Positions 1 to 64,000 are shown, numbered from the stretch's first letter. The stretch: DNA of 64,000 bases from Magnetococcales bacterium (GCA_015228815.1 JADGCV010000006.1:1723-65722), one strand, 5' to 3'. Numbers and translations are program-made. The notes: generated by a model not told the origin, from the letters alone.

Positions 1-60
1 TCCGCCGGAATCTCGAAGAATCACGCCTCGGCCTGGGCCATCATCCCGGCGCCCCTGGAT

Positions 61-1368
61 TCACTTCACGAACGATACATCCAGAAGATGTACCGCGCAG
101 GAAATGCACGGATCATAGGCCCGCAGGAGCATTTCCATGTTTAATGTCAGTTCTTTTTCCGACATGAGGGGCAACATTCGCGGCACGAAGGCTTTCATGT
201 CCTGTTCGATGTTGTTGACATTCTGGCTGGTGGGGATGATCGCGTTGGCATCGCAACACCGGCCATCCCGGTCGAAGGTGTATTCGTGGAAAAGAATGCC
301 CCGGGGAACCTCGACGGCGCCGGCGCCCTGCCCCTCCCGCGGTTGATGATCGATCGGTTCCTCGCGCAGGCCGTTTTCCAGAAGGGTGGTCATCATCGCG
401 AGGCTGTCGTGGGCGCAGTGGATGATCTCGACCACCTGGGCGCAATTGTTCATGTAGGGATTGAAGCAGGGGACACGGAGACCCAGATCATGGGCGACTT
501 GCCGCGCTTCCGGTCCGAGTTGTGCAAAATTGTTGTTGACCCGCGCCAGGGCGCCGACGGCGTAGGAATCGCGGTGCCAGCGGGACCAGCGGCTGGTCGA
601 ATGGGGGACGGTGAATTCGTTGGTCACCTGGCGGTAGTCGGCGACCGGGACCGTGGCGCGGGTATCGGAACTGTAGATTTCGCCATCGTACAGGGCATAT
701 TCGTCGGGATGCTTGAGCGAAACGAATTCGGTTTCCCGTTCGAAGGGGGGTATGTTCAACGTTTTGACGATGGCAACGGTTTCGTGAAGATCGGGAAGGG
801 CGTCCTGGAGCCGTTGCCGGAGCTGGGCGATGGCTTCCTGGTCGGGAAGCCTGCGCCATCCCTTGAGGGTGTTCGCCATGGGATGAAGGGTTCGCCCTCC
901 CAGGACGGCGGTATAGTCGTTGGCGAGCTTTTTCAGGCGCAGGGCCCGTTTGACGACCTCGGGGTGGGTCTTGACCAGAGGGAGAACGCTGGGGGCGCCG
1001 ACGAAATCGGGAATCGCCAGAAAGTAGACGTGCAGGATATGGCTTTGCAGAAACTGGGATTGGTTGAGCATCTTGCGCAGCAGGACGGTCTGTGGCGAAA
1101 CCTCGATCCCCTGGGACGCCTCGACCGCCTTGGTGGCGGCCAGTTGGTGGCCGACACAGCAGATGCCGCAAATCCGTCCCACGATCCAGGGGATTTCATC
1201 GGGCCGCATGCCGCGGGTGAAACTTTCGAAAAAGCGGTTGGCCTCGACGATGGACAGTTTGACCTCTTCCACCACCCCTTCGCGGACGTTGATGCGAATG
1301 CTGCCGTGTCCTTCGACACGGGTGACGTGGTGAATGTCGATATTGCAGTCGAGGGTGGCGAGGGTCAT
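61..1368 (-). CDS. hyhL: [NiFe]-hydrogenase large (alpha) subunit, cytosolic group 3b (sulfhydrogenase / NAD(P)-coupled type)
   Basis: ORF 61..1383(-). It has the N-terminal Ni-binding motif RICGICCVGH and the C-terminal DPCISCAVH followed by a short tail, as in protease-processed large subunits. The tracked start at 1383 is TTG; the ATG at 1368 overlaps the upstream stop (ATGA), so 1368 is preferred. Confidence 0.9.
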   Translation of the reverse strand: MTLATLDCNIDIHHVTRVEGHGSIRINVREGVVEEVKLSIVEANRFFESFTRGMRPDEIPWIVGRICGICCVGHQLAATKAVEASQGIEVSPQTVLLRKMLNQSQFLQSHILHVYFLAIPDFVGAPSVLPLVKTHPEVVKRALRLKKLANDYTAVLGGRTLHPMANTLKGWRRLPDQEAIAQLRQRLQDALPDLHETVAIVKTLNIPPFERETEFVSLKHPDEYALYDGEIYSSDTRATVPVADYRQVTNEFTVPHSTSRWSRWHRDSYAVGALARVNNNFAQLGPEARQVAHDLGLRVPCFNPYMNNCAQVVEIIHCAHDSLAMMTTLLENGLREEPIDHQPREGQGAGAVEVPRGILFHEYTFDRDGRCCDANAIIPTSQNVNNIEQDMKAFVPRMLPLMSEKELTLNMEMLLRAYDPCISCAVHLLDVSFVK

Positions 1369-2147
1369 CGTGATTTCTCCCAAAATGGCGTCTGGGTGCC
1401 ACCGAAAAGGTGGTATCGGTGTTGGATGTCGGTGTCGGAGAGCCCTTTTTCTCGAAGCAGGGCGCGATGGGCTTCAAGGTTGGCATGCGGCAGAAGACCG
1501 CGGCATCCGTCGCAACGATAGCCCTGGGTAATGCACAGGGCATGGCATCCGCCCCAGGTGATCTGCCCCATGCAGGTGTCGCCGCGATCGAAAACACATT
1601 CGTTTTCGTTCATCTTGCATTCGACGCAGACGGCGTTGGCGGGAACGTGGGGGATCGTCCCCTGAAGGAGCGATTGGACAAGTGCCAAAAATTCATCCGC
1701 CACCATCGGACAGCCGCGCAGTTGAAAATCGACCGTGACGATTTCTCCGACCGGACGCACCCGGGTATGGGACCACAGGGGCCAGAATTCCGGATCGGTC
1801 TGAACGCGGTTGCGGTCCGTTTCGCCGTAGACGCGGCGATAGTTTTCCGCCGGAGCGATCCGATTGGCGCGGGCCTGGACATTGCCGTTGCAGGCGCAGG
1901 CCCCCATGGCGACCAGAAAAGTGCTTCTGGCACGGATGTCTTGCAGGCGCAGAAGATCCTGTTCGCGGTTGATGCTCCCTTCGATGAAGGCGATGTCGTA
2001 GCGCGGGGCGGTTTCCGAAAGCGCTTCGCGGAATTCGACGAGTTCGACCTGGGTCAGAAGGTCCAGAAGAATTTCCTCGCAGTTGAGGAGGGCGAGTTGG
2101 CACCCTTCGCAGCTGGCAAAATCGAAAAAGGCGACTTTCGGTTTCAT
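1365..2147 (-). CDS. hyhS: [NiFe]-hydrogenase small (delta) subunit, group 3b
   Basis: This is the in-frame part of ORF 1365..2645(-), starting at MKPKVAFFDFASCEGCQLALLN (ATG confirmed at 2147). It has Cys-rich FeS ligand patterns. The Arg/Pro-rich N-terminal extension of the tracked ORF looks non-coding. The start overlaps the stop of the gamma gene. Confidence 0.85.
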   Translation of the reverse strand: MKPKVAFFDFASCEGCQLALLNCEEILLDLLTQVELVEFREALSETAPRYDIAFIEGSINREQDLLRLQDIRARSTFLVAMGACACNGNVQARANRIAPAENYRRVYGETDRNRVQTDPEFWPLWSHTRVRPVGEIVTVDFQLRGCPMVADEFLALVQSLLQGTIPHVPANAVCVECKMNENECVFDRGDTCMGQITWGGCHALCITQGYRCDGCRGLLPHANLEAHRALLREKGLSDTDIQHRYHLFGGTQTPFWEKSR

Positions 2148-3010
2148 TGCAGGGCCTCCTGAAGGGTGCCGATGCGGTCGAAGCGGAAGACCGGACCTTC
2201 CTGACAGCAGCAGACCCGATTGATCTGGCAATGACCGCAACGACCGACGCCGCATTTCATGCGCCGTTCCAGATCGACGTAGATGCGGTGGAGGGGCAGA
2301 CCGCGGGCGACGAGTTCCATGATGACAAACTTGTACATGACCGGAGGGCCGCACAAAGCGACGATGGTGCGTTGTGGATCGAGGGGCAAGGTGGCAATGG
2401 GGGCGGTGACGAGGCCTACCTGACCATTCCAGGGAAGGTTGGCGGTTTGATCGACAAGGCGGATGACCGATACAGGGCGTGCGGATCCGGAGGCGGCCCA
2501 GGCTTCCAGTTCCTCGCGATAGAGTTCGTCGGCAGGGGTGCGGCAGCCGCTGATGATGGTGATGGAACCGTAATGGTCGGGTTGGGCGATCAGGGGCAGG
2601 ATCAGGGAACGCAGCGGAACCAGGCCAAGACCGCCGACAATGCACAGGACATCCTGGCCGCGAAAGGTTTCAAGATCGAAGCCGGAGCCGAATGGACCGC
2701 GAATGCCGACCTGATCCCCCGGTTTGAGCCGGTGCAGGACCCGGGTGAGGCGGCCTGTCTCGCGGATGACCATTTCGAGGAAGTTGTCGTCGCCTGGGCC
2801 GGAGGAAATGGAAATGGGCGCCTCGCCGATTCCCAGGCGGGAGAGCATGACAAACTGTCCGGGTCGATGACCCAGAGGTTTGGGCAGTTGGACCTTGAAA
2901 TAGTTTTCCCGCGCCGTCATCCGACGGATTTCGAGGATTCTGGCCATCCTGGGGATATGGGGTTCCCAGTCGTGATCCTGGAGGGGGCGATCCGGCGATA
3001 CCGTGTTCAT
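2144..3010 (-). CDS. hyhG: Hydrogenase gamma subunit (FAD/NAD(P)-binding oxidoreductase with C-terminal 2Fe-2S)
   Basis: MNTVSPDRPL start (ATG confirmed at 3010, ATGA overlap with the beta gene stop). RPGQFVML flavin-binding-type strand, GGLGLVP nucleotide-binding loop, and C-terminal CGVGRCGHCQ cluster motif. Confidence 0.85.
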   Translation of the reverse strand: MNTVSPDRPLQDHDWEPHIPRMARILEIRRMTARENYFKVQLPKPLGHRPGQFVMLSRLGIGEAPISISSGPGDDNFLEMVIRETGRLTRVLHRLKPGDQVGIRGPFGSGFDLETFRGQDVLCIVGGLGLVPLRSLILPLIAQPDHYGSITIISGCRTPADELYREELEAWAASGSARPVSVIRLVDQTANLPWNGQVGLVTAPIATLPLDPQRTIVALCGPPVMYKFVIMELVARGLPLHRIYVDLERRMKCGVGRCGHCQINRVCCCQEGPVFRFDRIGTLQEALQ

Positions 3011-4059
3011 GAGCGGGTCTCCTCCGGTTGGGCAAGATCCAGAATGATGGAGAAGATGTCGATGTTGGCGGTACACTGGCGACCGCAGCGACCGCAGCCG
3101 ACACAAAAAGAATGGTCCCCAAACCGCCGGGGCAGGTAATCAAACTTTCGTTCGACCCGATGGCGCTGGCGGCCTGCCGGAAGGGGGCGAAAATTGTGGC
3201 CTCCGGCGACTTCGGCAAATCGGGGGAGCATGCAGGCATCCCAGGTTCGAACACGTTGACCGTATTGTGGATTTGTCAGGCCGGATTCATCACGGGTATC
3301 GAAGCAGTAGCAGGTGGGGCAGACCAGGTTGCAACTGCCGCAGGAAAAACAGCGTTGCACATGGCGTTCCCATATGGGGGATGACCATTGGGCGGCGATG
3401 GTGGCGGCAAGGTGTTCCATCGGTCGAGGAAATTGCCGTCCAAAGGGTTTGGGACGCGCCGCTTCGGCCTGTATCCTGTGCGGTCGGGCATCGGGACAGG
3501 GGTGAAAAGATTCGCCATCGATCAGGGACGCTCCCGCCTCGGACTGGACCTCCACCAGAAAAGAATCGCCGATGGGCGTGAGGAAAAGATCGGCGTTGCC
3601 ACGCCAATTCAGAGAACCGACCGCCTCGCAGAAACACCGTTCATCGCAGGGGTGCGGACAGGCAATGGCGATGAGGGTGGTTGGGTCTCTTCGGGCACGG
3701 TAGTGGGGGTCTTCCGGGGGATGACGATGAACCCGATCCATCAGGTCGATCGCCTTGAGATCGCAGGGGCGAACGCCGGCCAGGATTCTCGAAGTCGGGT
3801 CCACGACCGGTTCGATGACGGGTTCACCCGCATCGTCGGGATGGAAACGGAAAAGGGTTTCCACGGCGGGCAACAGTTTTTTTCCGGGGGGGACGATGGT
3901 GGGGTGGTAGTCTTCGAATGACAGTTCCGAGCGTTCGTGAACCGCCAGGAAACGCCAGCCCGAACGTCCGGCCCGTTGTGGAAAAAACACCGGTTTCCTT
4001 CGCGCCAGCCCCCGGAGCCAATGGGGTGCGGCCTCTTTGTGGAGCCAAAAAGCGTCCAT
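3007..4059 (-). CDS. hyhB: Hydrogenase beta subunit (4Fe-4S, AsrA-like)
   Basis: MDAFWLHKE start (ATG confirmed at 4059). Ferredoxin-type motifs CFSCGSCNLVCPTCYC and CVGCGRCGRQC. It is the first gene of the beta-gamma-delta-alpha order typical of group 3b operons. Confidence 0.8.
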   Translation of the reverse strand: MDAFWLHKEAAPHWLRGLARRKPVFFPQRAGRSGWRFLAVHERSELSFEDYHPTIVPPGKKLLPAVETLFRFHPDDAGEPVIEPVVDPTSRILAGVRPCDLKAIDLMDRVHRHPPEDPHYRARRDPTTLIAIACPHPCDERCFCEAVGSLNWRGNADLFLTPIGDSFLVEVQSEAGASLIDGESFHPCPDARPHRIQAEAARPKPFGRQFPRPMEHLAATIAAQWSSPIWERHVQRCFSCGSCNLVCPTCYCFDTRDESGLTNPQYGQRVRTWDACMLPRFAEVAGGHNFRPLPAGRQRHRVERKFDYLPRRFGDHSFCVGCGRCGRQCTANIDIFSIILDLAQPEETRS

Positions 4060-4242
4060 CGCGCCACCTTTCCGATCGGTGTGTGGGAAGCGCCGGAAGT
4101 CGATGGCGCCACAACCGCGCAATCGACGATTCCCGAAGGCTGTCCCTCCTTGTTTACCGTTATCAGCATATCATTGCATGTGGCGTAGATTAAGAAATTT
4201 CTCCTTTCTCATGAATTTTACCGTGAAAAATCTCGCCCTGAC

Positions 4243-4367
4243 GTAACCGTTCAGACCCCGTCTTCTCAAGCCAAAAGCGGAAATCCAGGATTTGCCGAGC
4301 CTCCCTGGATCCCCGCTTTCGCTTAGGATGACGTTTGTCAAAAAAAAGGGGGGGGGTAAACGGTTAC
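4243..4367. repeat. Nested inverted-repeat element in a divergent intergenic region
   Basis: Outer 9-bp inverted repeat GTAACCGTT (4243-4251) / AACGGTTAC (4359-4367). It encloses a two-tier hairpin: AAAGCGG 4274-4280 pairs with CCGCTTT 4313-4319, and ATCCAGG 4283-4289 pairs with CCTGGAT 4304-4310. It also encloses an A8G9 homopolymer junction (4340-4356). Confidence 0.5.
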
Positions 4368-4396
4368 ACTGATCCGGGCATTTGATGCCGCAGGGC

Positions 4397-4426
4397 TTGA
4401 CTGATGACATCTTGGTAGATTATTAT
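4397..4426 (+). promoter_or_regulatory. Putative sigma70-type promoter for the 4495-8302 operon
   Basis: TTGACT at 4397-4402, an 18-nt spacer, then TATTAT at 4421-4426. It lies about 70 bp upstream of the ATG at 4495. The -10 element is the first 6 nt of the palindrome's left arm. Confidence 0.35.
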
Positions 4427-4464
4427 GCGCCATGCATGCCTTTAGGCATGCATGGCGCATAATA
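4421..4464. repeat. 44-bp perfect palindrome (20-bp arms, 4-nt centre), candidate operator or 5' leader hairpin
   Basis: TATTATGCGCCATGCATGCC (4421-4440), TTTA, GGCATGCATGGCGCATAATA (4445-4464). The arms are exact reverse complements, checked base by base. Confidence 0.9.
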
Positions 4465-4494
4465 TCCTGATCAAAATGGAAATGGCACGGACCG

Positions 4495-5298
4495 ATGGAA
4501 TCCTCCCATTCTGTTGAACAAACGGCAGACCCGTTCATGCCCCTGGTAACCGTGGAACACAATCAGACGCTGTTCCACCTTGTCAATTCAAATGTGTGCT
4601 GGAACTCACATGCAAGTGAACATGCAACGGCCAGAAAAATCGAATACGAATGCGGGGAACATGGCGTAACGATACCAGGCTGCCGGTACTTCTACGCCGG
4701 ACATGGCCTTGATCGATATGGTGAAGTCGTCTTTGTCTATGAACCGCCGGATGAAATAAACCTATGTGGGTCGGCCAATCCTTTTGATACCGGAGCATTG
4801 TTCCTTGGCAGTATGGAACCTTTTGCCAAAAAGACCACCAAAAAAGATCGCTGCCAGTTCATTGATATGACCAAAATCGACATCTCCTCTTGGCGAAAAG
4901 AATTTGGCGTATTCATAAATCGGTGCTATGATGGCGATGTATTGTCTTATCTGAATGGGGCACGACCGAAAGAACCAGACGCATGGGGCAATCCCAATCT
5001 GCCTTCAAAAAATGCGGCCAACACTGAATTATGCGCATGGGTCTGGGAAATACGCATCGAAGAAAAACATCCCATCGAACAGGGACTGTTTGCCTGGAGC
5101 TGTCCCGTCGATCAACACCAATTCATCACACGCACGATCAACGACATGAAAGGAAACGTCAAACCACCAAAACGTGCTAAAAATCTTGGAACTTTCTCCA
5201 AAAAGTGGATCAGACCCGGTATCACGGAAACGCCCTGCGAAGCGATTCAGCAACGAATCATCCGTTTATTTTCGGAACGAAAGAAACCCTCTTCATGA
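4495..5298 (+). CDS. Hypothetical protein (267 aa), first gene of a three-gene operon
   Basis: This is the only long ORF in the interval, and it has markedly lower GC than its flanks. Its stop overlaps the next start (ATGA at 5295-5298). I recognise no family motif. It contains an RIEEKH (Rx4H) string of uncertain meaning. Confidence 0.6.
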   Translation: MESSHSVEQTADPFMPLVTVEHNQTLFHLVNSNVCWNSHASEHATARKIEYECGEHGVTIPGCRYFYAGHGLDRYGEVVFVYEPPDEINLCGSANPFDTGALFLGSMEPFAKKTTKKDRCQFIDMTKIDISSWRKEFGVFINRCYDGDVLSYLNGARPKEPDAWGNPNLPSKNAANTELCAWVWEIRIEEKHPIEQGLFAWSCPVDQHQFITRTINDMKGNVKPPKRAKNLGTFSKKWIRPGITETPCEAIQQRIIRLFSERKKPSS

Positions 5299-6260
5299 AC
5301 CCGTCGGACACATTTCCCGCCGTTGGCATTTTCAGTTCCGTAGAAACGCCCTGCGCACTCAAACGTGTGCTCCTTCGGTTATCGGACGATCCACTGAGGT
5401 TCGGCAGTCCTGCACCATCCACCGGTCGCGAACAGCGCTACGATCAGGATGAATTCACCATGATGCTCCAGGAAGGTCGGATCACGGCATTGGAAAATGA
5501 ATGTCCTGTACAGCGTCACGACATGGCTTTCTTCGCCCGGCCCTCGTTCCTGCTCACTTATGAAAAGGTTTGCGAAGAACCGTTCCCCTGGTCATCTTTC
5601 GATCCCATCGTGGTCAAGACACCGGTTGATCCCGAAGAGGAAAAACAAAATTTTCCAATAATCCTTCAAGATACAACGGAACGCTTGACAAAAGAGAACA
5701 AAGTTTTGGCAATACTGGGTTCACCGGAAACGCTGATTGCGCTTTTTGAAAGAGCCACGCAAAATATTTTGCATCACGGGCAACGAACCGGTTGTCGGTA
5801 TTTAAACCATGCCCAGGATTCCCAGGCATGGCTGGATGCTTTGGACCGCATGAAAGAGATTGGATGGCTGGCGACTTTTTGCAGCAACAGCAATGATCCC
5901 GACTTGTTGATCCAATCTTATCTCCTTGTCTGTCTTTCCTTCTACGAACGAGGCGCCTTGGATCTTATTGAAGACCTGTACGAAACCGGTCTTCATCCTT
6001 TCGCCCCGGAAATTTCCTATGATGAATTTTTTGATCGTGTCCGTCGGTTGAGAAAAAATTTGCATGCCATGCATGAAGATGGCATCTGTCGGTGCAAAGA
6101 GACCAGAACTGGTAGTAATATTATTATCTTTCCATCATCTTCACGGCCATCCTACGGAGATTTGCCTGCACACACCTCTGACCATCTATCTCGAACGAAT
6201 GGAACAATCCACAACCCAGGCAGATCAAAATCGGTCCGCATACATGAGCATCGTCCATGA
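5295..6260 (+). CDS. Hypothetical protein (about 321 aa), second gene of the operon
   Basis: This is the in-frame part of ORF 5205..6260, starting at MNPSDTFPAV (ATG 5295, overlapping the upstream stop). Its stop overlaps the next start (ATGA at 6257-6260). The central region looks helical; no recognisable motif. Confidence 0.55.
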   Translation: MNPSDTFPAVGIFSSVETPCALKRVLLRLSDDPLRFGSPAPSTGREQRYDQDEFTMMLQEGRITALENECPVQRHDMAFFARPSFLLTYEKVCEEPFPWSSFDPIVVKTPVDPEEEKQNFPIILQDTTERLTKENKVLAILGSPETLIALFERATQNILHHGQRTGCRYLNHAQDSQAWLDALDRMKEIGWLATFCSNSNDPDLLIQSYLLVCLSFYERGALDLIEDLYETGLHPFAPEISYDEFFDRVRRLRKNLHAMHEDGICRCKETRTGSNIIIFPSSSRPSYGDLPAHTSDHLSRTNGTIHNPGRSKSVRIHEHRP

Positions 6261-8302
6261 AATTCTACAGTTTTTTTTCTTTCAAGGGCGGCGTTGGCAG
6301 AACAGCCTTGATGGTCAACATTGGGGCTTACTGGGCCAATCGTGGCGAAACGGTGTTGATGATCGACATGGACCTGTCGGCACCGGGGTTATCCTATTCG
6401 CCACTTTTGGGTGATTATCTTCATGCAGAGGGTCGAGACAACGGTTTCAGTGATCTTTTGGCGGTCTATTATCGGGGGCGGAACAAAAATCCCAATGAAC
6501 TTCATTTCATGCCTCCTCACCTGTTAATGCAGGAAATTTATCCGCCGGACAAGAATGGAATGCCCTTGAAGGGTAAACTCTGGGAAAAGGGTGGTCGTCT
6601 TCTGACCATCAGGGCCGGAACCGCATATGTTCCGTATCCTGCGACCAATCCGGAACAACAAGAAAATCCGCGGAGACCAACCCATCAGAATCTCTCTGAC
6701 CACGCAGACAAGACAAAATCCCTGACCGTCATCAAGGACATTCCTCCCGAAGACGGTCGGGGCGAAGAAGAGACTTTGGAAGAATTTTCATTGCGTGCCC
6801 TGGCGTTTGCCATCAAGGATGACCTGAACTCATGGAATGGAAACGGTCGTTCCATCGATCGGGTGCTGATCGATTGCCGTACCGGTTTGCCTGAACTTCT
6901 GGAATTGAGTCTCGGTTATCTTTCCTCGCGCATGGTCATGGTCGTCGGACTCAATGAACAAAACCGGGAAGGGATGCGTCAATTATTGACCGCCCTGCAA
7001 AAACGTATTCCCCTCGGAGAATTTCCGGGCGCCTTGCGGGTGGTCTTCTCGCCAGTGCCACGGACCGATGACGAGGACAACGTGATTGCGGCATTGGAGG
7101 AAAGCAGAACGCTGTTAAACTCCCTGATGCGCATCGACCCGCGCAACGATGAACGGGAAAGTCCACCCGAAGATTCTCTGTTGCACTATACCCCCCGGTT
7201 GGCGACCGGGGATGCCCCCCTGGTCACGACCCACCCGCACCTTCTTTATGTCAGCGAAGTACGCGAAGTTGCCAAATGGTTGGAAGGTACCTTCCGCACC
7301 GCCAGCGTCGTTGAAGGATTCAAAGACAGGTTGGAGGAAGCGGGAGCGTTTCTGAAGCCCGGGGGTTTGACCGGTGCGTCTGGTTCCCCGACAAACCGAC
7401 GTGCCAACCCGGCGGTCGGTCTTCCCCGCTGGTTTTGGCCCCTGCCCCGGGAAGTACAGGAACATACCGAACGCCGTACCAAAAAATGTAACGAATTGAT
7501 TACATTCAGTCCTGACATCAACGTGGACAAGGATGTGTTCCTGACCAAACTGTCCTGGTCGGTATCCCTTGATACCGTCGAAAAACAACGAGTTATTAAT
7601 ACGGCTAAATTGTTCTCCCAGGAACAGGTCGATAGACTGTTGGAACTTTACGATTGGGAACGCCAAAAGTTCGCCGCTCTGGCAGAAGATCAATGGGAAG
7701 TATTTTTGGCCACCTGCTGGTCCCGTCAAAAAGACTGGGCCGAAATTGTGGATGGCATCGCAGGAGTCAAACGGTTTCTTACCGCACCCCTCACGGGAGA
7801 ACACCTGCATCCTTCGTGGGAAATGTGGCCCGGATACTGGACCAACATTGCCGACGCACTGTCAAAGCAGGATCCTGTTCAAGCAGAGCGCGCTTATCAA
7901 CGTGCCATCGCTGCTGACCCAAACCATGCAAACAATCTTGGTAATTTCGCAAGTTTCTTGTTGACGAGGAAACGGCGGGAAGAAGGGCTGGAACGGTTGC
8001 GAACCGCGTTTGATCTGTCACCGCAGGAACATCAACTCCGGTTGGAGCTGTGCTACTATGCCATCGTCCATGCCCCGGATCGCTATCCGGAGGCGCTTTC
8101 GACCTTGAAACGATTGCTTCTTGACGGCGTTCGTTCACCCGGATGGGATTTATCGGGACATGTGGCCATCGCCCGCGAACAAAACGATCCCCGGACGGAA
8201 CTGCTGGCACAATTAGCTGCGGTCATCAGCGACGGCGCGGACCTGGCCTCACTGAATCATATTCCGCTTTGGCACGAAATCCACCCACGACCCAGCCCAT
8301 AA
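6257..8302 (+). CDS. ParA/MinD-superfamily ATPase with variant P-loop (KGGVGR) fused to C-terminal TPR repeats (681 aa)
   Basis: N-terminus FSFKGGVGRTALMVN is a deviant Walker A with Arg in place of the canonical GK[ST] Lys. DMDLSAPG (A'-like) and VLIDCRTG (Walker B-like) follow. The C-terminus has TPR-like strings AERAYQRAIAADPNHANNLGNFASFLL and EGLERLRTAFDLSP. Confidence 0.8.
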   Translation: MKFYSFFSFKGGVGRTALMVNIGAYWANRGETVLMIDMDLSAPGLSYSPLLGDYLHAEGRDNGFSDLLAVYYRGRNKNPNELHFMPPHLLMQEIYPPDKNGMPLKGKLWEKGGRLLTIRAGTAYVPYPATNPEQQENPRRPTHQNLSDHADKTKSLTVIKDIPPEDGRGEEETLEEFSLRALAFAIKDDLNSWNGNGRSIDRVLIDCRTGLPELLELSLGYLSSRMVMVVGLNEQNREGMRQLLTALQKRIPLGEFPGALRVVFSPVPRTDDEDNVIAALEESRTLLNSLMRIDPRNDERESPPEDSLLHYTPRLATGDAPLVTTHPHLLYVSEVREVAKWLEGTFRTASVVEGFKDRLEEAGAFLKPGGLTGASGSPTNRRANPAVGLPRWFWPLPREVQEHTERRTKKCNELITFSPDINVDKDVFLTKLSWSVSLDTVEKQRVINTAKLFSQEQVDRLLELYDWERQKFAALAEDQWEVFLATCWSRQKDWAEIVDGIAGVKRFLTAPLTGEHLHPSWEMWPGYWTNIADALSKQDPVQAERAYQRAIAADPNHANNLGNFASFLLTRKRREEGLERLRTAFDLSPQEHQLRLELCYYAIVHAPDRYPEALSTLKRLLLDGVRSPGWDLSGHVAIAREQNDPRTELLAQLAAVISDGADLASLNHIPLWHEIHPRPSP

Positions 8303-8384
8303 CCGGAGAAATCTGGCAAAAAACCCTGCCCAATCATCACGGCCACAGCATGATGCCCTTCGGGCAAAAAAGTCAAAGGCAAAG

Positions 8385-8410
8385 TCAAAAACATTGGGGG
8401 CTTCGCCCCC
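8385..8410 (-). terminator. Putative rho-independent terminator for the pilus operon
   Basis: GGGGGC-TTC-GCCCCC hairpin at 8396-8410. On the minus strand it is followed by AATGTTTTT. It lies downstream of the pilE stop (8504). Confidence 0.35.
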
Positions 8411-8421
8411 AAACCCCCACT

Positions 8422-8442
8422 GGGAAGGGGAAACCCCTTCCC
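8422..8442. repeat. Perfect 9-bp-stem hairpin between convergent operons
   Basis: GGGAAGGGG-AAA-CCCCTTCCC at 8422-8442. There is no adjacent T-run on either strand. Confidence 0.6.
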
Positions 8443-8503
8443 AGACCCATCCTGATGACTATAAAGACCACAAACACCACGACCGAAAAATCCAGCCCGC
8501 TCA

Positions 8504-8962
8504 TCACGGCCACTGGTTCTCACCCGCATCGGTATAACCGCCATCATTGTCGGCATCGTGAAAACGCGCCCCGGTCGAAGCCAGGGCCAGTTTGCCATCG
8601 TTTGCCTGCCCCAGAAGAGGGGTGGCCTCGACGACAAAACAGGTGGCGACCGGACAGGCAGTGCCCAGAACGGTCGCCGCATTGGCCGCGGAAAGAATCG
8701 TCGCCGAATAATACCCCTCATCGGAGGTCTCCGGATCGGTCAATCCCAGAGACGACATGCTGCTGGTATAGGTCATGTTTTCCGTAAACCAGCGTTCCTG
8801 AAGATTGGCGACATGCAACAACAGGCCCTTGCCGTCCGAACGTCGCCCCTTGATAACCGACTCCATGTAACTGGGAACGGCCACGACGGCAAGGATCGTC
8901 ACCACCGCCAGGACCATCATCAGTTCGATCAGTGTAAAACCGCTCTTCACGTTTTGTTTCAT
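8504..8962 (-). CDS. pilE: Type IV pilin-like protein (PilE-type)
   Basis: MKQNVKSGFTLIELMMVLAVVTILAVVAVPSY is a class III (prepilin) signal plus a hydrophobic N-terminal helix. ATG confirmed at 8962. It is the last gene of the minor-pilin operon. Confidence 0.85.
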   Translation of the reverse strand: MKQNVKSGFTLIELMMVLAVVTILAVVAVPSYMESVIKGRRSDGKGLLLHVANLQERWFTENMTYTSSMSSLGLTDPETSDEGYYSATILSAANAATVLGTACPVATCFVVEATPLLGQANDGKLALASTGARFHDADNDGGYTDAGENQWP

Positions 8963-9005
8963 TGAAATAATGTCATCCTTGTTGTGACCGAACCAACAGG
9001 CCCGA

Positions 9006-12000
9006 TCAATCGAATTCGATCTCCCGCCAGGACACCCGGCCATTGGGTGGCGAAGGGAGGGTGATTTGCGTCCGGATCAACGATCCGGTGGACATCTGGG
9101 TCACGACCGTGGGATTGGATGAGCCACTGCCATAATGGATCACCGGCGTCGATGCAATACCGGTCCCCAGGCTGATCGATCCCTGGACGATTTCATGATC
9201 CACCCCGCCATCGTTCAGGGTATAGGTGCCCATCGACGCCGCCGGACAGGCGGTTCCGGTCGCATAACACAACGCATTCAAAGTGCTCGTCCCCTCGGCG
9301 GAACATGTGTCGGTCGGCGGGGTATACAGGGAAAACAGCGCCAGGCGTTCAACCTGCTTGATCTGTGACAGGCTCCGTTCACTGGGATTGCCGCCATTCA
9401 CGGTAAAACTTCTGTACCATCCGTCCTTGGTGCCGATGAGCGTTTCAAGATCGGTATAGGTCGTCACCCCGGTCAGGACACTACCGATGTCCAGTACCTC
9501 TTCGTCGGAATCGACCAGAACGCCGCTGACGTTTTGCACATTGGCCGAGGCGATCTCGCCAATGGTTTGCGGTTCCTTGAGACCGTAGAGAACCTGTTGG
9601 CCCGAAGTCGAATTGTCCGAGGTGGTCCACAAACGACCCGTTCCCGCCACAAGCCAACGGTCGCCATTGGCGTCCCGCACCGCCAGGGGACGCGCATTGA
9701 ACGGCTTGTCCGGATTGAAAAAGGAGGAGACCGACGGACTGAGCCAATCGCTGAACTCCATGCGCAACAACCGTCCCGTCTGACTCAGGTCCAACGAATC
9801 ACGGCCATCGGTACCCAAATAGACCGAGTCGGTCACAAAATCATGATTCCAATCGACCGCGACGACATTGGGAACAAAACTGTTGGCGATACCATCGCTG
9901 CCAACGGTCGAAAGATCCAGAGGACCGAATCCCGTCTTCCAGGTTTTATTCACCAGGTCATAGGCATAAAGGCGGGCACTCTGCGACGCGGTAACCCCGG
10001 CAAGCTCCGTCGGCCCCGAGCCGAAGATCAGGAGCCAATCATTGTCGGTCGGGTTGTACCAGTTGCCATCCGATCCCGGACTCCGGCGTACCGCCACAGC
10101 GGGTTGACTGACGGTAAAACCCAGGGCGGAATCGGTCAATTCAGCCATCAGTTTCGGCGGCGCCTCGGGATTGGTGATGTCCATCACCACATAGGCGGAT
10201 CGGGTCTCGGGAGTGCCATCATTGTCGATGTCCAACGCCCCACCCCCCAGACGCATCCCCGCCACCAACACCGTGCCCCATCCTCCGGGATGATCCTCAT
10301 CCTCGGTAAAAATCCGGGCGTCGAAAACAACCGGGGAATCATCCATATAATAGACATGCTGGTAGCTCATCTGGGTGAGCCATTTCAGGTGCGGCAAAAG
10401 ATTGAACGGGGCATAGGCCCAGAGTTCATCGCCAAGGGAATGCTGTTGCAGGCTGCCCTTGGACGTTTCGAAGGTTTTGGTCGATTCGTTCCAGAATCCG
10501 GCGTTGAACGCATGCAGCATCCCATCGTTGGCCCCGACATAGACCACCTGGCGGCGCGCGGCATAATAGGTATGAAAAGCCCGGTAACTGGCATCGTTAT
10601 AAAGGGTATCATAGCGAACCCCATACGTTTCCCCCGGCGCCGCCACCGCCACCGGGGTCGAATGAATGATGTCCCCCAGACGCCATACCTTCTCGCCACT
10701 GCCATCATAATTGAGGGTGCGGGTTCGATAGCCGCTGATCTCCTCCCCCCGGATAAAATTGACAATGTTGGCCGCCTCGGCGGAGGTCGATGCCTGCAAA
10801 TAATAATAATTGGCCGAATCGGCAAAGTGCGCGGCATCGAAATCGACCTGTTCACCCGTATCGACCGTGCCATTGCCATTGGCATCAAGCCAGGTGGTGA
10901 TGTAACGTCCACTGATGGCCGGTTGCGTCAGGTAATCGCGTTGCGTCGTCACAGTGCTCACCTGGGCCAGAAGATCACGGGCATCCCAAATCGGACGCAG
11001 CTGCTCGATATTGACATCCTCATAGGTCGCCGAGGTGGTATCACAATCCGCCGGGGTCGTATACCGCCTGATCTTCGTCACCTGGTCGGTCGTATCATAG
11101 GTCAGATCGATGATCGGATCGACCAGGCAATCATCCAGAACCCCGTCGGCATCACCATCCTCGCGAAAACGGCTGTTGGAATCGATGAACAGGGCATGGA
11201 GCGTCCCGCCCCACTGAATCTGCTTGCCATCGGAGTTCATCTCCGGATAATAGAGCGCCTGGTAGACACCGCCGATCCCCGAATAACTGTTGGCAACCAC
11301 CGCCGCCGCCGTTCCCGAACTGACCCGTTCCATGATGTCGTAAAAGGCCTGGGTCAACCCCTCCACCAGCGCCTCGGGATCGCTCGCCAGGACATAGTTG
11401 TCCGGAGTGCCATCACCATCGGAATCCCAATCGGAAGTCTGGCCCGGTTGTGTCCCGCCTCCGGAAAAACCACCATATTTTCCCGCCAGCCACAACATGT
11501 TCATGGTACCGGTCAACGGAGTCGCATTGTATTCCTGGGTATCGACCATGAAGGTGGTGATGGTCTGGTCTCCCGTCAGGTCGGACCGAAGGTCCTGGGT
11601 GTGGGCATAATAGGCCAGGCCGGCAATGTAATAAGAGTTTTCCTTGGATGTATAAGGACAGGTGCCAAACACCTCGCCCAGGGCATTGATGGTCTTGTTG
11701 GTCGCGCTCATGTCACAACTGGTCGCGGTGCAACCGATACACTGGGAGGTTCCCGTCAACCCTTCCAGGTCGCCGACCGTGTTGGTCAGGGTCTTGACAT
11801 CGATGTCGGCGTCGGCATTGGAAGGGCTGCCATAATCGGAGGTGTCCTGCCCCAGGGAACGCAGACCAAAATAACTGCCACTGGTCTGTTTCGTCCCCGG
11901 CAACTGCTTGTCGAGCCAGGGATTGGCGTCGTTGATTCCCAATATAAAGTTTTTCTGACAGGAACTGGTGATCGGATCCTCCCAGGTCGTCAGTACCGGA

Positions 12001-13151
12001 AACCCATCCTTCTGGGCATCCGTCAGACCCGATGAATATTCACTCGTCGGTCCCCGGTTCTTGAAATAATTGATGCATTCGTAAAACAACTCGCCGATCG
12101 GATCATAGGACTTATAACCATTGGAACCAAACTTGTTCAGATAATTGATGACTCCTGAATTGCCCACGCCGCTGGCCAGGGTCACCTGGTCGGGATTGTC
12201 CACAAAAATGCCATCGGTACCGAACTCGGCATAGGGATTGATTTCCAACCCCCCTCCCGAGGCGGGACGGTAGGGACCGACATATTTCATATTGGCCCGC
12301 AACACCCCCCCATCCCGCGATTGGGAACTGTCGGTGGTATAACTCATCAGGGCAAAACGCATCCGGTAGGCATTGTCCTGGATCAATCCCTGCGGCTTGT
12401 AATAAGCACCATAATCGACGCAGTTGTCTTCCACGCTGACTCCGGTATCGCATACCTTCACCCGGACATACAGATTGGCCGCCTTCTGACTCCCCCCCCA
12501 ACTGGTCCCGAAATCCACCTGATAGCCATGATTGTAGATATAAATCTTGCTGTCAGTGTAGGGGGTGACCGTGGAGGGCGCGACGTTGCTGCTGGCGGTG
12601 ATCATCTTCACCGGATACCAGGAGTCCCCTTTGCTCAATCCCATGTTCGTCCGTTCCAGCACCGTCAGCGCGGTGGTATCGGTCTGCCGGTTGCCCCCGG
12701 TCAAGGCCCAACGAAATTCATCGATGGCGGTCATGGTCGCCCAGTTGAGAAAATTGCCGCTCCATTGACCTGAACATTGGTGGGAAGAGGCCGCAGAAGC
12801 GGGTTCGAAACGGCTGTTGACGTAGGTATAACACTTGTCGGGATCGAAATAGCCAATATACTGGCTCGAATTAGAATAACAAATCCCCACGGTGCCCCCG
12901 CCATCGGTGATCCGCCCGCTGCAACTGGCGCCATCGGGCTGGTCGTTGTAGGCCGCCCCCTGCATCGGTGTCTCGACCGAAAGGTTCAACATGACATTGG
13001 GATCGACCTGCTCCGGCATGGTCGGTGGCCAGGCGCTGTAATCGGCATTCGCGGCGCCATGAGCCTTCCCAGCCACACCAGCCAGTACGAACAACAACAT
13101 CCAGAGCAGCACCTTTCCGTTCCCGTGCTTTGAATCAATCAGTCGGTTCAT
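9006..13151 (-). CDS. pilY1: Type IV pilus tip adhesin / assembly protein PilY1 (about 1381 aa)
   Basis: It has a signal peptide (LLWMLLFVLAGVAGKAHG) and the hallmark VYVGANDGMLHAFNA block. Several DxDxDG-type Ca-binding-like loops are present (DSDGDGTPD, DIDNDGTPE, DANGNGTVD). Its position between pilX and pilE fits. The tracked start at 13169 is TTG; the ATG at 13151 is preferred. Confidence 0.85.
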   Translation of the reverse strand: MNRLIDSKHGNGKVLLWMLLFVLAGVAGKAHGAANADYSAWPPTMPEQVDPNVMLNLSVETPMQGAAYNDQPDGASCSGRITDGGGTVGICYSNSSQYIGYFDPDKCYTYVNSRFEPASAASSHQCSGQWSGNFLNWATMTAIDEFRWALTGGNRQTDTTALTVLERTNMGLSKGDSWYPVKMITASSNVAPSTVTPYTDSKIYIYNHGYQVDFGTSWGGSQKAANLYVRVKVCDTGVSVEDNCVDYGAYYKPQGLIQDNAYRMRFALMSYTTDSSQSRDGGVLRANMKYVGPYRPASGGGLEINPYAEFGTDGIFVDNPDQVTLASGVGNSGVINYLNKFGSNGYKSYDPIGELFYECINYFKNRGPTSEYSSGLTDAQKDGFPVLTTWEDPITSSCQKNFILGINDANPWLDKQLPGTKQTSGSYFGLRSLGQDTSDYGSPSNADADIDVKTLTNTVGDLEGLTGTSQCIGCTATSCDMSATNKTINALGEVFGTCPYTSKENSYYIAGLAYYAHTQDLRSDLTGDQTITTFMVDTQEYNATPLTGTMNMLWLAGKYGGFSGGGTQPGQTSDWDSDGDGTPDNYVLASDPEALVEGLTQAFYDIMERVSSGTAAAVVANSYSGIGGVYQALYYPEMNSDGKQIQWGGTLHALFIDSNSRFREDGDADGVLDDCLVDPIIDLTYDTTDQVTKIRRYTTPADCDTTSATYEDVNIEQLRPIWDARDLLAQVSTVTTQRDYLTQPAISGRYITTWLDANGNGTVDTGEQVDFDAAHFADSANYYYLQASTSAEAANIVNFIRGEEISGYRTRTLNYDGSGEKVWRLGDIIHSTPVAVAAPGETYGVRYDTLYNDASYRAFHTYYAARRQVVYVGANDGMLHAFNAGFWNESTKTFETSKGSLQQHSLGDELWAYAPFNLLPHLKWLTQMSYQHVYYMDDSPVVFDARIFTEDEDHPGGWGTVLVAGMRLGGGALDIDNDGTPETRSAYVVMDITNPEAPPKLMAELTDSALGFTVSQPAVAVRRSPGSDGNWYNPTDNDWLLIFGSGPTELAGVTASQSARLYAYDLVNKTWKTGFGPLDLSTVGSDGIANSFVPNVVAVDWNHDFVTDSVYLGTDGRDSLDLSQTGRLLRMEFSDWLSPSVSSFFNPDKPFNARPLAVRDANGDRWLVAGTGRLWTTSDNSTSGQQVLYGLKEPQTIGEIASANVQNVSGVLVDSDEEVLDIGSVLTGVTTYTDLETLIGTKDGWYRSFTVNGGNPSERSLSQIKQVERLALFSLYTPPTDTCSAEGTSTLNALCYATGTACPAASMGTYTLNDGGVDHEIVQGSISLGTGIASTPVIHYGSGSSNPTVVTQMSTGSLIRTQITLPSPPNGRVSWREIEFD

Positions 13152-13178
13152 GGATCGTCCCTCCCGCAATGCACCGGG

Positions 13179-14168
13179 TCAGTCGCATGTGATCCAGTAG
13201 GTGTCATTTGTTTCCATATCGTCCCAATCATCGGGACGGTTGTTGTTGCATTCGGTGTTCGTACAACAACCCGCCTGCCCCGAATAGGCCCTCCTTCCCG
13301 TCCCGTTCCAATATTTCTTGCACAGACAATTATAGACCGAAGTGGTCGTGGTCGTCGTCGGAATCGAGGTCGTCGTCGTGGTAGAGGCGACGGAAGTCGT
13401 TGTGGTCGTCGCGATGGAGGTCGTACTGGTCGAGGTCGTGGTCGCGACCGAGGTCGTCGTCGTCGAAGTGGTGGTGGCAACGCTCGTCGTGGTGGTCGAG
13501 GAGGTCGTGCTGGTGGTCGTGGACGAGGAGGTCGTCGTCACTCCGGGCAGGGTATTGGGATCGCAAATGGCGCAGGTCGGATCCACGGTCCGGGTCACGG
13601 CATAGGTGGACTGAAGCATGACCCGGGCATCGTCGGTTCCCCCGGTCCCCAGAGCGGTGATCCGATACATGCGCTGGGGCAGATCGGTCCACCCCGGATT
13701 GGCCTCCCTCCAGGTTTTCGAACCATATTCGCACAAATCCTCGATGATATACTTCGGGACCGTCAGGATTCCCCCCACCTCGACCGGATAACTCCGATGC
13801 CGCGTGGTGGTGTTCCAAACGTCCAGGGTGGCATCGGTCCAACGGGGCGCGGTCGGGCAGGCCTGGGTACAATAGCCATCGATACAGGTCGCGCTGAACA
13901 CCGGATGGGACGATTCCACCTCCCGTTCCCCGGCCAACAGCGCTGCCTCGGCGGCATGGAAGGCCATTTGCCGGTCACGGCTGTTGCGCACCATCCCCTC
14001 TTCAAGCGAGGTCGTGTTCATGGCACTGACGCCGATGAGCGTCAGTACCGTCAGCAGGATCATGGCGATGAGAAAGACCGAGCCCCGCTCGCCCTCCTCC
14101 ATTCCACGAATGACCGCGCCCAGAAACCACCTGGCGGGTGCGTGTCTTGTTCTCGGCCTGGTCACCAT
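13179..14168 (-). CDS. pilX: PilX-like minor pilin with Thr/Ser-rich linker and Cys-rich C-terminal module
   Basis: PilX N-terminal signature: SVFLIAMILLTVLTLIGVSAMNTTSLEEGMVRNSRDRQMAFHAAEAALLAGE. ATG confirmed at 14168. The C-terminal third is a ~68-aa T/S tract followed by a 7-Cys tail. Confidence 0.75.
   Translation of the reverse strand: MVTRPRTRHAPARWFLGAVIRGMEEGERGSVFLIAMILLTVLTLIGVSAMNTTSLEEGMVRNSRDRQMAFHAAEAALLAGEREVESSHPVFSATCIDGYCTQACPTAPRWTDATLDVWNTTTRHRSYPVEVGGILTVPKYIIEDLCEYGSKTWREANPGWTDLPQRMYRITALGTGGTDDARVMLQSTYAVTRTVDPTCAICDPNTLPGVTTTSSSTTTSTTSSTTTTSVATTTSTTTTSVATTTSTSTTSIATTTTTSVASTTTTTSIPTTTTTTSVYNCLCKKYWNGTGRRAYSGQAGCCTNTECNNNRPDDWDDMETNDTYWITCD
13338..13541 (-). repeat. 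In-frame low-complexity tandem repeat encoding a poly-Thr/Ser tract inside pilX
   Basis: The plus strand is almost entirely GTC/GTG/GGT/CGA triplets. On the minus strand this translates to TTTSSSTTTSTTSSTTTTSVATTTSTTTTSVATTTSTSTTSIATTTTTSVASTTTTTSIPTTTTTTSV, with a recurring TTTTSVATTTS-like unit. Confidence 0.8.
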
Positions 14169-14185
14169 GACATTGCCATGATCGT

Positions 14186-15268
14186 TCAATTTCGCAGTTG
14201 AATCGTTGTTCCCGCCACCTTGCGAACCTTGAAGTCGGAAGGATGGGTCACCACCGTGCCGGAAACGCCGATGTCGGTTCCGGCGATCGTATAGGTCGTC
14301 GTATCCAATCCGGAACGGACCGGATCGCTGGTGCGAAACAAAAGTCCCAGGCGGACCGTGACGACATTGGACCAATCCGCCGCCGCTTCGACGACCGCCG
14401 CCGTCACATATTGGTTGGCAATGCCATCGGCATCGGTGTCACGGCCATAAAGCACCTGAAGGTTTTCCACCCCATCCACCAATTCCGCGGCGCTGCTGGA
14501 ACTGGCGCCATTGAGAACCTCCCAGAACAAGGCCGGTTCGCCACTGGCCCCGGTGCCAATATAGAACGCCACCGCCCGAAACCTGGCAAGAAAAGCATCG
14601 GGACCATACTCGTACCAGGAGGTCGAACACGAACCGCCACAATCACCGCCAAGACATTTGGTCGAATTGCCGATCGAACCGGTTCCGGTATTGTGGACAA
14701 TGGTCTGGTTGGCCGGGTTGACGTTGGTAATCTGGAAAATGGCCCCCTGGGTGCAGTCGGTCACGAAAACAATCTCATCATCGAGCAGATCGTGACTCTG
14801 GGCAATCTTGAACTGGGCGGAACAGGCATTGTGGGATTCGATGGTGAACGGATCGGGATCGAGTCCCGACACCACGAGCGCATCGGTACCGGTCCATGCC
14901 TCGGCCTGGAAGGCGGCGGGAAACGAGGCCAGGTCGCTGTTGTCGTAACCGCGGATTCTGTCATTGAAGGCCCATTCATAATTGTTCGGCGTCACCAGGA
15001 CATTGATGGGCGAGACATCGGAAGTACATCCCCAATACCCCGCCATGGCGATTTCCCGCGACATGAGTTCCAGCGCAAACCGGGCATTTTCCTGCAACCG
15101 TGCCAGATTGGAATTAAGCTGGTAGGTTTGCCGGGTGCTGGAAAAGACCTTCAACAAGCCGGTCAGGAGAATCAAACCGATCGTCAGGGCGATCATGAGT
15201 TCGATCAGTGAAAACCCGGTCTCGCCGCGAGCCGATGCACGATGCCCTCGTGAAAACAGGATGCTCAT
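14186..15268 (-). CDS. pilW: Type IV pilus minor pilin PilW
   Basis: GFSLIELMIALTIGLILLTGLLKVF prepilin N-terminus and QENARFALELMSREIAMAGYWGC block. ATG at 15268 overlaps the pilV stop (ATGA). Confidence 0.85.
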   Translation of the reverse strand: MSILFSRGHRASARGETGFSLIELMIALTIGLILLTGLLKVFSSTRQTYQLNSNLARLQENARFALELMSREIAMAGYWGCTSDVSPINVLVTPNNYEWAFNDRIRGYDNSDLASFPAAFQAEAWTGTDALVVSGLDPDPFTIESHNACSAQFKIAQSHDLLDDEIVFVTDCTQGAIFQITNVNPANQTIVHNTGTGSIGNSTKCLGGDCGGSCSTSWYEYGPDAFLARFRAVAFYIGTGASGEPALFWEVLNGASSSSAAELVDGVENLQVLYGRDTDADGIANQYVTAAVVEAAADWSNVVTVRLGLLFRTSDPVRSGLDTTTYTIAGTDIGVSGTVVTHPSDFKVRKVAGTTIQLRN

Positions 15269-15765
15269 ATCTCCGTCCTCAGCGAAAACGTCGTGTATTC
15301 GGTGACTTCATTGCTGCGATTGTCATCCCAGCGCACATTGATGACAAACAAATTTTCAAGTCCGCCTGAATCGATGGCGACGATTTCACCATCCCCCGAC
15401 GGGAGCAGTTGCGCCAGATCGTCCTTCCACTGAGCCAGATCGTAGGTCACCATCTGCGCCGGGGTACAGGAGACGGCGGCACAGTCAAGCACCGAGGTGA
15501 CCGCAACATCAAGCTGGGCCGCATAGGCACCGTTCAGCGCCAACGTGCGGTTGGCGCGCATCCGCTCCAGAATATCGCGTGACAGAAAAAGCGCCTGACT
15601 GCGCAGATGAGAACTGTACACCTGTTTGATCGCCCCCAGTTGCAACCGGGCCAGTCCGAGCAGACCGATCGACAGGATGACGAGGGTAATCATGATCTCA
15701 AGGAGGGAAAACCCGGAATTTTTTTTCCCCCCATGGTCAGAACGCCGGGCACGGATCATGGACAT
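15265..15765 (-). CDS. pilV: Type IV pilus minor pilin PilV
   Basis: GFSLLEIMITLVILSIGLLGLARLQ N-terminus. Size (166 aa) and operon position fit. Confidence 0.85.
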   Translation of the reverse strand: MSMIRARRSDHGGKKNSGFSLLEIMITLVILSIGLLGLARLQLGAIKQVYSSHLRSQALFLSRDILERMRANRTLALNGAYAAQLDVAVTSVLDCAAVSCTPAQMVTYDLAQWKDDLAQLLPSGDGEIVAIDSGGLENLFVINVRWDDNRSNEVTEYTTFSLRTEI

Positions 15766-16325
15766 GAGAGGGCGCTCCCATCGATGTCTTCCACGATTCC
15801 ATCCGAATCGGTATCCCGTGCCCTGACCACGCGCCCCATCGCCACAACATTGAGCCCGCGGGCATTGGTTGCTCCCCGGGAATCACAAAGAGTCCATGTA
15901 CCCGAATAATCCAGGCTGAACCCGCGCGAATCGAAGAGAATCCGATCACTGGCACTGCCACCCGTCCGATTGAAACGAAGCGTCGTATTGCCCGCGAGTT
16001 CGGGCGTGGATTTGACCACCGCCCCCTGGGCCAGGGTGATCCAACCGTCCTCCCAGTTGCCGCCGCAGGAGGCCCCATCACTGGAACTGCACACCGTGAC
16101 GGAGGTCTGTCTTCGGATCGCCTCGGCCCGGGCAAACTGCAAGGAACCCAGCAGTTGATTGAACTGGCTCGCCAGGCGATTGTCGTTGAGTATGGAAGTA
16201 AGAAAGGGAGAGGCGGAGGAAACCAGGATGGCCACGATGGCCAGGACAATGAGAAGTTCGATCAGGGTATACCCCCCTACCCCATTGAATCGGATTGCCT
16301 CTTTGTGAATGCCGACACGTGCCAT
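15756..16325 (-). CDS. fimT: GspH/FimT-family minor pilin
   Basis: Start at MARVGIHKE (ATG confirmed at 16325). GYTLIELLIVLAIVAILVSSA N-terminus followed by the LLGSLQFARAEAIRR block typical of FimT/FimU. It is the first gene of the operon. Confidence 0.75.
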   Translation of the reverse strand: MARVGIHKEAIRFNGVGGYTLIELLIVLAIVAILVSSASPFLTSILNDNRLASQFNQLLGSLQFARAEAIRRQTSVTVCSSSDGASCGGNWEDGWITLAQGAVVKSTPELAGNTTLRFNRTGGSASDRILFDSRGFSLDYSGTWTLCDSRGATNARGLNVVAMGRVVRARDTDSDGIVEDIDGSALSCP

Positions 16326-16476
16326 TGTCTTGCGCCATGAAATTGATTCATCACCAGTTTTCTTCCCATCCATGTTCGACCGTTATGGATTGATCATAGG
16401 CACAAACGGCACCGGGAGCAATACATGATTGCCCCCGGGAAACAAATGACCAGCGATCATTGGCACGGACATTCCG

Positions 16477-17334
16477 TCAGGAGAACAACACCGCCGACAT
16501 GCGCGAACGATAGGTTGCAACCAGGGAATGCCCCGGTCCCAACATGTCGAAGGTACTCAGAAGGGCCTTTTTTGCCGCTTCGTCAGCAAATTTTCGGTCC
16601 TTGCGCAGAACTTCCAGAAACTGATCCATTCCCATGTCATACCGTTCCAGACCCACCAGGGCCTGACCATAACGGATGCGGGCGTCCAGGTCATCCGGAT
16701 CCGCCGCCACGCGCTGCCGTAAGGCATCCAGATCACCCTCGGCCCCGGCAAAGGCAAGACGGGCCTTCAATCGTACCGCCTCGGGAAGCATCCGTCCTTT
16801 GGAGTCAAGCCGGGAAAAAAATTCGCGACCCCGTTCCGTCTCCCCCCGTTCAAGACAGATCCGTGTCAGCAGGAGCAGCGATGGGGCATGCCGGGAATCG
16901 ATGTCCAGTGTTTGCAGACACAGAACCATTGCCCGATCGACCTCGCCCGCCGCCATCAGCCCTTCCGCCTGAACCGCCGCCCGATCGGCAGGGGTCGGAA
17001 TGGCGCGATCAAGAAACTGGCGGATCGCTGTTTCCGGCAATGCCCCGGTAAATTCATCCTTCAACTGCCCATCCACAAACAGTTTGACCGCGGGAATCCC
17101 CTTGACCCCCCATTGGCGCGCCAGGCGTTTGTTCCGATCCGAGTCAATTTTTGCCAAAATGAACCGGCCACCCATTTCCCGCGCCAGTTTTTCCAGGATC
17201 GGCCCCAGAATGCGACACGGACCACACCAGGAAGCCCAGAAATCAACCAGAACCGGTGTGTCCAACGAACGACGCACCACCTGATCCTCGAACGTCGATT
17301 CATCGACATCCATCACCCATTGATGTTCATTCAT
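16477..17334 (-). CDS. Thioredoxin domain protein with C-terminal TPR-like domain (YbbN/CnoX-like architecture)
   Basis: Start at MNEHQWVM (ATG confirmed at 17334). VLVDFWASWCGPCRILGP active site. The helical-repeat C-terminal half is about 180 aa. Confidence 0.85.
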   Translation of the reverse strand: MNEHQWVMDVDESTFEDQVVRRSLDTPVLVDFWASWCGPCRILGPILEKLAREMGGRFILAKIDSDRNKRLARQWGVKGIPAVKLFVDGQLKDEFTGALPETAIRQFLDRAIPTPADRAAVQAEGLMAAGEVDRAMVLCLQTLDIDSRHAPSLLLLTRICLERGETERGREFFSRLDSKGRMLPEAVRLKARLAFAGAEGDLDALRQRVAADPDDLDARIRYGQALVGLERYDMGMDQFLEVLRKDRKFADEAAKKALLSTFDMLGPGHSLVATYRSRMSAVLFS

Positions 17335-17456
17335 GCGCAACCTCGAATACAACCGCCCCCGGGGGCAAGAAACAAACTTTTTATTATTGTATGAAACGTT
17401 TGGAAGATTGAGCACCATCTTCGATTCTGCCAACCACCAAAGACCATCCTTTCAGG

Positions 17457-17681
17457 TCAATGCGGGAAGAATGACTTGAAAATAAGCGTAATGATGCCAC
17501 CAACGGTGATTGCAGCACCCCATTTAAGTGGAGCCAACTCAATCTGTAAATCACATTTGGTGACGAGTTCATCTTTCGCCCTGGCAATAACGCGAATCAC
17601 CTCCTCCGCTTGTGCCTCTGGGAATCCGGCGGCTTTAAGCCGGTCTACCAGTTCCAGGGTGTCAAAGGTGACGGTGGTCAT
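17457..17681 (-). CDS. Small DUF1640-like protein with C-terminal membrane anchor (74 aa)
   Basis: MTTVTFDTLELVDRLKAAGFPEAQAEEVIRVI followed by a hydrophobic tail GAAITVGGIITLIF. The family call is from recollection of similar small proteins. Confidence 0.5.
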   Translation of the reverse strand: MTTVTFDTLELVDRLKAAGFPEAQAEEVIRVIARAKDELVTKCDLQIELAPLKWGAAITVGGIITLIFKSFFPH

Positions 17682-17823
17682 GACGAATTCTCCGGAGAAG
17701 CAAGTGACGGACGACTACAGCGTACCACAACACAATGCCGAATTTGAAAAAAATTCCGTTTGACACACACTTGCCATCAGGGGGGCACCCCAGGGACTGA
17801 GCCTGAGAACATGTTACAATCCA

Positions 17824-20800
17824 TTACGACTCAACCTTTTTCAGCGCCGGACGTTCCTCCCGAAGACCTCGGCTCATGGCCCGCATGGCCTTGGAATCAA
17901 GGATTTTTTCCACATCCAACGCCAACTTTCGCTGCCAGTTGGGATATTCGTTGGTCGTTCCCGGCAGGTTGACCTGCTCGCGCTGACCGATCACATCCTC
18001 CAATTGCACCATCTGAATTTTGCTGGCGGACATGGAAAGAAAACGGTTGACGGCCAGAACCAGCTCCTCGGTGCAATAAGGGTGATTTGCCGCGGTCCAG
18101 TCCAAGGGAAGAAGACCTTTGGCTTTCACGGCCTGAACCACCTTTTCCCGCTCGTGGCCGCGTTCGGTGATCGTCCGTTGCAAGAGTTCATCGTTGGGGA
18201 ACAGAGACAGACGCCGTTTTTCCTCCAGGTCCACCCCCTCCCAGTAACCGGGGAAGGTGGGCAGATCGTGCGTCGTGACCGCCACCAGGGCGAAGGGCGA
18301 ATAATGCTCCGGCCCCTGGAATTCACCCTGGGAGCCGCGTTCAAAGTAGAACAACTGGTACGAAAAGACGTTGGCCTGGGCCAGTTTTTCCGGCAACCCC
18401 TCCGGTACCGTACCCAAGGCTTCACCGACGACCAGGCATCGGTTGCGCTGACTTTCCAGTTTGACGATCCCCAGAAGATCCTCGAAGGGATAATTGACAT
18501 AGCCTCCCTTGGTCGCCCGTTCACCAACCGGAACCCAGAACAATCGGGTCAGTCCCATGACATGATCGAGACGGACCGCCCCGGAAATGCTCATCGTCGC
18601 CCGCAGGGTTTCGGCGAAGATGCGGTATCCCTCCTCCTTGAGGACTCTGGGATGCAGCGGTGGCAAACCCCAATCCTGCCCCAGGGGGTTGAACTGGTCA
18701 TAGGGCGCCCCCATGCGCGCGCCATCGATGAACAGACGCTGGTTGGCCCAATAGTCCGCCCCATCCGGATCGACCCCCAGGGCGATGTCGTTGTACAAGC
18801 CGACAAGCATTCCCTGATCCTTGCAGGTTTCGACCACAGCAGTCAATTGGTTATTGGCAACCCAATAAAGGTATTGAAAGAATTCAACCTCGACGGCATG
18901 CTGCTCGGCAAATCGGCGCACCTCGGGGGAAGCAGGCGAACGGAAGGGAAGAGGCCATCCGCGCCAGGTACGACCGCCAAAACCACCGTTGCCAAAGTGG
19001 TCCGCCAAAGCATTGTAGAGGGCCAGATGCCACAACCGTTCCCCGGCATTCTTGACGAAACGGCGAAACGCCAGACACCGTTCGGTCGGGACCTCGCCGG
19101 AGGCGCTGGAAAGGTGAAGGACGCGAAACGTCTTGAACAACAGACGCATGATGTCCATCTTCATGTGCCCGATCTCGATGTAGTCCACCATCGGCGTCTG
19201 GCGAACCTGGTCAAGCAGCGCCTTGAACTCGGGGCTCCGGACCTTCTTCCGTGCCTCGGGACAGTGTTCGAACTCGGCAACCGCCTCGGGATCGATGTAC
19301 ACGGGATTGAGAAAGAATCGACTGTTGGGCGAATAAGGGCTGAAGCGTCCCGGATGTCGCGGAAACTGGGCATGCAACGGATTGAGTCCCACCACGCCCG
19401 CCCCTTGCGCCGCCATGCCGGCGGCAAGCGCCTTGAGGTCGGAAAAATCGCCGATTCCCCAGCTTCTGGAGGAATTCAGGGCGTAGAGTTGCACCGCCGC
19501 GCCCCAGATTCGCCCTTCGGTCTTTTGCATTGCCTCCGGCATGTAGCACTGATCGGGAACCCGGATCAACGCCATGACCGCCTTGTCGCTGCCCGAAAGG
19601 CCGGTTCCCGTGATCTCGAAGCGGTGGTATCCCAGGGGAACCTTGACCGGCAACACAAAAAGTCGCCGCTGATATTGACGATCCTCAAGTTCGACGTCGT
19701 CTTCGAGCGAACACTCCTTGAGGTCGATGCGCCCATGAGACAGACGTCCCTCCTCCTCGACGAAGGCCCATTCGAAAATGTTGTTCAGATATTTTGCCTT
19801 GACGACGATGGGAATGCGGATCTCCCCCTTCATCCCGTGGACGACCAGGGAGGGTTCCAGGGGACGACGCCACCGGGCCTCCTCCAGGGTGCGCAACGAG
19901 GCGGAAACCTGCCCCGGAGTGCCGCAAGGCAGACCCATCGCCGTCAGGAAAGAAAGCCTCGTCTCGGGTGGAATCGCCTGCCATTGACCGTAAATATCCC
20001 AGTAGCCATCCTGAATCCCCGCCAAACGGGCGAGACGATCCATCTCCTGAAGCGCATTGGGGCTTTGCACCGGCTTGGGAATATCCTTCCACCCGCCGTC
20101 GATCTGGACAAACTGAAGTACCGCCAGCGAATGGGGCGCCTGGGGATAGTTTTCCATCTGCCACAGGCCCTGTTCCTTGACGAAGGCGGGCTGGCGACTG
20201 GTATCCATCACCAATTGCCAACATTTTTTCTTTTTCTCCGTCCCCTGGACCGGAAGATGGAAGGAAACATCCGCTGGACTGGGATTGATCAGCAAAAGAA
20301 AAGTCGCATCCTGGCTCGCCACGAGTTCGGGGGCGTTGTCACAGGGGATGAGTTCATCCGGCTCGAAGGGGGCGCTGACGATCACCCCCAGGACGTTACC
20401 CGGAAGGTGATCCCAGTCCTCGCGGGAAATCTCCTGGCCATCGGGACGCAACCAGACGATGTCCCGAGGTTTTCCTTCCAGTCCCAGTCCGGTGAAAAAA
20501 TCGGTCTTGCGAAAGACGGGATGCTGGCGGCGAAAGCGTATGAGCTTCTTGACGAAATCAAGCAGGTTTTTCTGGTCCTCGCCCCAGTGGGTCCAATTGA
20601 ACCAGGTGATGTCGTTGTCCTGGCAATAGGGGTTGTTGTTGCCCTTCTGGGAACGACCGAATTCATCGCCGCCGACGATCATCGGCACCCCCTGGGAGAG
20701 TAACAAGGTGGCCAGAAAGTTGCGCAATTGTTGAAACCGCAGCCGGTTGACATCGAGGTCGGCGGTTTCCCCCTCGGCGCCGCAGTTCCAACTGAAATTT

Positions 20801-22260
20801 TCATCACGGCCATCCCGATTGTCTTCCAGGTTGGCCAGGTTGTATTTACGCGAATAGGCGACCAGATCGTACAGTGTAAAGCCGTCGTGGGCGGTGATAA
20901 AGTTCAAGGTGCTCGACGGACGGCGTCCCAGATGATTGAAAACGTCCGAGGAACCGGTAAAGCGGGAGGCAAAGTTGCCCCGTTGACCGCCATCGTTGCG
21001 CCAGAAACGCCGTACCCCATCCCGGTATTTGTCATTCCATTCGGTCCATCCCGGAGGAAATCCCCCCACCTGGTATCCGTCCAGCCCCAGGTCCCAGGCC
21101 TCGGCGATCAATTTGCGTTCCGCCAGGACCGGATCCTGGGCGACGACATCGAGAAAGCCGGCATGACGGTTGAAACGCCCGTCCGCCTCGCGGGCGAGGG
21201 TCGTGGTCAGGTCGAAGCGAAATCCATCGACCCGCATCTCTTCGGACCAGTAACGCAACGAATCGGTAACCAGTTGCAGGACGCGGGAATGACGCAGGTT
21301 GAACGAATTGCCACAGCCGGTAAAATCCTGATAATGGCGTGGGCGTCCGGGCATCAGCCGATAGTAGACGGCATTGTCGATTCCCCGGAAACTCAAGGTG
21401 GGTCCCATCTGATTGCCTTCGGCGGTGTGGTTGTAGACCACATCGAGAAGGACTTCCAGTCCTGCGTCGTGAAGGACCTTGACCATGGTCTTGAATTCGG
21501 CGATGGTCTCGGGATGACTGAAATACTTGGCATGGGGGACGAAGAAGGAGATCGGATTGTAGCCCCAATAGTTGCACAGGTCGCGCTGATGCAGATGCCA
21601 TTCATCGACGAAACCATGCACCGGCAGCAGTTCCAGCGCCGTCACCCCCAGGTTCTGGAAGTAGCGCACCATGGAGGGGGATGCCAGTCCGGCGAAGGTG
21701 CCGCGCAAGGCCTCGGGGACCTCGGGGTGGAGCATGGTCGTTCCACGGACGTGGGTTTCGTAGATGATGGTGTTGCGCCAGGGGGTCCTGGGATGGCGAT
21801 CGTCGCCCCAGGTGTAGGCCTGTTCGACGACGCGGCACTTGGGCATGTAGGGAGCGCTGTCGCGGGTGTCGAAGGACAGGTCGATCGCCGGATCGCCGTA
21901 GCGGAAGCCAAAGAGCGCCTCGTTCCAGACCAGACGACCGAAGAGGGCCTTGGCGTAGGGATCGAGAAGAAATTTATGATGGTTGAAGCGATGCCCGCGG
22001 TTGGGATCGTAGGCGCCGTAGACCCTGTAACCGTAGAGTTGCCCTGGCCGCACATCGGGAAGATAGGCATGCCAGACCTGGTTGGTATACTCGTTGAGTT
22101 TGATCCGGTGGGTCTCATGCATGCCGCTGGGATCGAAAAGAACGAGTTCCACCTTTTCGGCATTTTCGGAAAACAGGGCAAAATTGACCCCACGTCCATC
22201 CCATGTGGCCCCCATGGGAGAAGGTGAACCAGGCCAGACACGCAATTTCGAGGCACTCAC
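17824..22260 (-). CDS. glgX: Bifunctional glycogen debranching enzyme GlgX / 4-alpha-glucanotransferase MalQ fusion (1478 aa)
   Basis: The N-terminal ~700 aa are GlgX-like (VWPGSPSPMGATWDGRGVNFALFS, GH13 blocks DVVYNHT, GFRFD, EAWD). The C-terminal ~600 aa are GH77 amylomaltase-like (WGIGDFSDLKALA, GLNPLH, ending in the PGTTNEYPNWQRKL block). GTG start at 22260. Confidence 0.85.
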   Translation of the reverse strand: MSASKLRVWPGSPSPMGATWDGRGVNFALFSENAEKVELVLFDPSGMHETHRIKLNEYTNQVWHAYLPDVRPGQLYGYRVYGAYDPNRGHRFNHHKFLLDPYAKALFGRLVWNEALFGFRYGDPAIDLSFDTRDSAPYMPKCRVVEQAYTWGDDRHPRTPWRNTIIYETHVRGTTMLHPEVPEALRGTFAGLASPSMVRYFQNLGVTALELLPVHGFVDEWHLHQRDLCNYWGYNPISFFVPHAKYFSHPETIAEFKTMVKVLHDAGLEVLLDVVYNHTAEGNQMGPTLSFRGIDNAVYYRLMPGRPRHYQDFTGCGNSFNLRHSRVLQLVTDSLRYWSEEMRVDGFRFDLTTTLAREADGRFNRHAGFLDVVAQDPVLAERKLIAEAWDLGLDGYQVGGFPPGWTEWNDKYRDGVRRFWRNDGGQRGNFASRFTGSSDVFNHLGRRPSSTLNFITAHDGFTLYDLVAYSRKYNLANLEDNRDGRDENFSWNCGAEGETADLDVNRLRFQQLRNFLATLLLSQGVPMIVGGDEFGRSQKGNNNPYCQDNDITWFNWTHWGEDQKNLLDFVKKLIRFRRQHPVFRKTDFFTGLGLEGKPRDIVWLRPDGQEISREDWDHLPGNVLGVIVSAPFEPDELIPCDNAPELVASQDATFLLLINPSPADVSFHLPVQGTEKKKKCWQLVMDTSRQPAFVKEQGLWQMENYPQAPHSLAVLQFVQIDGGWKDIPKPVQSPNALQEMDRLARLAGIQDGYWDIYGQWQAIPPETRLSFLTAMGLPCGTPGQVSASLRTLEEARWRRPLEPSLVVHGMKGEIRIPIVVKAKYLNNIFEWAFVEEEGRLSHGRIDLKECSLEDDVELEDRQYQRRLFVLPVKVPLGYHRFEITGTGLSGSDKAVMALIRVPDQCYMPEAMQKTEGRIWGAAVQLYALNSSRSWGIGDFSDLKALAAGMAAQGAGVVGLNPLHAQFPRHPGRFSPYSPNSRFFLNPVYIDPEAVAEFEHCPEARKKVRSPEFKALLDQVRQTPMVDYIEIGHMKMDIMRLLFKTFRVLHLSSASGEVPTERCLAFRRFVKNAGERLWHLALYNALADHFGNGGFGGRTWRGWPLPFRSPASPEVRRFAEQHAVEVEFFQYLYWVANNQLTAVVETCKDQGMLVGLYNDIALGVDPDGADYWANQRLFIDGARMGAPYDQFNPLGQDWGLPPLHPRVLKEEGYRIFAETLRATMSISGAVRLDHVMGLTRLFWVPVGERATKGGYVNYPFEDLLGIVKLESQRNRCLVVGEALGTVPEGLPEKLAQANVFSYQLFYFERGSQGEFQGPEHYSPFALVAVTTHDLPTFPGYWEGVDLEEKRRLSLFPNDELLQRTITERGHEREKVVQAVKAKGLLPLDWTAANHPYCTEELVLAVNRFLSMSASKIQMVQLEDVIGQREQVNLPGTTNEYPNWQRKLALDVEKILDSKAMRAMSRGLREERPALKKVES

Positions 22261-22333
22261 GATTTGAACTTCCCCAAAGTGACAGATTGAACCGTGCCTC
22301 CATGGTCGTATGGGTGATCCTTCGGGTCAAGGT

Positions 22334-24559
22334 TCATTCTTTACGAGCGGCAGGTTCGAGGATCAGGGCCGAAAGTGGTGGCAGTTCCAGATCGATGGAA
22401 TGGGACCAATCGTTCCAGGGACGGGGATGGGCCATCACCTGCCCGCGGTTGCCCATGCCCCCCCCGCCATAATCGACCGCGTCGCTGTTGATGCGTTCCA
22501 GGTAAAGTCCGCCCCGGGGGACGCCGATGCGATAGCCATGGCGAGGAACCGGGGTGAAATTGCATACGACAACGATAAATCCCGACGACTGGCGTCCATG
22601 GCGCAGAAAGGCGAACACCGATCGTTCGCGGTCCTCGGACTGGATCCATTCGAATCCACCCGCCTGGCGGTCCTGTTGGAACAGGGGCGGCGTGGCGACA
22701 TAGAGATGGTTGAGGTCGGCCAGAAGTCTCTGGACGCCACGGTGCATGGGATCCTGGAGCAGATGCCAATCGAGGCTGACATCATGATTCCATTCCCGTT
22801 CCTGGGCGAATTCTCCCCCCATGAAGAGCAGTTTCTTTCCCGGATGGGCATACATGAAGGTGTAGAGCAGGCGCAATTGTGAAAATTTTTCCATGCGCTC
22901 GCCATACATTTTGCCCAGAAGCGATTTTTTCAAATGGACCACCTCGTCATGGGACAGGACGAGGATATAATTTTCGTTGAAGGCGTAGACCAGACCGAAG
23001 GTGATCCGGTTGTGATTGTCGGGATGGCTGCGAAAAAAGGGGTCAAGGGAAAGATAATCAAGCACATCGTGCATCCAACCCAGGTTCCATTTGAAACGGA
23101 ATCCCAGCCCCCCTTCATGGAGGGGATGGGTGATCCGGGGCCAGGAGGTCGATTCCTCGGCGATGGTGACCGCTCCGGCGCCGCGTTCGTCGAAGGTTTG
23201 GTTGAGTTTGCGGATGAATTCGATGGCCTCGATATTTTCGTTGCCACCATGTTCGTTGGGCAGCCAATCGCCATCACGGCGGCTGTAGTCGAGGCGAAGC
23301 ATGGAGGCGACCGCATCGACGCGCAGGGCGTCGAAGTGAAAATGGTGGATCCAGTACAGGGCGTTGGCGATGAGAAAATTGCGTACTTCGGCCCGGCCAT
23401 AGTTGTAGATCAGCGTTTTCCAGTCCTGGTGCCAGTTTTTCCTGGGATCGGAATGTTCGTAGAGGAAGGAACCGTCAAAATTGCCAAGACCATGCGGATC
23501 CTTGGGAAAATGCCCCGGAACCCAGTCGAGAATGACGCCGATGTTCTCCCGATGACAGCGATCGACGAAGGCGCGCAACTGATCGGGGGTGCCAAAGCGA
23601 CTGGTCGGAGAAAAAAGGCCGATCGGCTGGTATCCCCAGGAACCGGTATAGGGATGCTCTCCCAGGGGAAGGAGTTCCACATGGGTGAACCCCATCTCCT
23701 TGAGATAGGGGATCAATCCATCCGCGAGTTCCGCATAGGTCAACATCCGATTGTTTTCTTCCGGAACCCGTTTCCAGGATCCGACATGGACCTCGTAGAT
23801 GGCCATCGGGGCATCGGCGGCGTTGGCGCGGGAACGATTGGCAAGCCACTCGGCGTCTTGCCAAACGAACTCCTCCGGGTGCCAGACGATCGAAGCGGTC
23901 TCCGGTGGTTTTTGGGAATAACGGGCATAGGGATCGGCCTTGAGGAAGTATTCGCCGTAACGACCGATGATTTCGAACTTGTACAAGGCACCGGTGACGA
24001 CGCCGGGCATGAAGAGTTCCCAGACACCATGGGGATGACGCAACCGCATGGGATTGCGCCGTCCGTCCCAATCATTGAAGTCGCCCACGACACTGACACG
24101 GCTTGCCTGAGGGGCCAATACCGCGAACAAGGTCCCTTCGATGTCTTCGAACCGATGGGGATGGGCCCCGAGGCATTGATAGATTTCCCAGTTTTCCCCC
24201 ATGGCGATGCGCGCCAGATCCAGTTCTCCGAGCGCCGGAGGAAAACGATAGGGATCCTCGCAATCCCATTTCCACTGGCGTTGGCTGACACGAAAATGGT
24301 AGGGGAATGGACCCGTGGCGGATTCGAACAGGCCTGTGAAAAAGCCGGCGGCATGGACCCGGGTCAGACGACCGGCATCCTGGCGGGTGGCGGAATTGAC
24401 GACCATGACCGAATCGGCCTGCGGAAGAAAAGCCTGGATGCGAAAATGCCGGTCGTCGGTGGCGTGCATCCCCAGGACATCGAATACATTGCGGCAGGAC
24501 CCGCGGACGATGGCGTCCATGATGTCGGCGCCACTGGCGAACGGTGGTTTCCTCGGCAT
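22334..24559 (-). CDS. glgB: 1,4-alpha-glucan branching enzyme
   Basis: 741 aa. GH13 branching-enzyme blocks GFTHVELLPLGEHPYTGSWGYQP, GVILDWVPGHFP and FDALRVDAVASM. ATG confirmed at 24559. Confidence 0.95.
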   Translation of the reverse strand: MPRKPPFASGADIMDAIVRGSCRNVFDVLGMHATDDRHFRIQAFLPQADSVMVVNSATRQDAGRLTRVHAAGFFTGLFESATGPFPYHFRVSQRQWKWDCEDPYRFPPALGELDLARIAMGENWEIYQCLGAHPHRFEDIEGTLFAVLAPQASRVSVVGDFNDWDGRRNPMRLRHPHGVWELFMPGVVTGALYKFEIIGRYGEYFLKADPYARYSQKPPETASIVWHPEEFVWQDAEWLANRSRANAADAPMAIYEVHVGSWKRVPEENNRMLTYAELADGLIPYLKEMGFTHVELLPLGEHPYTGSWGYQPIGLFSPTSRFGTPDQLRAFVDRCHRENIGVILDWVPGHFPKDPHGLGNFDGSFLYEHSDPRKNWHQDWKTLIYNYGRAEVRNFLIANALYWIHHFHFDALRVDAVASMLRLDYSRRDGDWLPNEHGGNENIEAIEFIRKLNQTFDERGAGAVTIAEESTSWPRITHPLHEGGLGFRFKWNLGWMHDVLDYLSLDPFFRSHPDNHNRITFGLVYAFNENYILVLSHDEVVHLKKSLLGKMYGERMEKFSQLRLLYTFMYAHPGKKLLFMGGEFAQEREWNHDVSLDWHLLQDPMHRGVQRLLADLNHLYVATPPLFQQDRQAGGFEWIQSEDRERSVFAFLRHGRQSSGFIVVVCNFTPVPRHGYRIGVPRGGLYLERINSDAVDYGGGGMGNRGQVMAHPRPWNDWSHSIDLELPPLSALILEPAARKE

Positions 24560-24857
24560 GCTTTTCCCCTCTGAAACGAATCCAGCCGATGGCCAGGATC
24601 CCGGAAAATGGTTTCCACTTCTTTGTCACATTCGTTAACCACGCTGCCAGCCGCGCAACCCCGTCACAACCGGAAACGCCGTCGGCAACGGTCACCCCCC
24701 ATGCGCCATCTCGAATTCCATGATCTTCCGTGTTGTTTCGGTGGGTCTACATCACCCATTTTTTTCATTCCCGATCGTGTACCGCAAGTGGAAGCATTAT
24801 ATCCTATGCAAGTGAATTCAAAATGTTAAATGTGACGATGTGGCAATAAAACCGGCT

Positions 24858-25572
24858 TTACACAAGGCCGGTGCGATGTTTGATTCTGTTTTCCAGTGCC
24901 TTCAACTCAGCCTCGTCCTGCGCATCCGCCGCCTGTGCCTCTTGGGTTTTGCGGTGTTGGTCGTAGTTCAGAAACATCGGGGCAATCTGTTGCTCCATCC
25001 GCGCATGGCTTACGGATCCCGCTCCGGTCAAGAGGGGAAAATCATTCGCGGTGATGATTTGCCCGACGTTCTCCTGCCAGAAACTCATGTGGGTGATCGT
25101 TTGCCGTTTGGCGCGCAATTCGGCGGTTTCCAGAAAGATGACCACCAGGCGGTTCAGGGTGTCGATTTCATCTTCGGTCAAATAATTTTTCGCAATCAGA
25201 ATATCTTGTTTGCGTACCCGCGCACCTTTCCAACTGAGCAAGCCAAAGTGTGCATCCGCGGGGTTGGCGCGGGCGAGGATGATTTCGGCGGCGGTTTGCC
25301 GTGTCACCGCGTACAACAGCAGGTTTTGTACCGTGGCGAAAAATTGCTGGGTAGCCCGACTCGGTTTGAACTGTCAAGGATTCCTTGACAGTTGCGGCGG
25401 AGTCGATCTCACCGTTTTGATAAATGTTTTTCAGGTGCAGCGAAATATTTTGCTTGCTGGCATTGAACAACTCCGCCATTTCCAACTGTGTGAGCCAAAC
25501 CGTGCCCCGGTCGGCCCGCAGTTGGATCTGGGATCGCCCGTCTTCGCTGGTGTAGAGAATAAGTTGCGTCAT
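24858..25572 (-). pseudogene. RhuM-family (virulence/DNA-binding) gene remnant, frameshifted with internal deletion
   Basis: ORF 25168..25572 begins with the RhuM-type N-terminus MTQLILYTSEDGRSQIQLRADRGTVWLTQLEMAELF...ATVKESLTVQTE. A second frame (24858..25316, extendable upstream to ...ATQQFFATVQN) carries the RhuM C-terminal half (TAAEIILARANP...LLSWKGARVRKQDILIAKNYLTEDEIDTLNRLV). From my recollection of the family, the total span is about 100 aa shorter than intact members. Confidence 0.7.
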
Positions 25573-25975
25573 ACGAACTCTTCATCCTGCGTAGGGAAAA
25601 GCTGTTGCATCAACTCCCTTGAAAGCGGCTGAATTCCTCGCGGGTTTGATTTGCCCCCATGGCGTTTTCCCTGCCATCGCTGTCGATCGCCAACCGGCCA
25701 TCCCCGATTAAGACAAGCATCAGTATGCATGATCGCTTTTTCCGACGCAAACCGCCAAAACCTGCCTCACTGCCGACCATGCGGGCATTTCCCGACAAAA
25801 ATTTCCGGCCCGTTTGCCGATCACCAATTTGATCCGGTGCATTTTTTTTTCGCCAACCCTTGCCAAACCGGGTACGATGTTCTTCTTTAAGCGGGGGAAT
25901 CCCGGAGAACCACCCACCCATCCTTTTTTCGATCAACTCAATCGACCAGAAACCGACGGCGCGAGAAGCAACTCC

Positions 25976-26758
25976 ATGGCCAGAATCATCGCGATCACCA
26001 ACCAGAAAGGAGGGGTGGGAAAAACCACCACGGCAGTGAATCTTGCAGCCGCCCTTTCGGAGTCGGGACGAAAGGTTCTCCTGGTCGATCTCGATCCCCA
26101 GGGAAATTCCTCGACCTCCCTGGGTGTTGACAAAAACAAGATCCGCCATTCCGTCTACGACGTTCTGTTTGGCCACGCAACCCTCGCCGAAACGCTCGCG
26201 AGGCCATCGGAAGAAAAACTCTGGATCCTTCCCGCCACCCCCGACCTGAGCGGCGCCGAGATCGAACTGGCGGGTGAACCACGGAGGGAACATCGATTGG
26301 CGGAACGGTTGCAAACGATGGCCGAAGAGATGGACCTGATCCTCATCGACTGCCCCCCCTCCCTGGGTTTGCTGACCCTCAACGCCCTGGTCGCCGCGGA
26401 TGGCGTCCTGATTCCGGTCCAATGCGAATTTCTGGCCCTGGAAGGGTTGAGCCAGTTGATGCGAATCCTCGACATCGTGCGCAAACGACTCAATCCGCGC
26501 CTGGAAATCACCGGAATCCTCCTGACCATGTATGACAAAAGGTCAAAATTGATTCGCCAGGTCGTTCGAGAAGTTGAAAAGTTTTTCCCGGATCAGGTGT
26601 TCGAGAACAACATTCCGAGAAACATCACCGTCAGCGAATCGCAAAGTCACGGCAAACCCCTGGTCTGGTTCGACAAAAAATCCAAGGCGGCCAAGGCCTA
26701 CCAAAAACTGGCCAAGGAACTGGCCAAGAGGATGTCACTGAACAAGACAAAGGACTGA
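25976..26758 (+). CDS. parA: Soj/ParA-type partition ATPase, no adjacent parB
   Basis: Start at [27 protein letters not shown] (ATG confirmed at 25976). It is full-length Soj-like throughout ([20 protein letters not shown]). The next gene downstream is glgA, not parB. Confidence 0.9.
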
Positions 26759-26809
26759 ACGGTCAGGACAAACAATCGGAACAACCTGAATGGAAACCGG
26801 ATCGGACTC

Positions 26810-28249
26810 ATGAAGGTTCTCTATGTCACCTCGGTTTTGCATCCGCTGACCCATACCGGATGCATCGACGAAGTGTGCGGCATGATTCCTCCCGCCCTGA
26901 TGCAGCAAGGGGTGGATGTCCGCGTTCTCCTTCCGGCCTATCCGGAGGCACTCAAGGCATTGCGCCGGAAGGGAAAACCGATCGAACTGGGCAATCCCCT
27001 CGGATTGGGCCAGAGTCGGCTGATTCCGGGATGGCTTGCCGATGGAGCGGTCAAGGTCTGGCTTCTGGACTGTCCGGCGCAGTATGATCGGGAAGGCGGT
27101 CCCTTTCTGGACGCACAGGGAACGCCATGGCCCGACAACGCCCACCGGTTCGCATTGCTGTCGAAGGTGGCGGCGCTCCTGGCGGAGGCGGGCGGTCTGC
27201 TCGGATGGCAACCCGAGGTCCTGCATGCCAACGACTGGCCCTGCGGTCTGGCGCCGGCCTATCTGGCCCTGAACGGCAACCGTCAGTGCGGCACGGTCTT
27301 CACGGTGCGCGACATGCGGGCACAGGGTAATTTCGATGCGCGCCTTCTTCACCGGTTTGGACTGCCAAAAAGCGCGTTCACGATGAACGGACTTGAATTT
27401 TTCGATCAGTTGAGCTTTCTGAAGGGTGGGTTGTACTATGCAAACAAGATTGTGACTTCCAGTCCCACCTACGCCCGGGAAATTCAACTCAAGGGGCATG
27501 GTGAAGGGATGCATGGCGTCTGTTCTCTGCGAGGGGGCGATCTTTCGGGTATTCTCAACGGTTTGGACCGGACGGAATGGAATCCCGCCGCCGATCCGCG
27601 AATCCCCTTCCCTTTCGACCGGGACAATCTGGAGGGAAAAAGACGCAACAAGATCGCGGTACAACGCGCCTTCAACCTTGAACCCAATCCCGATGTCCCG
27701 TTGATCGGGGTGGCCTCGGGGTTGAATCGGGACGAGGGGGGCGACCTGCTGGTCGCCGCATTGTCGGGAATCATCAGTGCCGGGGCGCAGATGATCGTCG
27801 TCGGAGGCGGCGACGAGGATATGGAACACAGCCTGGTCATGGCCTCGACCGCCTATCCGGGACGAATCGGAGTGGCCCTCGACTGGGAACGTGGGGCATA
27901 CCACAGAATTCTTGCCGGGGCCGACCTTTTTCTGATTCCGGCCCGTTTCGATCCCTGCGCCGTCCGGCAGTATCAGGCAATGTGTTATGGGACGTTGCCG
28001 GTCGTGCGAAAAACCGGGGGGCTGGCGGATACGGTCATCGATTGCGTTCATGGCGAGGCGGGAACCGGATTTGTGTTCGAGGAAGCGACCGGAGGGGAGC
28101 TGATGCTTGCCATTTCCCGGGGGATCAACCTTTTTCGCAACCGCAACACCTGGTTGCGTCATCAGGCGCAGGCCATGAACCACATCCCGGATTGGACCGA
28201 AACGGCTCGGAGTCACCTGGAGATCTATCATCGCGCCCGGCCACTCTGA
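26810..28249 (+). CDS. glgA: Glycogen/starch synthase (GT5) with atypical N-terminal motif
   Basis: 479 aa. The C-terminal conserved block VVRKTGGLADTV is present and the overall layout is GlgA-like. The N-terminal KTGGL position reads HTGCI (PLTHTGCIDEV). Confidence 0.85.
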   Translation: MKVLYVTSVLHPLTHTGCIDEVCGMIPPALMQQGVDVRVLLPAYPEALKALRRKGKPIELGNPLGLGQSRLIPGWLADGAVKVWLLDCPAQYDREGGPFLDAQGTPWPDNAHRFALLSKVAALLAEAGGLLGWQPEVLHANDWPCGLAPAYLALNGNRQCGTVFTVRDMRAQGNFDARLLHRFGLPKSAFTMNGLEFFDQLSFLKGGLYYANKIVTSSPTYAREIQLKGHGEGMHGVCSLRGGDLSGILNGLDRTEWNPAADPRIPFPFDRDNLEGKRRNKIAVQRAFNLEPNPDVPLIGVASGLNRDEGGDLLVAALSGIISAGAQMIVVGGGDEDMEHSLVMASTAYPGRIGVALDWERGAYHRILAGADLFLIPARFDPCAVRQYQAMCYGTLPVVRKTGGLADTVIDCVHGEAGTGFVFEEATGGELMLAISRGINLFRNRNTWLRHQAQAMNHIPDWTETARSHLEIYHRARPL

Positions 28250-28319
28250 CAACGGTCTTTCAAGCAAACGATGTCACTGTTCAACCACGTTTCATAACGG
28301 ATGAGGATAAGAGTGCGGC

Positions 28320-30788
28320 ATGTCAAATGATTTGAATATCCAGTTTGAACACTTGGACAAAAGCACATGGGATGTGGAATACATTCGCAAGAACATCCTG
28401 GATTGCATGGTTCATCTGGTAGGCAAGGATCCGGAACTGGCATGGGAAAACGACTGGTACAAGGCGTTGGTTCTGTTCCTCAAGGGAATTCTGGCGGAAC
28501 GCCGGGTCGAATTCGAACGCAAGACCCGGGCCCAGGGAGGCAAACGGGTTTATTATCTTTCGCTTGAGTACCTGATCGGACGAAATCTGCACCGCACCCT
28601 GGCCGACCTGGGCATGACCGACGCTGCCCGGCAGGCCCTGGCGGCGTGTGGCAAATCCCTGGAGGAGATCCTCGATTGCGAGGCGGAAGCGGGTCTGGGC
28701 AATGGTGGTTTGGGACGATTGGCCGCCTGCATCGTCGATTCCATGGCCTCCCAGGGGTACCCGGGGGTTGGGTATGGCATCCGGTATCAGTTTGGCATGT
28801 TCAAGCAATCCATCGAAAATGGCCGTCAGGTGGAACATCCCGAATCGTGGCTCCGGTTTGGCAGCCCCTGGGAACTGGAACGGCGCAGCCTGGTCTACGA
28901 GATCAAATTCAAGGGACGCATTTTTCATTATCGTGACAAGGACGGTCGCAACCGGTGCCAATGGGTCGAGACCGAAGATTGCGAAGCCCAGGCGTTCGAT
29001 GTGATGCTGTCCGGGTATCGCACCCAATCGCTCTCCTACCTCAGATTGTGGAATTCCCGGGCCTCTCGTGAATTCGATCTGCACAACTTCAACGCCGGCA
29101 ACTACATTGACGCCGTGAAGTCGAAAATTCACTCGGAAAATTTGTCCAAGGTTCTCTATCCCGACGATTCGACGGCCATGGGACAGGAACTGCGCCTGAT
29201 GCAGGAGTATTTCTTCGTCAGTGCCTCGTTGCAGGATATTTTTGCCCAACATGTGACCTGCCCGGCGGACTTGCAAAAGCTGCCCGACAACGTGGCGATC
29301 CATCTCAACGATACCCATCCGGCGACGGCCATTCCGGAAATGATGCGTCTGCTTCTGGACGAGCATGGACTGGAATATGACAATGCCTGGGACATCACGC
29401 GCAGGGTTTTTTCCTATACCAACCATACCCTGCTGCCCGAGGCGCTCGAAACCTGGCCGTTGGATGTGTTCGGCAAGATTCTGCCACGGCATCTGGATAT
29501 CCTGTATCTCATCAATCACCATCATATGAACAATGTGAAGTACAAACTTCCCGGAGATACCAACATTCTGGGCCGGATGTCGCTGTTCGACGACAACAGC
29601 CGCCGGGTACGGATGGCGAATCTGTCGATCGTGGGAAGTCATACGGTGAACGGGGTGGCGGAGCTTCATTCCCAGTTGATGCAAAAAGGGATGTTCGCCG
29701 ATTTCGTCCGCCTGACTCCGGACAAGCTGACCAACGTCACCAACGGCATCACCCACATTCGCTGGCTGGCCCTGTCCAATCCGGGCCTTGCCAATCTGAT
29801 TACCGAAACGATCGGTGGCGATTGGGTCCATGATCTGACGTTGCTGAAGAAGCTGGAAGGATATGCCGACGACCACGGCTTTCAGGATCGCTTCATGGCG
29901 GTGAAGAAAGACAACAAGGTCCGTCTGGCCCGGTTCATGAAGGAAAAACACAACATTGCCTTGAATGTCGATTTCATGTTCGACGTGCAGGTCAAACGGA
30001 TTCACGAGTACAAAAGGCAACTGCTGAACCTGCTGCATGTCCTGACCCGTTACCTGTGGATCCGCGAGGGAACGAAGCCCGATCTGTTGCCGCGGACAAT
30101 CCTTCTTGGCGGCAAGGCGGCCCCCGCCTATCAACAGGCCAAGCTGATCATCCGCCTGATCAACGACGTCGCGGACATGGTACGCAATGATCCGGTGGTT
30201 GCGAGCAAACTGCAATTGGCCTTCATTCCCAACTACAATGTATCGGCGGCGGAAATCATCATGCCGGCGTGTGAGTTGTCGGAACAGATCTCGACCGCCG
30301 GCCTGGAGGCTTCGGGGACGGGCAACATGAAGTTTGCCTTGAATGGCGCCCTGACCATCGGAACCATGGATGGCGCCAACATCGAGATTCGCAAGGAGGT
30401 CGGACCGGACAATATTTTCATTTTCGGTCTCGAATCACACCGGACCGAAGAGTTGTGGCGGCATGGTTACAATCCTGGCGAAGCCATCGAGCAAAATCCC
30501 GATCTCAAGCGTATCCTGGGGATGATTCGCGACGGTTATTTCTGTCCCGAGGAGCCGGACCGTTATCGTGCCATCTATGATGCCCTGACCATGGGGGATC
30601 ATTATCTTCTGACCGCCGATTATGCCGATTATATCGCCTGTCAGGAACGGGTGGATCAATTGTATCAGGATTCGCGCAACTGGACCCGGAAGGCGATCAT
30701 CAACGTCGCCAACATGGGATTTTTCTCCATCGATCGCACGGTACGGACCTATGCCGAGCGGGTTTGGAAGATCAAACCGGTCCGATAG
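28320..30788 (+). CDS. glgP: Glycogen phosphorylase
   Basis: 822 aa. Hallmark PLP-site block EASGTGNMKFALNGALTIGTMDGANIEI and the LGNGGLGRLAAC block. Confidence 0.95.
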   Translation: MSNDLNIQFEHLDKSTWDVEYIRKNILDCMVHLVGKDPELAWENDWYKALVLFLKGILAERRVEFERKTRAQGGKRVYYLSLEYLIGRNLHRTLADLGMTDAARQALAACGKSLEEILDCEAEAGLGNGGLGRLAACIVDSMASQGYPGVGYGIRYQFGMFKQSIENGRQVEHPESWLRFGSPWELERRSLVYEIKFKGRIFHYRDKDGRNRCQWVETEDCEAQAFDVMLSGYRTQSLSYLRLWNSRASREFDLHNFNAGNYIDAVKSKIHSENLSKVLYPDDSTAMGQELRLMQEYFFVSASLQDIFAQHVTCPADLQKLPDNVAIHLNDTHPATAIPEMMRLLLDEHGLEYDNAWDITRRVFSYTNHTLLPEALETWPLDVFGKILPRHLDILYLINHHHMNNVKYKLPGDTNILGRMSLFDDNSRRVRMANLSIVGSHTVNGVAELHSQLMQKGMFADFVRLTPDKLTNVTNGITHIRWLALSNPGLANLITETIGGDWVHDLTLLKKLEGYADDHGFQDRFMAVKKDNKVRLARFMKEKHNIALNVDFMFDVQVKRIHEYKRQLLNLLHVLTRYLWIREGTKPDLLPRTILLGGKAAPAYQQAKLIIRLINDVADMVRNDPVVASKLQLAFIPNYNVSAAEIIMPACELSEQISTAGLEASGTGNMKFALNGALTIGTMDGANIEIRKEVGPDNIFIFGLESHRTEELWRHGYNPGEAIEQNPDLKRILGMIRDGYFCPEEPDRYRAIYDALTMGDHYLLTADYADYIACQERVDQLYQDSRNWTRKAIINVANMGFFSIDRTVRTYAERVWKIKPVR

Positions 30789-30811
30789 ACCCCGATTGAG
30801 AGATAACCTGC

Positions 30812-30847
30812 AAACCGGCTCCGGGTCATTCCGGGCCGGTTTTTTTT
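30812..30847 (+). terminator. Rho-independent terminator after glgP
   Basis: AAACCGGC(T)CCGG / CCGGGCCGGTTT stem with one bulged T, loop GTCATT, followed by T8 (30840-30847). It lies 24 nt after the glgP stop. Confidence 0.65.
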
Positions 30848-30897
30848 CATCGGGTCAACAAGGCTTTTTTCAAACATTTTTGAGCCATGCCCCAACC

Positions 30898-31281
30898 ATG
30901 TCACGCCTATTGATTATCGATGATGATCCGGCAATCCGGGATATCGCCAACAGGATTCTGGGACGCGCGGGTCATGACCTGGAGACCGTGGCGTCCGCCG
31001 AGGAAGGTTTGGCCCGGTGCGATAAGACTCGATTCGACCTTGTGGTGACCGACCTGACGCTGCCAGGCATGAGTGGCGCATCGTTCGCGCAAATCGTTCG
31101 GCAAAGGTTTCCCTGGATGCGAATTCTTGTTTTTTCGGGTCTTCTGTCCACCCCCGAGACGGCCATTCCTTTGGACCTGGTCCCGGACACGCCGCATCTC
31201 CATCTTCTGGCAAAACCGTTCCGGCCCAGGGAATTGCTGGCAGCGGTCACGGCATTGCTTCAGCATGAACCGGAAAAATAA
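30898..31281 (+). CDS. Single-domain response regulator (CheY-like receiver, 127 aa)
   Basis: MSRLLIIDDDPAIRDI..FDLVVTDLTLPGMSG..LLAKPF shows the acidic pocket, phospho-Asp and conserved Lys positions. The ATG at 30898 is preferred over the longer tracked ORF that overlaps glgP. Confidence 0.8.
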   Translation: MSRLLIIDDDPAIRDIANRILGRAGHDLETVASAEEGLARCDKTRFDLVVTDLTLPGMSGASFAQIVRQRFPWMRILVFSGLLSTPETAIPLDLVPDTPHLHLLAKPFRPRELLAAVTALLQHEPEK

Positions 31282-31637
31282 TCAATCAAAACGTCACGAT
31301 CAAGATCAGGTCTGATTCCTGCTTTTGCATTGACACAGTGTCGTTTTTTCTCAATAAACAACTAAATATTTTTGTATAATTATCATTCAAGGAGTCGCAC
31401 GTTTTTATACTTATTGAAAACACATGTGACAGGAAAAGTGAGTCACCGAATTTTCTCTCTTGACATATAAACTATTTTCGTGGTAATCAATTATCAATAT
31501 CGTATTTATATGATAATATAATCATTACAGAATCTTATATAAATAATTCATTTTTTTTGATGCTATTTGTTATGAGTCGCTTAATTATTTAAATAATATC
31601 ACACCTGCTCCAGCAGTTTGATGACCGGGAACCAGAC
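31282..31637 (+). promoter_or_regulatory. Strongly AT-rich 356-bp upstream region of the low-GC cluster
   Basis: The composition switches abruptly from the GC-rich flank. It contains TTGACA at 31460-31465 and many short A/T inverted repeats (e.g. TTATCA..TGATAA). No ORF of 60 aa or more. Confidence 0.4.
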
Positions 31638-33290
31638 ATGACGATTGATACTTCAAACTTATCTTTCAAGGTGCTCAACCTTCAAGGAACCCCCTATGAA
31701 CAGGGTATACAGCATGGCCAGTACCTGAAACATGAAATTCACGACGCATTTGATCATTGTGTCAAAAGATGGGGAATGAATCGTCATCGCTGGGACCTGG
31801 ATCAATTGATCACATTTGCCCATCATTGCCATCAACAAGCGCAACCCCGGTTTCAGGAAGAAATCAAGGGAATCGCGGATGGTTCGGGAATCAATTTTGA
31901 TCATCTGCTTTCATGGAACTACCTGGATGATTTCTGGGAAAATATACATTGTTCAGCCTTTGCCGTTCATGGTCCAGGAACAACCAGAGGGAGAATGATC
32001 GTTGGGCGCAACAACGACTATGAAGATGACCACTCCAGCCCCTATTCCGTCACCATCATCAGACAAGGCGATCCCAACCGGAAAATGACCCTCTGTCATA
32101 CCTGGTCTGGACAGGTTGGCACCTATGAAGGAATCAACGAAGAGGGGTTGGTGATTGGCATCCAGTTCATCGGTACCCTGATCGAGGAAAAAAATCTTCA
32201 GGGTCAATCGATCAAACAAATGGGTCTGGATCTTTTGGAGAAATGCGCGTCTGTTTCGGAGGTCCCTTCCTTCATTGCATCCAGTCCGAGAAACTTTAGT
32301 GGCAACTTGCTGGCTGCAAACCGGGAGACGGCCATGGTTGTTGAATTTACCAGTCATCGCCATGAGGTTCGGCATCCTGAAAACAATACAATCACGGCAA
32401 CGAATCATTATTGCTCCCTGAAACCGCCGGCAGAACCATCCATCGGGTCTTTCCAAACCGAACTTCGTTACCAGGTTCTTCAGGACCGGATCAAACAACA
32501 CGATGGGACCATCGACCCGGATGTGGCGTGGCAAATCCTTTCCAGCCCCCCTGTTCAACAAATGGGACCTCCGCGCCATGCCTATTTTTCTCTGCGCTCA
32601 ACCCTTTTCTTTCCGGATGATGTCAGTACACAGGTAGCCCATGGTGTTCTTCCTGCGGCGCGGGGACCTTTTTTGCAGATCAGTTTGCCGCAAATGAAAG
32701 GAAAAAGGGCGGGTCTGTCGTACATTCCCTTTCCCCCAATGACCAGCGACCCATTCTTGTCGCCACCCGAATGCATTGTGGACGAACGCGATTTACACAC
32801 CATTGGAGACTATTGCATCAAGGAACGAACTGTCGCTCTTCAAGACGGACATCGATTGCCACGTGCAACGGTCTCAAGTTCAGACTCGGTTGTTATTGTT
32901 CCATTGACGGAAGATGGACAGGTGAGAATGATACGTCAATTCCGACATTCGGCCCAGAAATGGCTGCTTGAACTGCCCGCGGGAGGTATCGAAGCGATGG
33001 AACTACCCTTCGATGCCGCTAAAAGAGAATTAAAGGAGGAAACAGGAGATGTCGCTCCAAGATGGAAGAAGCTTGGTGGATTTTATAGTGCGCCCTATGT
33101 CTTGACAGAATATCTGCATCTTTATCTTGCCCAAGGAATCATTCCCGGAAAACAAGAACTGCAACCTGGAGAACATATTCTTACAGAAACTTTCCCATGG
33201 AAAGACGTGATTGAAAAAATAAGGATTGGCGACATCGAAGATTGCAAAACAATCGCTGCAATCATGATCGCTGCTCAAAATATCATGTAA
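31638..33290 (+). CDS. Fusion protein: peptidase-C45 / acyl-CoA:6-APA acyltransferase-like Ntn-hydrolase domain + C-terminal Nudix hydrolase domain (550 aa)
   Basis: The N-terminal half has an Ntn-hydrolase-like nucleophile context, NIHCSAFAVHGPGTTRGRMIVGRNNDY. The C-terminal ~170 aa carry an intact Nudix box GGIEAMELPFDAAKRELKEETGDV (Gx5Ex7REUxEExGU). Confidence 0.75.
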   Translation: MTIDTSNLSFKVLNLQGTPYEQGIQHGQYLKHEIHDAFDHCVKRWGMNRHRWDLDQLITFAHHCHQQAQPRFQEEIKGIADGSGINFDHLLSWNYLDDFWENIHCSAFAVHGPGTTRGRMIVGRNNDYEDDHSSPYSVTIIRQGDPNRKMTLCHTWSGQVGTYEGINEEGLVIGIQFIGTLIEEKNLQGQSIKQMGLDLLEKCASVSEVPSFIASSPRNFSGNLLAANRETAMVVEFTSHRHEVRHPENNTITATNHYCSLKPPAEPSIGSFQTELRYQVLQDRIKQHDGTIDPDVAWQILSSPPVQQMGPPRHAYFSLRSTLFFPDDVSTQVAHGVLPAARGPFLQISLPQMKGKRAGLSYIPFPPMTSDPFLSPPECIVDERDLHTIGDYCIKERTVALQDGHRLPRATVSSSDSVVIVPLTEDGQVRMIRQFRHSAQKWLLELPAGGIEAMELPFDAAKRELKEETGDVAPRWKKLGGFYSAPYVLTEYLHLYLAQGIIPGKQELQPGEHILTETFPWKDVIEKIRIGDIEDCKTIAAIMIAAQNIM

Positions 33291-33313
33291 TCTTTTGCCG
33301 ACATAATAAACAG

Positions 33314-36300
33314 ATGATAGGCAATCAGATCATAATTATTAAACATCCAACCGAACATCCTGATCGGAATTCGGTCACCTCGGAACATTTTGGACACAAG
33401 GGAACCAATTGTTTCCGCTTGAGTTGGCTCTTGAATACATCCCTGACCCCGACAACCGTATTGGTCGGAGCAGGCATATTCAATGAATATATTTCAACAA
33501 TTTCAAATGAGTATTCCAGATTGTCCGCAACTGATCACCTGTCAGATCATGTTTTTGCGGAAATTGTGGAACAAGACTTTCCCAGATGGTTGCGGACGAA
33601 TCATGAGGAACTACTTCGCCGAATTGCCCGTGTTTTCGGCAATGTTCGAATCGCGGTTCGCAGTTCCGCCAATGAAGATTCAAACGAATGTTCCAATGCG
33701 GGACGTTTTCGATCCATTTTGAACGTTGAGATTTCAGATCTGGCTCGCGCAATGGGTCAGGTGGCTGGAAGTTATTTGTTGCCAAATTATGTTTCCGAAG
33801 ATACCTGTCCTGCCGAATATAATTGGAAGAACCAACATCAAACAATATTCGGCGCCTTTCTGATACAGGAGATGATCGGGTCTCCACTTTCAGGATCTCA
33901 AGCACAACTGGTCCCACTGCTTCATCCCGCTTTGATTGAAAAGATTGCGCTTGAAACCAGGAATGTCATGAAAAACGGCTTCAATGACAATCCAGTCGAT
34001 ATGGAGTGGGTCATTGTCGCACAGGATGTCACCGTATCGGTGTTATCCTTTTCCATGGAGCCCAATACCGGGGCGGATGTGGTTACCATTTCCTGCGCCT
34101 TCGGGGCGGGAGTGATTGTTCAGGGAAATAACAACGCAATCAGTACCTATTATCATGACCCGGATCAACCTGAAGCGACATTTGTCCAAACGCCTCCATC
34201 ATGTTCAACACAATGGATCGGAAAGGAAGCAAAAGTTTACGCTGTTCAGGCAAGACAAACAATGATTCGCGGCAAGACAAACCAATCTTATATCCAACAG
34301 ATTAATGAAAATCATGGCGGTATTCATATCATTCATGGTGAACCACTTGTAAATTCAGGTGCGGTTGCGAAAGGATGGATTCTTTTTTCTCAAAGCATCG
34401 AGTCTGCCTGGCATGACCATGTCAACATGGACAAGAAAGATAAGGATCGTTGTGCCGGCGTCGTGGTGATGAGCGGTTCAACCATGGACCATTACGCCAT
34501 CTTATTCCGAGAAAACTCAGTAAACGTCTTTTTACTGAACACAAATGAATTCCATCGTTTTCTTGACCGGCCCAATCAACATATTGCAACAGATCCGCAA
34601 AACAGTCGGTTACTGGCCTGTGCCAATAGAAAAATTTTACTAAACCTGCCCGTTCAACCAGGAGTATGTCTTTCAAGATCACCCGCATGGATTTCAGCCG
34701 ATTTTTTCCATTTCCGTGATATGAATACAATCCATACTCCATCCGGTTCTCAACCATCAACACCGCATGTTTTCTTTCGTCATGGAATCCACCGTAGGAT
34801 AATGACAACAATTAATTTCATGGGGAATTGCATTGAGGAATGGATTGCACCATATTTCGATGCCGATCATCACAGGAAGGAAGCGCTCTTCCAGTCCTTG
34901 AACACTCTGAAGGTCCTGCTTCATCAGGCGAACGATGCCACAGGTTCCGATCCGCAATGGCGGACGGTCAGAGTTCAGGTGAACTCATTACTTTCGGTTC
35001 TGGCGGCATTGGAAACGTCAATAAATCGCGGATGCAAGGAAACCGTCTCATTCTATTACAAGATGATTGAAAGACATGTCGCTACCTTTCCTCGGCGTCG
35101 CACTGGCATGTCGCACACATTCCCCATAGGTAACTGGCTGGAAGAGGTGGATCGGACCATTCTCCAACTGGTCGATTCAGGGATTGTCGGCCTCCATGAT
35201 CTTGACCCGGAACAATGGGCAGATCGACCGGAAATGCTCCAACTCATCCACCTTCGGGACCGATTGAGACCTCGCCAGCCATGGACCCCCACAACACTTC
35301 CTGAACCAACAGCCGATCAGGAACACACTCTGGCTGCTTGCCAACTTCTGATCGACCTGTATGGAGAAGAGGCGCGTCTTGAACTGACCCGTTTGGAACC
35401 ACTGGCTCTTTGCGCTTCCTCCTTCTCCAAAATGGAAATGATCCAGAAATTATTGAACAATAAGTGTATTTCTGGAAAACAAAATTTCTCGGAACTGCTC
35501 TCTGTTCTCAGGTTTTATCGTTCCATTCATCAGGATATATTCTGTGAAATTACCGAAGCCATGCTTCTCAGCGCCATATCGGATCCAGGTTTTCTTGACC
35601 GGTTGCGTTCATTCGACCCATTGCAGGATGGGGGGCGTCACCTTGTCGAAGCATGCGGTGGAAATCTTTCATTTCAAATTTTGTCCAATTCTTTTCTTCA
35701 CGCAAACCCACGATGGTCACAATCATTATCGTGTCTTATCGATGCTTTGAACAATACAATGCAGGAACGCCAAGACCTCATTGAATTGGGCACGGTTGGT
35801 CGGTTTGAAGCATTACAATCCATGGATCGGGTTGTTTCGATCATTATCTCACCATTGATCGACCTGATTCAATTGGCGATAACAGATTGTTGCAACGCTG
35901 TTCCTGGATGGACGCATCAATTGATCGGCAATTCCTTGGACGCTGTCTTTGAACTCTATGACGATCTTGGGAAAATGTGTTGCAATCGACTTGCAAGGAA
36001 TGATTATGGCATCTATGATGTTTATTTGAAACATCTTAATGCCTGGTTTTCCACTATATCAAGAGTCTACGCACATGTGGGCATTGCAGATAAAGAAAGA
36101 TATTTTTCATACATTTCCACTAAATTAAACGAAATAGATTCACAACGTCCCCATGGTATCGGCTTGAATGAGAGAACATGGAACGATCTTATTTTCAGGT
36201 ATTCCAATCATCCGATAAATATTCACCAGATTCATAATGTCCTACACCAATCTGAACTGGAACTTCGCGGCAACTGGCTCCAATTACAGCCCATTCCTGG

Positions 36301-37189
36301 AACAAAATTACAGCAAATACTCCGGATTGCCAATCGATTCGCCCTCAATGAAAACAGATTGCTGCGCGTTTCGACCAATAGAATTGAACTTGACCTGGCC
36401 CTGTCAAAACATAAGTCACTCGCAAGGCTGTCTGATGATCATTGCCTGTTCGAATTCATCGAACTGCCTTCCCTGACCCGAAGACTGCAAGGACGCCAGG
36501 CGCGAATTCACTCGTTTGTTACTTGGTTGAATATTATTTTCAATGATAATCATTATAATGTGCATCACCAGTTCCATATCAATGTCAACGATCAGATGAT
36601 TCGAATCCGTATCGATCGACATGGAGAACGATTGAATGCCGATGAGATTGTCATCTTGTTCGAAAATGTCAAGACACTGTTCGACTGCTCTCACCATTTT
36701 GCCCGCTGCCCTACCGATATGGTCGATCGTTTCAAAAAATTCAATCATTCAAAAAAAATGCATCTGTTTTTCATCCTTCTCAGAGACTATTGCCGCCGTT
36801 TTGATTATTCACGACAGCGACATCGCGCCAGAAACAATTATGCATCATACATCCTCACCTATGTGAGCTTGCACCCGGATCTGTTTGATGTTTTATTGAC
36901 AAAATTGGACATGGGCTACAAACAATTCCTGAATGATGCAAGAAGAAGACTTGGTCATCGTCCGCCATTCAAACAAAACTATTTCAGGCATTGGAAAACC
37001 ATGAACCTGGAAAAAGTGTTGCTCTTATTGCTTTGCATTCGTTATCCACTGGAAATGATGCATGAATATCAGGTCAATCCCGAACGGTTGCTGACTCTTT
37101 TCAAGAAAAAAGATCTCCGTATTCACCTTTTCGACGGCGCCACAGCGAATGCGATGATCCATTCCATATCAGGGGACAACGCAAGATGA
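33314..37189 (+). CDS. PEP-utilising-enzyme-like phosphotransferase (PPDK_N ATP-grasp + swivel phospho-His domain) with ~850-aa uncharacterised C-terminal region
   Basis: IAVRSSANEDSNECSNAGRFRSILNV matches the (A)VRSSAxxED...AGQ..(Y)LNV signature of PEP synthase / PPDK / rifampin-phosphotransferase N-domains. GVVVMSGSTMDHYAILFRENSV matches the mobile-domain T-x-x-H-x-A-I-x-x-R-E phospho-His motif. I recognise no motif after roughly residue 440. The ATG at 33314 is preferred because the tracked start at 33242 overlaps the upstream gene. Confidence 0.7.
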   Translation: MIGNQIIIIKHPTEHPDRNSVTSEHFGHKGTNCFRLSWLLNTSLTPTTVLVGAGIFNEYISTISNEYSRLSATDHLSDHVFAEIVEQDFPRWLRTNHEELLRRIARVFGNVRIAVRSSANEDSNECSNAGRFRSILNVEISDLARAMGQVAGSYLLPNYVSEDTCPAEYNWKNQHQTIFGAFLIQEMIGSPLSGSQAQLVPLLHPALIEKIALETRNVMKNGFNDNPVDMEWVIVAQDVTVSVLSFSMEPNTGADVVTISCAFGAGVIVQGNNNAISTYYHDPDQPEATFVQTPPSCSTQWIGKEAKVYAVQARQTMIRGKTNQSYIQQINENHGGIHIIHGEPLVNSGAVAKGWILFSQSIESAWHDHVNMDKKDKDRCAGVVVMSGSTMDHYAILFRENSVNVFLLNTNEFHRFLDRPNQHIATDPQNSRLLACANRKILLNLPVQPGVCLSRSPAWISADFFHFRDMNTIHTPSGSQPSTPHVFFRHGIHRRIMTTINFMGNCIEEWIAPYFDADHHRKEALFQSLNTLKVLLHQANDATGSDPQWRTVRVQVNSLLSVLAALETSINRGCKETVSFYYKMIERHVATFPRRRTGMSHTFPIGNWLEEVDRTILQLVDSGIVGLHDLDPEQWADRPEMLQLIHLRDRLRPRQPWTPTTLPEPTADQEHTLAACQLLIDLYGEEARLELTRLEPLALCASSFSKMEMIQKLLNNKCISGKQNFSELLSVLRFYRSIHQDIFCEITEAMLLSAISDPGFLDRLRSFDPLQDGGRHLVEACGGNLSFQILSNSFLHANPRWSQSLSCLIDALNNTMQERQDLIELGTVGRFEALQSMDRVVSIIISPLIDLIQLAITDCCNAVPGWTHQLIGNSLDAVFELYDDLGKMCCNRLARNDYGIYDVYLKHLNAWFSTISRVYAHVGIADKERYFSYISTKLNEIDSQRPHGIGLNERTWNDLIFRYSNHPINIHQIHNVLHQSELELRGNWLQLQPIPGTKLQQILRIANRFALNENRLLRVSTNRIELDLALSKHKSLARLSDDHCLFEFIELPSLTRRLQGRQARIHSFVTWLNIIFNDNHYNVHHQFHINVNDQMIRIRIDRHGERLNADEIVILFENVKTLFDCSHHFARCPTDMVDRFKKFNHSKKMHLFFILLRDYCRRFDYSRQRHRARNNYASYILTYVSLHPDLFDVLLTKLDMGYKQFLNDARRRLGHRPPFKQNYFRHWKTMNLEKVLLLLLCIRYPLEMMHEYQVNPERLLTLFKKKDLRIHLFDGATANAMIHSISGDNAR

Positions 37190-38694
37190 ACAATCATTTG
37201 AAAGAACCGGCCCCGTTCGGCATCCTGGATTGGTCACCGGAACGGGTTCGGACCCTGGGGAGACAGATCATCGAATTGTGGGCCACCCACCTGGAACGCC
37301 TGCCATCGCTGCCGGTTACCAGACATTTGTTGCCAGAACAGGTCAAGGATGCCGTTACCTGTCCCATACCGGAGGAACCCCTTTCCGACCACCAGCTGCT
37401 GGATCACCTGAAGACCCTGTTCGTGGATCATTCCATTCATACTGGCCATCCGGGTTTCCTGGCGTACATCATGGGGATTGGAACGCTTCCTGGTACCCTT
37501 GCCGATCTGGCGGCGAGTGCCTTCAATCAGAATCTTGGCGCATGGCGACTCTCACCAGGCGCAACGGAAATCGAACTGTATCTGATCCGTTTTTTTGCCC
37601 GGCGGTTCGGACTTCCGGACACCGCCGGCGGGATCACGGTTTCCGGTGGCGCCATGGCCAATTTCATCGCACTGAAGGTGGCCCGGGACCAAAAGGGCGG
37701 ACAAGGTCTCCGTGAATCGGGTCTGTTCGGCGGTCAACGACTCATGCTTTATGCCTCGGAACGTGCCCATGTGACCATCGACCGGGCTGTGGATATGCTT
37801 GGACTGGGAACGCGATCCCTGCGCAAAATTTCCACGGATGATCAACATCGAATGCGTCTTTCTCATCTGTCCGAAGCCATCGAGCAGGACCTGAACGATG
37901 GATACGTCCCCTTTGCCCTTGTCGGCACCGCCGGCACCACGTCCCTGGGTTCCATCGATCCACTGGATGAACTCGCCAAACTCTCCCGCCGGTATGGCAT
38001 GTGGTTTCATGTCGATGGCGCCTATGGTGCGGCAGCGCTGTTGGCTGAAGGGCTTCGACCCCTGTTTTGCGGAATCGAAAAGGCCGATTCGATCACTTTC
38101 GATCCTCACAAATGGATGTACGTCCCGCAATCGGCGAGCATCGTCCTGTTCCGACAGGTGTCACAATCCGCCAACTCGTTTACCTCGGATGGCGATTATG
38201 TCTTCGAAGACAAGGAACTTACCGGCAGCGGCGTGGACATGTCCGATCTTGGACCACAATGGAGCCGGGGCTTCCAGGCCTTCAAGGTCTGGTTTTCCCT
38301 TTTGGCGCATGGCAGAAAAGCAATAGCGCAACGAATACTTCATGATGTTCGACTGACACAATTCTTTGCCGATTGCGTGACCGCACATCCTCGATTCGAA
38401 CTCATGGCCCCGCCAAATCTGTCCATTTGTTGCTTTCGCTATATACCAGAGGTCGTCTTCACGGAACCGGAACGTTGGGAGTCTCATTTGAACAAACTCA
38501 ATGAAAGGCTCATGACGGTCGTCCAAAACAATGGAAAGTTCTATCCGTCGAATGCCATCGTGAATCATAAGTTTGCACTGCGCATCTGTATCGTTAATTT
38601 TCGTACCGAGGCCGAAACTCTGACAAGTCTTCTTGATACCATTGCGGTTATTGGTGATCAAGTCCATAAAGAACTACTGAGCCATGACCATTGA
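37186..38694 (+). CDS. Group II PLP-dependent amino-acid decarboxylase
   Basis: HPGFLAYIMG, SGGAMANFIALKVARD, and the PLP-lysine block SITFDPHKWMYVPQSAS. The ATG overlaps the upstream stop (ATGA at 37186-37189). Confidence 0.85.
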   Translation: MNNHLKEPAPFGILDWSPERVRTLGRQIIELWATHLERLPSLPVTRHLLPEQVKDAVTCPIPEEPLSDHQLLDHLKTLFVDHSIHTGHPGFLAYIMGIGTLPGTLADLAASAFNQNLGAWRLSPGATEIELYLIRFFARRFGLPDTAGGITVSGGAMANFIALKVARDQKGGQGLRESGLFGGQRLMLYASERAHVTIDRAVDMLGLGTRSLRKISTDDQHRMRLSHLSEAIEQDLNDGYVPFALVGTAGTTSLGSIDPLDELAKLSRRYGMWFHVDGAYGAAALLAEGLRPLFCGIEKADSITFDPHKWMYVPQSASIVLFRQVSQSANSFTSDGDYVFEDKELTGSGVDMSDLGPQWSRGFQAFKVWFSLLAHGRKAIAQRILHDVRLTQFFADCVTAHPRFELMAPPNLSICCFRYIPEVVFTEPERWESHLNKLNERLMTVVQNNGKFYPSNAIVNHKFALRICIVNFRTEAETLTSLLDTIAVIGDQVHKELLSHDH

Positions 38695-38741
38695 CAAAAT
38701 CGCGTCCGCACCATGAATCAATTGAAAACAGGTGATGACAA

Positions 38742-40313
38742 ATGGGTACAAAAACTGCACAAGAAAGAATTCGCATGGGGTTCTCTCTGCACGAGGCCGT
38801 TCGCCATTGGGCGACCTATACTCCGGAAAAACCCCTGCTGATCAATGAACATCTTCACATCACCTATCGGGAAATTCAGGAAAAGATCATAAAAATTCGC
38901 GCCGTTCTGAGTGCTCGTCATCTTGAACCACAAACACCGATCGGTCTGCTCATGGACGATAAACCGATCTATCTGGCATCGTTATGCGCCATCCTGTCCG
39001 AGGGACACAGTGTTGTCATTTTGAACGTGGCCATCCCTGGAAATCTGCTGGCCAACATGATCCACGATTGCCAATGTCCGCTGTTGCTGACCCATGAAAC
39101 ACTTCTGGAAAAAGCGCGGCAGATCGATTGCGATCAAATCCTGGTCGATCGCATGCTCCAACAAACCCCGACCACCTTCGATCCAGCCCCTTTTCGGAAT
39201 CCAGAAAACTACAATCCAAGATACCTGGACCAGATCTGGGGCACCATCTACAGTTCGGGAACGACCGGACAACCCAAAGGGGTCGTTCGCACCGATCTGT
39301 CAATCTTGTCCGAATTGATCGGTTGGTGCTTTGAAATACCGATCGTTCGCTCCTCGACCATCTATATCAGTCGTCCGATTTATTATACGGGTGGTTTGGT
39401 TCTCAGCGCCGCGGCAATGCTTGCAGGCGCCAGCATCATTGCACCCGTTCTTCACAGTGAAATAAATTACCACGATCTGTTAAGCCGACATTCCGTTTCC
39501 ATGGCCTTCATGCTTCCCAGTGAGGTCGATCAATTGATCCAGGCCCGGATCGCATCGAGTCTGCCATGGCCTGCCCCGGAGAAAATCCTTACCATGGGCG
39601 CGCCAACATCCGTCACGTTGAAAAAATTAACAAAAAAATGGCTTCATTGCGATTATATCGAATCCTGGGGAAATTCAGAAGGTCTTGGCACAATCACCGA
39701 TCCCGATGATGTGGAACGTCGTCCCAAATCCATTGGCCGTCCCTTTCTCACCGATCGCATGTTCATTCTGAACGACAAACGAGAAATAGTGCAGAATCAG
39801 GAAATCGGTCTCATCAGTGGTATTGCCGACAGTAATTTCTCGGAATACAGAAACAGAAGTGATTTAAATCAGGAGGCAATCAACGACGACCGGGTTATTT
39901 CGGAAGACCTTGGCCATATCGATCCGGATGGCTATTTCTATATCGTTGGTCGCACCGTGGATCGCATGATTCGAAATGGACATGTTGTGTTCACCTCCGA
40001 CATCGAACGCGCCATGCTGCAAACCGAAAACTTCGAAGCCGCCAAAGTTGTCGCAATCGAACGGCCCGGAAAAGACGCAATACCGGTTGCGGCTGTGGTA
40101 TTGAAACCATCCATCACCAAAACGCCCGAGGACTTGTTACAGGATATTCACTCCTTGCTTCCACCAGAACAACATGTATCAAGTATTCTTATAGTCAATC
40201 AATTGCCGATGAATGCCGCCGGCAAGGTTGACCTCAATGCGGTTCGGGCACTGTTTTGCAAGGATGGAGCGAACTCTTTTCAAACACCAACAAATCAAGG
40301 AATAAAATCATGA
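38742..40313 (+). CDS. Adenylate-forming (ANL superfamily) acyl/aryl/amino-acid ligase
   Basis: Core A3 motif YSSGTTGQPKGVV. The 523-aa length and the C-terminal NAAGKV lysine block are typical of acyl-CoA synthetase / stand-alone adenylation enzymes. No carrier-protein or condensation domain is visible. Confidence 0.85.
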   Translation: MGTKTAQERIRMGFSLHEAVRHWATYTPEKPLLINEHLHITYREIQEKIIKIRAVLSARHLEPQTPIGLLMDDKPIYLASLCAILSEGHSVVILNVAIPGNLLANMIHDCQCPLLLTHETLLEKARQIDCDQILVDRMLQQTPTTFDPAPFRNPENYNPRYLDQIWGTIYSSGTTGQPKGVVRTDLSILSELIGWCFEIPIVRSSTIYISRPIYYTGGLVLSAAAMLAGASIIAPVLHSEINYHDLLSRHSVSMAFMLPSEVDQLIQARIASSLPWPAPEKILTMGAPTSVTLKKLTKKWLHCDYIESWGNSEGLGTITDPDDVERRPKSIGRPFLTDRMFILNDKREIVQNQEIGLISGIADSNFSEYRNRSDLNQEAINDDRVISEDLGHIDPDGYFYIVGRTVDRMIRNGHVVFTSDIERAMLQTENFEAAKVVAIERPGKDAIPVAAVVLKPSITKTPEDLLQDIHSLLPPEQHVSSILIVNQLPMNAAGKVDLNAVRALFCKDGANSFQTPTNQGIKS

Positions 40314-40909
40314 ATAACATTCTTCTTGTTATCGATGCCCAGAAAATCTACTCGGATCCAGATTCGGTGCTTTATTGTCCCGAAGTTCATTCCACTCTGG
40401 AAAAAATAAACACACTTGTGCGATCGTTCGAAGAACGAAACAAAGGTATCGTTTTTGTGCGGCATATGCACCTGCACGACGGGTCGGATACGGGAAGAAT
40501 GTATGATTTTTCAGGTCAGAGTGATGGTACGTTCAACTTTGTCCAGGGAAGTGATGAGGTCGAATTCATGGATGACCTCCACCGTCCCATCACTGCGATG
40601 ACAATAACAAAAAATCGTTACTCTGCGTTCGTCAACACGGATCTGTCCCGATTGCTGACCTCGTTGAAAGCGGATACGGTCACCATTTGTGGTTTCATGA
40701 CCCAGTTTTGTTGCGAATCCACTGCCCGTGATGCCCATGACCGTGATTTTCATGTTCACTTTATCGTCAACGCCACGGGAAATCCCGGCAGCCCCTCCCG
40801 AACCCAGGAGGAAATTCGCGACATGACCGGAGAAACGTTGCAGGAGGGGTTCGCCCTGGTTCATCGATTGGATGACTTTCTGTCGAACGCCACGGAGCTT
40901 TTGGGATGA
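40310..40909 (+). CDS. Isochorismatase-family cysteine hydrolase (199 aa)
   Basis: MNNILLVIDAQKIY start (ATGA overlap at 40310-40313). Catalytic-Cys context VTICGFMTQFCCESTARDA. There is no fused aryl-carrier domain. Confidence 0.8.
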   Translation: MNNILLVIDAQKIYSDPDSVLYCPEVHSTLEKINTLVRSFEERNKGIVFVRHMHLHDGSDTGRMYDFSGQSDGTFNFVQGSDEVEFMDDLHRPITAMTITKNRYSAFVNTDLSRLLTSLKADTVTICGFMTQFCCESTARDAHDRDFHVHFIVNATGNPGSPSRTQEEIRDMTGETLQEGFALVHRLDDFLSNATELLG

Positions 40910-41826
40910 TTGCCAATACAGTCCTGGATCTTGTCGGCAATACCCCATTGCTGAATCTCGGTCCCCTGTTCCCGGAAATGAAGGCGATTCTCTATGGCAA
41001 GGCGGAGTTTCTCAATCCCATGGGTAGCGTCAAGGAACGACCAGCCCTGGCAATGGTCGAAGAGGCCGAACGGACCGGTCGTCTCCGGCCCGGCATGACC
41101 ATCGTGGAACCAACCAGCGGCAATACCGGACTGGGACTGAGCATGGTGGGCGCGGTCAAGGGATACAAAGTCTGGATCCTTGTCGAGCGGGATATGGCGG
41201 GAGCAATTGCCCGTGTGGCCCGGGCCTTGGGGGCGCAAACCATCTTGACGGAAAATTTCAACGAGGCTGTGCGCCTGGCGGAATCCATCCAAAAAGAAAA
41301 CCCAGACCGTTATTTCCTGCCCCAACAATTCACCAATCCAGCCAATCCCCAAATCCACGTCCATACCACGGCGCAAGAGATCTTCGATGACCTCGGTCAT
41401 AACCTGTGCGCTTTTGTACATGGATATGGTTCGGGCGGAACATTCACCGGAGTTGCAAGGGCATTGAAACAGTTGAATCCAAAAATTCGTTGCGTTCTTG
41501 TTGAACCGGATACCCTGCGTCGATTCTCCGGTGGTCCCGTCACCGGATCCCAGATTCACGGCATCGGCCCGCCGTTCATTCCCCGAAACCTGGATCAGGA
41601 ACTTATCGATGACACGATCGCCGTTTCCGAAGAACAAGGTTATGAGATGGTCGTAAAACTGGCGCGCCGCTGCGGGGTTCTCTGCGGTCCGTCATCCGGC
41701 GCAATGGTCCATGCCGCTGCAAGAATCGCCGCGGACTATGGCAGCGGCGATGCCGTAGTCACCATTCTCCCCGATCGTGGCGATCGATACTTCGGGAGTG
41801 ATTTTTTTCCAGAAACCAGTACGTGA
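40906..41826 (+). CDS. Cysteine synthase / CBS-family fold-type II PLP enzyme (beta-replacement type)
   Basis: GNTPLLNL, PLP-lysine block NPMGSVKERPA, and EPTSGNTGLGLS loop. ATGA overlap at 40906-40909. Confidence 0.85.
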   Translation: MIANTVLDLVGNTPLLNLGPLFPEMKAILYGKAEFLNPMGSVKERPALAMVEEAERTGRLRPGMTIVEPTSGNTGLGLSMVGAVKGYKVWILVERDMAGAIARVARALGAQTILTENFNEAVRLAESIQKENPDRYFLPQQFTNPANPQIHVHTTAQEIFDDLGHNLCAFVHGYGSGGTFTGVARALKQLNPKIRCVLVEPDTLRRFSGGPVTGSQIHGIGPPFIPRNLDQELIDDTIAVSEEQGYEMVVKLARRCGVLCGPSSGAMVHAAARIAADYGSGDAVVTILPDRGDRYFGSDFFPETST

Positions 41827-41842
41827 CCGAACGGTATCCAAA

Positions 41843-42568
41843 ATGACCCGTACAACGCATCCCGGTATTTCGGAAGTCAATCGACAACGGTTTCATGTCC
41901 TTCCTCATGGGACACAGGATGGAGGGAATTGTTTGATTTCCATTGATGACCTGGAACGAATGGCCCAATTGGGACGGTTGAATCTTGATGAAGACCATGG
42001 ACTCTTTCTCGGATGGAGCGAAAAGAAATTCACGGCAATGAAACCTGGACCATTCCGCGGGAAAATAAAATTCATGTCATCCGTGTCGGCCACGGACACC
42101 ACCAAACCGGATGGTCATGAAATCCTCTCGATGCCCTCTTGCGCCGCGGCATGTTTCGATTGGGTCGCCGCCACCGTGGACTGGTCTGTCCCGGAAACCG
42201 CATCTTTTCTTTCGACCGTTTTCGATTGCCTCAAACCTGGAGGGCGGTTTGTTTTCATACGCACCCTCAATCGGACAGGACAGGGTTTTTTTCCTCTACC
42301 CAAAGGAAAGCGGGCATCGATTGCCAATCTTTCCAACCAGTTTGAATCATTGCTGTCCGCCGGTTTCGAACGATTGAGTTACGTTGATCGATCCATGGAA
42401 CTGAAAGTCTCGTTGGCGTCCGCTTTGACAGATCGCCCATCTGCCCCCGGCGATCCCCATTCAGCGGATACCCTGGATTGGTTGCAAACACTGTTGGCAA
42501 CCGTTGATTCGGGCGATACCGGACAAGGACTTTTCATGGGATTCCGTCCGTGCATGATCCGCTTTTGA
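41843..42568 (+). CDS. Hypothetical protein with partial class I methyltransferase-like features
   Basis: FDWVAATVDWSVPETASFLSTVFDCLKPGGRFVFI resembles the post-motif-II/III region of SAM-dependent methyltransferases. No clear GxGxG SAM loop is seen upstream. The start at ATG 41843 was chosen to avoid overlap with the upstream gene. Confidence 0.4.
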   Translation: MTRTTHPGISEVNRQRFHVLPHGTQDGGNCLISIDDLERMAQLGRLNLDEDHGLFLGWSEKKFTAMKPGPFRGKIKFMSSVSATDTTKPDGHEILSMPSCAAACFDWVAATVDWSVPETASFLSTVFDCLKPGGRFVFIRTLNRTGQGFFPLPKGKRASIANLSNQFESLLSAGFERLSYVDRSMELKVSLASALTDRPSAPGDPHSADTLDWLQTLLATVDSGDTGQGLFMGFRPCMIRF

Positions 42569-42581
42569 GAACCAACCCCAT

Positions 42582-45500
42582 TCATGGCAACACGGTCATG
42601 GTGTCGTTGGGAACTTCGGAAAAAATTTCCGGGGAATACATCGCCTCCACCCGGGTCGGAGGCAGTTGGAACGTGCCCGCGGTATTCAAACGCACCGTAT
42701 ATTCCACCTGCCATCCTCCTTTGGGAACCCATTCATAATAGACACGGTACGAGTCGAAGGTGCGCTCGGTCATGGCCGGCCAGACCCACCCCCGGGATTG
42801 CTCCCCGGCAGTCATCATCCGTGAATCCTTGCCCAAACCACTCCCCAACACCACACTCCCCGCGGGAACCGGATCCATGACCACCACCCAACTCATATCG
42901 GCCTGCGCGTCCAGTTCCAGACGTACCCGGTACAGGTCGCCACGATGCCATTCACCTTCCTTTTGACGCTCCAACGCGGTCACCGTTCTCTTGACCTGAT
43001 ACCCGGACAACAGGGGTTCCGTCAGCATCACCGCCGCCCTGCTTTCCACCATCAGCCATGGTTTTCCTTTTCCCTCATGATGAACCACCAGAGAGGCCGG
43101 TCCCTCGGACCACGGGTGCTGCACCGTTCCCCCCTGGGGTTGGACCGACCAGTCGATCGTTTTCCCATCGGAAGCAAACGAACTCGTACTCGTCCCCGAA
43201 ACCTTTTCCTTTTCGAACACCTCCGAAAAACGACGAACCGCCAACGTCCCCCAGGCATTGGCGACACTGGTGTTCCAATGGCCCCGCCGCTGCCGCGACA
43301 AACTGCCCCGCATCATCCGTCCCACATCCTCTTTCCAGCCCGCATCCGCCAACACCGTCAATACCGCCCGATTGGCATTGACATCGGGCGAGACCATCAG
43401 CCACCACAGATAATCGCCATTTTCCGTCGAGAATCTCATGGAGCCGCCCGAAAAGTTCATGCGTGTACGCAAAACATCCAAGGCTTCCCGGCGAGACGCC
43501 TCACGGTCTGGCCACGGCTCCCGGTTCAGAAGATCGATCCAATCCAATACCGTCGATGTTGGCCAATGCGCGGGATCGACGGTGACGGCGCCGGCATGAT
43601 TGGCGGTCAGCGCACCATACCGCGACAGCGCCGCCATGGCAGCAACACGGCGCAAGGTTGAATCGGCAACCCTGTATCCCGAATCCCGTCGTATCCGCCC
43701 CTCGACGAAACCAAGCAATCCCTTCTTCATCGCAGCCAGCGTCGCATCGGGAATCGTCCACCGCGCTTCATCCGCCACGGCCAGAAGATAACTGGTCAAG
43801 GATTCGCTGCCCCAGGACATTTGCGGAAAAAATTTGACCAGCCCCTCCGAATCCAGATGGCTGGGAAGCGCTGCCATGGCCTTGCCCCAAAGTTCCAGGT
43901 CCTCCAGGGCAATCGCCCGGGAAACCCTCTGTTCCATGCAGGTGTAAGGGTAGTCCCGCATGTAGGAAATCACACCCGTCAGCCCCGAGGCGAGGCTTGC
44001 CGTCAGCGAAACCCCCACGCCACCCCGTCCCGGAAGGGCGCCCTCGGGCTTTGCCCATGCCATTGTCGCCTCGTTTTCCAGCTGCGACAGGGTCGTCTGT
44101 AACACACGCACCGCAACCGCGGGGATGACCTCCTGTTGCACCTTGAGGCGATCACCGACCCCCCCCATGTCCGCCACGACCTCCCAGGACAGCGATGCGA
44201 CATCGGGAACCTTCACGTCCCAGAACACCTCCCTCGCCTCGCCCGGAGCCAGGGCCACCTCCTGGGGGGGAAGCGTTTCCACCCGCCCTTCCGCCGTGGT
44301 GCTGGCCGCGATTTTTCCCTGGACCGGTTTTTCTCCGGCATTGCGAATGGTGAATCCACCCTGGAACCGATCACCCGCCCGCACCAGTGGCGGCAGACCC
44401 GAAAACAATACAACATCGCGTGACACACGAATGCTGGTCTCCCCGGTGCCGAACAAATCGGCCCCGGCGGTCGCGACCGCGACGATGCGAAAAGAGGTGA
44501 TGGAATCGTTCAACGGAATCTTCGCCCGCGCCCTGCCATCGGCGTCCAGTTGGATCCGCCCCTGCCAGAACAACAGCGTATCGAACAACTCCCGGGACAG
44601 GCCCCGGCCACCACCGCCGCCATGAGGAAGGGCCTTCTTGCCGAAATGACGCCGTCCCACCACATGCCCCATCCCCGTCGCCGCCTCCACCTCCATGCCG
44701 CGCGGCGCCATCATGTGTTCCAAAAGTTGCCAACTGCCATTCGGCAACAATTCCAACAACCCTTCATCGACCGCCGCCAGAGCGATCTCGCCCCCTGGGG
44801 GAAGCGGTTTGCCGCTGGCGCGATGGACCACCACCGTCACCTCCGCCGATTCGCGCGTCTTGTAGACCGTCCGATCCGCGCCGACCCCAACCTTGAGTTC
44901 ATAATCGCGGTAGCCCACCTCCAGTTGCGTCATGCCCAAACGCAAGGAGGGCCGTCCCAGATCGACCAATGCCGTCGGTTGCGATTCGCCACTGCGTCCC
45001 CGGACCGCCATCACCGCCACAAAGACATTCGGTCCATAATGGCCCAGAATCGGCAGCGAAACCCGTGGCGACCGGCGCGAAAGCGGTTGGACATAGGTAT
45101 CCATCACCCCTTCCCGGGCAACGACCACCAGGGCCGTCGCCTCCTGAAACGGCAGCCGCGCCTGCAATAGGGCCTCTTCTCCCGGTTCGTAACGCCGTTT
45201 CTCGGGAACAAGATCCATCCGGTCGCCATCCCGGGTATGAAACCAGGTCTCGTCCGAATCATCATGGACCCACAGGTCATCATGAACCTCCCCGACATGG
45301 CCCGCCTCATCGACAACCCGGGCCTGAAGAATCAGATTCCCGGATCCGGGCGGAACCCCCTCGCAAAACAATCGGCCCAGGGCATCACTCTTCCCGGAAC
45401 AGAATTCCTTGATCGGCGTCACCTCCTCATGATGATCATAGGAATAAAAGCCGCCCAATAAACGTTTTCTATGACTGAATGTTTTACGTTGCAAAAGATC

Positions 45501-48500
45501 GACCCGCACAACCAAACCTTCCCGGGGCTTGCCGGAGGGATCAAGCGTCGCCACCTGGAGGCGAATTTCTTCCGTTTTCCCGATCCAGCCAACCGATTTG
45601 ATGCCGACGACCACCGGTGAAGGCCACAGATTCATCCGCGCCGAGGAAACCAGGATTTCGCCATTGGGGTCGCGGTATTCCATCTCCGCCAGGAGACTTT
45701 TGGGCGCCGCGATTTTTTTCCATCCTTCCAGGGACACCCTTCCGCCACCCGCGGCATCGAGTTGAGTCGAAATGACCGGCAACGAACGGGTCTGGTCCCC
45801 TTCCACCAGGTCGGCGGTCTCTTCGGCGGCAGACGCCTCTCCATCACCCGTCCGTCCCGGTTCGACTGCCCCATTGGCCCACGTAAATTCCTCATATCCC
45901 GGAAAAGTCACCTCCCTTGGGGAAATCATCCCGCGAATCCGGATGGGGGCATGCCCTGCCGCCCCTCCGGCCAAATAATTCACCTGGACATCCAATTCCG
46001 ACCGGAGCGGATCGACCAGATCGACGGCGACCGGCTTGACGACACCCCGCATCAGAGGTACACGAAAGGCTTCGACACGGAAACTGCCACTCGAAACACC
46101 ATCCATCATGATTTCATAGGTCCCCAACCGCGCCTCCTTCGGAATCTCGAACCGGGATTCGGCCACGCCTGTCGCATCCCAGGAAAGGGTCAAGGGGTAT
46201 TCGACCGTCCCACCCGCATGACGCAGCGTTCCCTTGGTGGGAAGGGAATTCCTGTCCTGAAAAGCGAAGCCCGAGCGCTCATGCCGCCGGAACAGATGTT
46301 TCATGTGGACCGTTTCCCCGGCGCGAAACAGGCTGCGATCAAGAATCGTGTACACGCGATGCGGTTTGGCGGTCATCGGCCCCGGCAGATCGAATTGCCA
46401 ACTTTGGATGCCCTTGTTCCAGTCCGACATGACGAATGTGACATCCTCGCCAAGGCGGGAGGTCACCAGATAAGCCCGCGATCCACCGGAACATTCGGCA
46501 ATCGTGTCGGGCTGGGGCAATTCCTTCTGAATGAAAAACCGCCCCTCCCCGTCACTTGTTCCCTGGGCGTACACCTTGCCGGAACAATCGGAAACCGTCA
46601 CCTCGGCCCCGGCGACGGGACGACCGCTGTCAAGCGCCGTCACCCACACCAGGGAGGATTCCCTGCCGTGGAAAAAATGTCCCGCCAGATTGGTGACCAG
46701 GGCGGCTGCCTGGACATAATAGGGTCTGGGTTGACCATGCAGTGCCGCTCCCAGACGATGGCTCGCCAGTTCCACCACATAAAATCCCGGCCCGGGCAGG
46801 GGAATGCCCATGACTTCGAATTCCTTGGCGCCATTGGGTTTGGGAAGGACAAACGTGGACAGGGAAGGAATTTGTTTCTCTGAAAAAACCGACTCATCGC
46901 CAAACTTTCGATCGATGCGGCGGATCCAGGCAGGAAAATCGACTGGATTGGTCACCTTGAAGATGCGACCACGGATTTCGGCGGTCTCCGTGCCCCCCTC
47001 GGAGACGGCAACGGGATGGCCGGGATCCGCGGCGACGATCGATTCCAAATGGCGCACCGTCACGGGAAGCGCCGGTTCCGAAGCGGCCTCGATGATGCCG
47101 AATTGCGCGGGAAACTTGGCCAATGGGGGCATTTCATCGATGACAATTTTCATTGGGAACGAACTCATATTTTCAAGCTCGCGTCCTGAATCATCCTTGA
47201 AGCCGGTCGGCAGTTCCAAAAGCAATTCCTGCTTTTCCGGAAACGGCGGGGGAAAATAAACCCTCGTGACCAACTGGGCGCCGGAATCATCATCCACGAC
47301 AACGGGATGCCGTGCGACATCCGGCCCCTTGAGGATCATTTGTTCCGCCACTGCCCGCAACACCGGGGCATTGAAATTCACTTCCAGGGAGACAAGTGGC
47401 AGACAATTGGCATCCTTGTTGACCCTGCCACAGGTCAATTCGGCCAGGAACGGCTCCCGAACTTTGAACCGTTGCACCTGATCCTTCACCCTGGCCACCC
47501 CGGATCGCGAACGGACACCCGCGCTCCATATCAGTGAAACATCACTTCCCGGAGGTAATCGACGCTTGCATTGGACCCCTGCGATCGGGGCGCCGGGGGT
47601 TTTCAGAAACTGACGCATCCGATGAGAATCGTTCCCCACCTCGGTCGCTCCCGGAGTGGTGGCCTGATTCTGGTCCAAAGCCGCGATCCCCCGGCTCAAG
47701 AAAAACTGGACCAGTTCATCGGAGGCCTGGATCAGGGGCGCCACTTCCTCGGTGGACAGAACACGAACCTCGATTTTCTCGGCGATGCCGCCTGCCTGAC
47801 AATGAACCAACGCTTCGATCGATGCCGGATCGGCAGGGGCATCCAACCCGAGGAGAAACACCTGATCTTCCTCGATCATGCGCCACGGCTGCGAAAAAAT
47901 GATTTCCGGTCCACCTGTCGAAAATGAGAAATTTCTTTCCCCAGAGAGTGAAAGACCATCGAGCGACTTCACCGAATCCTTCAACTGGAATGAACATTGA
48001 AGACCGGCGGACAGGTCCTGCTCGAAGTCGTAGACCCAGTTGCGCCCATCGACCCAGCGTCCCTTGCCCTTCGCGGGACACTGGACAATGAACGGATCCT
48101 CAAGGCGCGGGTCGCCCAGGGGAACCATGGGATGGGTGAACCGAACCGTCACCTGCCGCACCTGTTTGGTCTCTCCCCGCGGTTTGGCCCATTCGATTCG
48201 CGGAGTGGCCTCGGGTTTGGCGGGCGCGGCAGGTGCGGCAACGCCAATGTTCAATACGCCGATCCGTCCCTGGTACATTTCTTCAAGACATCGAACCGCT
48301 CCCTTGGCATCGTCGAGCGCCGCCCCCTGCCTGTCGGGGATACCACAGCGCTCCAGGCGATCGGCCAACCATTGCCGCTGTTCCTGTCGCAGTTTTTCCT
48401 CCTGATCCGCCCCCGCCTCCTTTTTTTTCCTGGAATAGGCGCGGCCCATCGCCCCGTCGAGTCGGGAAAGATTTTCATCCCCACAGATCAGCACCTCCAC

Positions 48501-48602
48501 CGGCAACCTGGCCTTGGCACAGTCGAACGACGGTGAGACCGCCATCACCGGAATGGACCATCCCATCCCGAACAGAAGCAACATCCATTGCATCAATTTC
48601 AT
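42582..48602 (-). CDS. Bacterial alpha-2-macroglobulin family protein with N-terminal LprI/DUF1311-like Cys-containing module
   Basis: About 2006 aa. Signal peptide MKLMQWMLLLFGMGWSIPVMA (ATG confirmed at 48602). The N-terminal FDCAKARLPVEVLICGDENLSRLDGAMGRAY...QRQWLADRLERCG pattern is present. A thioester-type motif sits in MRDYPYTCMEQRVS. The length and beta-rich repeat organisation are typical of YfhM-like A2M proteins. Confidence 0.85.
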   Translation of the reverse strand: MKLMQWMLLLFGMGWSIPVMAVSPSFDCAKARLPVEVLICGDENLSRLDGAMGRAYSRKKKEAGADQEEKLRQEQRQWLADRLERCGIPDRQGAALDDAKGAVRCLEEMYQGRIGVLNIGVAAPAAPAKPEATPRIEWAKPRGETKQVRQVTVRFTHPMVPLGDPRLEDPFIVQCPAKGKGRWVDGRNWVYDFEQDLSAGLQCSFQLKDSVKSLDGLSLSGERNFSFSTGGPEIIFSQPWRMIEEDQVFLLGLDAPADPASIEALVHCQAGGIAEKIEVRVLSTEEVAPLIQASDELVQFFLSRGIAALDQNQATTPGATEVGNDSHRMRQFLKTPGAPIAGVQCKRRLPPGSDVSLIWSAGVRSRSGVARVKDQVQRFKVREPFLAELTCGRVNKDANCLPLVSLEVNFNAPVLRAVAEQMILKGPDVARHPVVVDDDSGAQLVTRVYFPPPFPEKQELLLELPTGFKDDSGRELENMSSFPMKIVIDEMPPLAKFPAQFGIIEAASEPALPVTVRHLESIVAADPGHPVAVSEGGTETAEIRGRIFKVTNPVDFPAWIRRIDRKFGDESVFSEKQIPSLSTFVLPKPNGAKEFEVMGIPLPGPGFYVVELASHRLGAALHGQPRPYYVQAAALVTNLAGHFFHGRESSLVWVTALDSGRPVAGAEVTVSDCSGKVYAQGTSDGEGRFFIQKELPQPDTIAECSGGSRAYLVTSRLGEDVTFVMSDWNKGIQSWQFDLPGPMTAKPHRVYTILDRSLFRAGETVHMKHLFRRHERSGFAFQDRNSLPTKGTLRHAGGTVEYPLTLSWDATGVAESRFEIPKEARLGTYEIMMDGVSSGSFRVEAFRVPLMRGVVKPVAVDLVDPLRSELDVQVNYLAGGAAGHAPIRIRGMISPREVTFPGYEEFTWANGAVEPGRTGDGEASAAEETADLVEGDQTRSLPVISTQLDAAGGGRVSLEGWKKIAAPKSLLAEMEYRDPNGEILVSSARMNLWPSPVVVGIKSVGWIGKTEEIRLQVATLDPSGKPREGLVVRVDLLQRKTFSHRKRLLGGFYSYDHHEEVTPIKEFCSGKSDALGRLFCEGVPPGSGNLILQARVVDEAGHVGEVHDDLWVHDDSDETWFHTRDGDRMDLVPEKRRYEPGEEALLQARLPFQEATALVVVAREGVMDTYVQPLSRRSPRVSLPILGHYGPNVFVAVMAVRGRSGESQPTALVDLGRPSLRLGMTQLEVGYRDYELKVGVGADRTVYKTRESAEVTVVVHRASGKPLPPGGEIALAAVDEGLLELLPNGSWQLLEHMMAPRGMEVEAATGMGHVVGRRHFGKKALPHGGGGGRGLSRELFDTLLFWQGRIQLDADGRARAKIPLNDSITSFRIVAVATAGADLFGTGETSIRVSRDVVLFSGLPPLVRAGDRFQGGFTIRNAGEKPVQGKIAASTTAEGRVETLPPQEVALAPGEAREVFWDVKVPDVASLSWEVVADMGGVGDRLKVQQEVIPAVAVRVLQTTLSQLENEATMAWAKPEGALPGRGGVGVSLTASLASGLTGVISYMRDYPYTCMEQRVSRAIALEDLELWGKAMAALPSHLDSEGLVKFFPQMSWGSESLTSYLLAVADEARWTIPDATLAAMKKGLLGFVEGRIRRDSGYRVADSTLRRVAAMAALSRYGALTANHAGAVTVDPAHWPTSTVLDWIDLLNREPWPDREASRREALDVLRTRMNFSGGSMRFSTENGDYLWWLMVSPDVNANRAVLTVLADAGWKEDVGRMMRGSLSRQRRGHWNTSVANAWGTLAVRRFSEVFEKEKVSGTSTSSFASDGKTIDWSVQPQGGTVQHPWSEGPASLVVHHEGKGKPWLMVESRAAVMLTEPLLSGYQVKRTVTALERQKEGEWHRGDLYRVRLELDAQADMSWVVVMDPVPAGSVVLGSGLGKDSRMMTAGEQSRGWVWPAMTERTFDSYRVYYEWVPKGGWQVEYTVRLNTAGTFQLPPTRVEAMYSPEIFSEVPNDTMTVLP

Positions 48603-48878
48603 GGACTCTCGACTCCGGTCGATGAACGTTGGCCAGCCCTTCTCTCCGATGACCCGATGGCAATGATGATCCTTCGACATGACCGTGACAAGGAAGTCCC
48701 GTCATCAATAAAATAACACTTGAATAAATGTTCCTATTTTCATGCCTCAATGTCCCTTTTTTTTCAGGAGACGAATATCTTTCCGCTTGAAGTTTGGCTC
48801 GCTTTTCTATTATTTTCATGAACCGTTTCCATAGATCAGGAATATCCCGGTCGGGATCACCGTCCTTGGAGATCGGGG

Positions 48879-51800
48879 ATGCCGGGCTGGAAAAACACCT
48901 GTTTCCTTTTGTGCGACACGTTTGATCTCGGGAGAACGAGCGTGGGGCTGGATGATCGATACGAAATCCGCGACTGCCTGCATGAGAGTCAGAAGTCGCG
49001 CATCTTTCGGGCGATCGAACCCGGCATGGCCGGGCGCCCGGTCATTCTGAAGATCATCAACGGACACTATCCATCGAAAAAAGAACTGGCCCGATTTCGG
49101 TTGGAATACGAGACGACCCGATCATTGGATCTTTCTGGCGTCATCAAGGTGTACCGGTTTGAACGCGAGGGAAACCTGCCGGTCATCGTCATGGAGGATT
49201 TTGGTGGAAGTTCACTGGACCGTCATCTGAAAGCGGGTCCCCTGGAACTTGGACACTTCCTCGATCTTGCCCTGAAGGTGGGCGCCACCCTCGGCGACAT
49301 CCACAAACGCAAGGTGATCCACAAGGATATCAATCCCGCAAACATTGTCTGGAACCGGGAAAACGGCCTCATCCGCATCATCGATTTTGGCATCGCCACC
49401 CCCCTGGAGCACGAATCGACCGAACCCCTGCCTCCCGACCGGCTCGAAGGGACGCTCCCCTATCTGTCGCCCGAACAAACGGGCCGCACCAACCGTTCGG
49501 TCGATTATCGCAGCGATTGGTATGCCCTGGGGGCGACCTTTTTCGAACTTCTGGCCGGACACCCGCCGTTCACCGCCACCGATCCCCTGGAACTGGTCCA
49601 TTGTCATGTTGCCCGGAATCCGCCCAGTCTGGAAACCTTGGCGATTCCAGGCCGCGAAGCCCCGGCCATTCCCTCCATGATATCGCGGATCATCCTGAAA
49701 CTACTGGCCAAGGACCCCGAAGACAGATACCAGTCCGCGGCGGGTCTCATGGCCGATCTTGAGCGATGCCGCGGGCAATGGGAACAGACGGGCCGGATCG
49801 AACCCTTTGCCCTGGGAACGGCGGAAGTCCGGGATCGTTTCGCCATTCCGCAACACCTCTATGGCCGGGAAGAGGAGGTATCGCGGCTTCGGTTGTCCTT
49901 CGATGCGGTGTGCGCGGGAACGACGCGCCTGCTTCTGGTGGCTGGATATTCTGGAATCGGAAAATCGGCACTGGTCAAGGAACTGCATGGGCCGGTCACC
50001 AAACAACAGGGACTCTACGTCGCGGGTAAATTCGACCAGTACCAGCGCGATGTCCCCTTCTCCGCCATCATCAAGGCCCTGGGCCAGCTGATCCGGTGGA
50101 TCCTGACCGAACCGGAGGAACGGATCGCCCTCTGGCGCCAACGGATTCTCGACGTGCTCCACGACAATGGCCAGGTGATCACCGCCGTCGTCCCCGAACT
50201 GGAATGGTTGCTCGGTCCCCAACCAACCCCGCCAAGACTCAACCCCCAGGAAGAGGAGAACCGTTTTTTCCATCTGGTGCAAAATTTCCTGTCGGTCCTG
50301 GCAGGGAGCCAACATCCCCTGGTCCTTTTCCTCGATGACATGCAATGGGCCGATATCGCCTCCTTCAGACTCATTCGACACATCCTGCGGGATGAAAAAG
50401 TCAAACACCTGTTGATGATCTGGGCCTACCGCGACAATGAAATCACCTCGGGACACCCCCTGCCGACCGAACTGGAGGCATTGGCGAAGGATGGAGTGGC
50501 GCTCGAACGTCTGACCCTCCGGCCCCTCGACCAAACTCATCTGATCCGGCTGGTTGCCGACACCCTGAACGCCGATCCCCGCAAAATCAATCCCCTGGCC
50601 GTGGTCTGTCACGAGAAAAGCGGTGGCAATCCCTTTTTCCTGCGTCAATTCCTGACCATCCTGCATCAACGGCAATTGATCCGGTTTCAGGAAACGGGTT
50701 GGCACTGGAACATCGAAGACATCCAAAACCTGGCCCTGACCGAAAACGTCGTCGATCTGATCCGCGGACGTCTGGAACGATTCGACCTGGAAACCCGCCG
50801 CATCCTGGGTCTGGCTTCCTGCATCGGCTCGGTCTTCGACCTGGACACCCTTTCGGCCATCGCCGGCACCGATTTTCAACGAACGATGACCGCCTTGTGG
50901 CCCGCCCTCGAAGGGGAAGTGATCGTGGCGGCGACCCGGGATTACCTCCTGGCCAGGTACCTGGAACAGGGCGAAATACACTTTCGCTTCAATCATGATC
51001 GTTTGCAGGAGGCCGTCCATGAAGCGATGGACGAAACCCTGCGCCAACACGCCCATCTGGCGGTGGGACGAACCTTGTGGGCCGATTGGTCGCCTCCGGG
51101 AACACAGGATGATGCGGTGTTCGACATCGTCACCCATTTGAATCAGGCCATCGCGCTGATCGAAAATCAAGAGGAACGCAACGATCTTGCCCGAATGAAC
51201 CTTCTGGCCGGTCAACGTGCCGCTTCCTCCGCCGCTTTTCATTCTTCTTTTGGATTTCTGAAGACCGGTGTAACCCTGTTGGGACCGTCGGGATGGAATA
51301 CAAACCGTGATCTTGTCTGGAACCTGCATTACGAGATGGTCCGTACCGCAGCCATGATGCCCGATTACGAAGCCATGGAGTTTTACTCAAACCATGCCCT
51401 GGCGCATGCCGGCCACGACATCGAACGAGGAGAAATACTGGAAATAAAAGTTCAATCCTATCAGGGACAGAATCGATTGCGGGAAAGCCTGTCCCTGGGG
51501 CTCGAATTGCTCGATTCCCTGGGGTTTTCCTTTCCTCGGGAACCCGATGCCCGACAGCTCGGACAAAGCCTTGAAGAAGGAATGTCGCTGACGAGCGACA
51601 GAACGATGGCACAATTGATCGATTTGCCCGAGATGACCGATCCACGATTACGACTGGCTTTGCGGATTGTGGCTTTTCTGGTGCCGGTCGTGGTCTTGAC
51701 GCGCCCGACATTGCTGCCGTTCATGATTGTTCGAACCATGAAGGAGACGTTCCGTTCGGGTCTGGCCCCGCCCTCGCCCGTGTTGTGTGCCGGGCAGGCC

Positions 51801-54128
51801 GTCCTCCTGTGCGGATTCATGGACCAGTACGATCTGGCCTACCGGATGGCCAAAACCGCGATCCTGCTCGCTGGCAGACCCGAATCACGACCCCATCGGG
51901 CCGAGGCCATGCAATATGCCAACCTTCTCATCCCCTGGAAGGAACACTTCAGAAACAGCCTGCCCATCTTCGACGAGGTGTTCGCCACGGCTTTGGAAAC
52001 AGGACAGAACAATGCGGCGGGATTCTCATGTGAAGGCTGGTCCTGTACCGCCATTTTCCTTGGGTTTCCTTTGGAAGAGGTCGAACGCAAAATCGCCGAT
52101 CGAATCGTCATCCTGCGCCGGATGGGACAATATCAATCTTTGGAGATGATGGGCAACCTCCATCAGATGGTCTTGAATCTTCTCGGTCGGTCGAAACAAC
52201 CCCACCAAATCGACGGTCCTGCCTGTAACGGTACGGCAGCCTTGTTACGTCAGAAGGAACTCGAAAATGGACAGGTCCTCTTCAATCTTCTGTTCAACCA
52301 ATTATATCTTTACTACTTTTTCCGCTTCCATGAAGAGGCCCTGGCGACATCATTGGAAGCAGCCCGCTATAAAGACAGCATGGCCGGCATCGCACTCTAC
52401 GGGGTCTATTGTTTCATCGATTCCCTGAACTGTCTGGCGTGTTCCGGAAACGCCCCATCCGACCATCGCCAGGAACTCCTCGACAAGGTGGCCGCCAATC
52501 AACGCCTGATGGACCATTGGGCCAACCACGCCCCCATGAACTTTCGCCACAAGTTTCACCTGGTGGAAGCGGAAACGTACCGTGTGCGGAACATTCCCCA
52601 GGCCGCCCTGGGACATTACGACCGGGCGATCGCGTTGGCGCGGGAGCATGGTTTTCCATCCGAGGAAGGGTTGGCCCTGGAGTTGGCGGGCCGGTTTTGT
52701 CATGAGCAGGGATGGCGTGTCCCGGCGGGACATTATCTTCGGGACGCAATCCATGCCTACCATCGCTGGGGGGCCGAGGCCAAGGTTACGGATGTCAAAA
52801 AATCTTTCCCCGGTTATCTTTTCCCCGCCGAACCGGCCATCTCTTCCGCCTTTACCTCGATTTTGACCAAACAAAGCACGATCGAGGATTCGACCGCGGT
52901 GTTGGACCTGGGAAGCATCATACGCGCCTCCCAGATCATCTTTCGCGGGTCGGACATGCCGGGACTCCTGGCGGACCTGATGCGCCTGGCCCTGGAAAAC
53001 GGTGGCGCCGAACGGGGCTGCCTGATCCTGAGAGAGGATGGATGCGCAACACTCGAGGTCGAGGCCTGGGTGGAACCCGAGCGTATCGAATTATGGAACG
53101 CCTCCCCTCTGGGCGATGGCGCCGACAAGGAACCTCGTGTCCCCCTGGAAATCATCAATCTGACCCTGCATACACCCGAGTCGCTCCTGTTGGACGATGC
53201 CCTCGGGGATGACCGGTTTTCCCGGACCTTCTATGTCCAACGGCGGAAACCCCGGTCGATCCTGTGCGTGCCTCTGGTCCATTCGGGACAGGTTTTGGGG
53301 GTGATCTATCTGGAAAACAATCTGATTCAGGGGGCGTTCCCGCCGCAACGCAGTGAAATGATGCGCCTCCTCGGCACCCTGGCCGCCATTTCCATCGCCT
53401 CGGTCCGCCATACGACCCGATTGGTGGCGGCACGGGAATCCCTGGCCCGTTCCAACCTGAGAATCAGAGAACTGGCCGCCCACCAGGAGGATGTCCGGGA
53501 AAACGAGCAGCGACGGATCGCCGGTGAAATTCATGATGAACTGGGCAGCGCCCTGACCCGTCTTGGCATGGACATCACCTGGTTGATCGGTCATCCCCCG
53601 AAAGGCCCGGATGAACTGGCACGACAACTGGATGGACTCAAGGATTTGACCGGTTCGATCCACACCACGGTTCGCCGTATCTCCCATGCCATGAGGCCGG
53701 CGGTTCTGGATCAGTTCGGGTTGTTGCCCGCCCTCGAATGGCTGGCGACCGGGACAGGAAACAGGGATGATTTCAAAATCCATATCCGCGAGGATTCCCA
53801 GGAAGTCCTCCTGGATGACGCACGCCGCACTGCCCTGTTTCGCATCGCCCAGGAGGCGATCACCAACGCCATCCGTCATTCCGCGGCGCAACATCTGACC
53901 ATCGCCCTCAACCTTGCCGCCACCGCGGTCGTCATGACCCTTGAGGATGATGGCCACGGCATCCCCCCCGACCGACTGGCCGATGGGGGGGGATTCGGTC
54001 TTCGCGGCATGAAGGAACGGGCGCGGCGTTTTGACGGACGGGTCGAAATCGAGGCCATCCCTTCGGGAGGGACCCGAGTTCGGGCCACACTACCCCGACT
54101 CCCTTCGGACCTGGTGGAGGAACAATGA
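48879..54128 (+). CDS. Multidomain sensor: Ser/Thr protein kinase - AAA/STAND-like P-loop - TPR-like helical array - GAF - HisKA_3/HATPase_c histidine kinase (1749 aa)
   Basis: Kinase blocks VILKII, HKDINPANIVW, DFGIAT, LPYLSPEQ. P-loop LLVAGYSGIGKSALVKE. GAF-like block LVHSGQVLGVIYLENN. HisKA_3 block RRIAGEIHDELGSALTRL. HATPase block LEDDGHGIP...GGFGLRGMKERA. Confidence 0.85.
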   Translation: MPGWKNTCFLLCDTFDLGRTSVGLDDRYEIRDCLHESQKSRIFRAIEPGMAGRPVILKIINGHYPSKKELARFRLEYETTRSLDLSGVIKVYRFEREGNLPVIVMEDFGGSSLDRHLKAGPLELGHFLDLALKVGATLGDIHKRKVIHKDINPANIVWNRENGLIRIIDFGIATPLEHESTEPLPPDRLEGTLPYLSPEQTGRTNRSVDYRSDWYALGATFFELLAGHPPFTATDPLELVHCHVARNPPSLETLAIPGREAPAIPSMISRIILKLLAKDPEDRYQSAAGLMADLERCRGQWEQTGRIEPFALGTAEVRDRFAIPQHLYGREEEVSRLRLSFDAVCAGTTRLLLVAGYSGIGKSALVKELHGPVTKQQGLYVAGKFDQYQRDVPFSAIIKALGQLIRWILTEPEERIALWRQRILDVLHDNGQVITAVVPELEWLLGPQPTPPRLNPQEEENRFFHLVQNFLSVLAGSQHPLVLFLDDMQWADIASFRLIRHILRDEKVKHLLMIWAYRDNEITSGHPLPTELEALAKDGVALERLTLRPLDQTHLIRLVADTLNADPRKINPLAVVCHEKSGGNPFFLRQFLTILHQRQLIRFQETGWHWNIEDIQNLALTENVVDLIRGRLERFDLETRRILGLASCIGSVFDLDTLSAIAGTDFQRTMTALWPALEGEVIVAATRDYLLARYLEQGEIHFRFNHDRLQEAVHEAMDETLRQHAHLAVGRTLWADWSPPGTQDDAVFDIVTHLNQAIALIENQEERNDLARMNLLAGQRAASSAAFHSSFGFLKTGVTLLGPSGWNTNRDLVWNLHYEMVRTAAMMPDYEAMEFYSNHALAHAGHDIERGEILEIKVQSYQGQNRLRESLSLGLELLDSLGFSFPREPDARQLGQSLEEGMSLTSDRTMAQLIDLPEMTDPRLRLALRIVAFLVPVVVLTRPTLLPFMIVRTMKETFRSGLAPPSPVLCAGQAVLLCGFMDQYDLAYRMAKTAILLAGRPESRPHRAEAMQYANLLIPWKEHFRNSLPIFDEVFATALETGQNNAAGFSCEGWSCTAIFLGFPLEEVERKIADRIVILRRMGQYQSLEMMGNLHQMVLNLLGRSKQPHQIDGPACNGTAALLRQKELENGQVLFNLLFNQLYLYYFFRFHEEALATSLEAARYKDSMAGIALYGVYCFIDSLNCLACSGNAPSDHRQELLDKVAANQRLMDHWANHAPMNFRHKFHLVEAETYRVRNIPQAALGHYDRAIALAREHGFPSEEGLALELAGRFCHEQGWRVPAGHYLRDAIHAYHRWGAEAKVTDVKKSFPGYLFPAEPAISSAFTSILTKQSTIEDSTAVLDLGSIIRASQIIFRGSDMPGLLADLMRLALENGGAERGCLILREDGCATLEVEAWVEPERIELWNASPLGDGADKEPRVPLEIINLTLHTPESLLLDDALGDDRFSRTFYVQRRKPRSILCVPLVHSGQVLGVIYLENNLIQGAFPPQRSEMMRLLGTLAAISIASVRHTTRLVAARESLARSNLRIRELAAHQEDVRENEQRRIAGEIHDELGSALTRLGMDITWLIGHPPKGPDELARQLDGLKDLTGSIHTTVRRISHAMRPAVLDQFGLLPALEWLATGTGNRDDFKIHIREDSQEVLLDDARRTALFRIAQEAITNAIRHSAAQHLTIALNLAATAVVMTLEDDGHGIPPDRLADGGGFGLRGMKERARRFDGRVEIEAIPSGGTRVRATLPRLPSDLVEEQ

Positions 54129-54763
54129 TTCGCCTGTTCATTGTCGATGATCATGCCATCATGAGAGATGGTCTCAAACGCATCCTCTCCGAGGACCCCA
54201 ACATGATGGTCGTCGGCGAGGCGGACAACGGCGCGAATGCCTTGATCCTGCTCCGACAAACGGAATGGGATATCTTGTTGCTGGATGTTTCCATGCCGGG
54301 GATGAACGGGTTGGAGGTGTTGCGTGCCGTCCGGACGGAGCATCCCCAGGGAAAGGTCCTTATCCTGACGCAACACAGCGATCGTCTTCTGGCCAAACGT
54401 TATTTCAAGGCGGGGGCGTTGGGATTCATCACCAAGGTCAAGGCGGCGGAGGTCCTCCTCAGAGGAATCCGCAAGGTGGCCTGGGGCGGACGGTTTTTCA
54501 GTTCCGACATTGCCGAACAACTGGTCGGTGAAACGTTGAACGGCGCGCGTGAAATCCTGCCCCACGAAACCCTGACCGACCGTGAATATGGCATCATGTG
54601 CCGTCTGGTCTCGGGAATCCCCCTGAAGGTCATCGCCCATGATCTTTCCATCAGTATCAGCAGCGTCAGCACCTACCGCAATCGCATTCTGACCAAGATC
54701 CAGGTGGCCAACAATGCGGAACTCATCCAATATGCCATCGAAAACGGCTTGCTCAACAAATAG
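54125..54763 (+). CDS. NarL/FixJ-family response regulator (REC + LuxR-type HTH)
   Basis: MIRLFIVDDHAIMRDGL..DILLLDVSMPGMNG receiver domain. The C-terminal LTDREYGIMCRLVSGIPLKVIAHDLSISISSVSTYRNRIL is the HTH. The ATG overlaps the sensor's stop (ATGA at 54125-54128). Confidence 0.9.
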   Translation: MIRLFIVDDHAIMRDGLKRILSEDPNMMVVGEADNGANALILLRQTEWDILLLDVSMPGMNGLEVLRAVRTEHPQGKVLILTQHSDRLLAKRYFKAGALGFITKVKAAEVLLRGIRKVAWGGRFFSSDIAEQLVGETLNGAREILPHETLTDREYGIMCRLVSGIPLKVIAHDLSISISSVSTYRNRILTKIQVANNAELIQYAIENGLLNK

Positions 54764-54835
54764 TCGCCCCGACCCGTCTTCTGTTTTCAATCTCATCCGT
54801 TGGTCGCGTAGACCGGATGAAGAATGTGGTCGCGC

Positions 54836-55339
54836 TCATGGGCGCAGGCTGTTCCCGCTCCCCTCGGCAGGGCGCACCCGCAAAATTCCCGCATCCAGTG
54901 AAACGACCTCGACCATGGTTTCCCGTCGAATGGTTTCGACTCCCGATGCAGGGTCCAATACCACCGTCCAATCGACCCCGGAATAGCGTTCCATGGCGCT
55001 CTGTCCGACCGAAAGATCCTGTCGCAACAAAAAACGCAAGCCAACCAGGTCGCTGACGGGCGGAGGCGGAACGGATGGGCGTTTGACCCGGATCAATATC
55101 TTCCAGAACAACAGCGCCGCAATGATGGAAATGGTCGCAAAGGTGGCCATCGACGGCGTGGGCGCGCCATCGAGCAGACCGGTGAAAATCAACAGTCCCG
55201 TCCCGACCGCCCCAATCCCGGCAAACAAAAGCATTCCGGTGGCAAATCCAAAAACACCCGCCTCGATGCCCAAAAGGGTAAAACCAATCGTAAACCAAAT
55301 GGCCTCGCGGTGCAGATCGAAATAGGAAACCAGATCCAT
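54836..55339 (-). CDS. NfeD-family membrane protein
   Basis: The N-terminal half is hydrophobic with several TM segments. The C-terminal soluble beta-rich domain reads GQSAMERYSGVDWTVVL...MVEVVSLDAGILRV. It lies immediately downstream of an SPFH gene (2-nt gap), the classic pairing. Confidence 0.7.
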   Translation of the reverse strand: MDLVSYFDLHREAIWFTIGFTLLGIEAGVFGFATGMLLFAGIGAVGTGLLIFTGLLDGAPTPSMATFATISIIAALLFWKILIRVKRPSVPPPPVSDLVGLRFLLRQDLSVGQSAMERYSGVDWTVVLDPASGVETIRRETMVEVVSLDAGILRVRPAEGSGNSLRP

Positions 55340-55341
55340 GA

Positions 55342-56328
55342 CTATTCCTTGCAACCCTCGGAAAGACCCGGTCCATGCCGCATGGCGCCGCTTTGATTGA
55401 TCGCCGCCAACATGGCCATCGCCTCGGCGACCGTATGCGCCGCCGATGTGCTTTGGGAATCCAGAAGAACGACCGAACTGTGTCGTGCGATCGCCTCACG
55501 GGCTTGAATGGCTTTCGCCGCCAGTTCGAACTGCACCGCCTTCTGCCCCTCGGATGAAGCGGCAGCGTCACCGACCATCTTCAACGCCCGCGCCTTGGCC
55601 TCGGCGACCGTGGTGATCGCCAGGGCTTCGCCCTCGGCACGCAAAATCGCCTGTGCCCGATCCGCCTCGGCGGCCAAAACCTTCGACTTCTTCTCCCCTT
55701 CGGCATTGTTGATGGCCGAATCGCGCAACCCCTCCGACTCCAATATGGCCGCCCGTTTTTCCCGTTCCGCCTTCATCTGCCGTTCCATCGCCTCAAGGAC
55801 CGTCTTCGGTGGTTTGATGTCCTTGATCTCATAGCGCAACACCTGAATCCCCCAGGGCAGCGACGCCTCGTTGATGGCACTGACAATGTTGGCATTGAGG
55901 GCAATCCGTTCCTCGAAAGTCTTGTCGAGTTCCAATTTTCCAATCTCGGAACGCATCGTCGTTTGCGCCAACTGGGCCACGGCAAAGGTGAAGTCTTCAA
56001 TGCCATAGGAAGCCTTGTATGGGTCGATGACCTTGGTGTACAAAATTCCATCCACCTCCAGCGAAATATTATCCTTGGTGATGGCCGACTGGCTCGGAAC
56101 ATCGACCGCCATCTCCTTCAGGGTCTGATCGTAAGCCACCTTGTCGATGAACGGAACCAAAAAGTTGATCCCCGCCGTCAGGGTGGTATGGTATTTCCCG
56201 AAACGTTCGACGACAAATGCCCGGTTCTGCGGAACAAATTTCAGCCCACTTTTCAGAATGACCAGAACAAGAATGGCCAATCCGGTCCAAAAATTGAACA
56301 CAAGGTCAAGCAACGCCTCTTCGGTCAT
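55342..56328 (-). CDS. SPFH/band-7 (stomatin/paraslipin-like) protein
   Basis: N-terminal TM segment, then FVPQNRAFVVERFGKYHTTLTAGINFLVPFIDKV and a coiled-coil Ala/Glu-rich C-terminal part. Confidence 0.9.
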   Translation of the reverse strand: MTEEALLDLVFNFWTGLAILVLVILKSGLKFVPQNRAFVVERFGKYHTTLTAGINFLVPFIDKVAYDQTLKEMAVDVPSQSAITKDNISLEVDGILYTKVIDPYKASYGIEDFTFAVAQLAQTTMRSEIGKLELDKTFEERIALNANIVSAINEASLPWGIQVLRYEIKDIKPPKTVLEAMERQMKAEREKRAAILESEGLRDSAINNAEGEKKSKVLAAEADRAQAILRAEGEALAITTVAEAKARALKMVGDAAASSEGQKAVQFELAAKAIQAREAIARHSSVVLLDSQSTSAAHTVAEAMAMLAAINQSGAMRHGPGLSEGCKE

Positions 56329-56542
56329 TACATGTCTCCCGGTCGTGTGGATACGGAAACGATTTTCTTTTTACATTTACCATTTTCCCTGAATTGAATC
56401 GATCTTTTTCCTGGATGTGCCCGGGAACCGGTCCGGTTTTTCGTTTGACAGCGGTCGGACAGAATGAAAAAATTCGTCGGCCAGGGGACATTCAAACCTC
56501 GGTTACCCATTTGAACGATGATATGATGCACGGTCGGCATGG

Positions 56543-57535
56543 ATGCAGTCACAATCGAAAAGCGGAGGCGAAAAACCTTTGAAAACCTGGACACGAAAAC
56601 GGGTGGTGGTCACGGGCGGGGCCGGCTTTCTGGGATCGCATCTGTGCGAACGTCTCCTGGCCGAAGGAAACGATGTCCTCTGCGTGGACAATCTGTTTTC
56701 CGGCAATCGGGACAACATCATCCATCTTCTGGGACATCCCGGTTTCGAGTTTATCCGCCACGACATCACCTTTCCCCTGTATCTTGAGGTGGACGAAATC
56801 TACAACCTGGCCTGCCCCGCCTCTCCCATCCATTACCAGCACGATCCGGTCCAGACCACCAAAACCAATGTCCATGGGGCCATCAACATGCTGGGATTGG
56901 CCAAACGGGTCCGGGCGCGCATCCTTCAGGCATCCACCAGCGAGGTCTATGGCGACCCCGAACAACATCCCCAAAAGGAAGACTATTGGGGACACGTCAA
57001 TCCCATCGGCCTGCGGGCGTGCTACGACGAAGGAAAAAGGTGCGCCGAAACCCTGTTCTTCGATTATTACCGCCAGCACGGACTGTCCATCAAGGTGGTC
57101 CGCATCTTCAATACCTACGGCCCCCGCATGCATCCCAACGATGGACGGGTCGTGTCCAACTTTATCGTCCAGGCACTGAACAATGAACCCATCACCCTCT
57201 ATGGCGATGGCTCGCAAACACGCTCGTTCTGTTTCGTCGATGATCTGATCGACGGCATGGTGGCCTTCATGAAAACCCCTGATCGGATTCCAGGTCCCGT
57301 GAATCTGGGCAACGACCATGAATTCACCATTCTCGAACTGGCCCAAAAGGTGATCGCCTTGACCGGTTCCTCCTCGCCGTTGGTCATGAAACCTCTTCCC
57401 TCCGACGACCCCAGGCAACGGCGTCCCGATCTGACCCGCGCCCGGGAATATCTGGAATGGGAGCCCCGTATTTCATTGGATGATGGCTTGATCGCCACCA
57501 TCGATTATTTTAAAAGTTTGTTCCGGAAAGCATAA
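56543..57535 (+). CDS. UDP-glucuronate decarboxylase (UDP-xylose synthase-type extended SDR)
   Basis: [18 protein letters not shown] Rossmann motif, [11 protein letters not shown], catalytic YDEGKR, and the [10 protein letters not shown] block. Confidence 0.9.
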
Positions 57536-57549
57536 TCCGAAGAGGTGGC

Positions 57550-59394
57550 ATGGTGTCATCCCCGCATGGCCCGCATGAATGGATGCTGCCGATGGGCCAT
57601 CGTCCCGTTGCATGGGGACGTGTTGGTCGGTGGCTGCTCCTGATCGCATTGCTTTCGGCGAAAGCGGCATGGGCCGTGGACGAACCGCTTTCCTATGAGG
57701 TGGCGTTTCGTGGCGTGGAAGGATCGCTGCTTTCGTTGCTGCAATCGGTCTCTTCTTCGGTCCGGTTGCAGGATCGCCCCCCTGCGAATCCATCATCGCT
57801 GCGGCGCCGGGCCATGGACGATCACGAAAAAATGGTGCAGGCCCTTCAATCCAGGGGATGGTTCGATGCCCGTGTGGACGTCCTTCTTCCCGACGAAAGG
57901 CCGGTCCGGACCATCCTCTTCGTTGTCGATACGGGACAACTCTATCATTTGGCCCCCCCCGGATTGCGGATCAAGCCGGTGCATGACCGATTGGGGGCAA
58001 TCACCGCGGAAAGCCTGGGATTGCGCGAAGGGGCACCCGCCGAATCCGCCGTTGTCTTTTCGGCGCGGGAGGCGTTGCTGGCTCGTGTCCGTCAGTTGGG
58101 GTTTCCCCACGCCTCGCTCGGAGATCATGGACACGATCTGGATCGCGCCGCCCGTCTGTTGCATGTCGTCCTCGACCTCGACGCAGGCCCCCTGGTCCGC
58201 CTGGGACCGGTCCGGTTCTCGGGAGATGAAGGTCTGGATGCAACATTTCTGGCGCGGCATTTGTCATGGCGCCCGGGTGCGGTCTACCATCCCATGCGAC
58301 TGGAACGGGCGCAGCGCACCCTCATGGGTACGGGACTGTTCTCCGCGGTGGCGGTGGAACTGGGGGCGGCCCCGCCCGAGGGCGAACTGTGGCCGGTCGA
58401 TGTACGTCTGACACAGCGAAAACACAGGACCGTCTCCACCGGCGCCGGCTACAGCACCGACAAGGGAATCAACCTGAAAGGGGCCTGGGAACACCGCAAT
58501 GCCTTTCAGGTCGGACAGCGCATCAAGGTAAAAACCGAGTTGGGAACCGAAGCGCAATCGGTGTTCCTGTCCCACGAAACCCCATCATTCATCAGTTCAC
58601 AGCAAAAATTGACCCTTTCCGCTCAATCGGAACGCACACTCGAAGATGCCTTCGTCAGCCAGTCCATCCAGCTCGGCGCCAATCTGTTGCGCCCGGTGTT
58701 TCCTCCGGGGGGAGAGGCCAGCGTCGGCGTGGAATGGCGCATTGCCGATGTCATGGAAAAAAGTGGCGGTGGCGTCCGTTCTTCCTTTGCCACCACCGCC
58801 ATTCCCATGGTGTTCAAACTTGATCGCAGCGATGATCTTCTGGATCCACGCAACGGATGGCGTTGGGCCTCGGAACTCAAACCGGTGCTGTCTCTTTCCG
58901 CCGCTGGCGAACCACATGCCCGGTTTGTCCAACGGGGCAGTTGGTATCACACCCTTTCCTCGGCGTCGCCAACCGTATTGGCTTTGCGGGGCGAAGCAGG
59001 CACGGTGATGGGGGCAAGCCATGGGGACCTTGCGGCGGATCAACGTCTTTATGCCGGGGGAAGCGGCACGTTGCGGGGGGTTGGTTATCAGTTGGCGGGA
59101 CCGTTGGATGGAGAACACAAGCCGATCGGTGGCCGGTCCCTTCTGGCCCTGGGAACGGAGGTTCGCTGGTTGGCGACAGATCAGGTGGGGCTGGTCGGAT
59201 TCCTGGATGCGGCGCGGAGTTACCTGGGACAGACCCCCGATGTGGGGGAAGGACTGTTGTCGGGCGCGGGAATGGGCGTCCGCTATTTGACTCCGGTTGG
59301 ACCTCTGCGGTTTGATCTGGCCTTTCCCCTGCGACGCAGGGAAGAGGTGGACGATCCTTTTCAGGTCTACGTCAGCATTGGGCAGGCCTTTTAG
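57550..59394 (+). CDS. tamA: TamA/BamA-family (Omp85) outer-membrane protein
   Basis: Signal peptide WLLLIALLSAKAAWA. The N-terminal POTRA-like region begins LSYEVAFRGVEG. The C-terminal beta-barrel ends in the aromatic terminus VYVSIGQAF. Confidence 0.75.
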   Translation: MVSSPHGPHEWMLPMGHRPVAWGRVGRWLLLIALLSAKAAWAVDEPLSYEVAFRGVEGSLLSLLQSVSSSVRLQDRPPANPSSLRRRAMDDHEKMVQALQSRGWFDARVDVLLPDERPVRTILFVVDTGQLYHLAPPGLRIKPVHDRLGAITAESLGLREGAPAESAVVFSAREALLARVRQLGFPHASLGDHGHDLDRAARLLHVVLDLDAGPLVRLGPVRFSGDEGLDATFLARHLSWRPGAVYHPMRLERAQRTLMGTGLFSAVAVELGAAPPEGELWPVDVRLTQRKHRTVSTGAGYSTDKGINLKGAWEHRNAFQVGQRIKVKTELGTEAQSVFLSHETPSFISSQQKLTLSAQSERTLEDAFVSQSIQLGANLLRPVFPPGGEASVGVEWRIADVMEKSGGGVRSSFATTAIPMVFKLDRSDDLLDPRNGWRWASELKPVLSLSAAGEPHARFVQRGSWYHTLSSASPTVLALRGEAGTVMGASHGDLAADQRLYAGGSGTLRGVGYQLAGPLDGEHKPIGGRSLLALGTEVRWLATDQVGLVGFLDAARSYLGQTPDVGEGLLSGAGMGVRYLTPVGPLRFDLAFPLRRREEVDDPFQVYVSIGQAF

Positions 59395-59532
59395 TCATGC
59401 ATCGCGCACGGATCCGTCACCGTCCCCGGAGCATTCCGACGGGAAAACGCTTGCCATGATGCGCCGTTGGAGGTATGAATACCCGTTAGTTGCCATTAAC
59501 GTGATTTCCGCGGCTGATTGGGGATAAAGCCC

Positions 59533-60048
59533 ATGAAAAAGTTTCAGATGGAATTGGCTGGACTTATCGTCGAATCGGTTCAGGAGATTTTTTCCGCCTA
59601 TCTGTTCATCGAAGCAACCCCCGGCCCTGTGAAAACCAGCGTCCCTGGCGAAATCTACATCCCGCCAAAGACCGAAGTCCTGGCCATGGTCAGCTATCAT
59701 GGCGCCTTCGATGGCGGGATGCATCTGGCCTCTCCCGAATATGTGGCGTGCAAACTTTCCGGCGCCTTCGCCGGAGTGGAACTGGAAACCATGAACGCCG
59801 AAGGGTGTGACGCCTTCGGGGAACTGGCCAATCTGATCGCGGGCGGGGTACAGACCCGTCTGATGGAACATCACGGCTTCGCGGAAATCACCCTGACCCC
59901 GCCAACCGTCTCGACCCAGGGACAAATCAACGGCATCTACCGGGAAGACCTGTCGAGCGTCCAGCAATACTTCAAGTTTGCCGGCGGATTGATGTTCGCC
60001 GAATGTTTTTTCATTCCACGCCTTGCCGAAATGCACCCCAATCCGTGA
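59533..60048 (+). CDS. CheX-like protein (chemotaxis phosphatase fold)
   Basis: About 171 aa. The block CDAFGELANLIAGGVQTRL resembles the D/E-x2-E-x2-N-x3-G signature of CheC/CheX. The ATG at 59533 is preferred over the TTG at 59518. Confidence 0.5.
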   Translation: MKKFQMELAGLIVESVQEIFSAYLFIEATPGPVKTSVPGEIYIPPKTEVLAMVSYHGAFDGGMHLASPEYVACKLSGAFAGVELETMNAEGCDAFGELANLIAGGVQTRLMEHHGFAEITLTPPTVSTQGQINGIYREDLSSVQQYFKFAGGLMFAECFFIPRLAEMHPNP

Positions 60049-60057
60049 ACTTGAAGA

Positions 60058-60861
60058 TCATGACGGATCGCCTTCACGTTTGCCACCGCTGTTTCTGAAG
60101 CGAGGTTGACGTTTTTCCTTGAACGCGGCGACCCCCTCGCGAGACTCGGCGGTTTGATAGAAAAGCGAAACGGCATGCAGTCCCAGTTGGGACAAACCGG
60201 CCAGGTGTTGCGTGTCGGCATTGAAGGAACTCTTGGCCAAGGCCAGGGCGGTTGGCGAAAGGGCGAGGATCTCCGCACACCATCGCGCCACTTCCTCGTC
60301 CAGGCGGTCCTCGGCAACGACACGATTGACCATGCCCATTTCCATTGCCTCGGTGGCGCTGTAGCGGCGACAGAGAAACCACATTTCCCGGGCTTTTTTC
60401 TCCCCGAGAACACGCGCCATGAACGCCGTGCCGAAACCAGGATCCACCGACCCGACCCGGGGTCCGACCTGTCCGAAGACCGCCCCCTCGGAGGCGATGG
60501 TCAGATCACACAGCAAAGCAAGCACATTACCGCCTCCGATGGCAAAACCACGCACCTTGGCAATGACCGGCTTGGGTACGGCGCGAATGATCCCCTGCAA
60601 CGCTTCCAAAGGCAAGCCGATAATCCCCCGGCCATCGTAGGACCCGCTGTGGGCCGATTGATCGCCACCGGTACAAAAAGCCTTGTCTCCAACCCCGGTC
60701 AGCACAATGACGCCAATATCCCGATTCCAGCCCGCGCGATCGAAGGCATGGATCATTTCCTCGCACGTCCGGGCGCGAAAGGCGTTGAGGCTTCCAGGCC
60801 GGTTGATGGCGATTGTGGCGACCCCTTCCGACTCGTGATAAAGAATATCCTGATAATCCAT
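60058..60861 (-). CDS. menB: 1,4-dihydroxy-2-naphthoyl-CoA synthase (MenB-type crotonase; a BadI-like hydrolase cannot be excluded)
   Basis: It aligns by eye along its whole length to MenB: GDKAFCTGGDQ, AIGGGNVLALLCDLTIA, FGQVGPRVGSVDPGFG, KKAREMWFLCRRY, and the C-terminal FKEKRQPRF. Confidence 0.8.
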   Translation of the reverse strand: MDYQDILYHESEGVATIAINRPGSLNAFRARTCEEMIHAFDRAGWNRDIGVIVLTGVGDKAFCTGGDQSAHSGSYDGRGIIGLPLEALQGIIRAVPKPVIAKVRGFAIGGGNVLALLCDLTIASEGAVFGQVGPRVGSVDPGFGTAFMARVLGEKKAREMWFLCRRYSATEAMEMGMVNRVVAEDRLDEEVARWCAEILALSPTALALAKSSFNADTQHLAGLSQLGLHAVSLFYQTAESREGVAAFKEKRQPRFRNSGGKREGDPS

Positions 60862-61176
60862 CGCGATTGATCCTCAAGTCCGGTTTGATTCAACCTTTCC
60901 AACAGCCCCATCCCTCGGTATATAAAGAGTCTCAAGGACCGGACACTCCGGTTGCCCGCAAGACCGTCGTGTTTCCGGCCTTGTGTCGCTCGCCGGTTGA
61001 CGCCTCCGGCTGAAGTCTGGTAGCGACATCATACCCGGATCGGGCCGGAAAAAACACGCGCCGAAACACAATCGGCGCATAAGGGATGTTGCATTTTCGA
61101 AACAGGGGCTTACCATCACGAGACGTTCATACCGACATCAGCGCATCCCGAGGCAAAACATGTTATCCTGGCAGCC

Positions 61177-62667
61177 ATGATCCAACCATCCTTCGACTCC
61201 TTCCTGCGTCTGAGCGCCCAAGGCAACGTGGTTCCCATCTATCGGGAAATCCTGGCCGATCTCGACACCCCGGTATCCGCCTTCATCAAGGTGGCGGGCG
61301 ATGCCAGCTATTCCTTTCTTTTCGAGTCGGTGCTCGGGGGAGAGAAATGGGGACGGTACAGTTTTCTGGGACTCGATCCGGCGGCGATCTTCCTGGCCTT
61401 TCCCAACCGGGTGGAAATTCGCTGGCGCAACCGGCCCAAGGAGGTATTCACCTCGGGTCAGCCGGTGCGCATTCTCGAATCGCTGATGCGCCGGTTCACC
61501 CCTGTCGAGGTTCCCGGTCTGCCCCGTTTCCATGGCGGGGCCGTCGGGTATTTTGGATACGACATGATCCGTTCCTTCGAACGGGTCCCCGACAACAACC
61601 CCGATACCCTGGGGACTCCGGACGCCATTTTCATGTTGTCGGACATGGTCATTCTTTTCGACAATCTGGCGGGAAGGATCAAGGTGGTCGTCAATCTGTT
61701 CATCGACCCCCGCGACGATATCGTCACGCTTTACGCCGATGCCGTGACCCGCATCAACCAAATGGTCACCAACCTGCGCAATGCCCCATCGCGACCGAAG
61801 CCCACTGCCCGAGGCCCGCGGATTCACGAAGATGCGTTTCGTCATGAAATGTCCAAATCCACCTTCGAGGCGGCGGTCGAAAAGGCCAAGGAATACATTC
61901 GCGCCGGCGACATTTTTCAGGTCGTCCTGTCGCAAAGGCTTTCCATCCCCTTTGCCCATTCTCCCTTGTCGCTCTACCGGGCGTTACGGGCGACCAATCC
62001 ATCGCCCTACATGTTTCTCCTGAATTTTGGCGACTTTTCCCTGGTCGGCTCCAGTCCCGAGATTCTTGTCCGGCAGGAGGGAACGACCGTCACCGTGCGT
62101 CCCATCGCCGGAACCCGGCGCCGTGGTGAAAACGAAGACCGTGATCTGGTCCTGGAACAGGAACTCCTCGCTGATCCCAAGGAACTGGCGGAACATATCA
62201 TGCTTGTCGATCTGGGACGCAACGATCTGGGACGGGTCGCGGTCCATGGATCGGTCCGGGTCACGGAACGTCTGGTCATCGAACGATATTCCCAGGTCAT
62301 GCACATCGTGTCCAATGTCGAAGCGACCCTGAAACCGGGATTGACCCCATTCGATGTCGTCGCGGCCACTTTTCCGGCGGGCACGGTCAGTGGCGCCCCG
62401 AAAATCAGGGCCATGGAGATTATCGACGAACTGGAAGTGTCACGCCGGGGGCCCTACGCGGGAACGGTCGGATACGTGTCCTTCTCCGGCAACATGGATC
62501 TGGCCATCACCATTCGCACCGCCATCATCAAGAACGGGACCCTTCATGTCCAGGCAGGGGCGGGCATCGTCGCCGACTCCATACCGGAACGGGAATACGA
62601 GGAAACACGCGAAAAGGCCCGAGCCATTTTTCGCGCCGTCGATATGGTTCAACAGGGACTGGAGTGA
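61177..62667 (+). CDS. trpE: Anthranilate synthase component I
   Basis: 496 aa. [18 protein letters not shown] (Trp-feedback region), then the chorismate-binding C-terminal blocks [25 protein letters not shown] and IRTA. Confidence 0.95.
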
Positions 62668-63266
62668 CCGGCATGCTCCTGATGATCGACAATTACGATT
62701 CCTTCACCTACAACCTGGTTCAATATTTCGGCGAACTCGGATCGGAAGTCCTGGTCAAGCGCAATGACGAAATCACGGTCGAGGACGTGATCCGTCTTGC
62801 CCCCAGTCACATCGTCATCTCCCCCGGACCTGGCAATCCCGATCAGGCGGGGATCACCCTGGAACTCATTCGCCGGTTGTCGGGCATGATTCCGATTCTC
62901 GGTGTCTGTCTGGGTCATCAGGCGATGGGACAGGTCTTTGGCGGTCGGGTAGTGCGTGCGCCGACACTCATGCACGGGAAGACCTCGCGCATCTACCATG
63001 AAGCCACCGATCTGTTCCTGAATCTCCCCTCGCCGTTCAACGCCACCCGTTATCATTCACTCATCGTCGAGAAAACGACTTTTCCCGAATGTCTGGACAT
63101 CACCGCCTGGACCGACGATGGTTTGATCATGGGGTTGCGGCACAAAACCATGCCGGTCCATGGCGTTCAGTTTCATCCCGAATCGATCCTGACCGAGCAC
63201 GGGCATGCCTTGTTGAAAAACTTTCTCGATACGTCCCAAGGATTTGAAGGACGGCCCAGATCATGA
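62664..63266 (+). CDS. trpG: Anthranilate synthase component II (glutamine amidotransferase)
   Basis: [18 protein letters not shown], catalytic GVCLGHQ, and the HGVQFHPES triad block. The GTG at 62664 overlaps the trpE stop; the ATG at 62673 is an alternative start. Confidence 0.9.
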
Positions 63267-64000
63267 ACATGCACCTGGCGATTTCGCGTCTGATCGAACG
63301 ACACAATCTGTCTCAGGAAGAGGCGCGGCAGGTCATGGAACGGATCATGGCGGGCGAGGCGACCTCGGCCCAGATCGCCGCTTTTGCCGTCGCGCTGCGG
63401 ATGAAGGGAGAAACGGTCGATGAACTTGCGGGCGCGGCCCAGGCGATGCGTGAAAAGGCAACCCGGGTGACGACCGCGGCAACCCCGTTGATCGATACCT
63501 GCGGCACCGGCGGCGATGGCCGGGGAACCTTCAACATTTCCACGACCGCCGCTTTTGTCGTGGCTGCCTGTGGTGTCACGGTCGCCAAACATGGCAACAG
63601 TTCCATTTCCTCCAAATGCGGGTCGGCGGATCTGCTTCGCGCCCTGGGGGTTGGCATCGAGGTGTCTCCCGCCACGGTAGCGCGTTGCCTGGAGGGTGCG
63701 GGGATTGGTTTTCTGTTCGCCCCGCGCCATCATGGGGCCATGAAGCATGCGGCGCAACCGCGGAAGGAGTTGGGAGTTCGCACCCTGTTCAATCTTCTGG
63801 GGCCCCTGACCAATCCCGCTTCCGCCACCTGCCAACTGATGGGTGTGTTCGATGGACGATGGACGGAACCGCTCGCTCATGTTCTGGGCCGTTTGGGCGT
63901 GCGGCGCGCCCTGGTGGTTCACGGGCTGGACGGTCTGGATGAACTGACCACGACTGCCGGCAACATTGTCTCGGAACTCAGGAGGGATGGCACGGTGGAA
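63263..64000 (+). CDS. trpD: Anthranilate phosphoribosyltransferase (5' part, continues beyond the window)
   Basis: I translated it by hand from the ATG at 63263 (ATGA overlap with trpG): [51 protein letters not shown]...DTCGTGGDG...VAKHGN. The ORF track omits it because no stop lies inside the window. Confidence 0.9.

What the first reader, a model, noticed from the sequence alone, without database searches (positions are those of the whole stretch)
4495..8302. Lower-GC three-gene operon of two unknown proteins plus a KGGVGR-variant ParA/MinD ATPase-TPR fusion: a candidate novel NTPase-based conflict/defence module
Three co-directional ORFs are welded together by ATGA start/stop overlaps (5295-5298 and 6257-6260). 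They sit as a compositionally distinct, visibly AT-richer patch between the hydrogenase operon and the pilus operon. The third protein has a ParA/MinD fold whose P-loop reads KGGVGRT. The invariant GK[ST] lysine is replaced by Arg, in contrast to the canonical KGGVGKTT of the genuine parA at 25976 in this same window. A long insertion lies between the A' and Walker B regions, followed by ~250 aa of unassigned sequence and C-terminal TPRs. The two upstream proteins (267 and ~321 aa) match nothing I can name; the first contains an RIEEKH (Rx4H) string that could be, but need not be, HEPN-like. An NTPase fused to a repeat-type sensor domain, co-translated with small unknown partners in an accessory patch, is the general layout of many anti-phage systems. 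No known effector domain (nuclease, TIR, SIR2, protease) is recognisable, so an effector here would be new.
Basis: partly seen in the sequence, partly recalled or inferred. Interest (0 to 1): 0.72.

Follow-up and report, generated by a model that had tools for sequence, protein, structure and literature searches.

The report
ParA-like ATPase-TPR three-gene conflict-type operon
Three overlapping genes in a magnetotactic bacterium encode two uncharacterised proteins and a ParA/MinD-like ATPase with an altered ATP-binding loop and a repeat-type sensor tail; they travel together as a unit and look like an undescribed variant of bacterial NTPase-controlled conflict or defence systems, though nothing about its function has been tested.

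Summary
Three co-directional genes are joined by ATGA overlaps: A 4495-5298, B 5295-6260 and C 6257-8302. They lie in a low-GC patch (0.46-0.51 against 0.58-0.62) between a NiFe-hydrogenase operon and a minor-pilin operon of a Magnetococcales MAG.

C is not a new family. It passes NCBIfam NF047398, "KGGVGR-motif variant AAA ATPase". Its ATPase module also matches PADLOC candidate PDC-M28B. Kaur et al. 2020 reported MinD/ParA-like domains, predicted to be inactive, in conflict systems, and these look like the same domain.

A and B match nothing in Pfam, NCBIfam, PADLOC or PDB. The HEPN idea for A fails because RIEEKH is not conserved.

A-B-C recurs in 10 distinct loci, at different chromosomal sites and always with lower GC than its flanks. 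A and B diverge together and much faster than C (41/41% against 84%). Other KGGVGR-TPR ATPases carry an unrelated two-gene cassette. Distant KGGVGR domains are fused to NACHT/STAND modules, and one has a HEPN gene directly upstream. A belongs to a larger family (182 cluster representatives) that also pairs with other partners.

Best reading (about 0.5): an NTPase-gated conflict module in which C is the ATP-dependent switch and sensor and A-B is the exchangeable effector cassette. It is a new variant of a predicted kind, of moderate interest.

The parts
4397..4426 (+). Sigma-70-like promoter candidate (TTGACT, 18-nt spacer, TATTAT) for the triad
   Evidence: It matches 10 of 12 consensus positions and is the best site in 4100-9100. 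This is a consensus match only; function is not shown.
4421..4464 (.). Perfect 21+21 nt palindrome overlapping the -10 hexamer. Candidate operator or 5'-leader hairpin.
   Evidence: The arms are 100% complementary. The RNA fold has dG -42.2 kcal/mol and z -6.5. It is unique in the window and absent upstream of orthologous triads, so it is not a conserved part of the system.
4495..5298 (+). Gene A, 267 aa. Member of an uncharacterised family of standalone proteins of about 230-300 aa; predicted effector enzyme.
   Evidence: A profile search finds 182 cluster representatives at E<=1e-3. Y65, D98, G100, W133 and E185 are invariant across 67 members. There is no hit in Pfam, NCBIfam, PADLOC or PDB sequences. 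The AF2 model failed (pLDDT 36).
5295..6260 (+). Gene B, 321 aa, translationally coupled to A and C. It has an N-terminal beta-rich domain, a helical bundle and a disordered C-terminal tail. Predicted partner, adaptor or inhibitor of A.
   Evidence: It has 7 homologues, each found directly downstream of an A gene wherever the locus was read. AF2 gives pLDDT 74.5 and pTM 0.70, with residues 268-321 disordered. Foldseek finds no significant match in PDB or BFVD. There are no family hits. B diverges in step with A.
6257..8302 (+). Gene C, 681 aa: KGGVGR-variant ParA/MinD-fold ATPase, an unassigned middle region, and C-terminal TPRs.
   Evidence: NF047398 scores 92.7 bits against a cut-off of 90. 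Pfam AAA_31 and CbiA score above their gathering thresholds, and TPR_19 is just below its threshold. PADLOC PDC-M28B matches at 1e-19. There are 79 homologues.
6284..6304 (+). Deviant Walker A, KGGVGRT (residues 10-16). The signature Lys10 is kept; the canonical GK[ST] lysine is replaced by Arg15.
   Evidence: KGGVGR[TS] is present in every family member with an intact N-terminus, about 70 proteins. K10 and R15 are invariant in alignment A5.
6863..6886 (+). Walker B segment VLIDCRTG (residues 203-210)
   Evidence: I205, D206, R208 and G210 are invariant in the family.
6998..7825 (+). Middle region of C (residues about 248-523) with no assigned domain
   Evidence: It has no Pfam, NCBIfam or PDB hit. 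It is conserved at 71-75% in close orthologues.
7826..8119 (+). TPR array of C (residues about 524-621), shorter than in its orthologues
   Evidence: Supported by Pfam TPR families and PDB TPR matches. Orthologues carry a TPR block about 228 aa longer, while the C-terminal ~120 aa are retained in frame.

Best explanation
The triad is a self-contained, horizontally mobile, NTPase-gated conflict module of the defence or abortive-infection type.

Proposed roles (all inferred):
- C is the regulatory core. It is a ParA/MinD-fold ATPase whose KGGVGR P-loop keeps the signature lysine, the Walker A' aspartates and the Walker B aspartate. It probably binds ATP and forms the nucleotide-sandwich dimer, but hydrolyses slowly or not at all, so it acts as a switch rather than a motor.
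- The variable-length TPR array of C is the ligand- or partner-binding (sensor) surface.
- A and B form the exchangeable output cassette. A, with its invariant Asp98 and Glu185, is the likely enzymatic effector.
- B co-evolves with A and carries a disordered tail of the kind TPRs bind. It is the likely adaptor or inhibitor that couples A to C.

Shown here: gene order, translational coupling, conservation of the unit, motif conservation, cassette exchange, and family links.

Inferred: ATP-dependent switching, sensing by the TPRs, the effector role of A, and any anti-phage function.
For: 1. Conserved unit. A-B-C is found in 10 distinct loci, with overlapping stop and start codons in the window.
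2. Mobility. The triad sits in different neighbourhoods in related MAGs: hydrogenase and pilins here, pilMNOPQ-aroB plus an MNT/HEPN toxin-antitoxin pair, topoisomerase, a Cu-ATPase, and TPS/DUF927. Its GC is below the flanks in all 8 loci measured. Two paralogous triads occur in one MAG, JADGAR (L006 and L012).
3. Modularity.
   - Between the window and L003, the C ATPase domain is 84% identical, while A and B are each 41%.
   - Between the window and L009, the figures are 84% for C against 62% (A) and 68% (B).
   - KGGVGR-TPR homologues at about 35% identity carry either A-B (L060) or an unrelated X1-X2 pair (L047-49, L061) in the same positions.
4. TPR copy number varies between orthologues.
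5. Conflict-type relatives.
   - KGGVGR domains are fused to NACHT/NB-ARC plus pentapeptide repeats (P0086) or to STAND-like modules (P0087-89).
   - P0088 has a HEPN gene abutting it, and the pair matches PADLOC candidate PDC-M28A/B/C.
   - The window's C matches PDC-M28B at 1e-19.
6. Literature. MinD/ParA-like SIMIBI domains are among the common cell-division-related domains of vWA-MoxR/VMAP ternary conflict systems and of AP-ATPase proteins (PMC7159879).
7. The A family (182 cluster representatives, invariant D and E) also pairs, by overlapping genes, with other partner families. A is therefore the constant enzymatic element of several two- or three-gene modules.
Against: - No member of the A, B or KGGVGR-TPR families has any experimental phenotype. 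PDC-M28 is itself only a candidate system.
- Most loci are flanked by housekeeping genes rather than known defence genes.
- A is absent from the plasmid collection and from IMG/VR. C (N-terminal 348 aa) is absent from the plasmid collection at E<=1e-8.
- No known effector fold was recognised. The structure prediction for A failed, so its enzymatic nature rests only on invariant acidic residues.
- Replacing the P-loop lysine with arginine could abolish nucleotide-dependent function altogether. Kaur et al. 2020 predict inactivity for such domains.
Confidence: 0.5

Rival explanations
1. This is still a conflict system, but with the roles reversed. The KGGVGR ParA/MinD-like domain of C is itself the effector: a catalytically dead mimic that poisons the host's MinD/ParA-dependent cell division or chromosome segregation once released. 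A and B are the sensing or regulatory partners.
For: Kaur et al. 2020 classify MinD/ParA-like domains in ternary conflict systems as cell-division-related effector domains predicted to be inactive. In P0086 the KGGVGR domain occupies the N-terminal position of a NACHT protein, which I know from the general literature (not from a paper read here) to be the usual effector position. The canonical P-loop lysine is lost in every member.
Against: All other nucleotide-binding and dimerisation motifs (K10, D37, D39, D206, N233) are invariant or nearly so. That pattern argues for retained nucleotide binding rather than a decayed decoy. From C's point of view the upstream cassette is the variable part (A-B, X1-X2 or HEPN), which is the usual behaviour of effectors. 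In L050 a bona fide effector-type domain (HEPN) sits upstream of the KGGVGR protein.
Confidence: 0.15
2. The triad is a ParA/MinD-type positioning or assembly system. C patterns or assembles a cellular structure, and A and B are its cargo or adaptor proteins. This is the alternative the first reader named.
For: C has the ParA/MinD fold with the signature lysine. TPRs are common protein-cargo adaptors. In two locus types the triad lies next to type IV pilus genes: the window and L006-8.
Against: There is no conserved synteny with any cargo locus; the neighbours differ in nearly every locus. Several paralogues with different upstream cassettes occur, and GC is lower than the flanks. The canonical lysine needed for the ATPase cycle of positioning ParAs is replaced in all members. 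Relatives are fused to NACHT/STAND modules or paired with HEPN. No ParB-like gene or membrane-targeting feature was identified. The window has a separate canonical parA.
Confidence: 0.12
3. The triad is a selfish addiction module. A and B are a toxin-antitoxin-like pair that ensures its own retention. C is a chaperone-like or regulatory accessory. There is no dedicated anti-invader role.
For: A and B are a tightly coupled, co-diverging pair. The A family also occurs in two-gene modules without an ATPase. The triad has a patchy, non-syntenic distribution with low GC.
Against: At 267 and 321 aa, both proteins are large for classical type II pairs. No DNA-binding antitoxin domain was detected. 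The constant linkage to an ATPase-TPR of about 700-1000 aa is atypical for simple toxin-antitoxin pairs. The A family and the C ATPase region were not found on plasmids.
Confidence: 0.1
4. The triad is a housekeeping or niche-specific enzyme system. A is a metabolic or modifying enzyme, and its assembly or activity is assisted by B and by a TPR-ATPase chaperone.
For: A has the conservation pattern of an enzyme. Neighbours are mostly metabolic or housekeeping genes.
Against: There is no consistent metabolic neighbour. The A-B cassette is replaced by the unrelated X1-X2 cassette next to homologous ATPases. A and B diverge rapidly. The family has conflict-type links.
Confidence: 0.08

Closest known systems
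NCBIfam NF047398, 'KGGVGR-motif variant AAA ATPase' (domain model)
   Same: The N-terminal domain of C passes the curated cut-off (92.7 against 90 bits) over residues 2-247 and carries the eponymous motif. One homologue is already named this way by NCBI (P0057).
   Different: The model names only the ATPase domain. It says nothing about function, about the TPR fusion, or about the A-B partners, none of which has a model.
PADLOC candidate system PDC-M28 (A: small HEPN-like protein; B: KGGVGR-type ParA-like ATPase; C: STAND-like NTPase). It has not been validated experimentally.
   Same: The ATPase module of C matches PDC-M28B (1e-19). Both are operons in which small upstream genes precede a KGGVGR ATPase.
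   Different: The window has no M28A or M28C equivalent. A and B give no PADLOC hit, and C carries TPRs instead of a STAND-like module. The M28B match covers only part of the profile.
NTP-dependent ternary conflict systems and STAND/NLR-like sensors (Kaur, Burroughs, Iyer and Aravind 2020, PMC7159879)
   Same: The logic is the same: an NTPase fused to supersecondary-structure repeats (TPR), exchangeable effector genes, paralogue expansion, and patchy distribution. That paper explicitly lists MinD/ParA-like domains, predicted to be inactive, in such systems, including fusions to AP-ATPases. P0086 here has that architecture.
   Different: Here no STAND, MoxR, vWA or GTPase core is present. The ParA-fold domain is the only NTPase, so it would have to serve as the switch itself. 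The A, B, X1 and X2 partner families were not described there, as far as the text searched shows.
Canonical ParA/MinD/Soj positioning ATPases
   Same: The fold and most motifs are shared: the deviant Walker A with its signature lysine, the Walker A' aspartates, and Walker B.
   Different: The canonical P-loop lysine is replaced by arginine in all members. There is an extra insertion between A' and Walker B, a C-terminal extension of about 430 aa with TPRs, and no ParB or MinE partner. A genuine parA (KGGVGKT) lies elsewhere in the window.

Membership tests
NCBIfam NF047398 KGGVGR-motif variant AAA ATPase | Score at or above the curated cut-off (90 bits) for the domain model | tested here: met
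   92.7 bits, E 3.6e-26, residues 2-247 on model positions 3-189 of 190
NCBIfam NF047398 KGGVGR-motif variant AAA ATPase | KGGVGR in place of KGGVGK in the deviant Walker A | tested here: met
   KGGVGRT at residues 10-16. KGGVGR[TS] is present in all ~70 homologues with an intact N-terminus.
ParA/MinD (SIMIBI) deviant-Walker-A ATPases | Signature lysine plus canonical lysine: K-G-G-x-G-K-[ST] | tested here: not met
   The signature K10 is present, but the canonical lysine is Arg15. Fold-level membership is supported: Pfam AAA_31 scores 32.2 bits (threshold 27) and CbiA 29.0 bits (threshold 25.4).
ParA/MinD (SIMIBI) deviant-Walker-A ATPases | Walker A' aspartates and the Walker B aspartate | tested here: met
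   D37, D39 and D206 are invariant in the family alignment
ParABS / Min positioning systems | Partner gene (ParB, MinE or a cargo adaptor) and conserved synteny with a cargo locus | tested here: not met
   A and B give no hit to any Pfam or NCBIfam family, so no ParB- or MinE-family partner lies in the operon. The neighbourhoods differ between loci.
PADLOC PDC-M28 (candidate) | M28B ATPase component | tested here: met
   PDLC04559 at 1e-19, 68.9 bits, a partial match in two stretches
PADLOC PDC-M28 (candidate) | M28A (HEPN-like) and M28C (STAND-like) components | tested here: not met
   A and B give no PADLOC hit at E<=1, and C has no M28C hit. By contrast, P0088 matches M28B plus M28C, and its upstream gene matches M28A.
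HEPN (for protein A) | Conserved Rx4-6H motif and a HEPN profile match | tested here: not met
   RIEEKH aligns with RIEELL, VIHSQP, RLECHP and RLECQP in homologues. None of 67 family members hits a HEPN family in Pfam.
STAND NTPases (NACHT / NB-ARC / nSTAND) | STAND NTPase domain in the sensor protein | tested here: not met
   C has no such Pfam hit. The domain is present only in distant KGGVGR fusion proteins P0086-89.
TPR-repeat proteins | TPR profile matches | tested here: met
   Several TPR families hit residues 524-621 (TPR_19 at 4.4e-5, just under its gathering score). PDB TPR proteins match. Orthologues have long TPR arrays.
Anti-phage defence system (functional class) | Protection phenotype, or statistical enrichment in defence islands | not testable with these tools
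   Only anecdotal neighbours were seen: an MNT/HEPN toxin-antitoxin pair, a transposase and DUF927. No enrichment statistic or experiment was possible.

The most novel reading that the evidence does not exclude
A ParA/MinD-fold ATPase with a GR[ST] P-loop, fused to TPRs, serves as the nucleotide-dependent pattern-recognition switch of a defence system. It would take the place that STAND or AAA+ NTPases hold elsewhere. It would control interchangeable two-gene output cassettes (A-B or X1-X2). A would found a new effector-enzyme family built on an invariant Asp/Glu pair, and B would be its co-evolving adaptor or inhibitor.
Probability: 0.3. Interest if true: 0.75.

Novelty: new variant of a known kind. 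Interest (0 to 1): 0.5.

Why it matters
If the reading is right, three things follow.
- The ParA/MinD fold would be added to the NTPase classes that can gate bacterial immune or conflict effectors. A natural Lys-to-Arg P-loop variant would be a built-in slow switch.
- At least four protein families with no annotation would be defined as its exchangeable output modules: A (182 cluster representatives), B, X1 and X2.
- It would give a concrete, testable meaning to the MinD/ParA-like domains, predicted to be inactive, that were noted in earlier comparative work and to PADLOC's unvalidated PDC-M28.

If the reading is wrong, the A family remains a sizeable, conserved, enzyme-like family of unknown function worth a structural look.

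Tried and rejected
- HEPN in A: rejected. The Rx4H string is not conserved, and there is no profile hit.
- C as a truncated pseudogene: rejected. The shorter length is an in-frame loss of a TPR block of about 228 aa, with the C-terminus retained.
No fold search was attempted on it.
- Profile searches of A, B and all partner families against Pfam, NCBIfam, PADLOC and PDB sequences gave nothing.
- hhalign between B, the class II and class III partners, X1, X2 and C gave no significant relationship. The only bridge is L060's B, which weakly hits both the B and class II HMMs.
- Conserved upstream operator: the 21-nt palindrome is window-specific.
- tRNA genes or flanking direct repeats marking an integration site: none found.
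- Rfam: nothing.
- Plasmid and phage carriage: A is absent from PLSDB and IMG/VR. The C ATPase region (N-terminal 348 aa) is absent from PLSDB at 1e-8. Only distant KGGVGR ATPases without A or B occur on 8 IMG/VR contigs.
- Literature: no paper contains 'KGGVGR' or 'PDC-M28', or links ParA-like ATPases with anti-phage defence systems. The 'CATRA' lead from memory came to nothing.

Full report
**Observation**

The window comes from a Magnetococcales metagenome-assembled genome. The exact proteins are HQL76_03615 and HQL76_03620.

Three + strand ORFs are present as described:
- A, 4495-5298 (267 aa)
- B, 5295-6260 (321 aa from the ATG at 5295)
- C, 6257-8302 (681 aa)

ATGA stop/start overlaps lie at 5295-5298 and 6257-6260.

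The triad sits between two minus-strand operons. One is a NiFe-hydrogenase-type cluster at 61-4122. The other is a type IV minor-pilin cluster at 8504-14375, with a ComP_DUS-type pilin, PilY1 and PilX.

GC falls to 0.46-0.51 over 4250-6750, against 0.58-0.63 upstream and 0.56-0.58 downstream. GC3 is 0.48, 0.48 and 0.57 for A, B and C, against 0.64-0.76 in neighbouring genes.

C carries KGGVGRT at residues 10-16. The window's canonical parA (25814-26758) carries KGGVGKT.

**What C is**

C is not a new family.
- It passes the curated cut-off of NCBIfam NF047398, "KGGVGR-motif variant AAA ATPase" (92.7 against 90 bits).
- It passes the Pfam AAA_31 and CbiA thresholds and has C-terminal TPRs.
- Its ATPase module matches PADLOC candidate PDC-M28B at 1e-19.

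Every one of about 70 homologues with an intact N-terminus has KGGVGR[TS]. The signature lysine K10, the Walker A' residues D37 and D39, the Walker B residue D206 and the N233/Q235 region are invariant or nearly so. Selection therefore maintains a nucleotide-binding and dimerisation site in which only the canonical P-loop lysine has been swapped for arginine.

From general knowledge of ParA, MinD and SopA Lys-to-Arg mutants (my own knowledge, not tested here), such a site would be expected to bind ATP but turn it over poorly. That is the behaviour of a switch.

The window's C is shorter than its orthologues (681 against 852-1043 aa). The reason is an in-frame absence of about 228 aa of TPRs; the last ~120 aa are retained. 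It is a TPR copy-number variant, not a pseudogene.

**What A and B are**

Neither protein hits Pfam, NCBIfam or PADLOC at E<=1.

*Protein A*
- The word-indexed search found only 3 homologues of A.
- An exhaustive profile search found 182 cluster representatives at E<=1e-3. Of these, 62 are at E<=1e-10, and nearly all are standalone proteins of 160-340 aa.
- Across 67 members the invariant residues are Y65, D98, G100, W133 and E185. They lie within the motifs RYFYAG, NPFDTGG, WR..F and AWTWE[IV]R. This is an enzyme-like pattern.
- None of the 67 members hits Pfam, NCBIfam, PADLOC or PDB sequences.

*Protein B*
- B has 7 homologues.
- Its AF2 model is usable (pLDDT 74.5, pTM 0.70). It shows an N-terminal beta-rich domain, a five-helix bundle and a disordered tail of about 55 residues.
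- Foldseek found nothing significant in PDB or BFVD.
- The other fold libraries were unavailable.

**Is the triad a unit?**

Yes. A-B-C in this order occurs in the window and in these loci:
- L002/L009
- L003/4/5/10
- L006
- L007/8
- L011
- L012
- L014
- L060 (Candidatus Magnetaquicoccus inordinatus)
- L001, where A-B is followed by the contig end

The neighbourhoods differ from locus to locus:
- hydrogenase and pilins (the window)
- pilMNOPQ-aroB-cheX plus an MNT/HEPN toxin-antitoxin pair
- a topoisomerase
- a Cu-ATPase with DsbD
- a TPS giant protein with DUF927

In all 8 loci measured, the triad has lower GC than its flanks. One MAG, JADGAR, carries two divergent copies: L006 and L012.

**Modularity**

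A and B diverge together and much faster than C.

| Comparison | C ATPase | C middle | A | B |
|---|---|---|---|---|
| Window vs L003 | 84% | 75% | 41% | 41% |
| Window vs L009 | 84% | 71% | 62% | 68% |

- **Alternative cassette next to C.** KGGVGR-TPR homologues at about 35% identity are again the third gene of a three-gene operon. In L047, L048, L049 and L061 the first two genes (243-302 aa and 341-380 aa) belong to other families, called X1 and X2 here. X1 and X2 are unrelated to A and B by HMM and by hhalign. L060, at similar C divergence, has A-B.
- **Other partners of A.** The A family also pairs with other partners through overlapping genes:
  - a 267-aa family plus a KGGVGRS ATPase (L019, L022, L027/42);
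  - a partner family of about 600-730 aa with no ATPase visible (L026, L030, L034, L035, L038, L039, L041, L046).
- None of these partners has a Pfam, NCBIfam or PADLOC hit.

**Links to conflict systems**

- Distant KGGVGR domains are fused to NACHT/NB-ARC plus pentapeptide repeats (P0086) or to STAND-like NTPases (P0087-89).
- P0088 lies between uvrB and uvrA with a HEPN gene abutting its start.
- PADLOC assigns the HEPN protein to PDC-M28A (weakly, 7.7e-4). It assigns P0088 to PDC-M28B plus PDC-M28C, fused.
- Kaur et al. 2020 (PMC7159879) list a MinD/ParA-like SIMIBI domain, "predicted to be inactive", among the commonest cell-division-related effector domains of vWA-MoxR/VMAP ternary systems. 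[quoted passage not shown] That is the P0086 architecture. I infer, but did not verify, that this is the KGGVGR clade.
- Eight distant KGGVGR ATPases occur on IMG/VR contigs, without A or B.
- Neither A nor the C ATPase region was found on plasmids, and A is absent from IMG/VR.

**Mechanism proposed**

Shown here:
- a translationally coupled three-gene unit;
- a P-loop variant conserved together with the other nucleotide-site residues;
- a TPR array of variable length;
- an A-B cassette that co-diverges and is exchangeable against X1-X2;
- non-syntenic placement with low GC.

Inferred:
- C is an ATP-dependent dimerisation switch whose TPRs bind a trigger or partner.
- A is the effector enzyme, using D98 and E185.
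- B couples or restrains A, possibly through its disordered tail binding the TPRs.

I rate this at about 0.5.

Rivals:
- The ParA-like domain is itself a division-poisoning effector (0.15).
- The triad is a positioning or assembly system with A and B as cargo adaptors (0.12).
- It is a selfish toxin-antitoxin-like addiction module (0.10).
- It is a niche enzyme system (0.08).

Evidence against the defence reading:
- No phenotype exists for any member.
- PDC-M28 is itself unvalidated.
- Most flanks are housekeeping genes.
- No effector fold was recognised.

**Other checks**

- A promoter-like site (TTGACT, 18-nt spacer, TATTAT, 4397-4426) overlaps a perfect 21+21 nt palindrome at 4421-4464 (dG -42 kcal/mol, z -6.5). 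The palindrome is unique to this locus and absent upstream of orthologous triads.
- No tRNA gene, flanking direct repeat or Rfam family marks the region.

**Verdict**

The ATPase family and its conflict-system flavour are already catalogued, as predictions only. The A-B-C triad, the A family and the alternative cassettes are undescribed in every library and text I could search.

Novelty is rated as a new variant of a known kind. Interest is 0.5. This is a credible and testable candidate, but its function is unproven, its effector chemistry is unknown, and it comes from an uncultured lineage.

Noticed in passing
window 4421-4464: A perfect 21+21 nt palindrome with a 2-nt spacer overlaps the -10 hexamer of the triad's promoter-like site. 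The RNA hairpin has dG -42 kcal/mol and z -6.5. It is unique in the window and absent upstream of orthologous triads, so it is a locus-specific operator, leader hairpin or insertion scar.
   Followed up: partly
window 4340-4356: An A8G9 homopolymer run lies in the 372-bp divergent intergenic region between the hydrogenase operon and the triad. It could be a slippage-prone tract.
   Followed up: no
window 8319-8346 and 8486-8513: A 28-nt direct repeat (86% identical) lies just after the stop codon of C and across the 3' end of the minor-pilin gene (8504-9043, minus strand). A G+C-rich terminator-like hairpin at 8394-8419 lies between the copies.
   Followed up: no
window about 31200-37500: A second, deeper low-GC patch (GC 0.44-0.46 in 2-kb windows) holds a 550-aa protein, a 1315-aa protein of unknown function, and a 502-aa protein that overlaps its 3' edge. 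A 523-aa protein lies just beyond it at 38742-40313. By eye the last two look like a PLP-dependent decarboxylase and an AMP-dependent ligase. This may be a separate accessory or biosynthetic island.
   Followed up: no
window 25814-26758: A canonical ParA-type ATPase gene (KGGVGKT) lies in the same window. It is a useful internal contrast to the KGGVGR variant and matches the C-family ATPase HMM only weakly (4.5e-8).
   Followed up: partly
L047 5066-10081; L048 4960-9589; L049 5222-9049; L061 4070-8610: KGGVGR-TPR ATPases are preceded by an alternative pair of uncharacterised genes: X1 (243-302 aa) and X2 (341-380 aa, helical). X1 and X2 are unrelated to A and B and have no hit in the libraries scanned (NCBIfam, PADLOC for L047/L048) or in the precomputed Pfam annotation.
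   Followed up: partly
L026, L030, L034, L035, L038, L039, L041, L046: A-family genes overlap a conserved partner family of about 600-730 aa with a C-terminal 'VNNTRREVL' motif and no visible ATPase gene. This is a two-gene variant of the module.
   Followed up: partly
L050 6625-9631: In a Clostridiales MAG, a HEPN gene abuts a KGGVGR-STAND fusion protein. The pair (PADLOC PDC-M28A, B and C) is inserted between uvrB and uvrA.
   Followed up: partly
L006 6473-7054; L007 and L008 6339-7059: A nucleotidyltransferase/HEPN-type (MNT/HEPN-like) toxin-antitoxin pair lies immediately upstream of the triad in two Magnetococcales locus types.
   Followed up: no
L060 9202-11261: In Candidatus Magnetaquicoccus inordinatus the A-B-C triad is followed by a 96-aa gene and a 590-aa DUF927 protein. 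By my recollection DUF927 is typical of mobile-element primase/helicase-like genes. A giant TPS-domain protein lies upstream.
   Followed up: no
L015/L028/L029, L016, L033: Distant A-family members in Propionibacteriaceae, Bacteroidota and unassigned metagenome contigs are followed by unrelated proteins of 316-346 aa. In L015 a TPR protein is encoded convergently. These associations are unresolved.
   Followed up: partly

Follow-up and report, generated by a model that had tools for sequence, protein, structure and literature searches.

A horizontally acquired operon in a Magnetococcales bacterium as a candidate for an uncharacterised small-molecule pathway containing a BtrA-like protein

Positions 31282-42568 of the window, by which we mean the whole 64,000-nucleotide stretch of Magnetococcales DNA analysed here, may be read, with what we consider an even chance of being right, as a horizontally acquired operon for a non-NRPS/PKS pathway to a specialised small molecule. 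The product would most likely be an acylated, phosphorylated amine derived from a serine- or cysteine-type amino acid. The enzyme set is rare and is shared by three bacterial lineages, the pathway is uncharacterised, and one of its members, g2, is kin to the protein encoded at the btrA position in the butirosin cluster. An earlier reading made from the DNA alone (the sequence-only reading) had proposed an amino-acid-derived small-molecule pathway at this locus; what it implied of an uncharacterised, co-conserved and intact pathway stands, whereas the methyltransferase role that it gave to the last gene, g7, does not.

We find seven intact ORFs within 31282-42581, all on the plus strand and spanning 31638-42568, in agreement with the gene count and orientation of the sequence-only reading, and the three ATGA start/stop overlaps that it listed, at 37186, 40310 and 40906, can be read directly in the sequence. 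The features are as follows.

31282-31637, no strand: AT-rich intergenic region 5' of the operon, 356 bp with 30.6% GC, the left edge of the compositional island
31638-33290, plus strand: g1, C45 Ntn-type (predicted autoproteolytic) acyltransferase/hydrolase plus Nudix (PF03417, PF00293, NCBIfam C45_proenzyme)
33314-37189, plus strand: g2, BtrA-like 1291-aa enzyme (PF01326, family profile, AlphaFold model)
37186-38694, plus strand: g3, group II PLP-dependent amino-acid decarboxylase (PF00282)
38742-40313, plus strand: g4, ANL adenylate-forming ligase (PF00501, E = 2e-39; PF13193)
40310-40909, plus strand: g5, isochorismatase-family cysteine hydrolase, 199 aa (PF00857, 112.6 bits)
40906-41826, plus strand: g6, CysK-like PLP beta-replacement enzyme (PF00291, PALP)
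41843 (or GTG 41777)-42568, plus strand: g7, ORF of 241-263 aa, composition as in the island, GC3 51%
42582-48680, minus strand: alpha-2-macroglobulin gene, convergent with g7

The low GC content and AT-rich start that had been noticed by eye hold up when composition is quantified, and both GC and codon usage are shifted in the island relative to the rest of the window. GC content is 48.1% in the island versus a mean of 57.1% in other 11.3-kb windows (s.d. 0.97, minimum 54.7%), that is, about 9 s.d. lower, and 1-kb windows of the island differ from the rest with a Mann-Whitney p of 2e-6. GC3 is 45-59% in the island genes and 57-73% in the flanking genes, and rare codons are commoner in the island (AGA, 0.16 versus 0.03; ATA, 0.14 versus 0.02). 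Based on this shift in GC and codon usage we conclude, on compositional grounds, that the operon was horizontally acquired. The flanks are housekeeping in character (glgA, glgP and the alpha-2-macroglobulin gene), with a receiver-domain response-regulator gene immediately upstream; on the other side g7 ends 13 bp from the convergent alpha-2-macroglobulin stop, just as reported before. We presume that 31282-31637 is the promoter region of the operon; an Rfam scan of it returned no family, only a sub-threshold S15-leader match (E = 0.19), and the island matched no riboswitch and no plasmid copy. The seven ORFs contain no NRPS, PKS, transporter or regulator by Pfam and NCBIfam, which bears out the earlier statement to that effect, and neither a resistance nor an export gene is present in the Pfam and NCBIfam results for these ORFs or in the flanks as read.

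Evidence that these genes belong together comes from two metagenome contigs of uncultured bacteria, L001 (33% GC) and L022 (44% GC), whose lineages carry clustered orthologues of six of the seven window genes at 31-54% identity, the ANL gene being seen in L001. The co-conservation that the sequence-only reading had asked for is thus found in two further lineages. In L001 the order is DS, isochorismatase, ANL, PALP, a C45-decarboxylase fusion, Nudix, methyltransferase, a 1271-aa PPDK_N protein and PvlArgDC; in L022 it is isochorismatase (truncated where the contig stops), PALP, C45-decarboxylase, HIT, Nudix, methyltransferase and a 1279-aa homologue. Gene order is therefore shuffled among the window, L001 and L022. 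Identity to the window genes is 40% for C45, 38% for Nudix, 31-39% for g2, 34% for the L001 ANL, 48-51% for g5, and 54% both for g6 and for g3 against the decarboxylase half of the fusions. The partner of C45 is a decarboxylase in the proteins P0003 and P0004 and a Nudix domain in g1, so that gene fusions link C45 independently to each of these two activities. The L001/L022 methyltransferase has HemK-like N-terminal motifs with DLPW replacing NPPY, and we take it to be a HemK-like N-methyltransferase. The 64-kb window lacks counterparts of this gene, of HIT and of two further L001 genes, DS and PvlArgDC. The ORFs agree in length with their homologues and their catalytic motifs are intact; a check for pseudogenisation found none. 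As judged from these comparisons, the enzyme set constitutes a conserved functional unit in three unrelated lineages, the only ones known to have it and all of them uncultured.

The one gene outside this unit is g7, which the sequence-only reading had called methyltransferase-like. It has no Pfam, NCBIfam or PDB sequence match (Anamorsin_N comes closest, with a sub-threshold E of 0.04), no methyltransferase match in Pfam or NCBIfam even at E <= 5, and an hhalign probability of 0.2% when compared with the methyltransferase found in its place in the related clusters. No tblastn match to g7 was found in the fetched related loci, it is absent from a collection of 15 billion proteins with three starts tried, and its single-sequence AlphaFold model is unusable (pLDDT 34.6).

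For the other six genes the earlier domain calls (C45 plus Nudix, PPDK_N, group II PLP decarboxylase, AMP-binding, isochorismatase and PALP) are all recovered by Pfam and NCBIfam. No known pathway matches the set, again in line with what had been supposed: NCBIfam equivalog cut-offs are missed throughout, PADLOC is empty of a fitting system and none was found in the literature.

In g1, residues ~1-360 form the C45 part (PF03417, E = 5e-17, 62.8 bits versus a cut-off of 23.2; NF040521 C45_proenzyme, 172 bits versus 85) and residues ~377-546 an ADP-ribose-pyrophosphatase-type Nudix domain (PF00293, E = 3e-14, 53.5 bits). The HMM scores over cut-off, together with retention of the putative nucleophile Cys105 (HCSAFA, 31947-31964), which is invariant among five homologues, place g1 in the MEROPS C45 or IAT-like group, and autoproteolysis is predicted. 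An intact Nudix box, GGIEAMELPFDAAKRELKEETG (32982-33050), can be read directly, and the closest PDB entries of this part are NudF/ADPR pyrophosphatases, but it scores below the NudE and ADPRase equivalog cut-offs (e.g., 64.9 versus 169; NCBIfam). Only 12 matches to g1 occur among 5.8 billion clustered proteins, and in the PDB it has marginal sequence matches to IAT (2x1c and 2x1d, E about 4e-4). The final step of penicillin biosynthesis uses phenylacetyl-CoA ligase and acyl-CoA:isopenicillin-N/6-APA acyltransferase (IAT, MEROPS C45). The operon likewise pairs an ANL ligase with an autoproteolytic-type C45 Ntn enzyme; unlike the penicillin system, it has no beta-lactam genes, and its C45 domain is fused to Nudix in g1 and to a PLP decarboxylase in L001 and L022.

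The ligase g4 carries the motif SSGTTGQPKG (39252-39281) and a C-terminal GKVD (40221-40232), and among NCBIfam models it scores best with those of fatty-acyl and o-succinylbenzoate CoA ligases, below cut-off in every case. The closest PDB entries of g5 are 3irv, a 'cysteine hydrolase', and a pyrazinamidase/nicotinamidase, and candidate Asp, Lys and Cys residues were found by eye in VIDAQ, TKNRYSAF and CGFMTQFCCES. An ANL gene adjoins, and is translationally coupled to, an isochorismatase-family gene both in the window and in L001, which resembles EntE/EntB; g5, however, is nearest to amidase-type cysteine hydrolases. We reject an EntB-type isochorismatase, as g5 is a single PF00857 domain lacking an aryl-carrier domain and the cluster has no EntC, EntA or NRPS.

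The decarboxylase g3 belongs to the group II fold (PF00282, 226.6 bits), with its PLP lysine in DPHKW (38101-38115) and 4obu, 4rit, a DABA decarboxylase and DesA as its closest PDB entries; as a DABA decarboxylase, PanP or MfnA equivalog it fails in NCBIfam (209.2 versus 900, 211.5 versus 606 and 98.5 versus 299, respectively). In g6 (PF00291, 233 bits) the CysK-type fold is present, and the PLP motifs are SVKER (41026-41040) and TSGNTG (41113-41130). It was rejected as a CysK (TIGR01139, 296.9 versus 350.95), SbnA (200 versus 349.95) or CapA (173.5 versus 600) equivalog and also misses the NCBIfam cut-off for cysteate synthase, whereas its closest PDB entries are bona fide cysteine synthases; g6 may just supply cysteine. 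A CysK-type enzyme followed by PLP decarboxylation is familiar from staphyloferrin B (SbnA/SbnH) and from the routes to taurine through cysteate synthase and CSAD. As in those systems, a CysK-family enzyme and a PLP decarboxylase share one operon here; in contrast to them, there is no SbnB, NIS synthetase or sulfite-related gene.

The ORF of g2 opens at 33242, and we chose ATG 33314 as the start because this retains the conserved N-terminus with the motif FGHKGTNC. The protein consists of an ATP-grasp of the PEP-synthase type, a putative swivel domain and a long helical stretch, followed by a conserved C-terminal domain bearing NIHQIHNVLHQ (36218-36250). PF01326 (PPDK_N) matches residues 73-180 (E = 2.8e-10, 40.4 bits versus a cut-off of 27), covering only positions 26-148 of the 328 in the profile. 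In the PDB the family profile finds PEP synthases (E = 1.2e-13) and, at E = 0.012, the part of PTS enzyme I that holds its His domain. As in PpsA, the putative His domain of g2 comes immediately after the ATP-grasp, and its His393, in GSTMDHYAILFRE (34475-34513), is one of 24 residues invariant across 38-41 family members; PF00391 is below detection in g2 and reaches E = 0.018 in the Paenibacillus homologue. An AlphaFold model (pLDDT 70.6) has PPDK 1kbl as its top Foldseek match (E = 0.011), and its C-terminal half, comprising the helical region and a small alpha/beta domain, is unmatched in the PDB at E <= 0.001. A complete PpsA/PPDK dikinase was rejected: the ATP-grasp is present, but the C-terminal TIM barrel for PEP/pyruvate binding (PF02896) is absent by Pfam; NCBIfam scores for PEP-synthase/PPDK-like kinases are 18-38 bits versus cut-offs of 500-1350. 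A rifampin phosphotransferase (RPH) was rejected as well: PF27448 is not detected, so the rifampin-binding domain is absent, and the RPH-type domain order is not seen. PF27448 is found in generic PPDK_N relatives, not in P0001 or P0014, and against the RPH structures 5fbt and 5hv2 the model gives weak local Foldseek matches only (E about 1).

We define the BtrA-like family as proteins of ~1150-1500 aa that combine an ATP-grasp and a swivel His with a conserved C-terminal domain in which N-x-H-x3-N-x2-H-Q, H-K, E and R occur. It comprises 42 cluster representatives among 1.84 billion proteins, the other 41 matching g2 at E-values from 1e-134 to 7e-4; among 5.8 billion clustered proteins g2 retrieved itself only. 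Both g2 and the protein of the Paenibacillus btr cluster have all 24 invariant columns. The latter, at the btrA position in Paenibacillus chitinolyticus, is homologous to g2 over its full length, residues 46-1228 of g2 aligning at 25% identity in L019. Close homologues lie in the cluster type of the window (3/3), and more distant members in aminocyclitol-type clusters in all five cases whose context was read, namely the Paenibacillus butirosin cluster, L008, L024, L027 and L028. Butirosin is a 2-deoxystreptamine aminoglycoside, and we know of no established function for BtrA. These five loci carry aminocyclitol, aminotransferase, radical-SAM and glycosyltransferase genes, whereas the neighbours in the window are the CysK-like enzyme, decarboxylase, ANL, C45 and Nudix. 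TalE (phosphoramidon), Cj1418 (glutamine kinase), rifampin phosphotransferase and PigC/RedH share with g2 an N-terminal ATP-grasp (PF01326), which in them is followed by a mobile His domain and in g2 by a putative one, and their genes, like g2, lie within biosynthetic clusters; unlike in those kinases, the C-terminal ~850 residues of g2 match none of their substrate domains.

Because none of the enzymes reaches the equivalog cut-off of a characterised family, we infer each chemical step from superfamily membership; the resulting order appears chemically reasonable. The CysK-like g6 would convert an activated serine into cysteine or another beta-substituted alanine, and g3 would decarboxylate this amino acid to a primary amine. 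Meanwhile g5 would release a free carboxylic acid from an amide, and the adjoining, translationally coupled g4 would activate the acid as acyl-AMP or acyl-CoA. The C45 domain of g1 would then transfer the acyl group to the amine, a pairing of g4 and g1 that would parallel the ligase and acyltransferase of penicillin biosynthesis. Via a phospho-histidine, g2 would phosphorylate the intermediate or product as ATP goes to AMP and Pi, either for chemical activation or for self-protection, and the ADPR-pyrophosphatase-type Nudix domain could hydrolyse a by-product or intermediate that is linked to a nucleotide. Tailoring or precursor supply might come, in the other lineages, from the HemK-like N-methyltransferase, HIT, a deoxyhypusine-synthase-like enzyme and a pyruvoyl arginine decarboxylase. 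Counting against this biosynthetic scheme, it does not account for the role of the Nudix domain, g7 is not conserved, and transporter, regulator and resistance genes are absent.

The same enzymes could instead form a catabolic, salvage or detoxification operon, in which the C45 and isochorismatase-like enzymes would be amidohydrolases acting on an imported N-acyl or nucleotide-linked compound, the ANL enzyme would pass the freed acid to CoA metabolism, the decarboxylase and CysK-like enzyme would handle the amino-acid part, and the dikinase would activate an unreactive group, as in phenylphosphate synthase. The lack of export and resistance genes is consistent with this, as are the NCBIfam label of the C45 family ('acyltransferase/hydrolase'), the closeness of g5 to cysteine hydrolases and amidases and of the ANL enzyme to fatty-acyl-CoA ligases, and the housekeeping type of the Nudix domain. 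We nevertheless regard it as unlikely: no transporter, no binding protein and no regulator responsive to a substrate occurs in the clusters of the window, L001 and L022, catabolic routes do not typically include a beta-replacement synthase or an N-methyltransferase, the genes are extremely rare and patchily distributed, the composition is foreign, and the wider g2 family lies in antibiotic-type biosynthetic clusters. Another idea is that g2 stands outside the pathway proper and confers self-resistance by inactivating the end product, in the manner of rifampin phosphotransferase, while the other genes make an amide of antibiotic type. Relatives of g2 occur in aminoglycoside-type clusters, which commonly contain phosphorylated intermediates and kinases for self-resistance, and with its ATP-grasp and putative swivel His g2 resembles the rifampin phosphotransferase class in architecture; yet L024 already has its own APH-type kinase adjoining the family member, and g2 lacks the rifampin-binding domain. 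We give this idea a rather low probability.

The chemistry of g2 could also point to a phosphoramidate or nucleotide-linked metabolite, with g2 making an N-P bond on an amine or amide, or an S-P bond, with Nudix, HIT and the cysteine hydrolase processing nucleotide-phosphoramidate intermediates, and with the HemK-like enzyme methylating an amide or amine nitrogen. TalE, a PEP-synthase-like kinase inside a biosynthetic cluster, and the parallel case Cj1418 set a precedent, as they phosphorylate an amine and an amide (PMC6482885). Further in favour are the HIT gene between the C45-decarboxylase fusion and Nudix in L022, the HemK-like motifs of the L001/L022 methyltransferase, and the finding that BtrA-like genes always adjoin a gene that handles nucleotides or phosphoribosyl groups (NDK-like in L008 and L028, a weak phosphoribosyltransferase gene in the btr cluster, Nudix in the window). 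However, the cluster has no nucleotidyltransferase, the likeness of g2 to TalE and Cj1418 is limited to the ATP-grasp (top NCBIfam score 38 bits), and HIT and the methyltransferase are missing from the window; we consider such a product quite improbable. A chance grouping of genes, an island in decay or a defence system against phages would fit the orphan g7 and a faint PADLOC match on the Nudix region (E = 1e-4), one of two marginal partial matches (the other at E = 9e-3). This possibility is largely refuted by co-conservation, six families clustering in three lineages although their order is shuffled; moreover, three junctions are translationally coupled, lengths and motifs are intact, and no PADLOC model fits a whole protein, which leaves it very little probability.

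More speculatively, and with only a low expectation of being right, we suggest that BtrA-like proteins may represent a new class of phospho-histidine (di)kinases whose C-terminal domain would be a catalytic module not seen before, adding phosphate or diphosphate, possibly on N or S, to an acylated aminothiol or polyamine-type amine. If so, the operon would represent a new family of phosphorylated specialised metabolites that is invisible to present genome-mining rules, and btrA would gain a function. Within the family, the proteins of the window, L001 and L022 form a closer subgroup, with 36-38% identity versus 21-27% to other members.

The seven ORFs that fill 31638-42568, all on the plus strand, are best read as an orphan, non-canonical biosynthetic operon, of which the most informative features are Rosetta-stone gene fusions and a very rare BtrA-like kinase. 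The sequence-only reading had placed an uncharacterised amino-acid-derived small-molecule pathway at 31282-42581; that idea is upheld and strengthened, except that the annotation of the last gene fails and the order of reactions is unproven. The genes are as follows.

31638-33290, plus strand: g1, C45 domain fused to Nudix, passing the NCBIfam C45_proenzyme cut-off
33314-37189, plus strand: g2, PPDK_N segment at the N-terminal end of a protein of ~1300 aa
37186-38694, plus strand: g3, group II PLP decarboxylase
38742-40313, plus strand: g4, ANL ligase
40310-40909, plus strand: g5, carrier-less isochorismatase-family hydrolase
40906-41826, plus strand: g6, CysK-like PALP enzyme
41843-42568, plus strand: g7, ORF matching no family

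The original domain calls for g1-g6 hold in both Pfam and NCBIfam. Every enzyme missed the equivalog cut-offs of all characterised families, including those of CysK, SbnA, CapA, PanP, DABA decarboxylase, MenE, FadD, RutB, PncA, NudE and PpsA, and we therefore assign superfamily and not specificity. Catalytic motifs are intact in g1 (Cys105 of C45 and the Nudix box), g3 (DPHKW), g4 (SSGTTGQPKG and the C-terminal Lys) and g6 (SVKER and TSGNTG); the candidate Asp, Lys and Cys residues of g5 were picked by eye, with no alignment behind them. The label "methyltransferase-like" for g7 has no support, as the protein matches no family, Pfam at a relaxed threshold included, and no PDB sequence. An hhalign comparison with the sister-cluster methyltransferases was negative, tblastn matched nothing in the fetched loci, and the single-sequence AlphaFold model was unusable (pLDDT 34.6). 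g7 is a real ORF of island-like composition.

The window derives from a Magnetococcales MAG; g1 and g2 are identical to NCBI proteins from a 144-kb contig, and g3-g6 are MBF0108265-68. The ATGA overlaps reported at 37186, 40310 and 40906 can be read in the sequence, as can the 13-bp gap between g7 and the convergent alpha-2-macroglobulin gene. The low GC content that had been noted by eye is now quantified: the island, that is, the seven genes and the AT-rich spacer from 31282, has 48.1% GC, whereas the other 11.3-kb stretches of the window have a mean of 57.1% (sd 0.97) and a lowest value of 54.7%. GC3 and the use of rare codons (AGA, ATA, TTA and NNA codons) are shifted in line with the low GC. 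The spacer upstream of g1 comprises 356 bp at 30.6% GC and matched no riboswitch or leader in Rfam. Ordinary host genes lie on either side, namely glgB, malQ, glgA, glgP and a receiver-domain gene upstream, and the alpha-2-macroglobulin gene and a Ser/Thr-kinase/histidine-kinase gene downstream. No tRNA integration site, flanking repeat or mobile-element scar was found at the island borders, and a search for plasmid-borne copies of the operon found none. The receiver-domain gene directly upstream (30622-31281) has a host-like composition (55% GC), and we left it out of the island. In its longest ORF, which shares 167 nt with the 3' end of glgP, the Response_reg domain covers only aa 97-209, and translation therefore probably starts further downstream. 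The glycogen neighbourhood (glgB, glgA, glgP) just upstream of the island also includes, at 17824-22260 on the minus strand, a 1477-aa protein in which CBM48 and alpha-amylase-type domains are fused to a MalQ 4-alpha-glucanotransferase.

The decisive test is co-conservation in other lineages. A search with g1 returned only 12 proteins among 5.8 billion, and the best two non-self matches were fusions of C45 to a group II decarboxylase. The loci of two further lineages read as follows.

L001 (Gammaproteobacteria MAG, 33% GC), all in one direction: deoxyhypusine-synthase-like, isochorismatase, ANL, PALP, C45+decarboxylase fusion, Nudix, methyltransferase, 1271-aa PPDK_N protein, pyruvoyl arginine decarboxylase
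L022 (third lineage, 44% GC): isochorismatase (cut by the contig end), PALP, C45+decarboxylase, HIT, Nudix, methyltransferase, 1279-aa homologue of g2

A further contig, L023, represents the L001 lineage again. Pairwise identity is 31-54% between the window genes and their counterparts in L001 and L022, and 44-71% between L001 and L022. Of the seven window genes, six, with seven domains between them, are found together in three distant genomes, with differing order and fusions, and chance clustering is not credible because the C45 and g2 families are so rare. The enzyme set is conserved, intact and horizontally mobile, and the fact that three distant lineages share it speaks for a product under selection. 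The operon also documents lateral gene acquisition in the Magnetococcales, of which very few members are in culture.

The C45 step is coupled both to the decarboxylase, with which C45 is fused in L001 and L022, and to Nudix, with which it is fused in the window. The C45+decarboxylase fusion recurs in P0003, a stand-alone Bacteroidota-type gene. On contigs L004-L007 (e.g., L004 2645-5275), an 876-aa fusion of this type, 40% identical to g1 and 51% to g3, adjoins two GNAT acetyltransferases among Bacteroidota-like neighbours (Por_Secre_tail, SprB), with no other gene of the cluster near it on these contigs; the C45-decarboxylase pair is apparently able to work as a self-contained module. The methyltransferases of L001 and L022 have N-terminal motifs that we take to be HemK/PrmC-like, with DLPW instead of NPPY, which suggests N-methylation as their predicted activity. 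The 64-kb window contains no methyltransferase of this type and no homologue of the deoxyhypusine-synthase-like protein, the pyruvoyl-dependent arginine decarboxylase or HIT. In the L001 lineage, the genes for the first two of these proteins bracket the operon (L001 5787-6836 and 18021-18620; L023 4738-5337), which suggests an agmatine or aminobutyl (polyamine) building block there.

The more distant relatives of g2 keep consistent company: in 5/5 cases with a readable context, they lie in aminocyclitol or aminoglycoside-type clusters, which makes the g2 family a marker of specialised metabolism.

L019 (Paenibacillus chitinolyticus), in order: DegT aminotransferase, radical-SAM/SPASM, GT4, 604-aa weak phosphoribosyltransferase, 1230-aa g2 homologue, class III aminotransferase, DOI-synthase-like, PIG-L, ADH, SDR, 156-aa ORF, BtrH_N
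L008: two DegT aminotransferases, ADH, B12-radical-SAM, three class III aminotransferases, radical-SAM/SPASM, TylF-like methyltransferase; an NDK-like gene directly precedes the g2 homologue
L024: APH, radical-SAM enzymes, GMC oxidoreductase, inositol-1-phosphate synthase, GT4, PIG-L
L027: radical-SAM/SPASM, DOI-synthase-like gene, methyltransferase
L028: NDK-like gene, radical-SAM enzyme

The gene order in L019 is that of the published butirosin map, btrS-N-M-L-A-B-C-D-E-F-G-H, and the 1230-aa homologue is therefore BtrA. We know of no established function for BtrA, and the searchable literature gave nothing reliable; the one review to mention it places it in side-chain synthesis without evidence, and we do not rely on that assignment. 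Within the family, g2 groups more closely with its L001 and L022 homologues, and the genetic context of this subgroup is new. A gene for the handling of nucleotides or phosphoribosyl groups consistently precedes the BtrA-like genes, namely that of an NDK-like protein of ~345 aa that adjoins or overlaps them (L008 8927-9958; L028 80-1138) and, in the butirosin cluster, the weak phosphoribosyltransferase at the BtrL position (L019 8008-9822). In the cluster studied here Nudix takes this place, and HIT is added in L022.

A word-index search with g2 recovered only g2 itself, and HMMER, run exhaustively over 1.84 billion representatives, yielded 42 family proteins, mostly of 1150-1500 aa. Generic PEP synthases dominated a word-index search by family profile, which recovered only two members (P0001 and P0014). 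A scan of genome contigs with a two-sequence alignment gave no confirmed relative, a 9-sequence alignment found only Paenibacillus btr loci, and a 30-sequence alignment was too divergent for search patterns. When the genomic context of g3 and of the NCBI-annotated g2 was looked up by exact sequence, no record was found. The family alignments contain 24 invariant residues, which include an ATP-grasp signature (VRSS..ED...AG, QEM, D.EW, Q.R), a Gly/His pair in GS..DHYAILF at the aligned position of the phospho-histidine loop in PEP-utilising enzymes, and a C-terminal set (D, K, N-x-H-x3-N-x2-H-Q, H-K, E, R). Against the PDB, the family profile matched PEP synthases at E = 1e-13 and, at E = 0.012, the His region of PTS enzyme I, with no match for the C-terminal 850 residues. 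An AlphaFold model from a 38-sequence alignment (pLDDT 70.6, pTM 0.60) is confident over the N-terminal 345 and the C-terminal ~470 residues and comprises an ATP-grasp domain, a small His domain rich in beta structure, a long stretch of helices and a C-terminal domain with alpha/beta and helical parts; its best Foldseek match in the PDB is PPDK (E = 0.011), and the C-terminal half has no significant one. g2 carries hallmarks of the phospho-His dikinases and is a putative enzyme of this kind. The NCBI model (1252 aa, start about 33431) drops the family-conserved FGHKGxNC, present as FGHKGTNC at 33389-33412, and we therefore prefer the ATG at 33314, 24 nt past the g1 stop. Stand-alone proteins of 320-340 aa with 33-37% identity to the last ~280 residues of g2 are encoded between smpB and pyrD on Bacteroidota-type contigs (L025 10001-11026; L026 10001-10960); BtrA-like proteins therefore end in a domain that is a module of its own, on these contigs in a housekeeping setting.

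We propose a pathway in which g6 would form cysteine or a beta-substituted alanine and g3 would decarboxylate it to an amine, while g5 would liberate an acid for activation by g4 and the C45 domain would move the acyl group onto the amine. The acyl step would follow the logic by which an ANL enzyme and a C45 enzyme are paired in penicillin biosynthesis, and the genes for the ANL enzyme and the isochorismatase-like hydrolase are adjacent and coupled in two lineages. g2 would phosphorylate an intermediate or the product, converting ATP to AMP and Pi. PEP-synthase-like kinases inside biosynthetic clusters have a precedent in TalE and a parallel in Cj1418 (PMC6482885). The Nudix domain, joined in L022 by HIT, suggests a nucleotide-linked species, which falls outside the proposed scheme. 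A literature search on this gene combination and on C45-decarboxylase fusions found nothing usable.

A catabolic or salvage operon is possible, but we disfavor it given the lack of a transporter or regulator, the synthase and methyltransferase content and the biosynthetic company kept by the g2 family. Within the biosynthetic reading that we favor, the product may be a phosphoramidate or nucleotide-linked, or g2 may serve only for self-protection, and sequence does not separate these variants. A defence system (PADLOC was negative), chance juxtaposition and decay are effectively excluded. Synthesis of a DHB-type siderophore was rejected, as EntC, EntA, an aryl carrier protein and an NRPS are all missing; taurine or cysteamine formation, nicotinamide/NAD salvage and PRPP generation via pyrophosphoryl transfer were considered and not adopted.

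If we read it correctly, the operon is a compact biosynthetic unit without an NRPS, PKS or RiPP core gene, one that genome-mining rules based on signature enzymes would probably overlook. Testable handles come from the C45-decarboxylase and C45-Nudix fusions, which show the steps that are coupled. The operon also provides a second, simpler genetic context for a very rare family of 1,250-aa kinases, and this could open the btrA-type gene of aminoglycoside clusters, long without an assignment, to experiment.

The window has a second low-GC stretch at 4001-7000 (49-50% against about 57%), where the ORFs at 4495-5298 and 5205-6260 have no Pfam match and a further ORF (6257-8302) encodes TPR repeats behind an N-terminus of the ParA-like ATPase type; this stretch may be another acquired segment.
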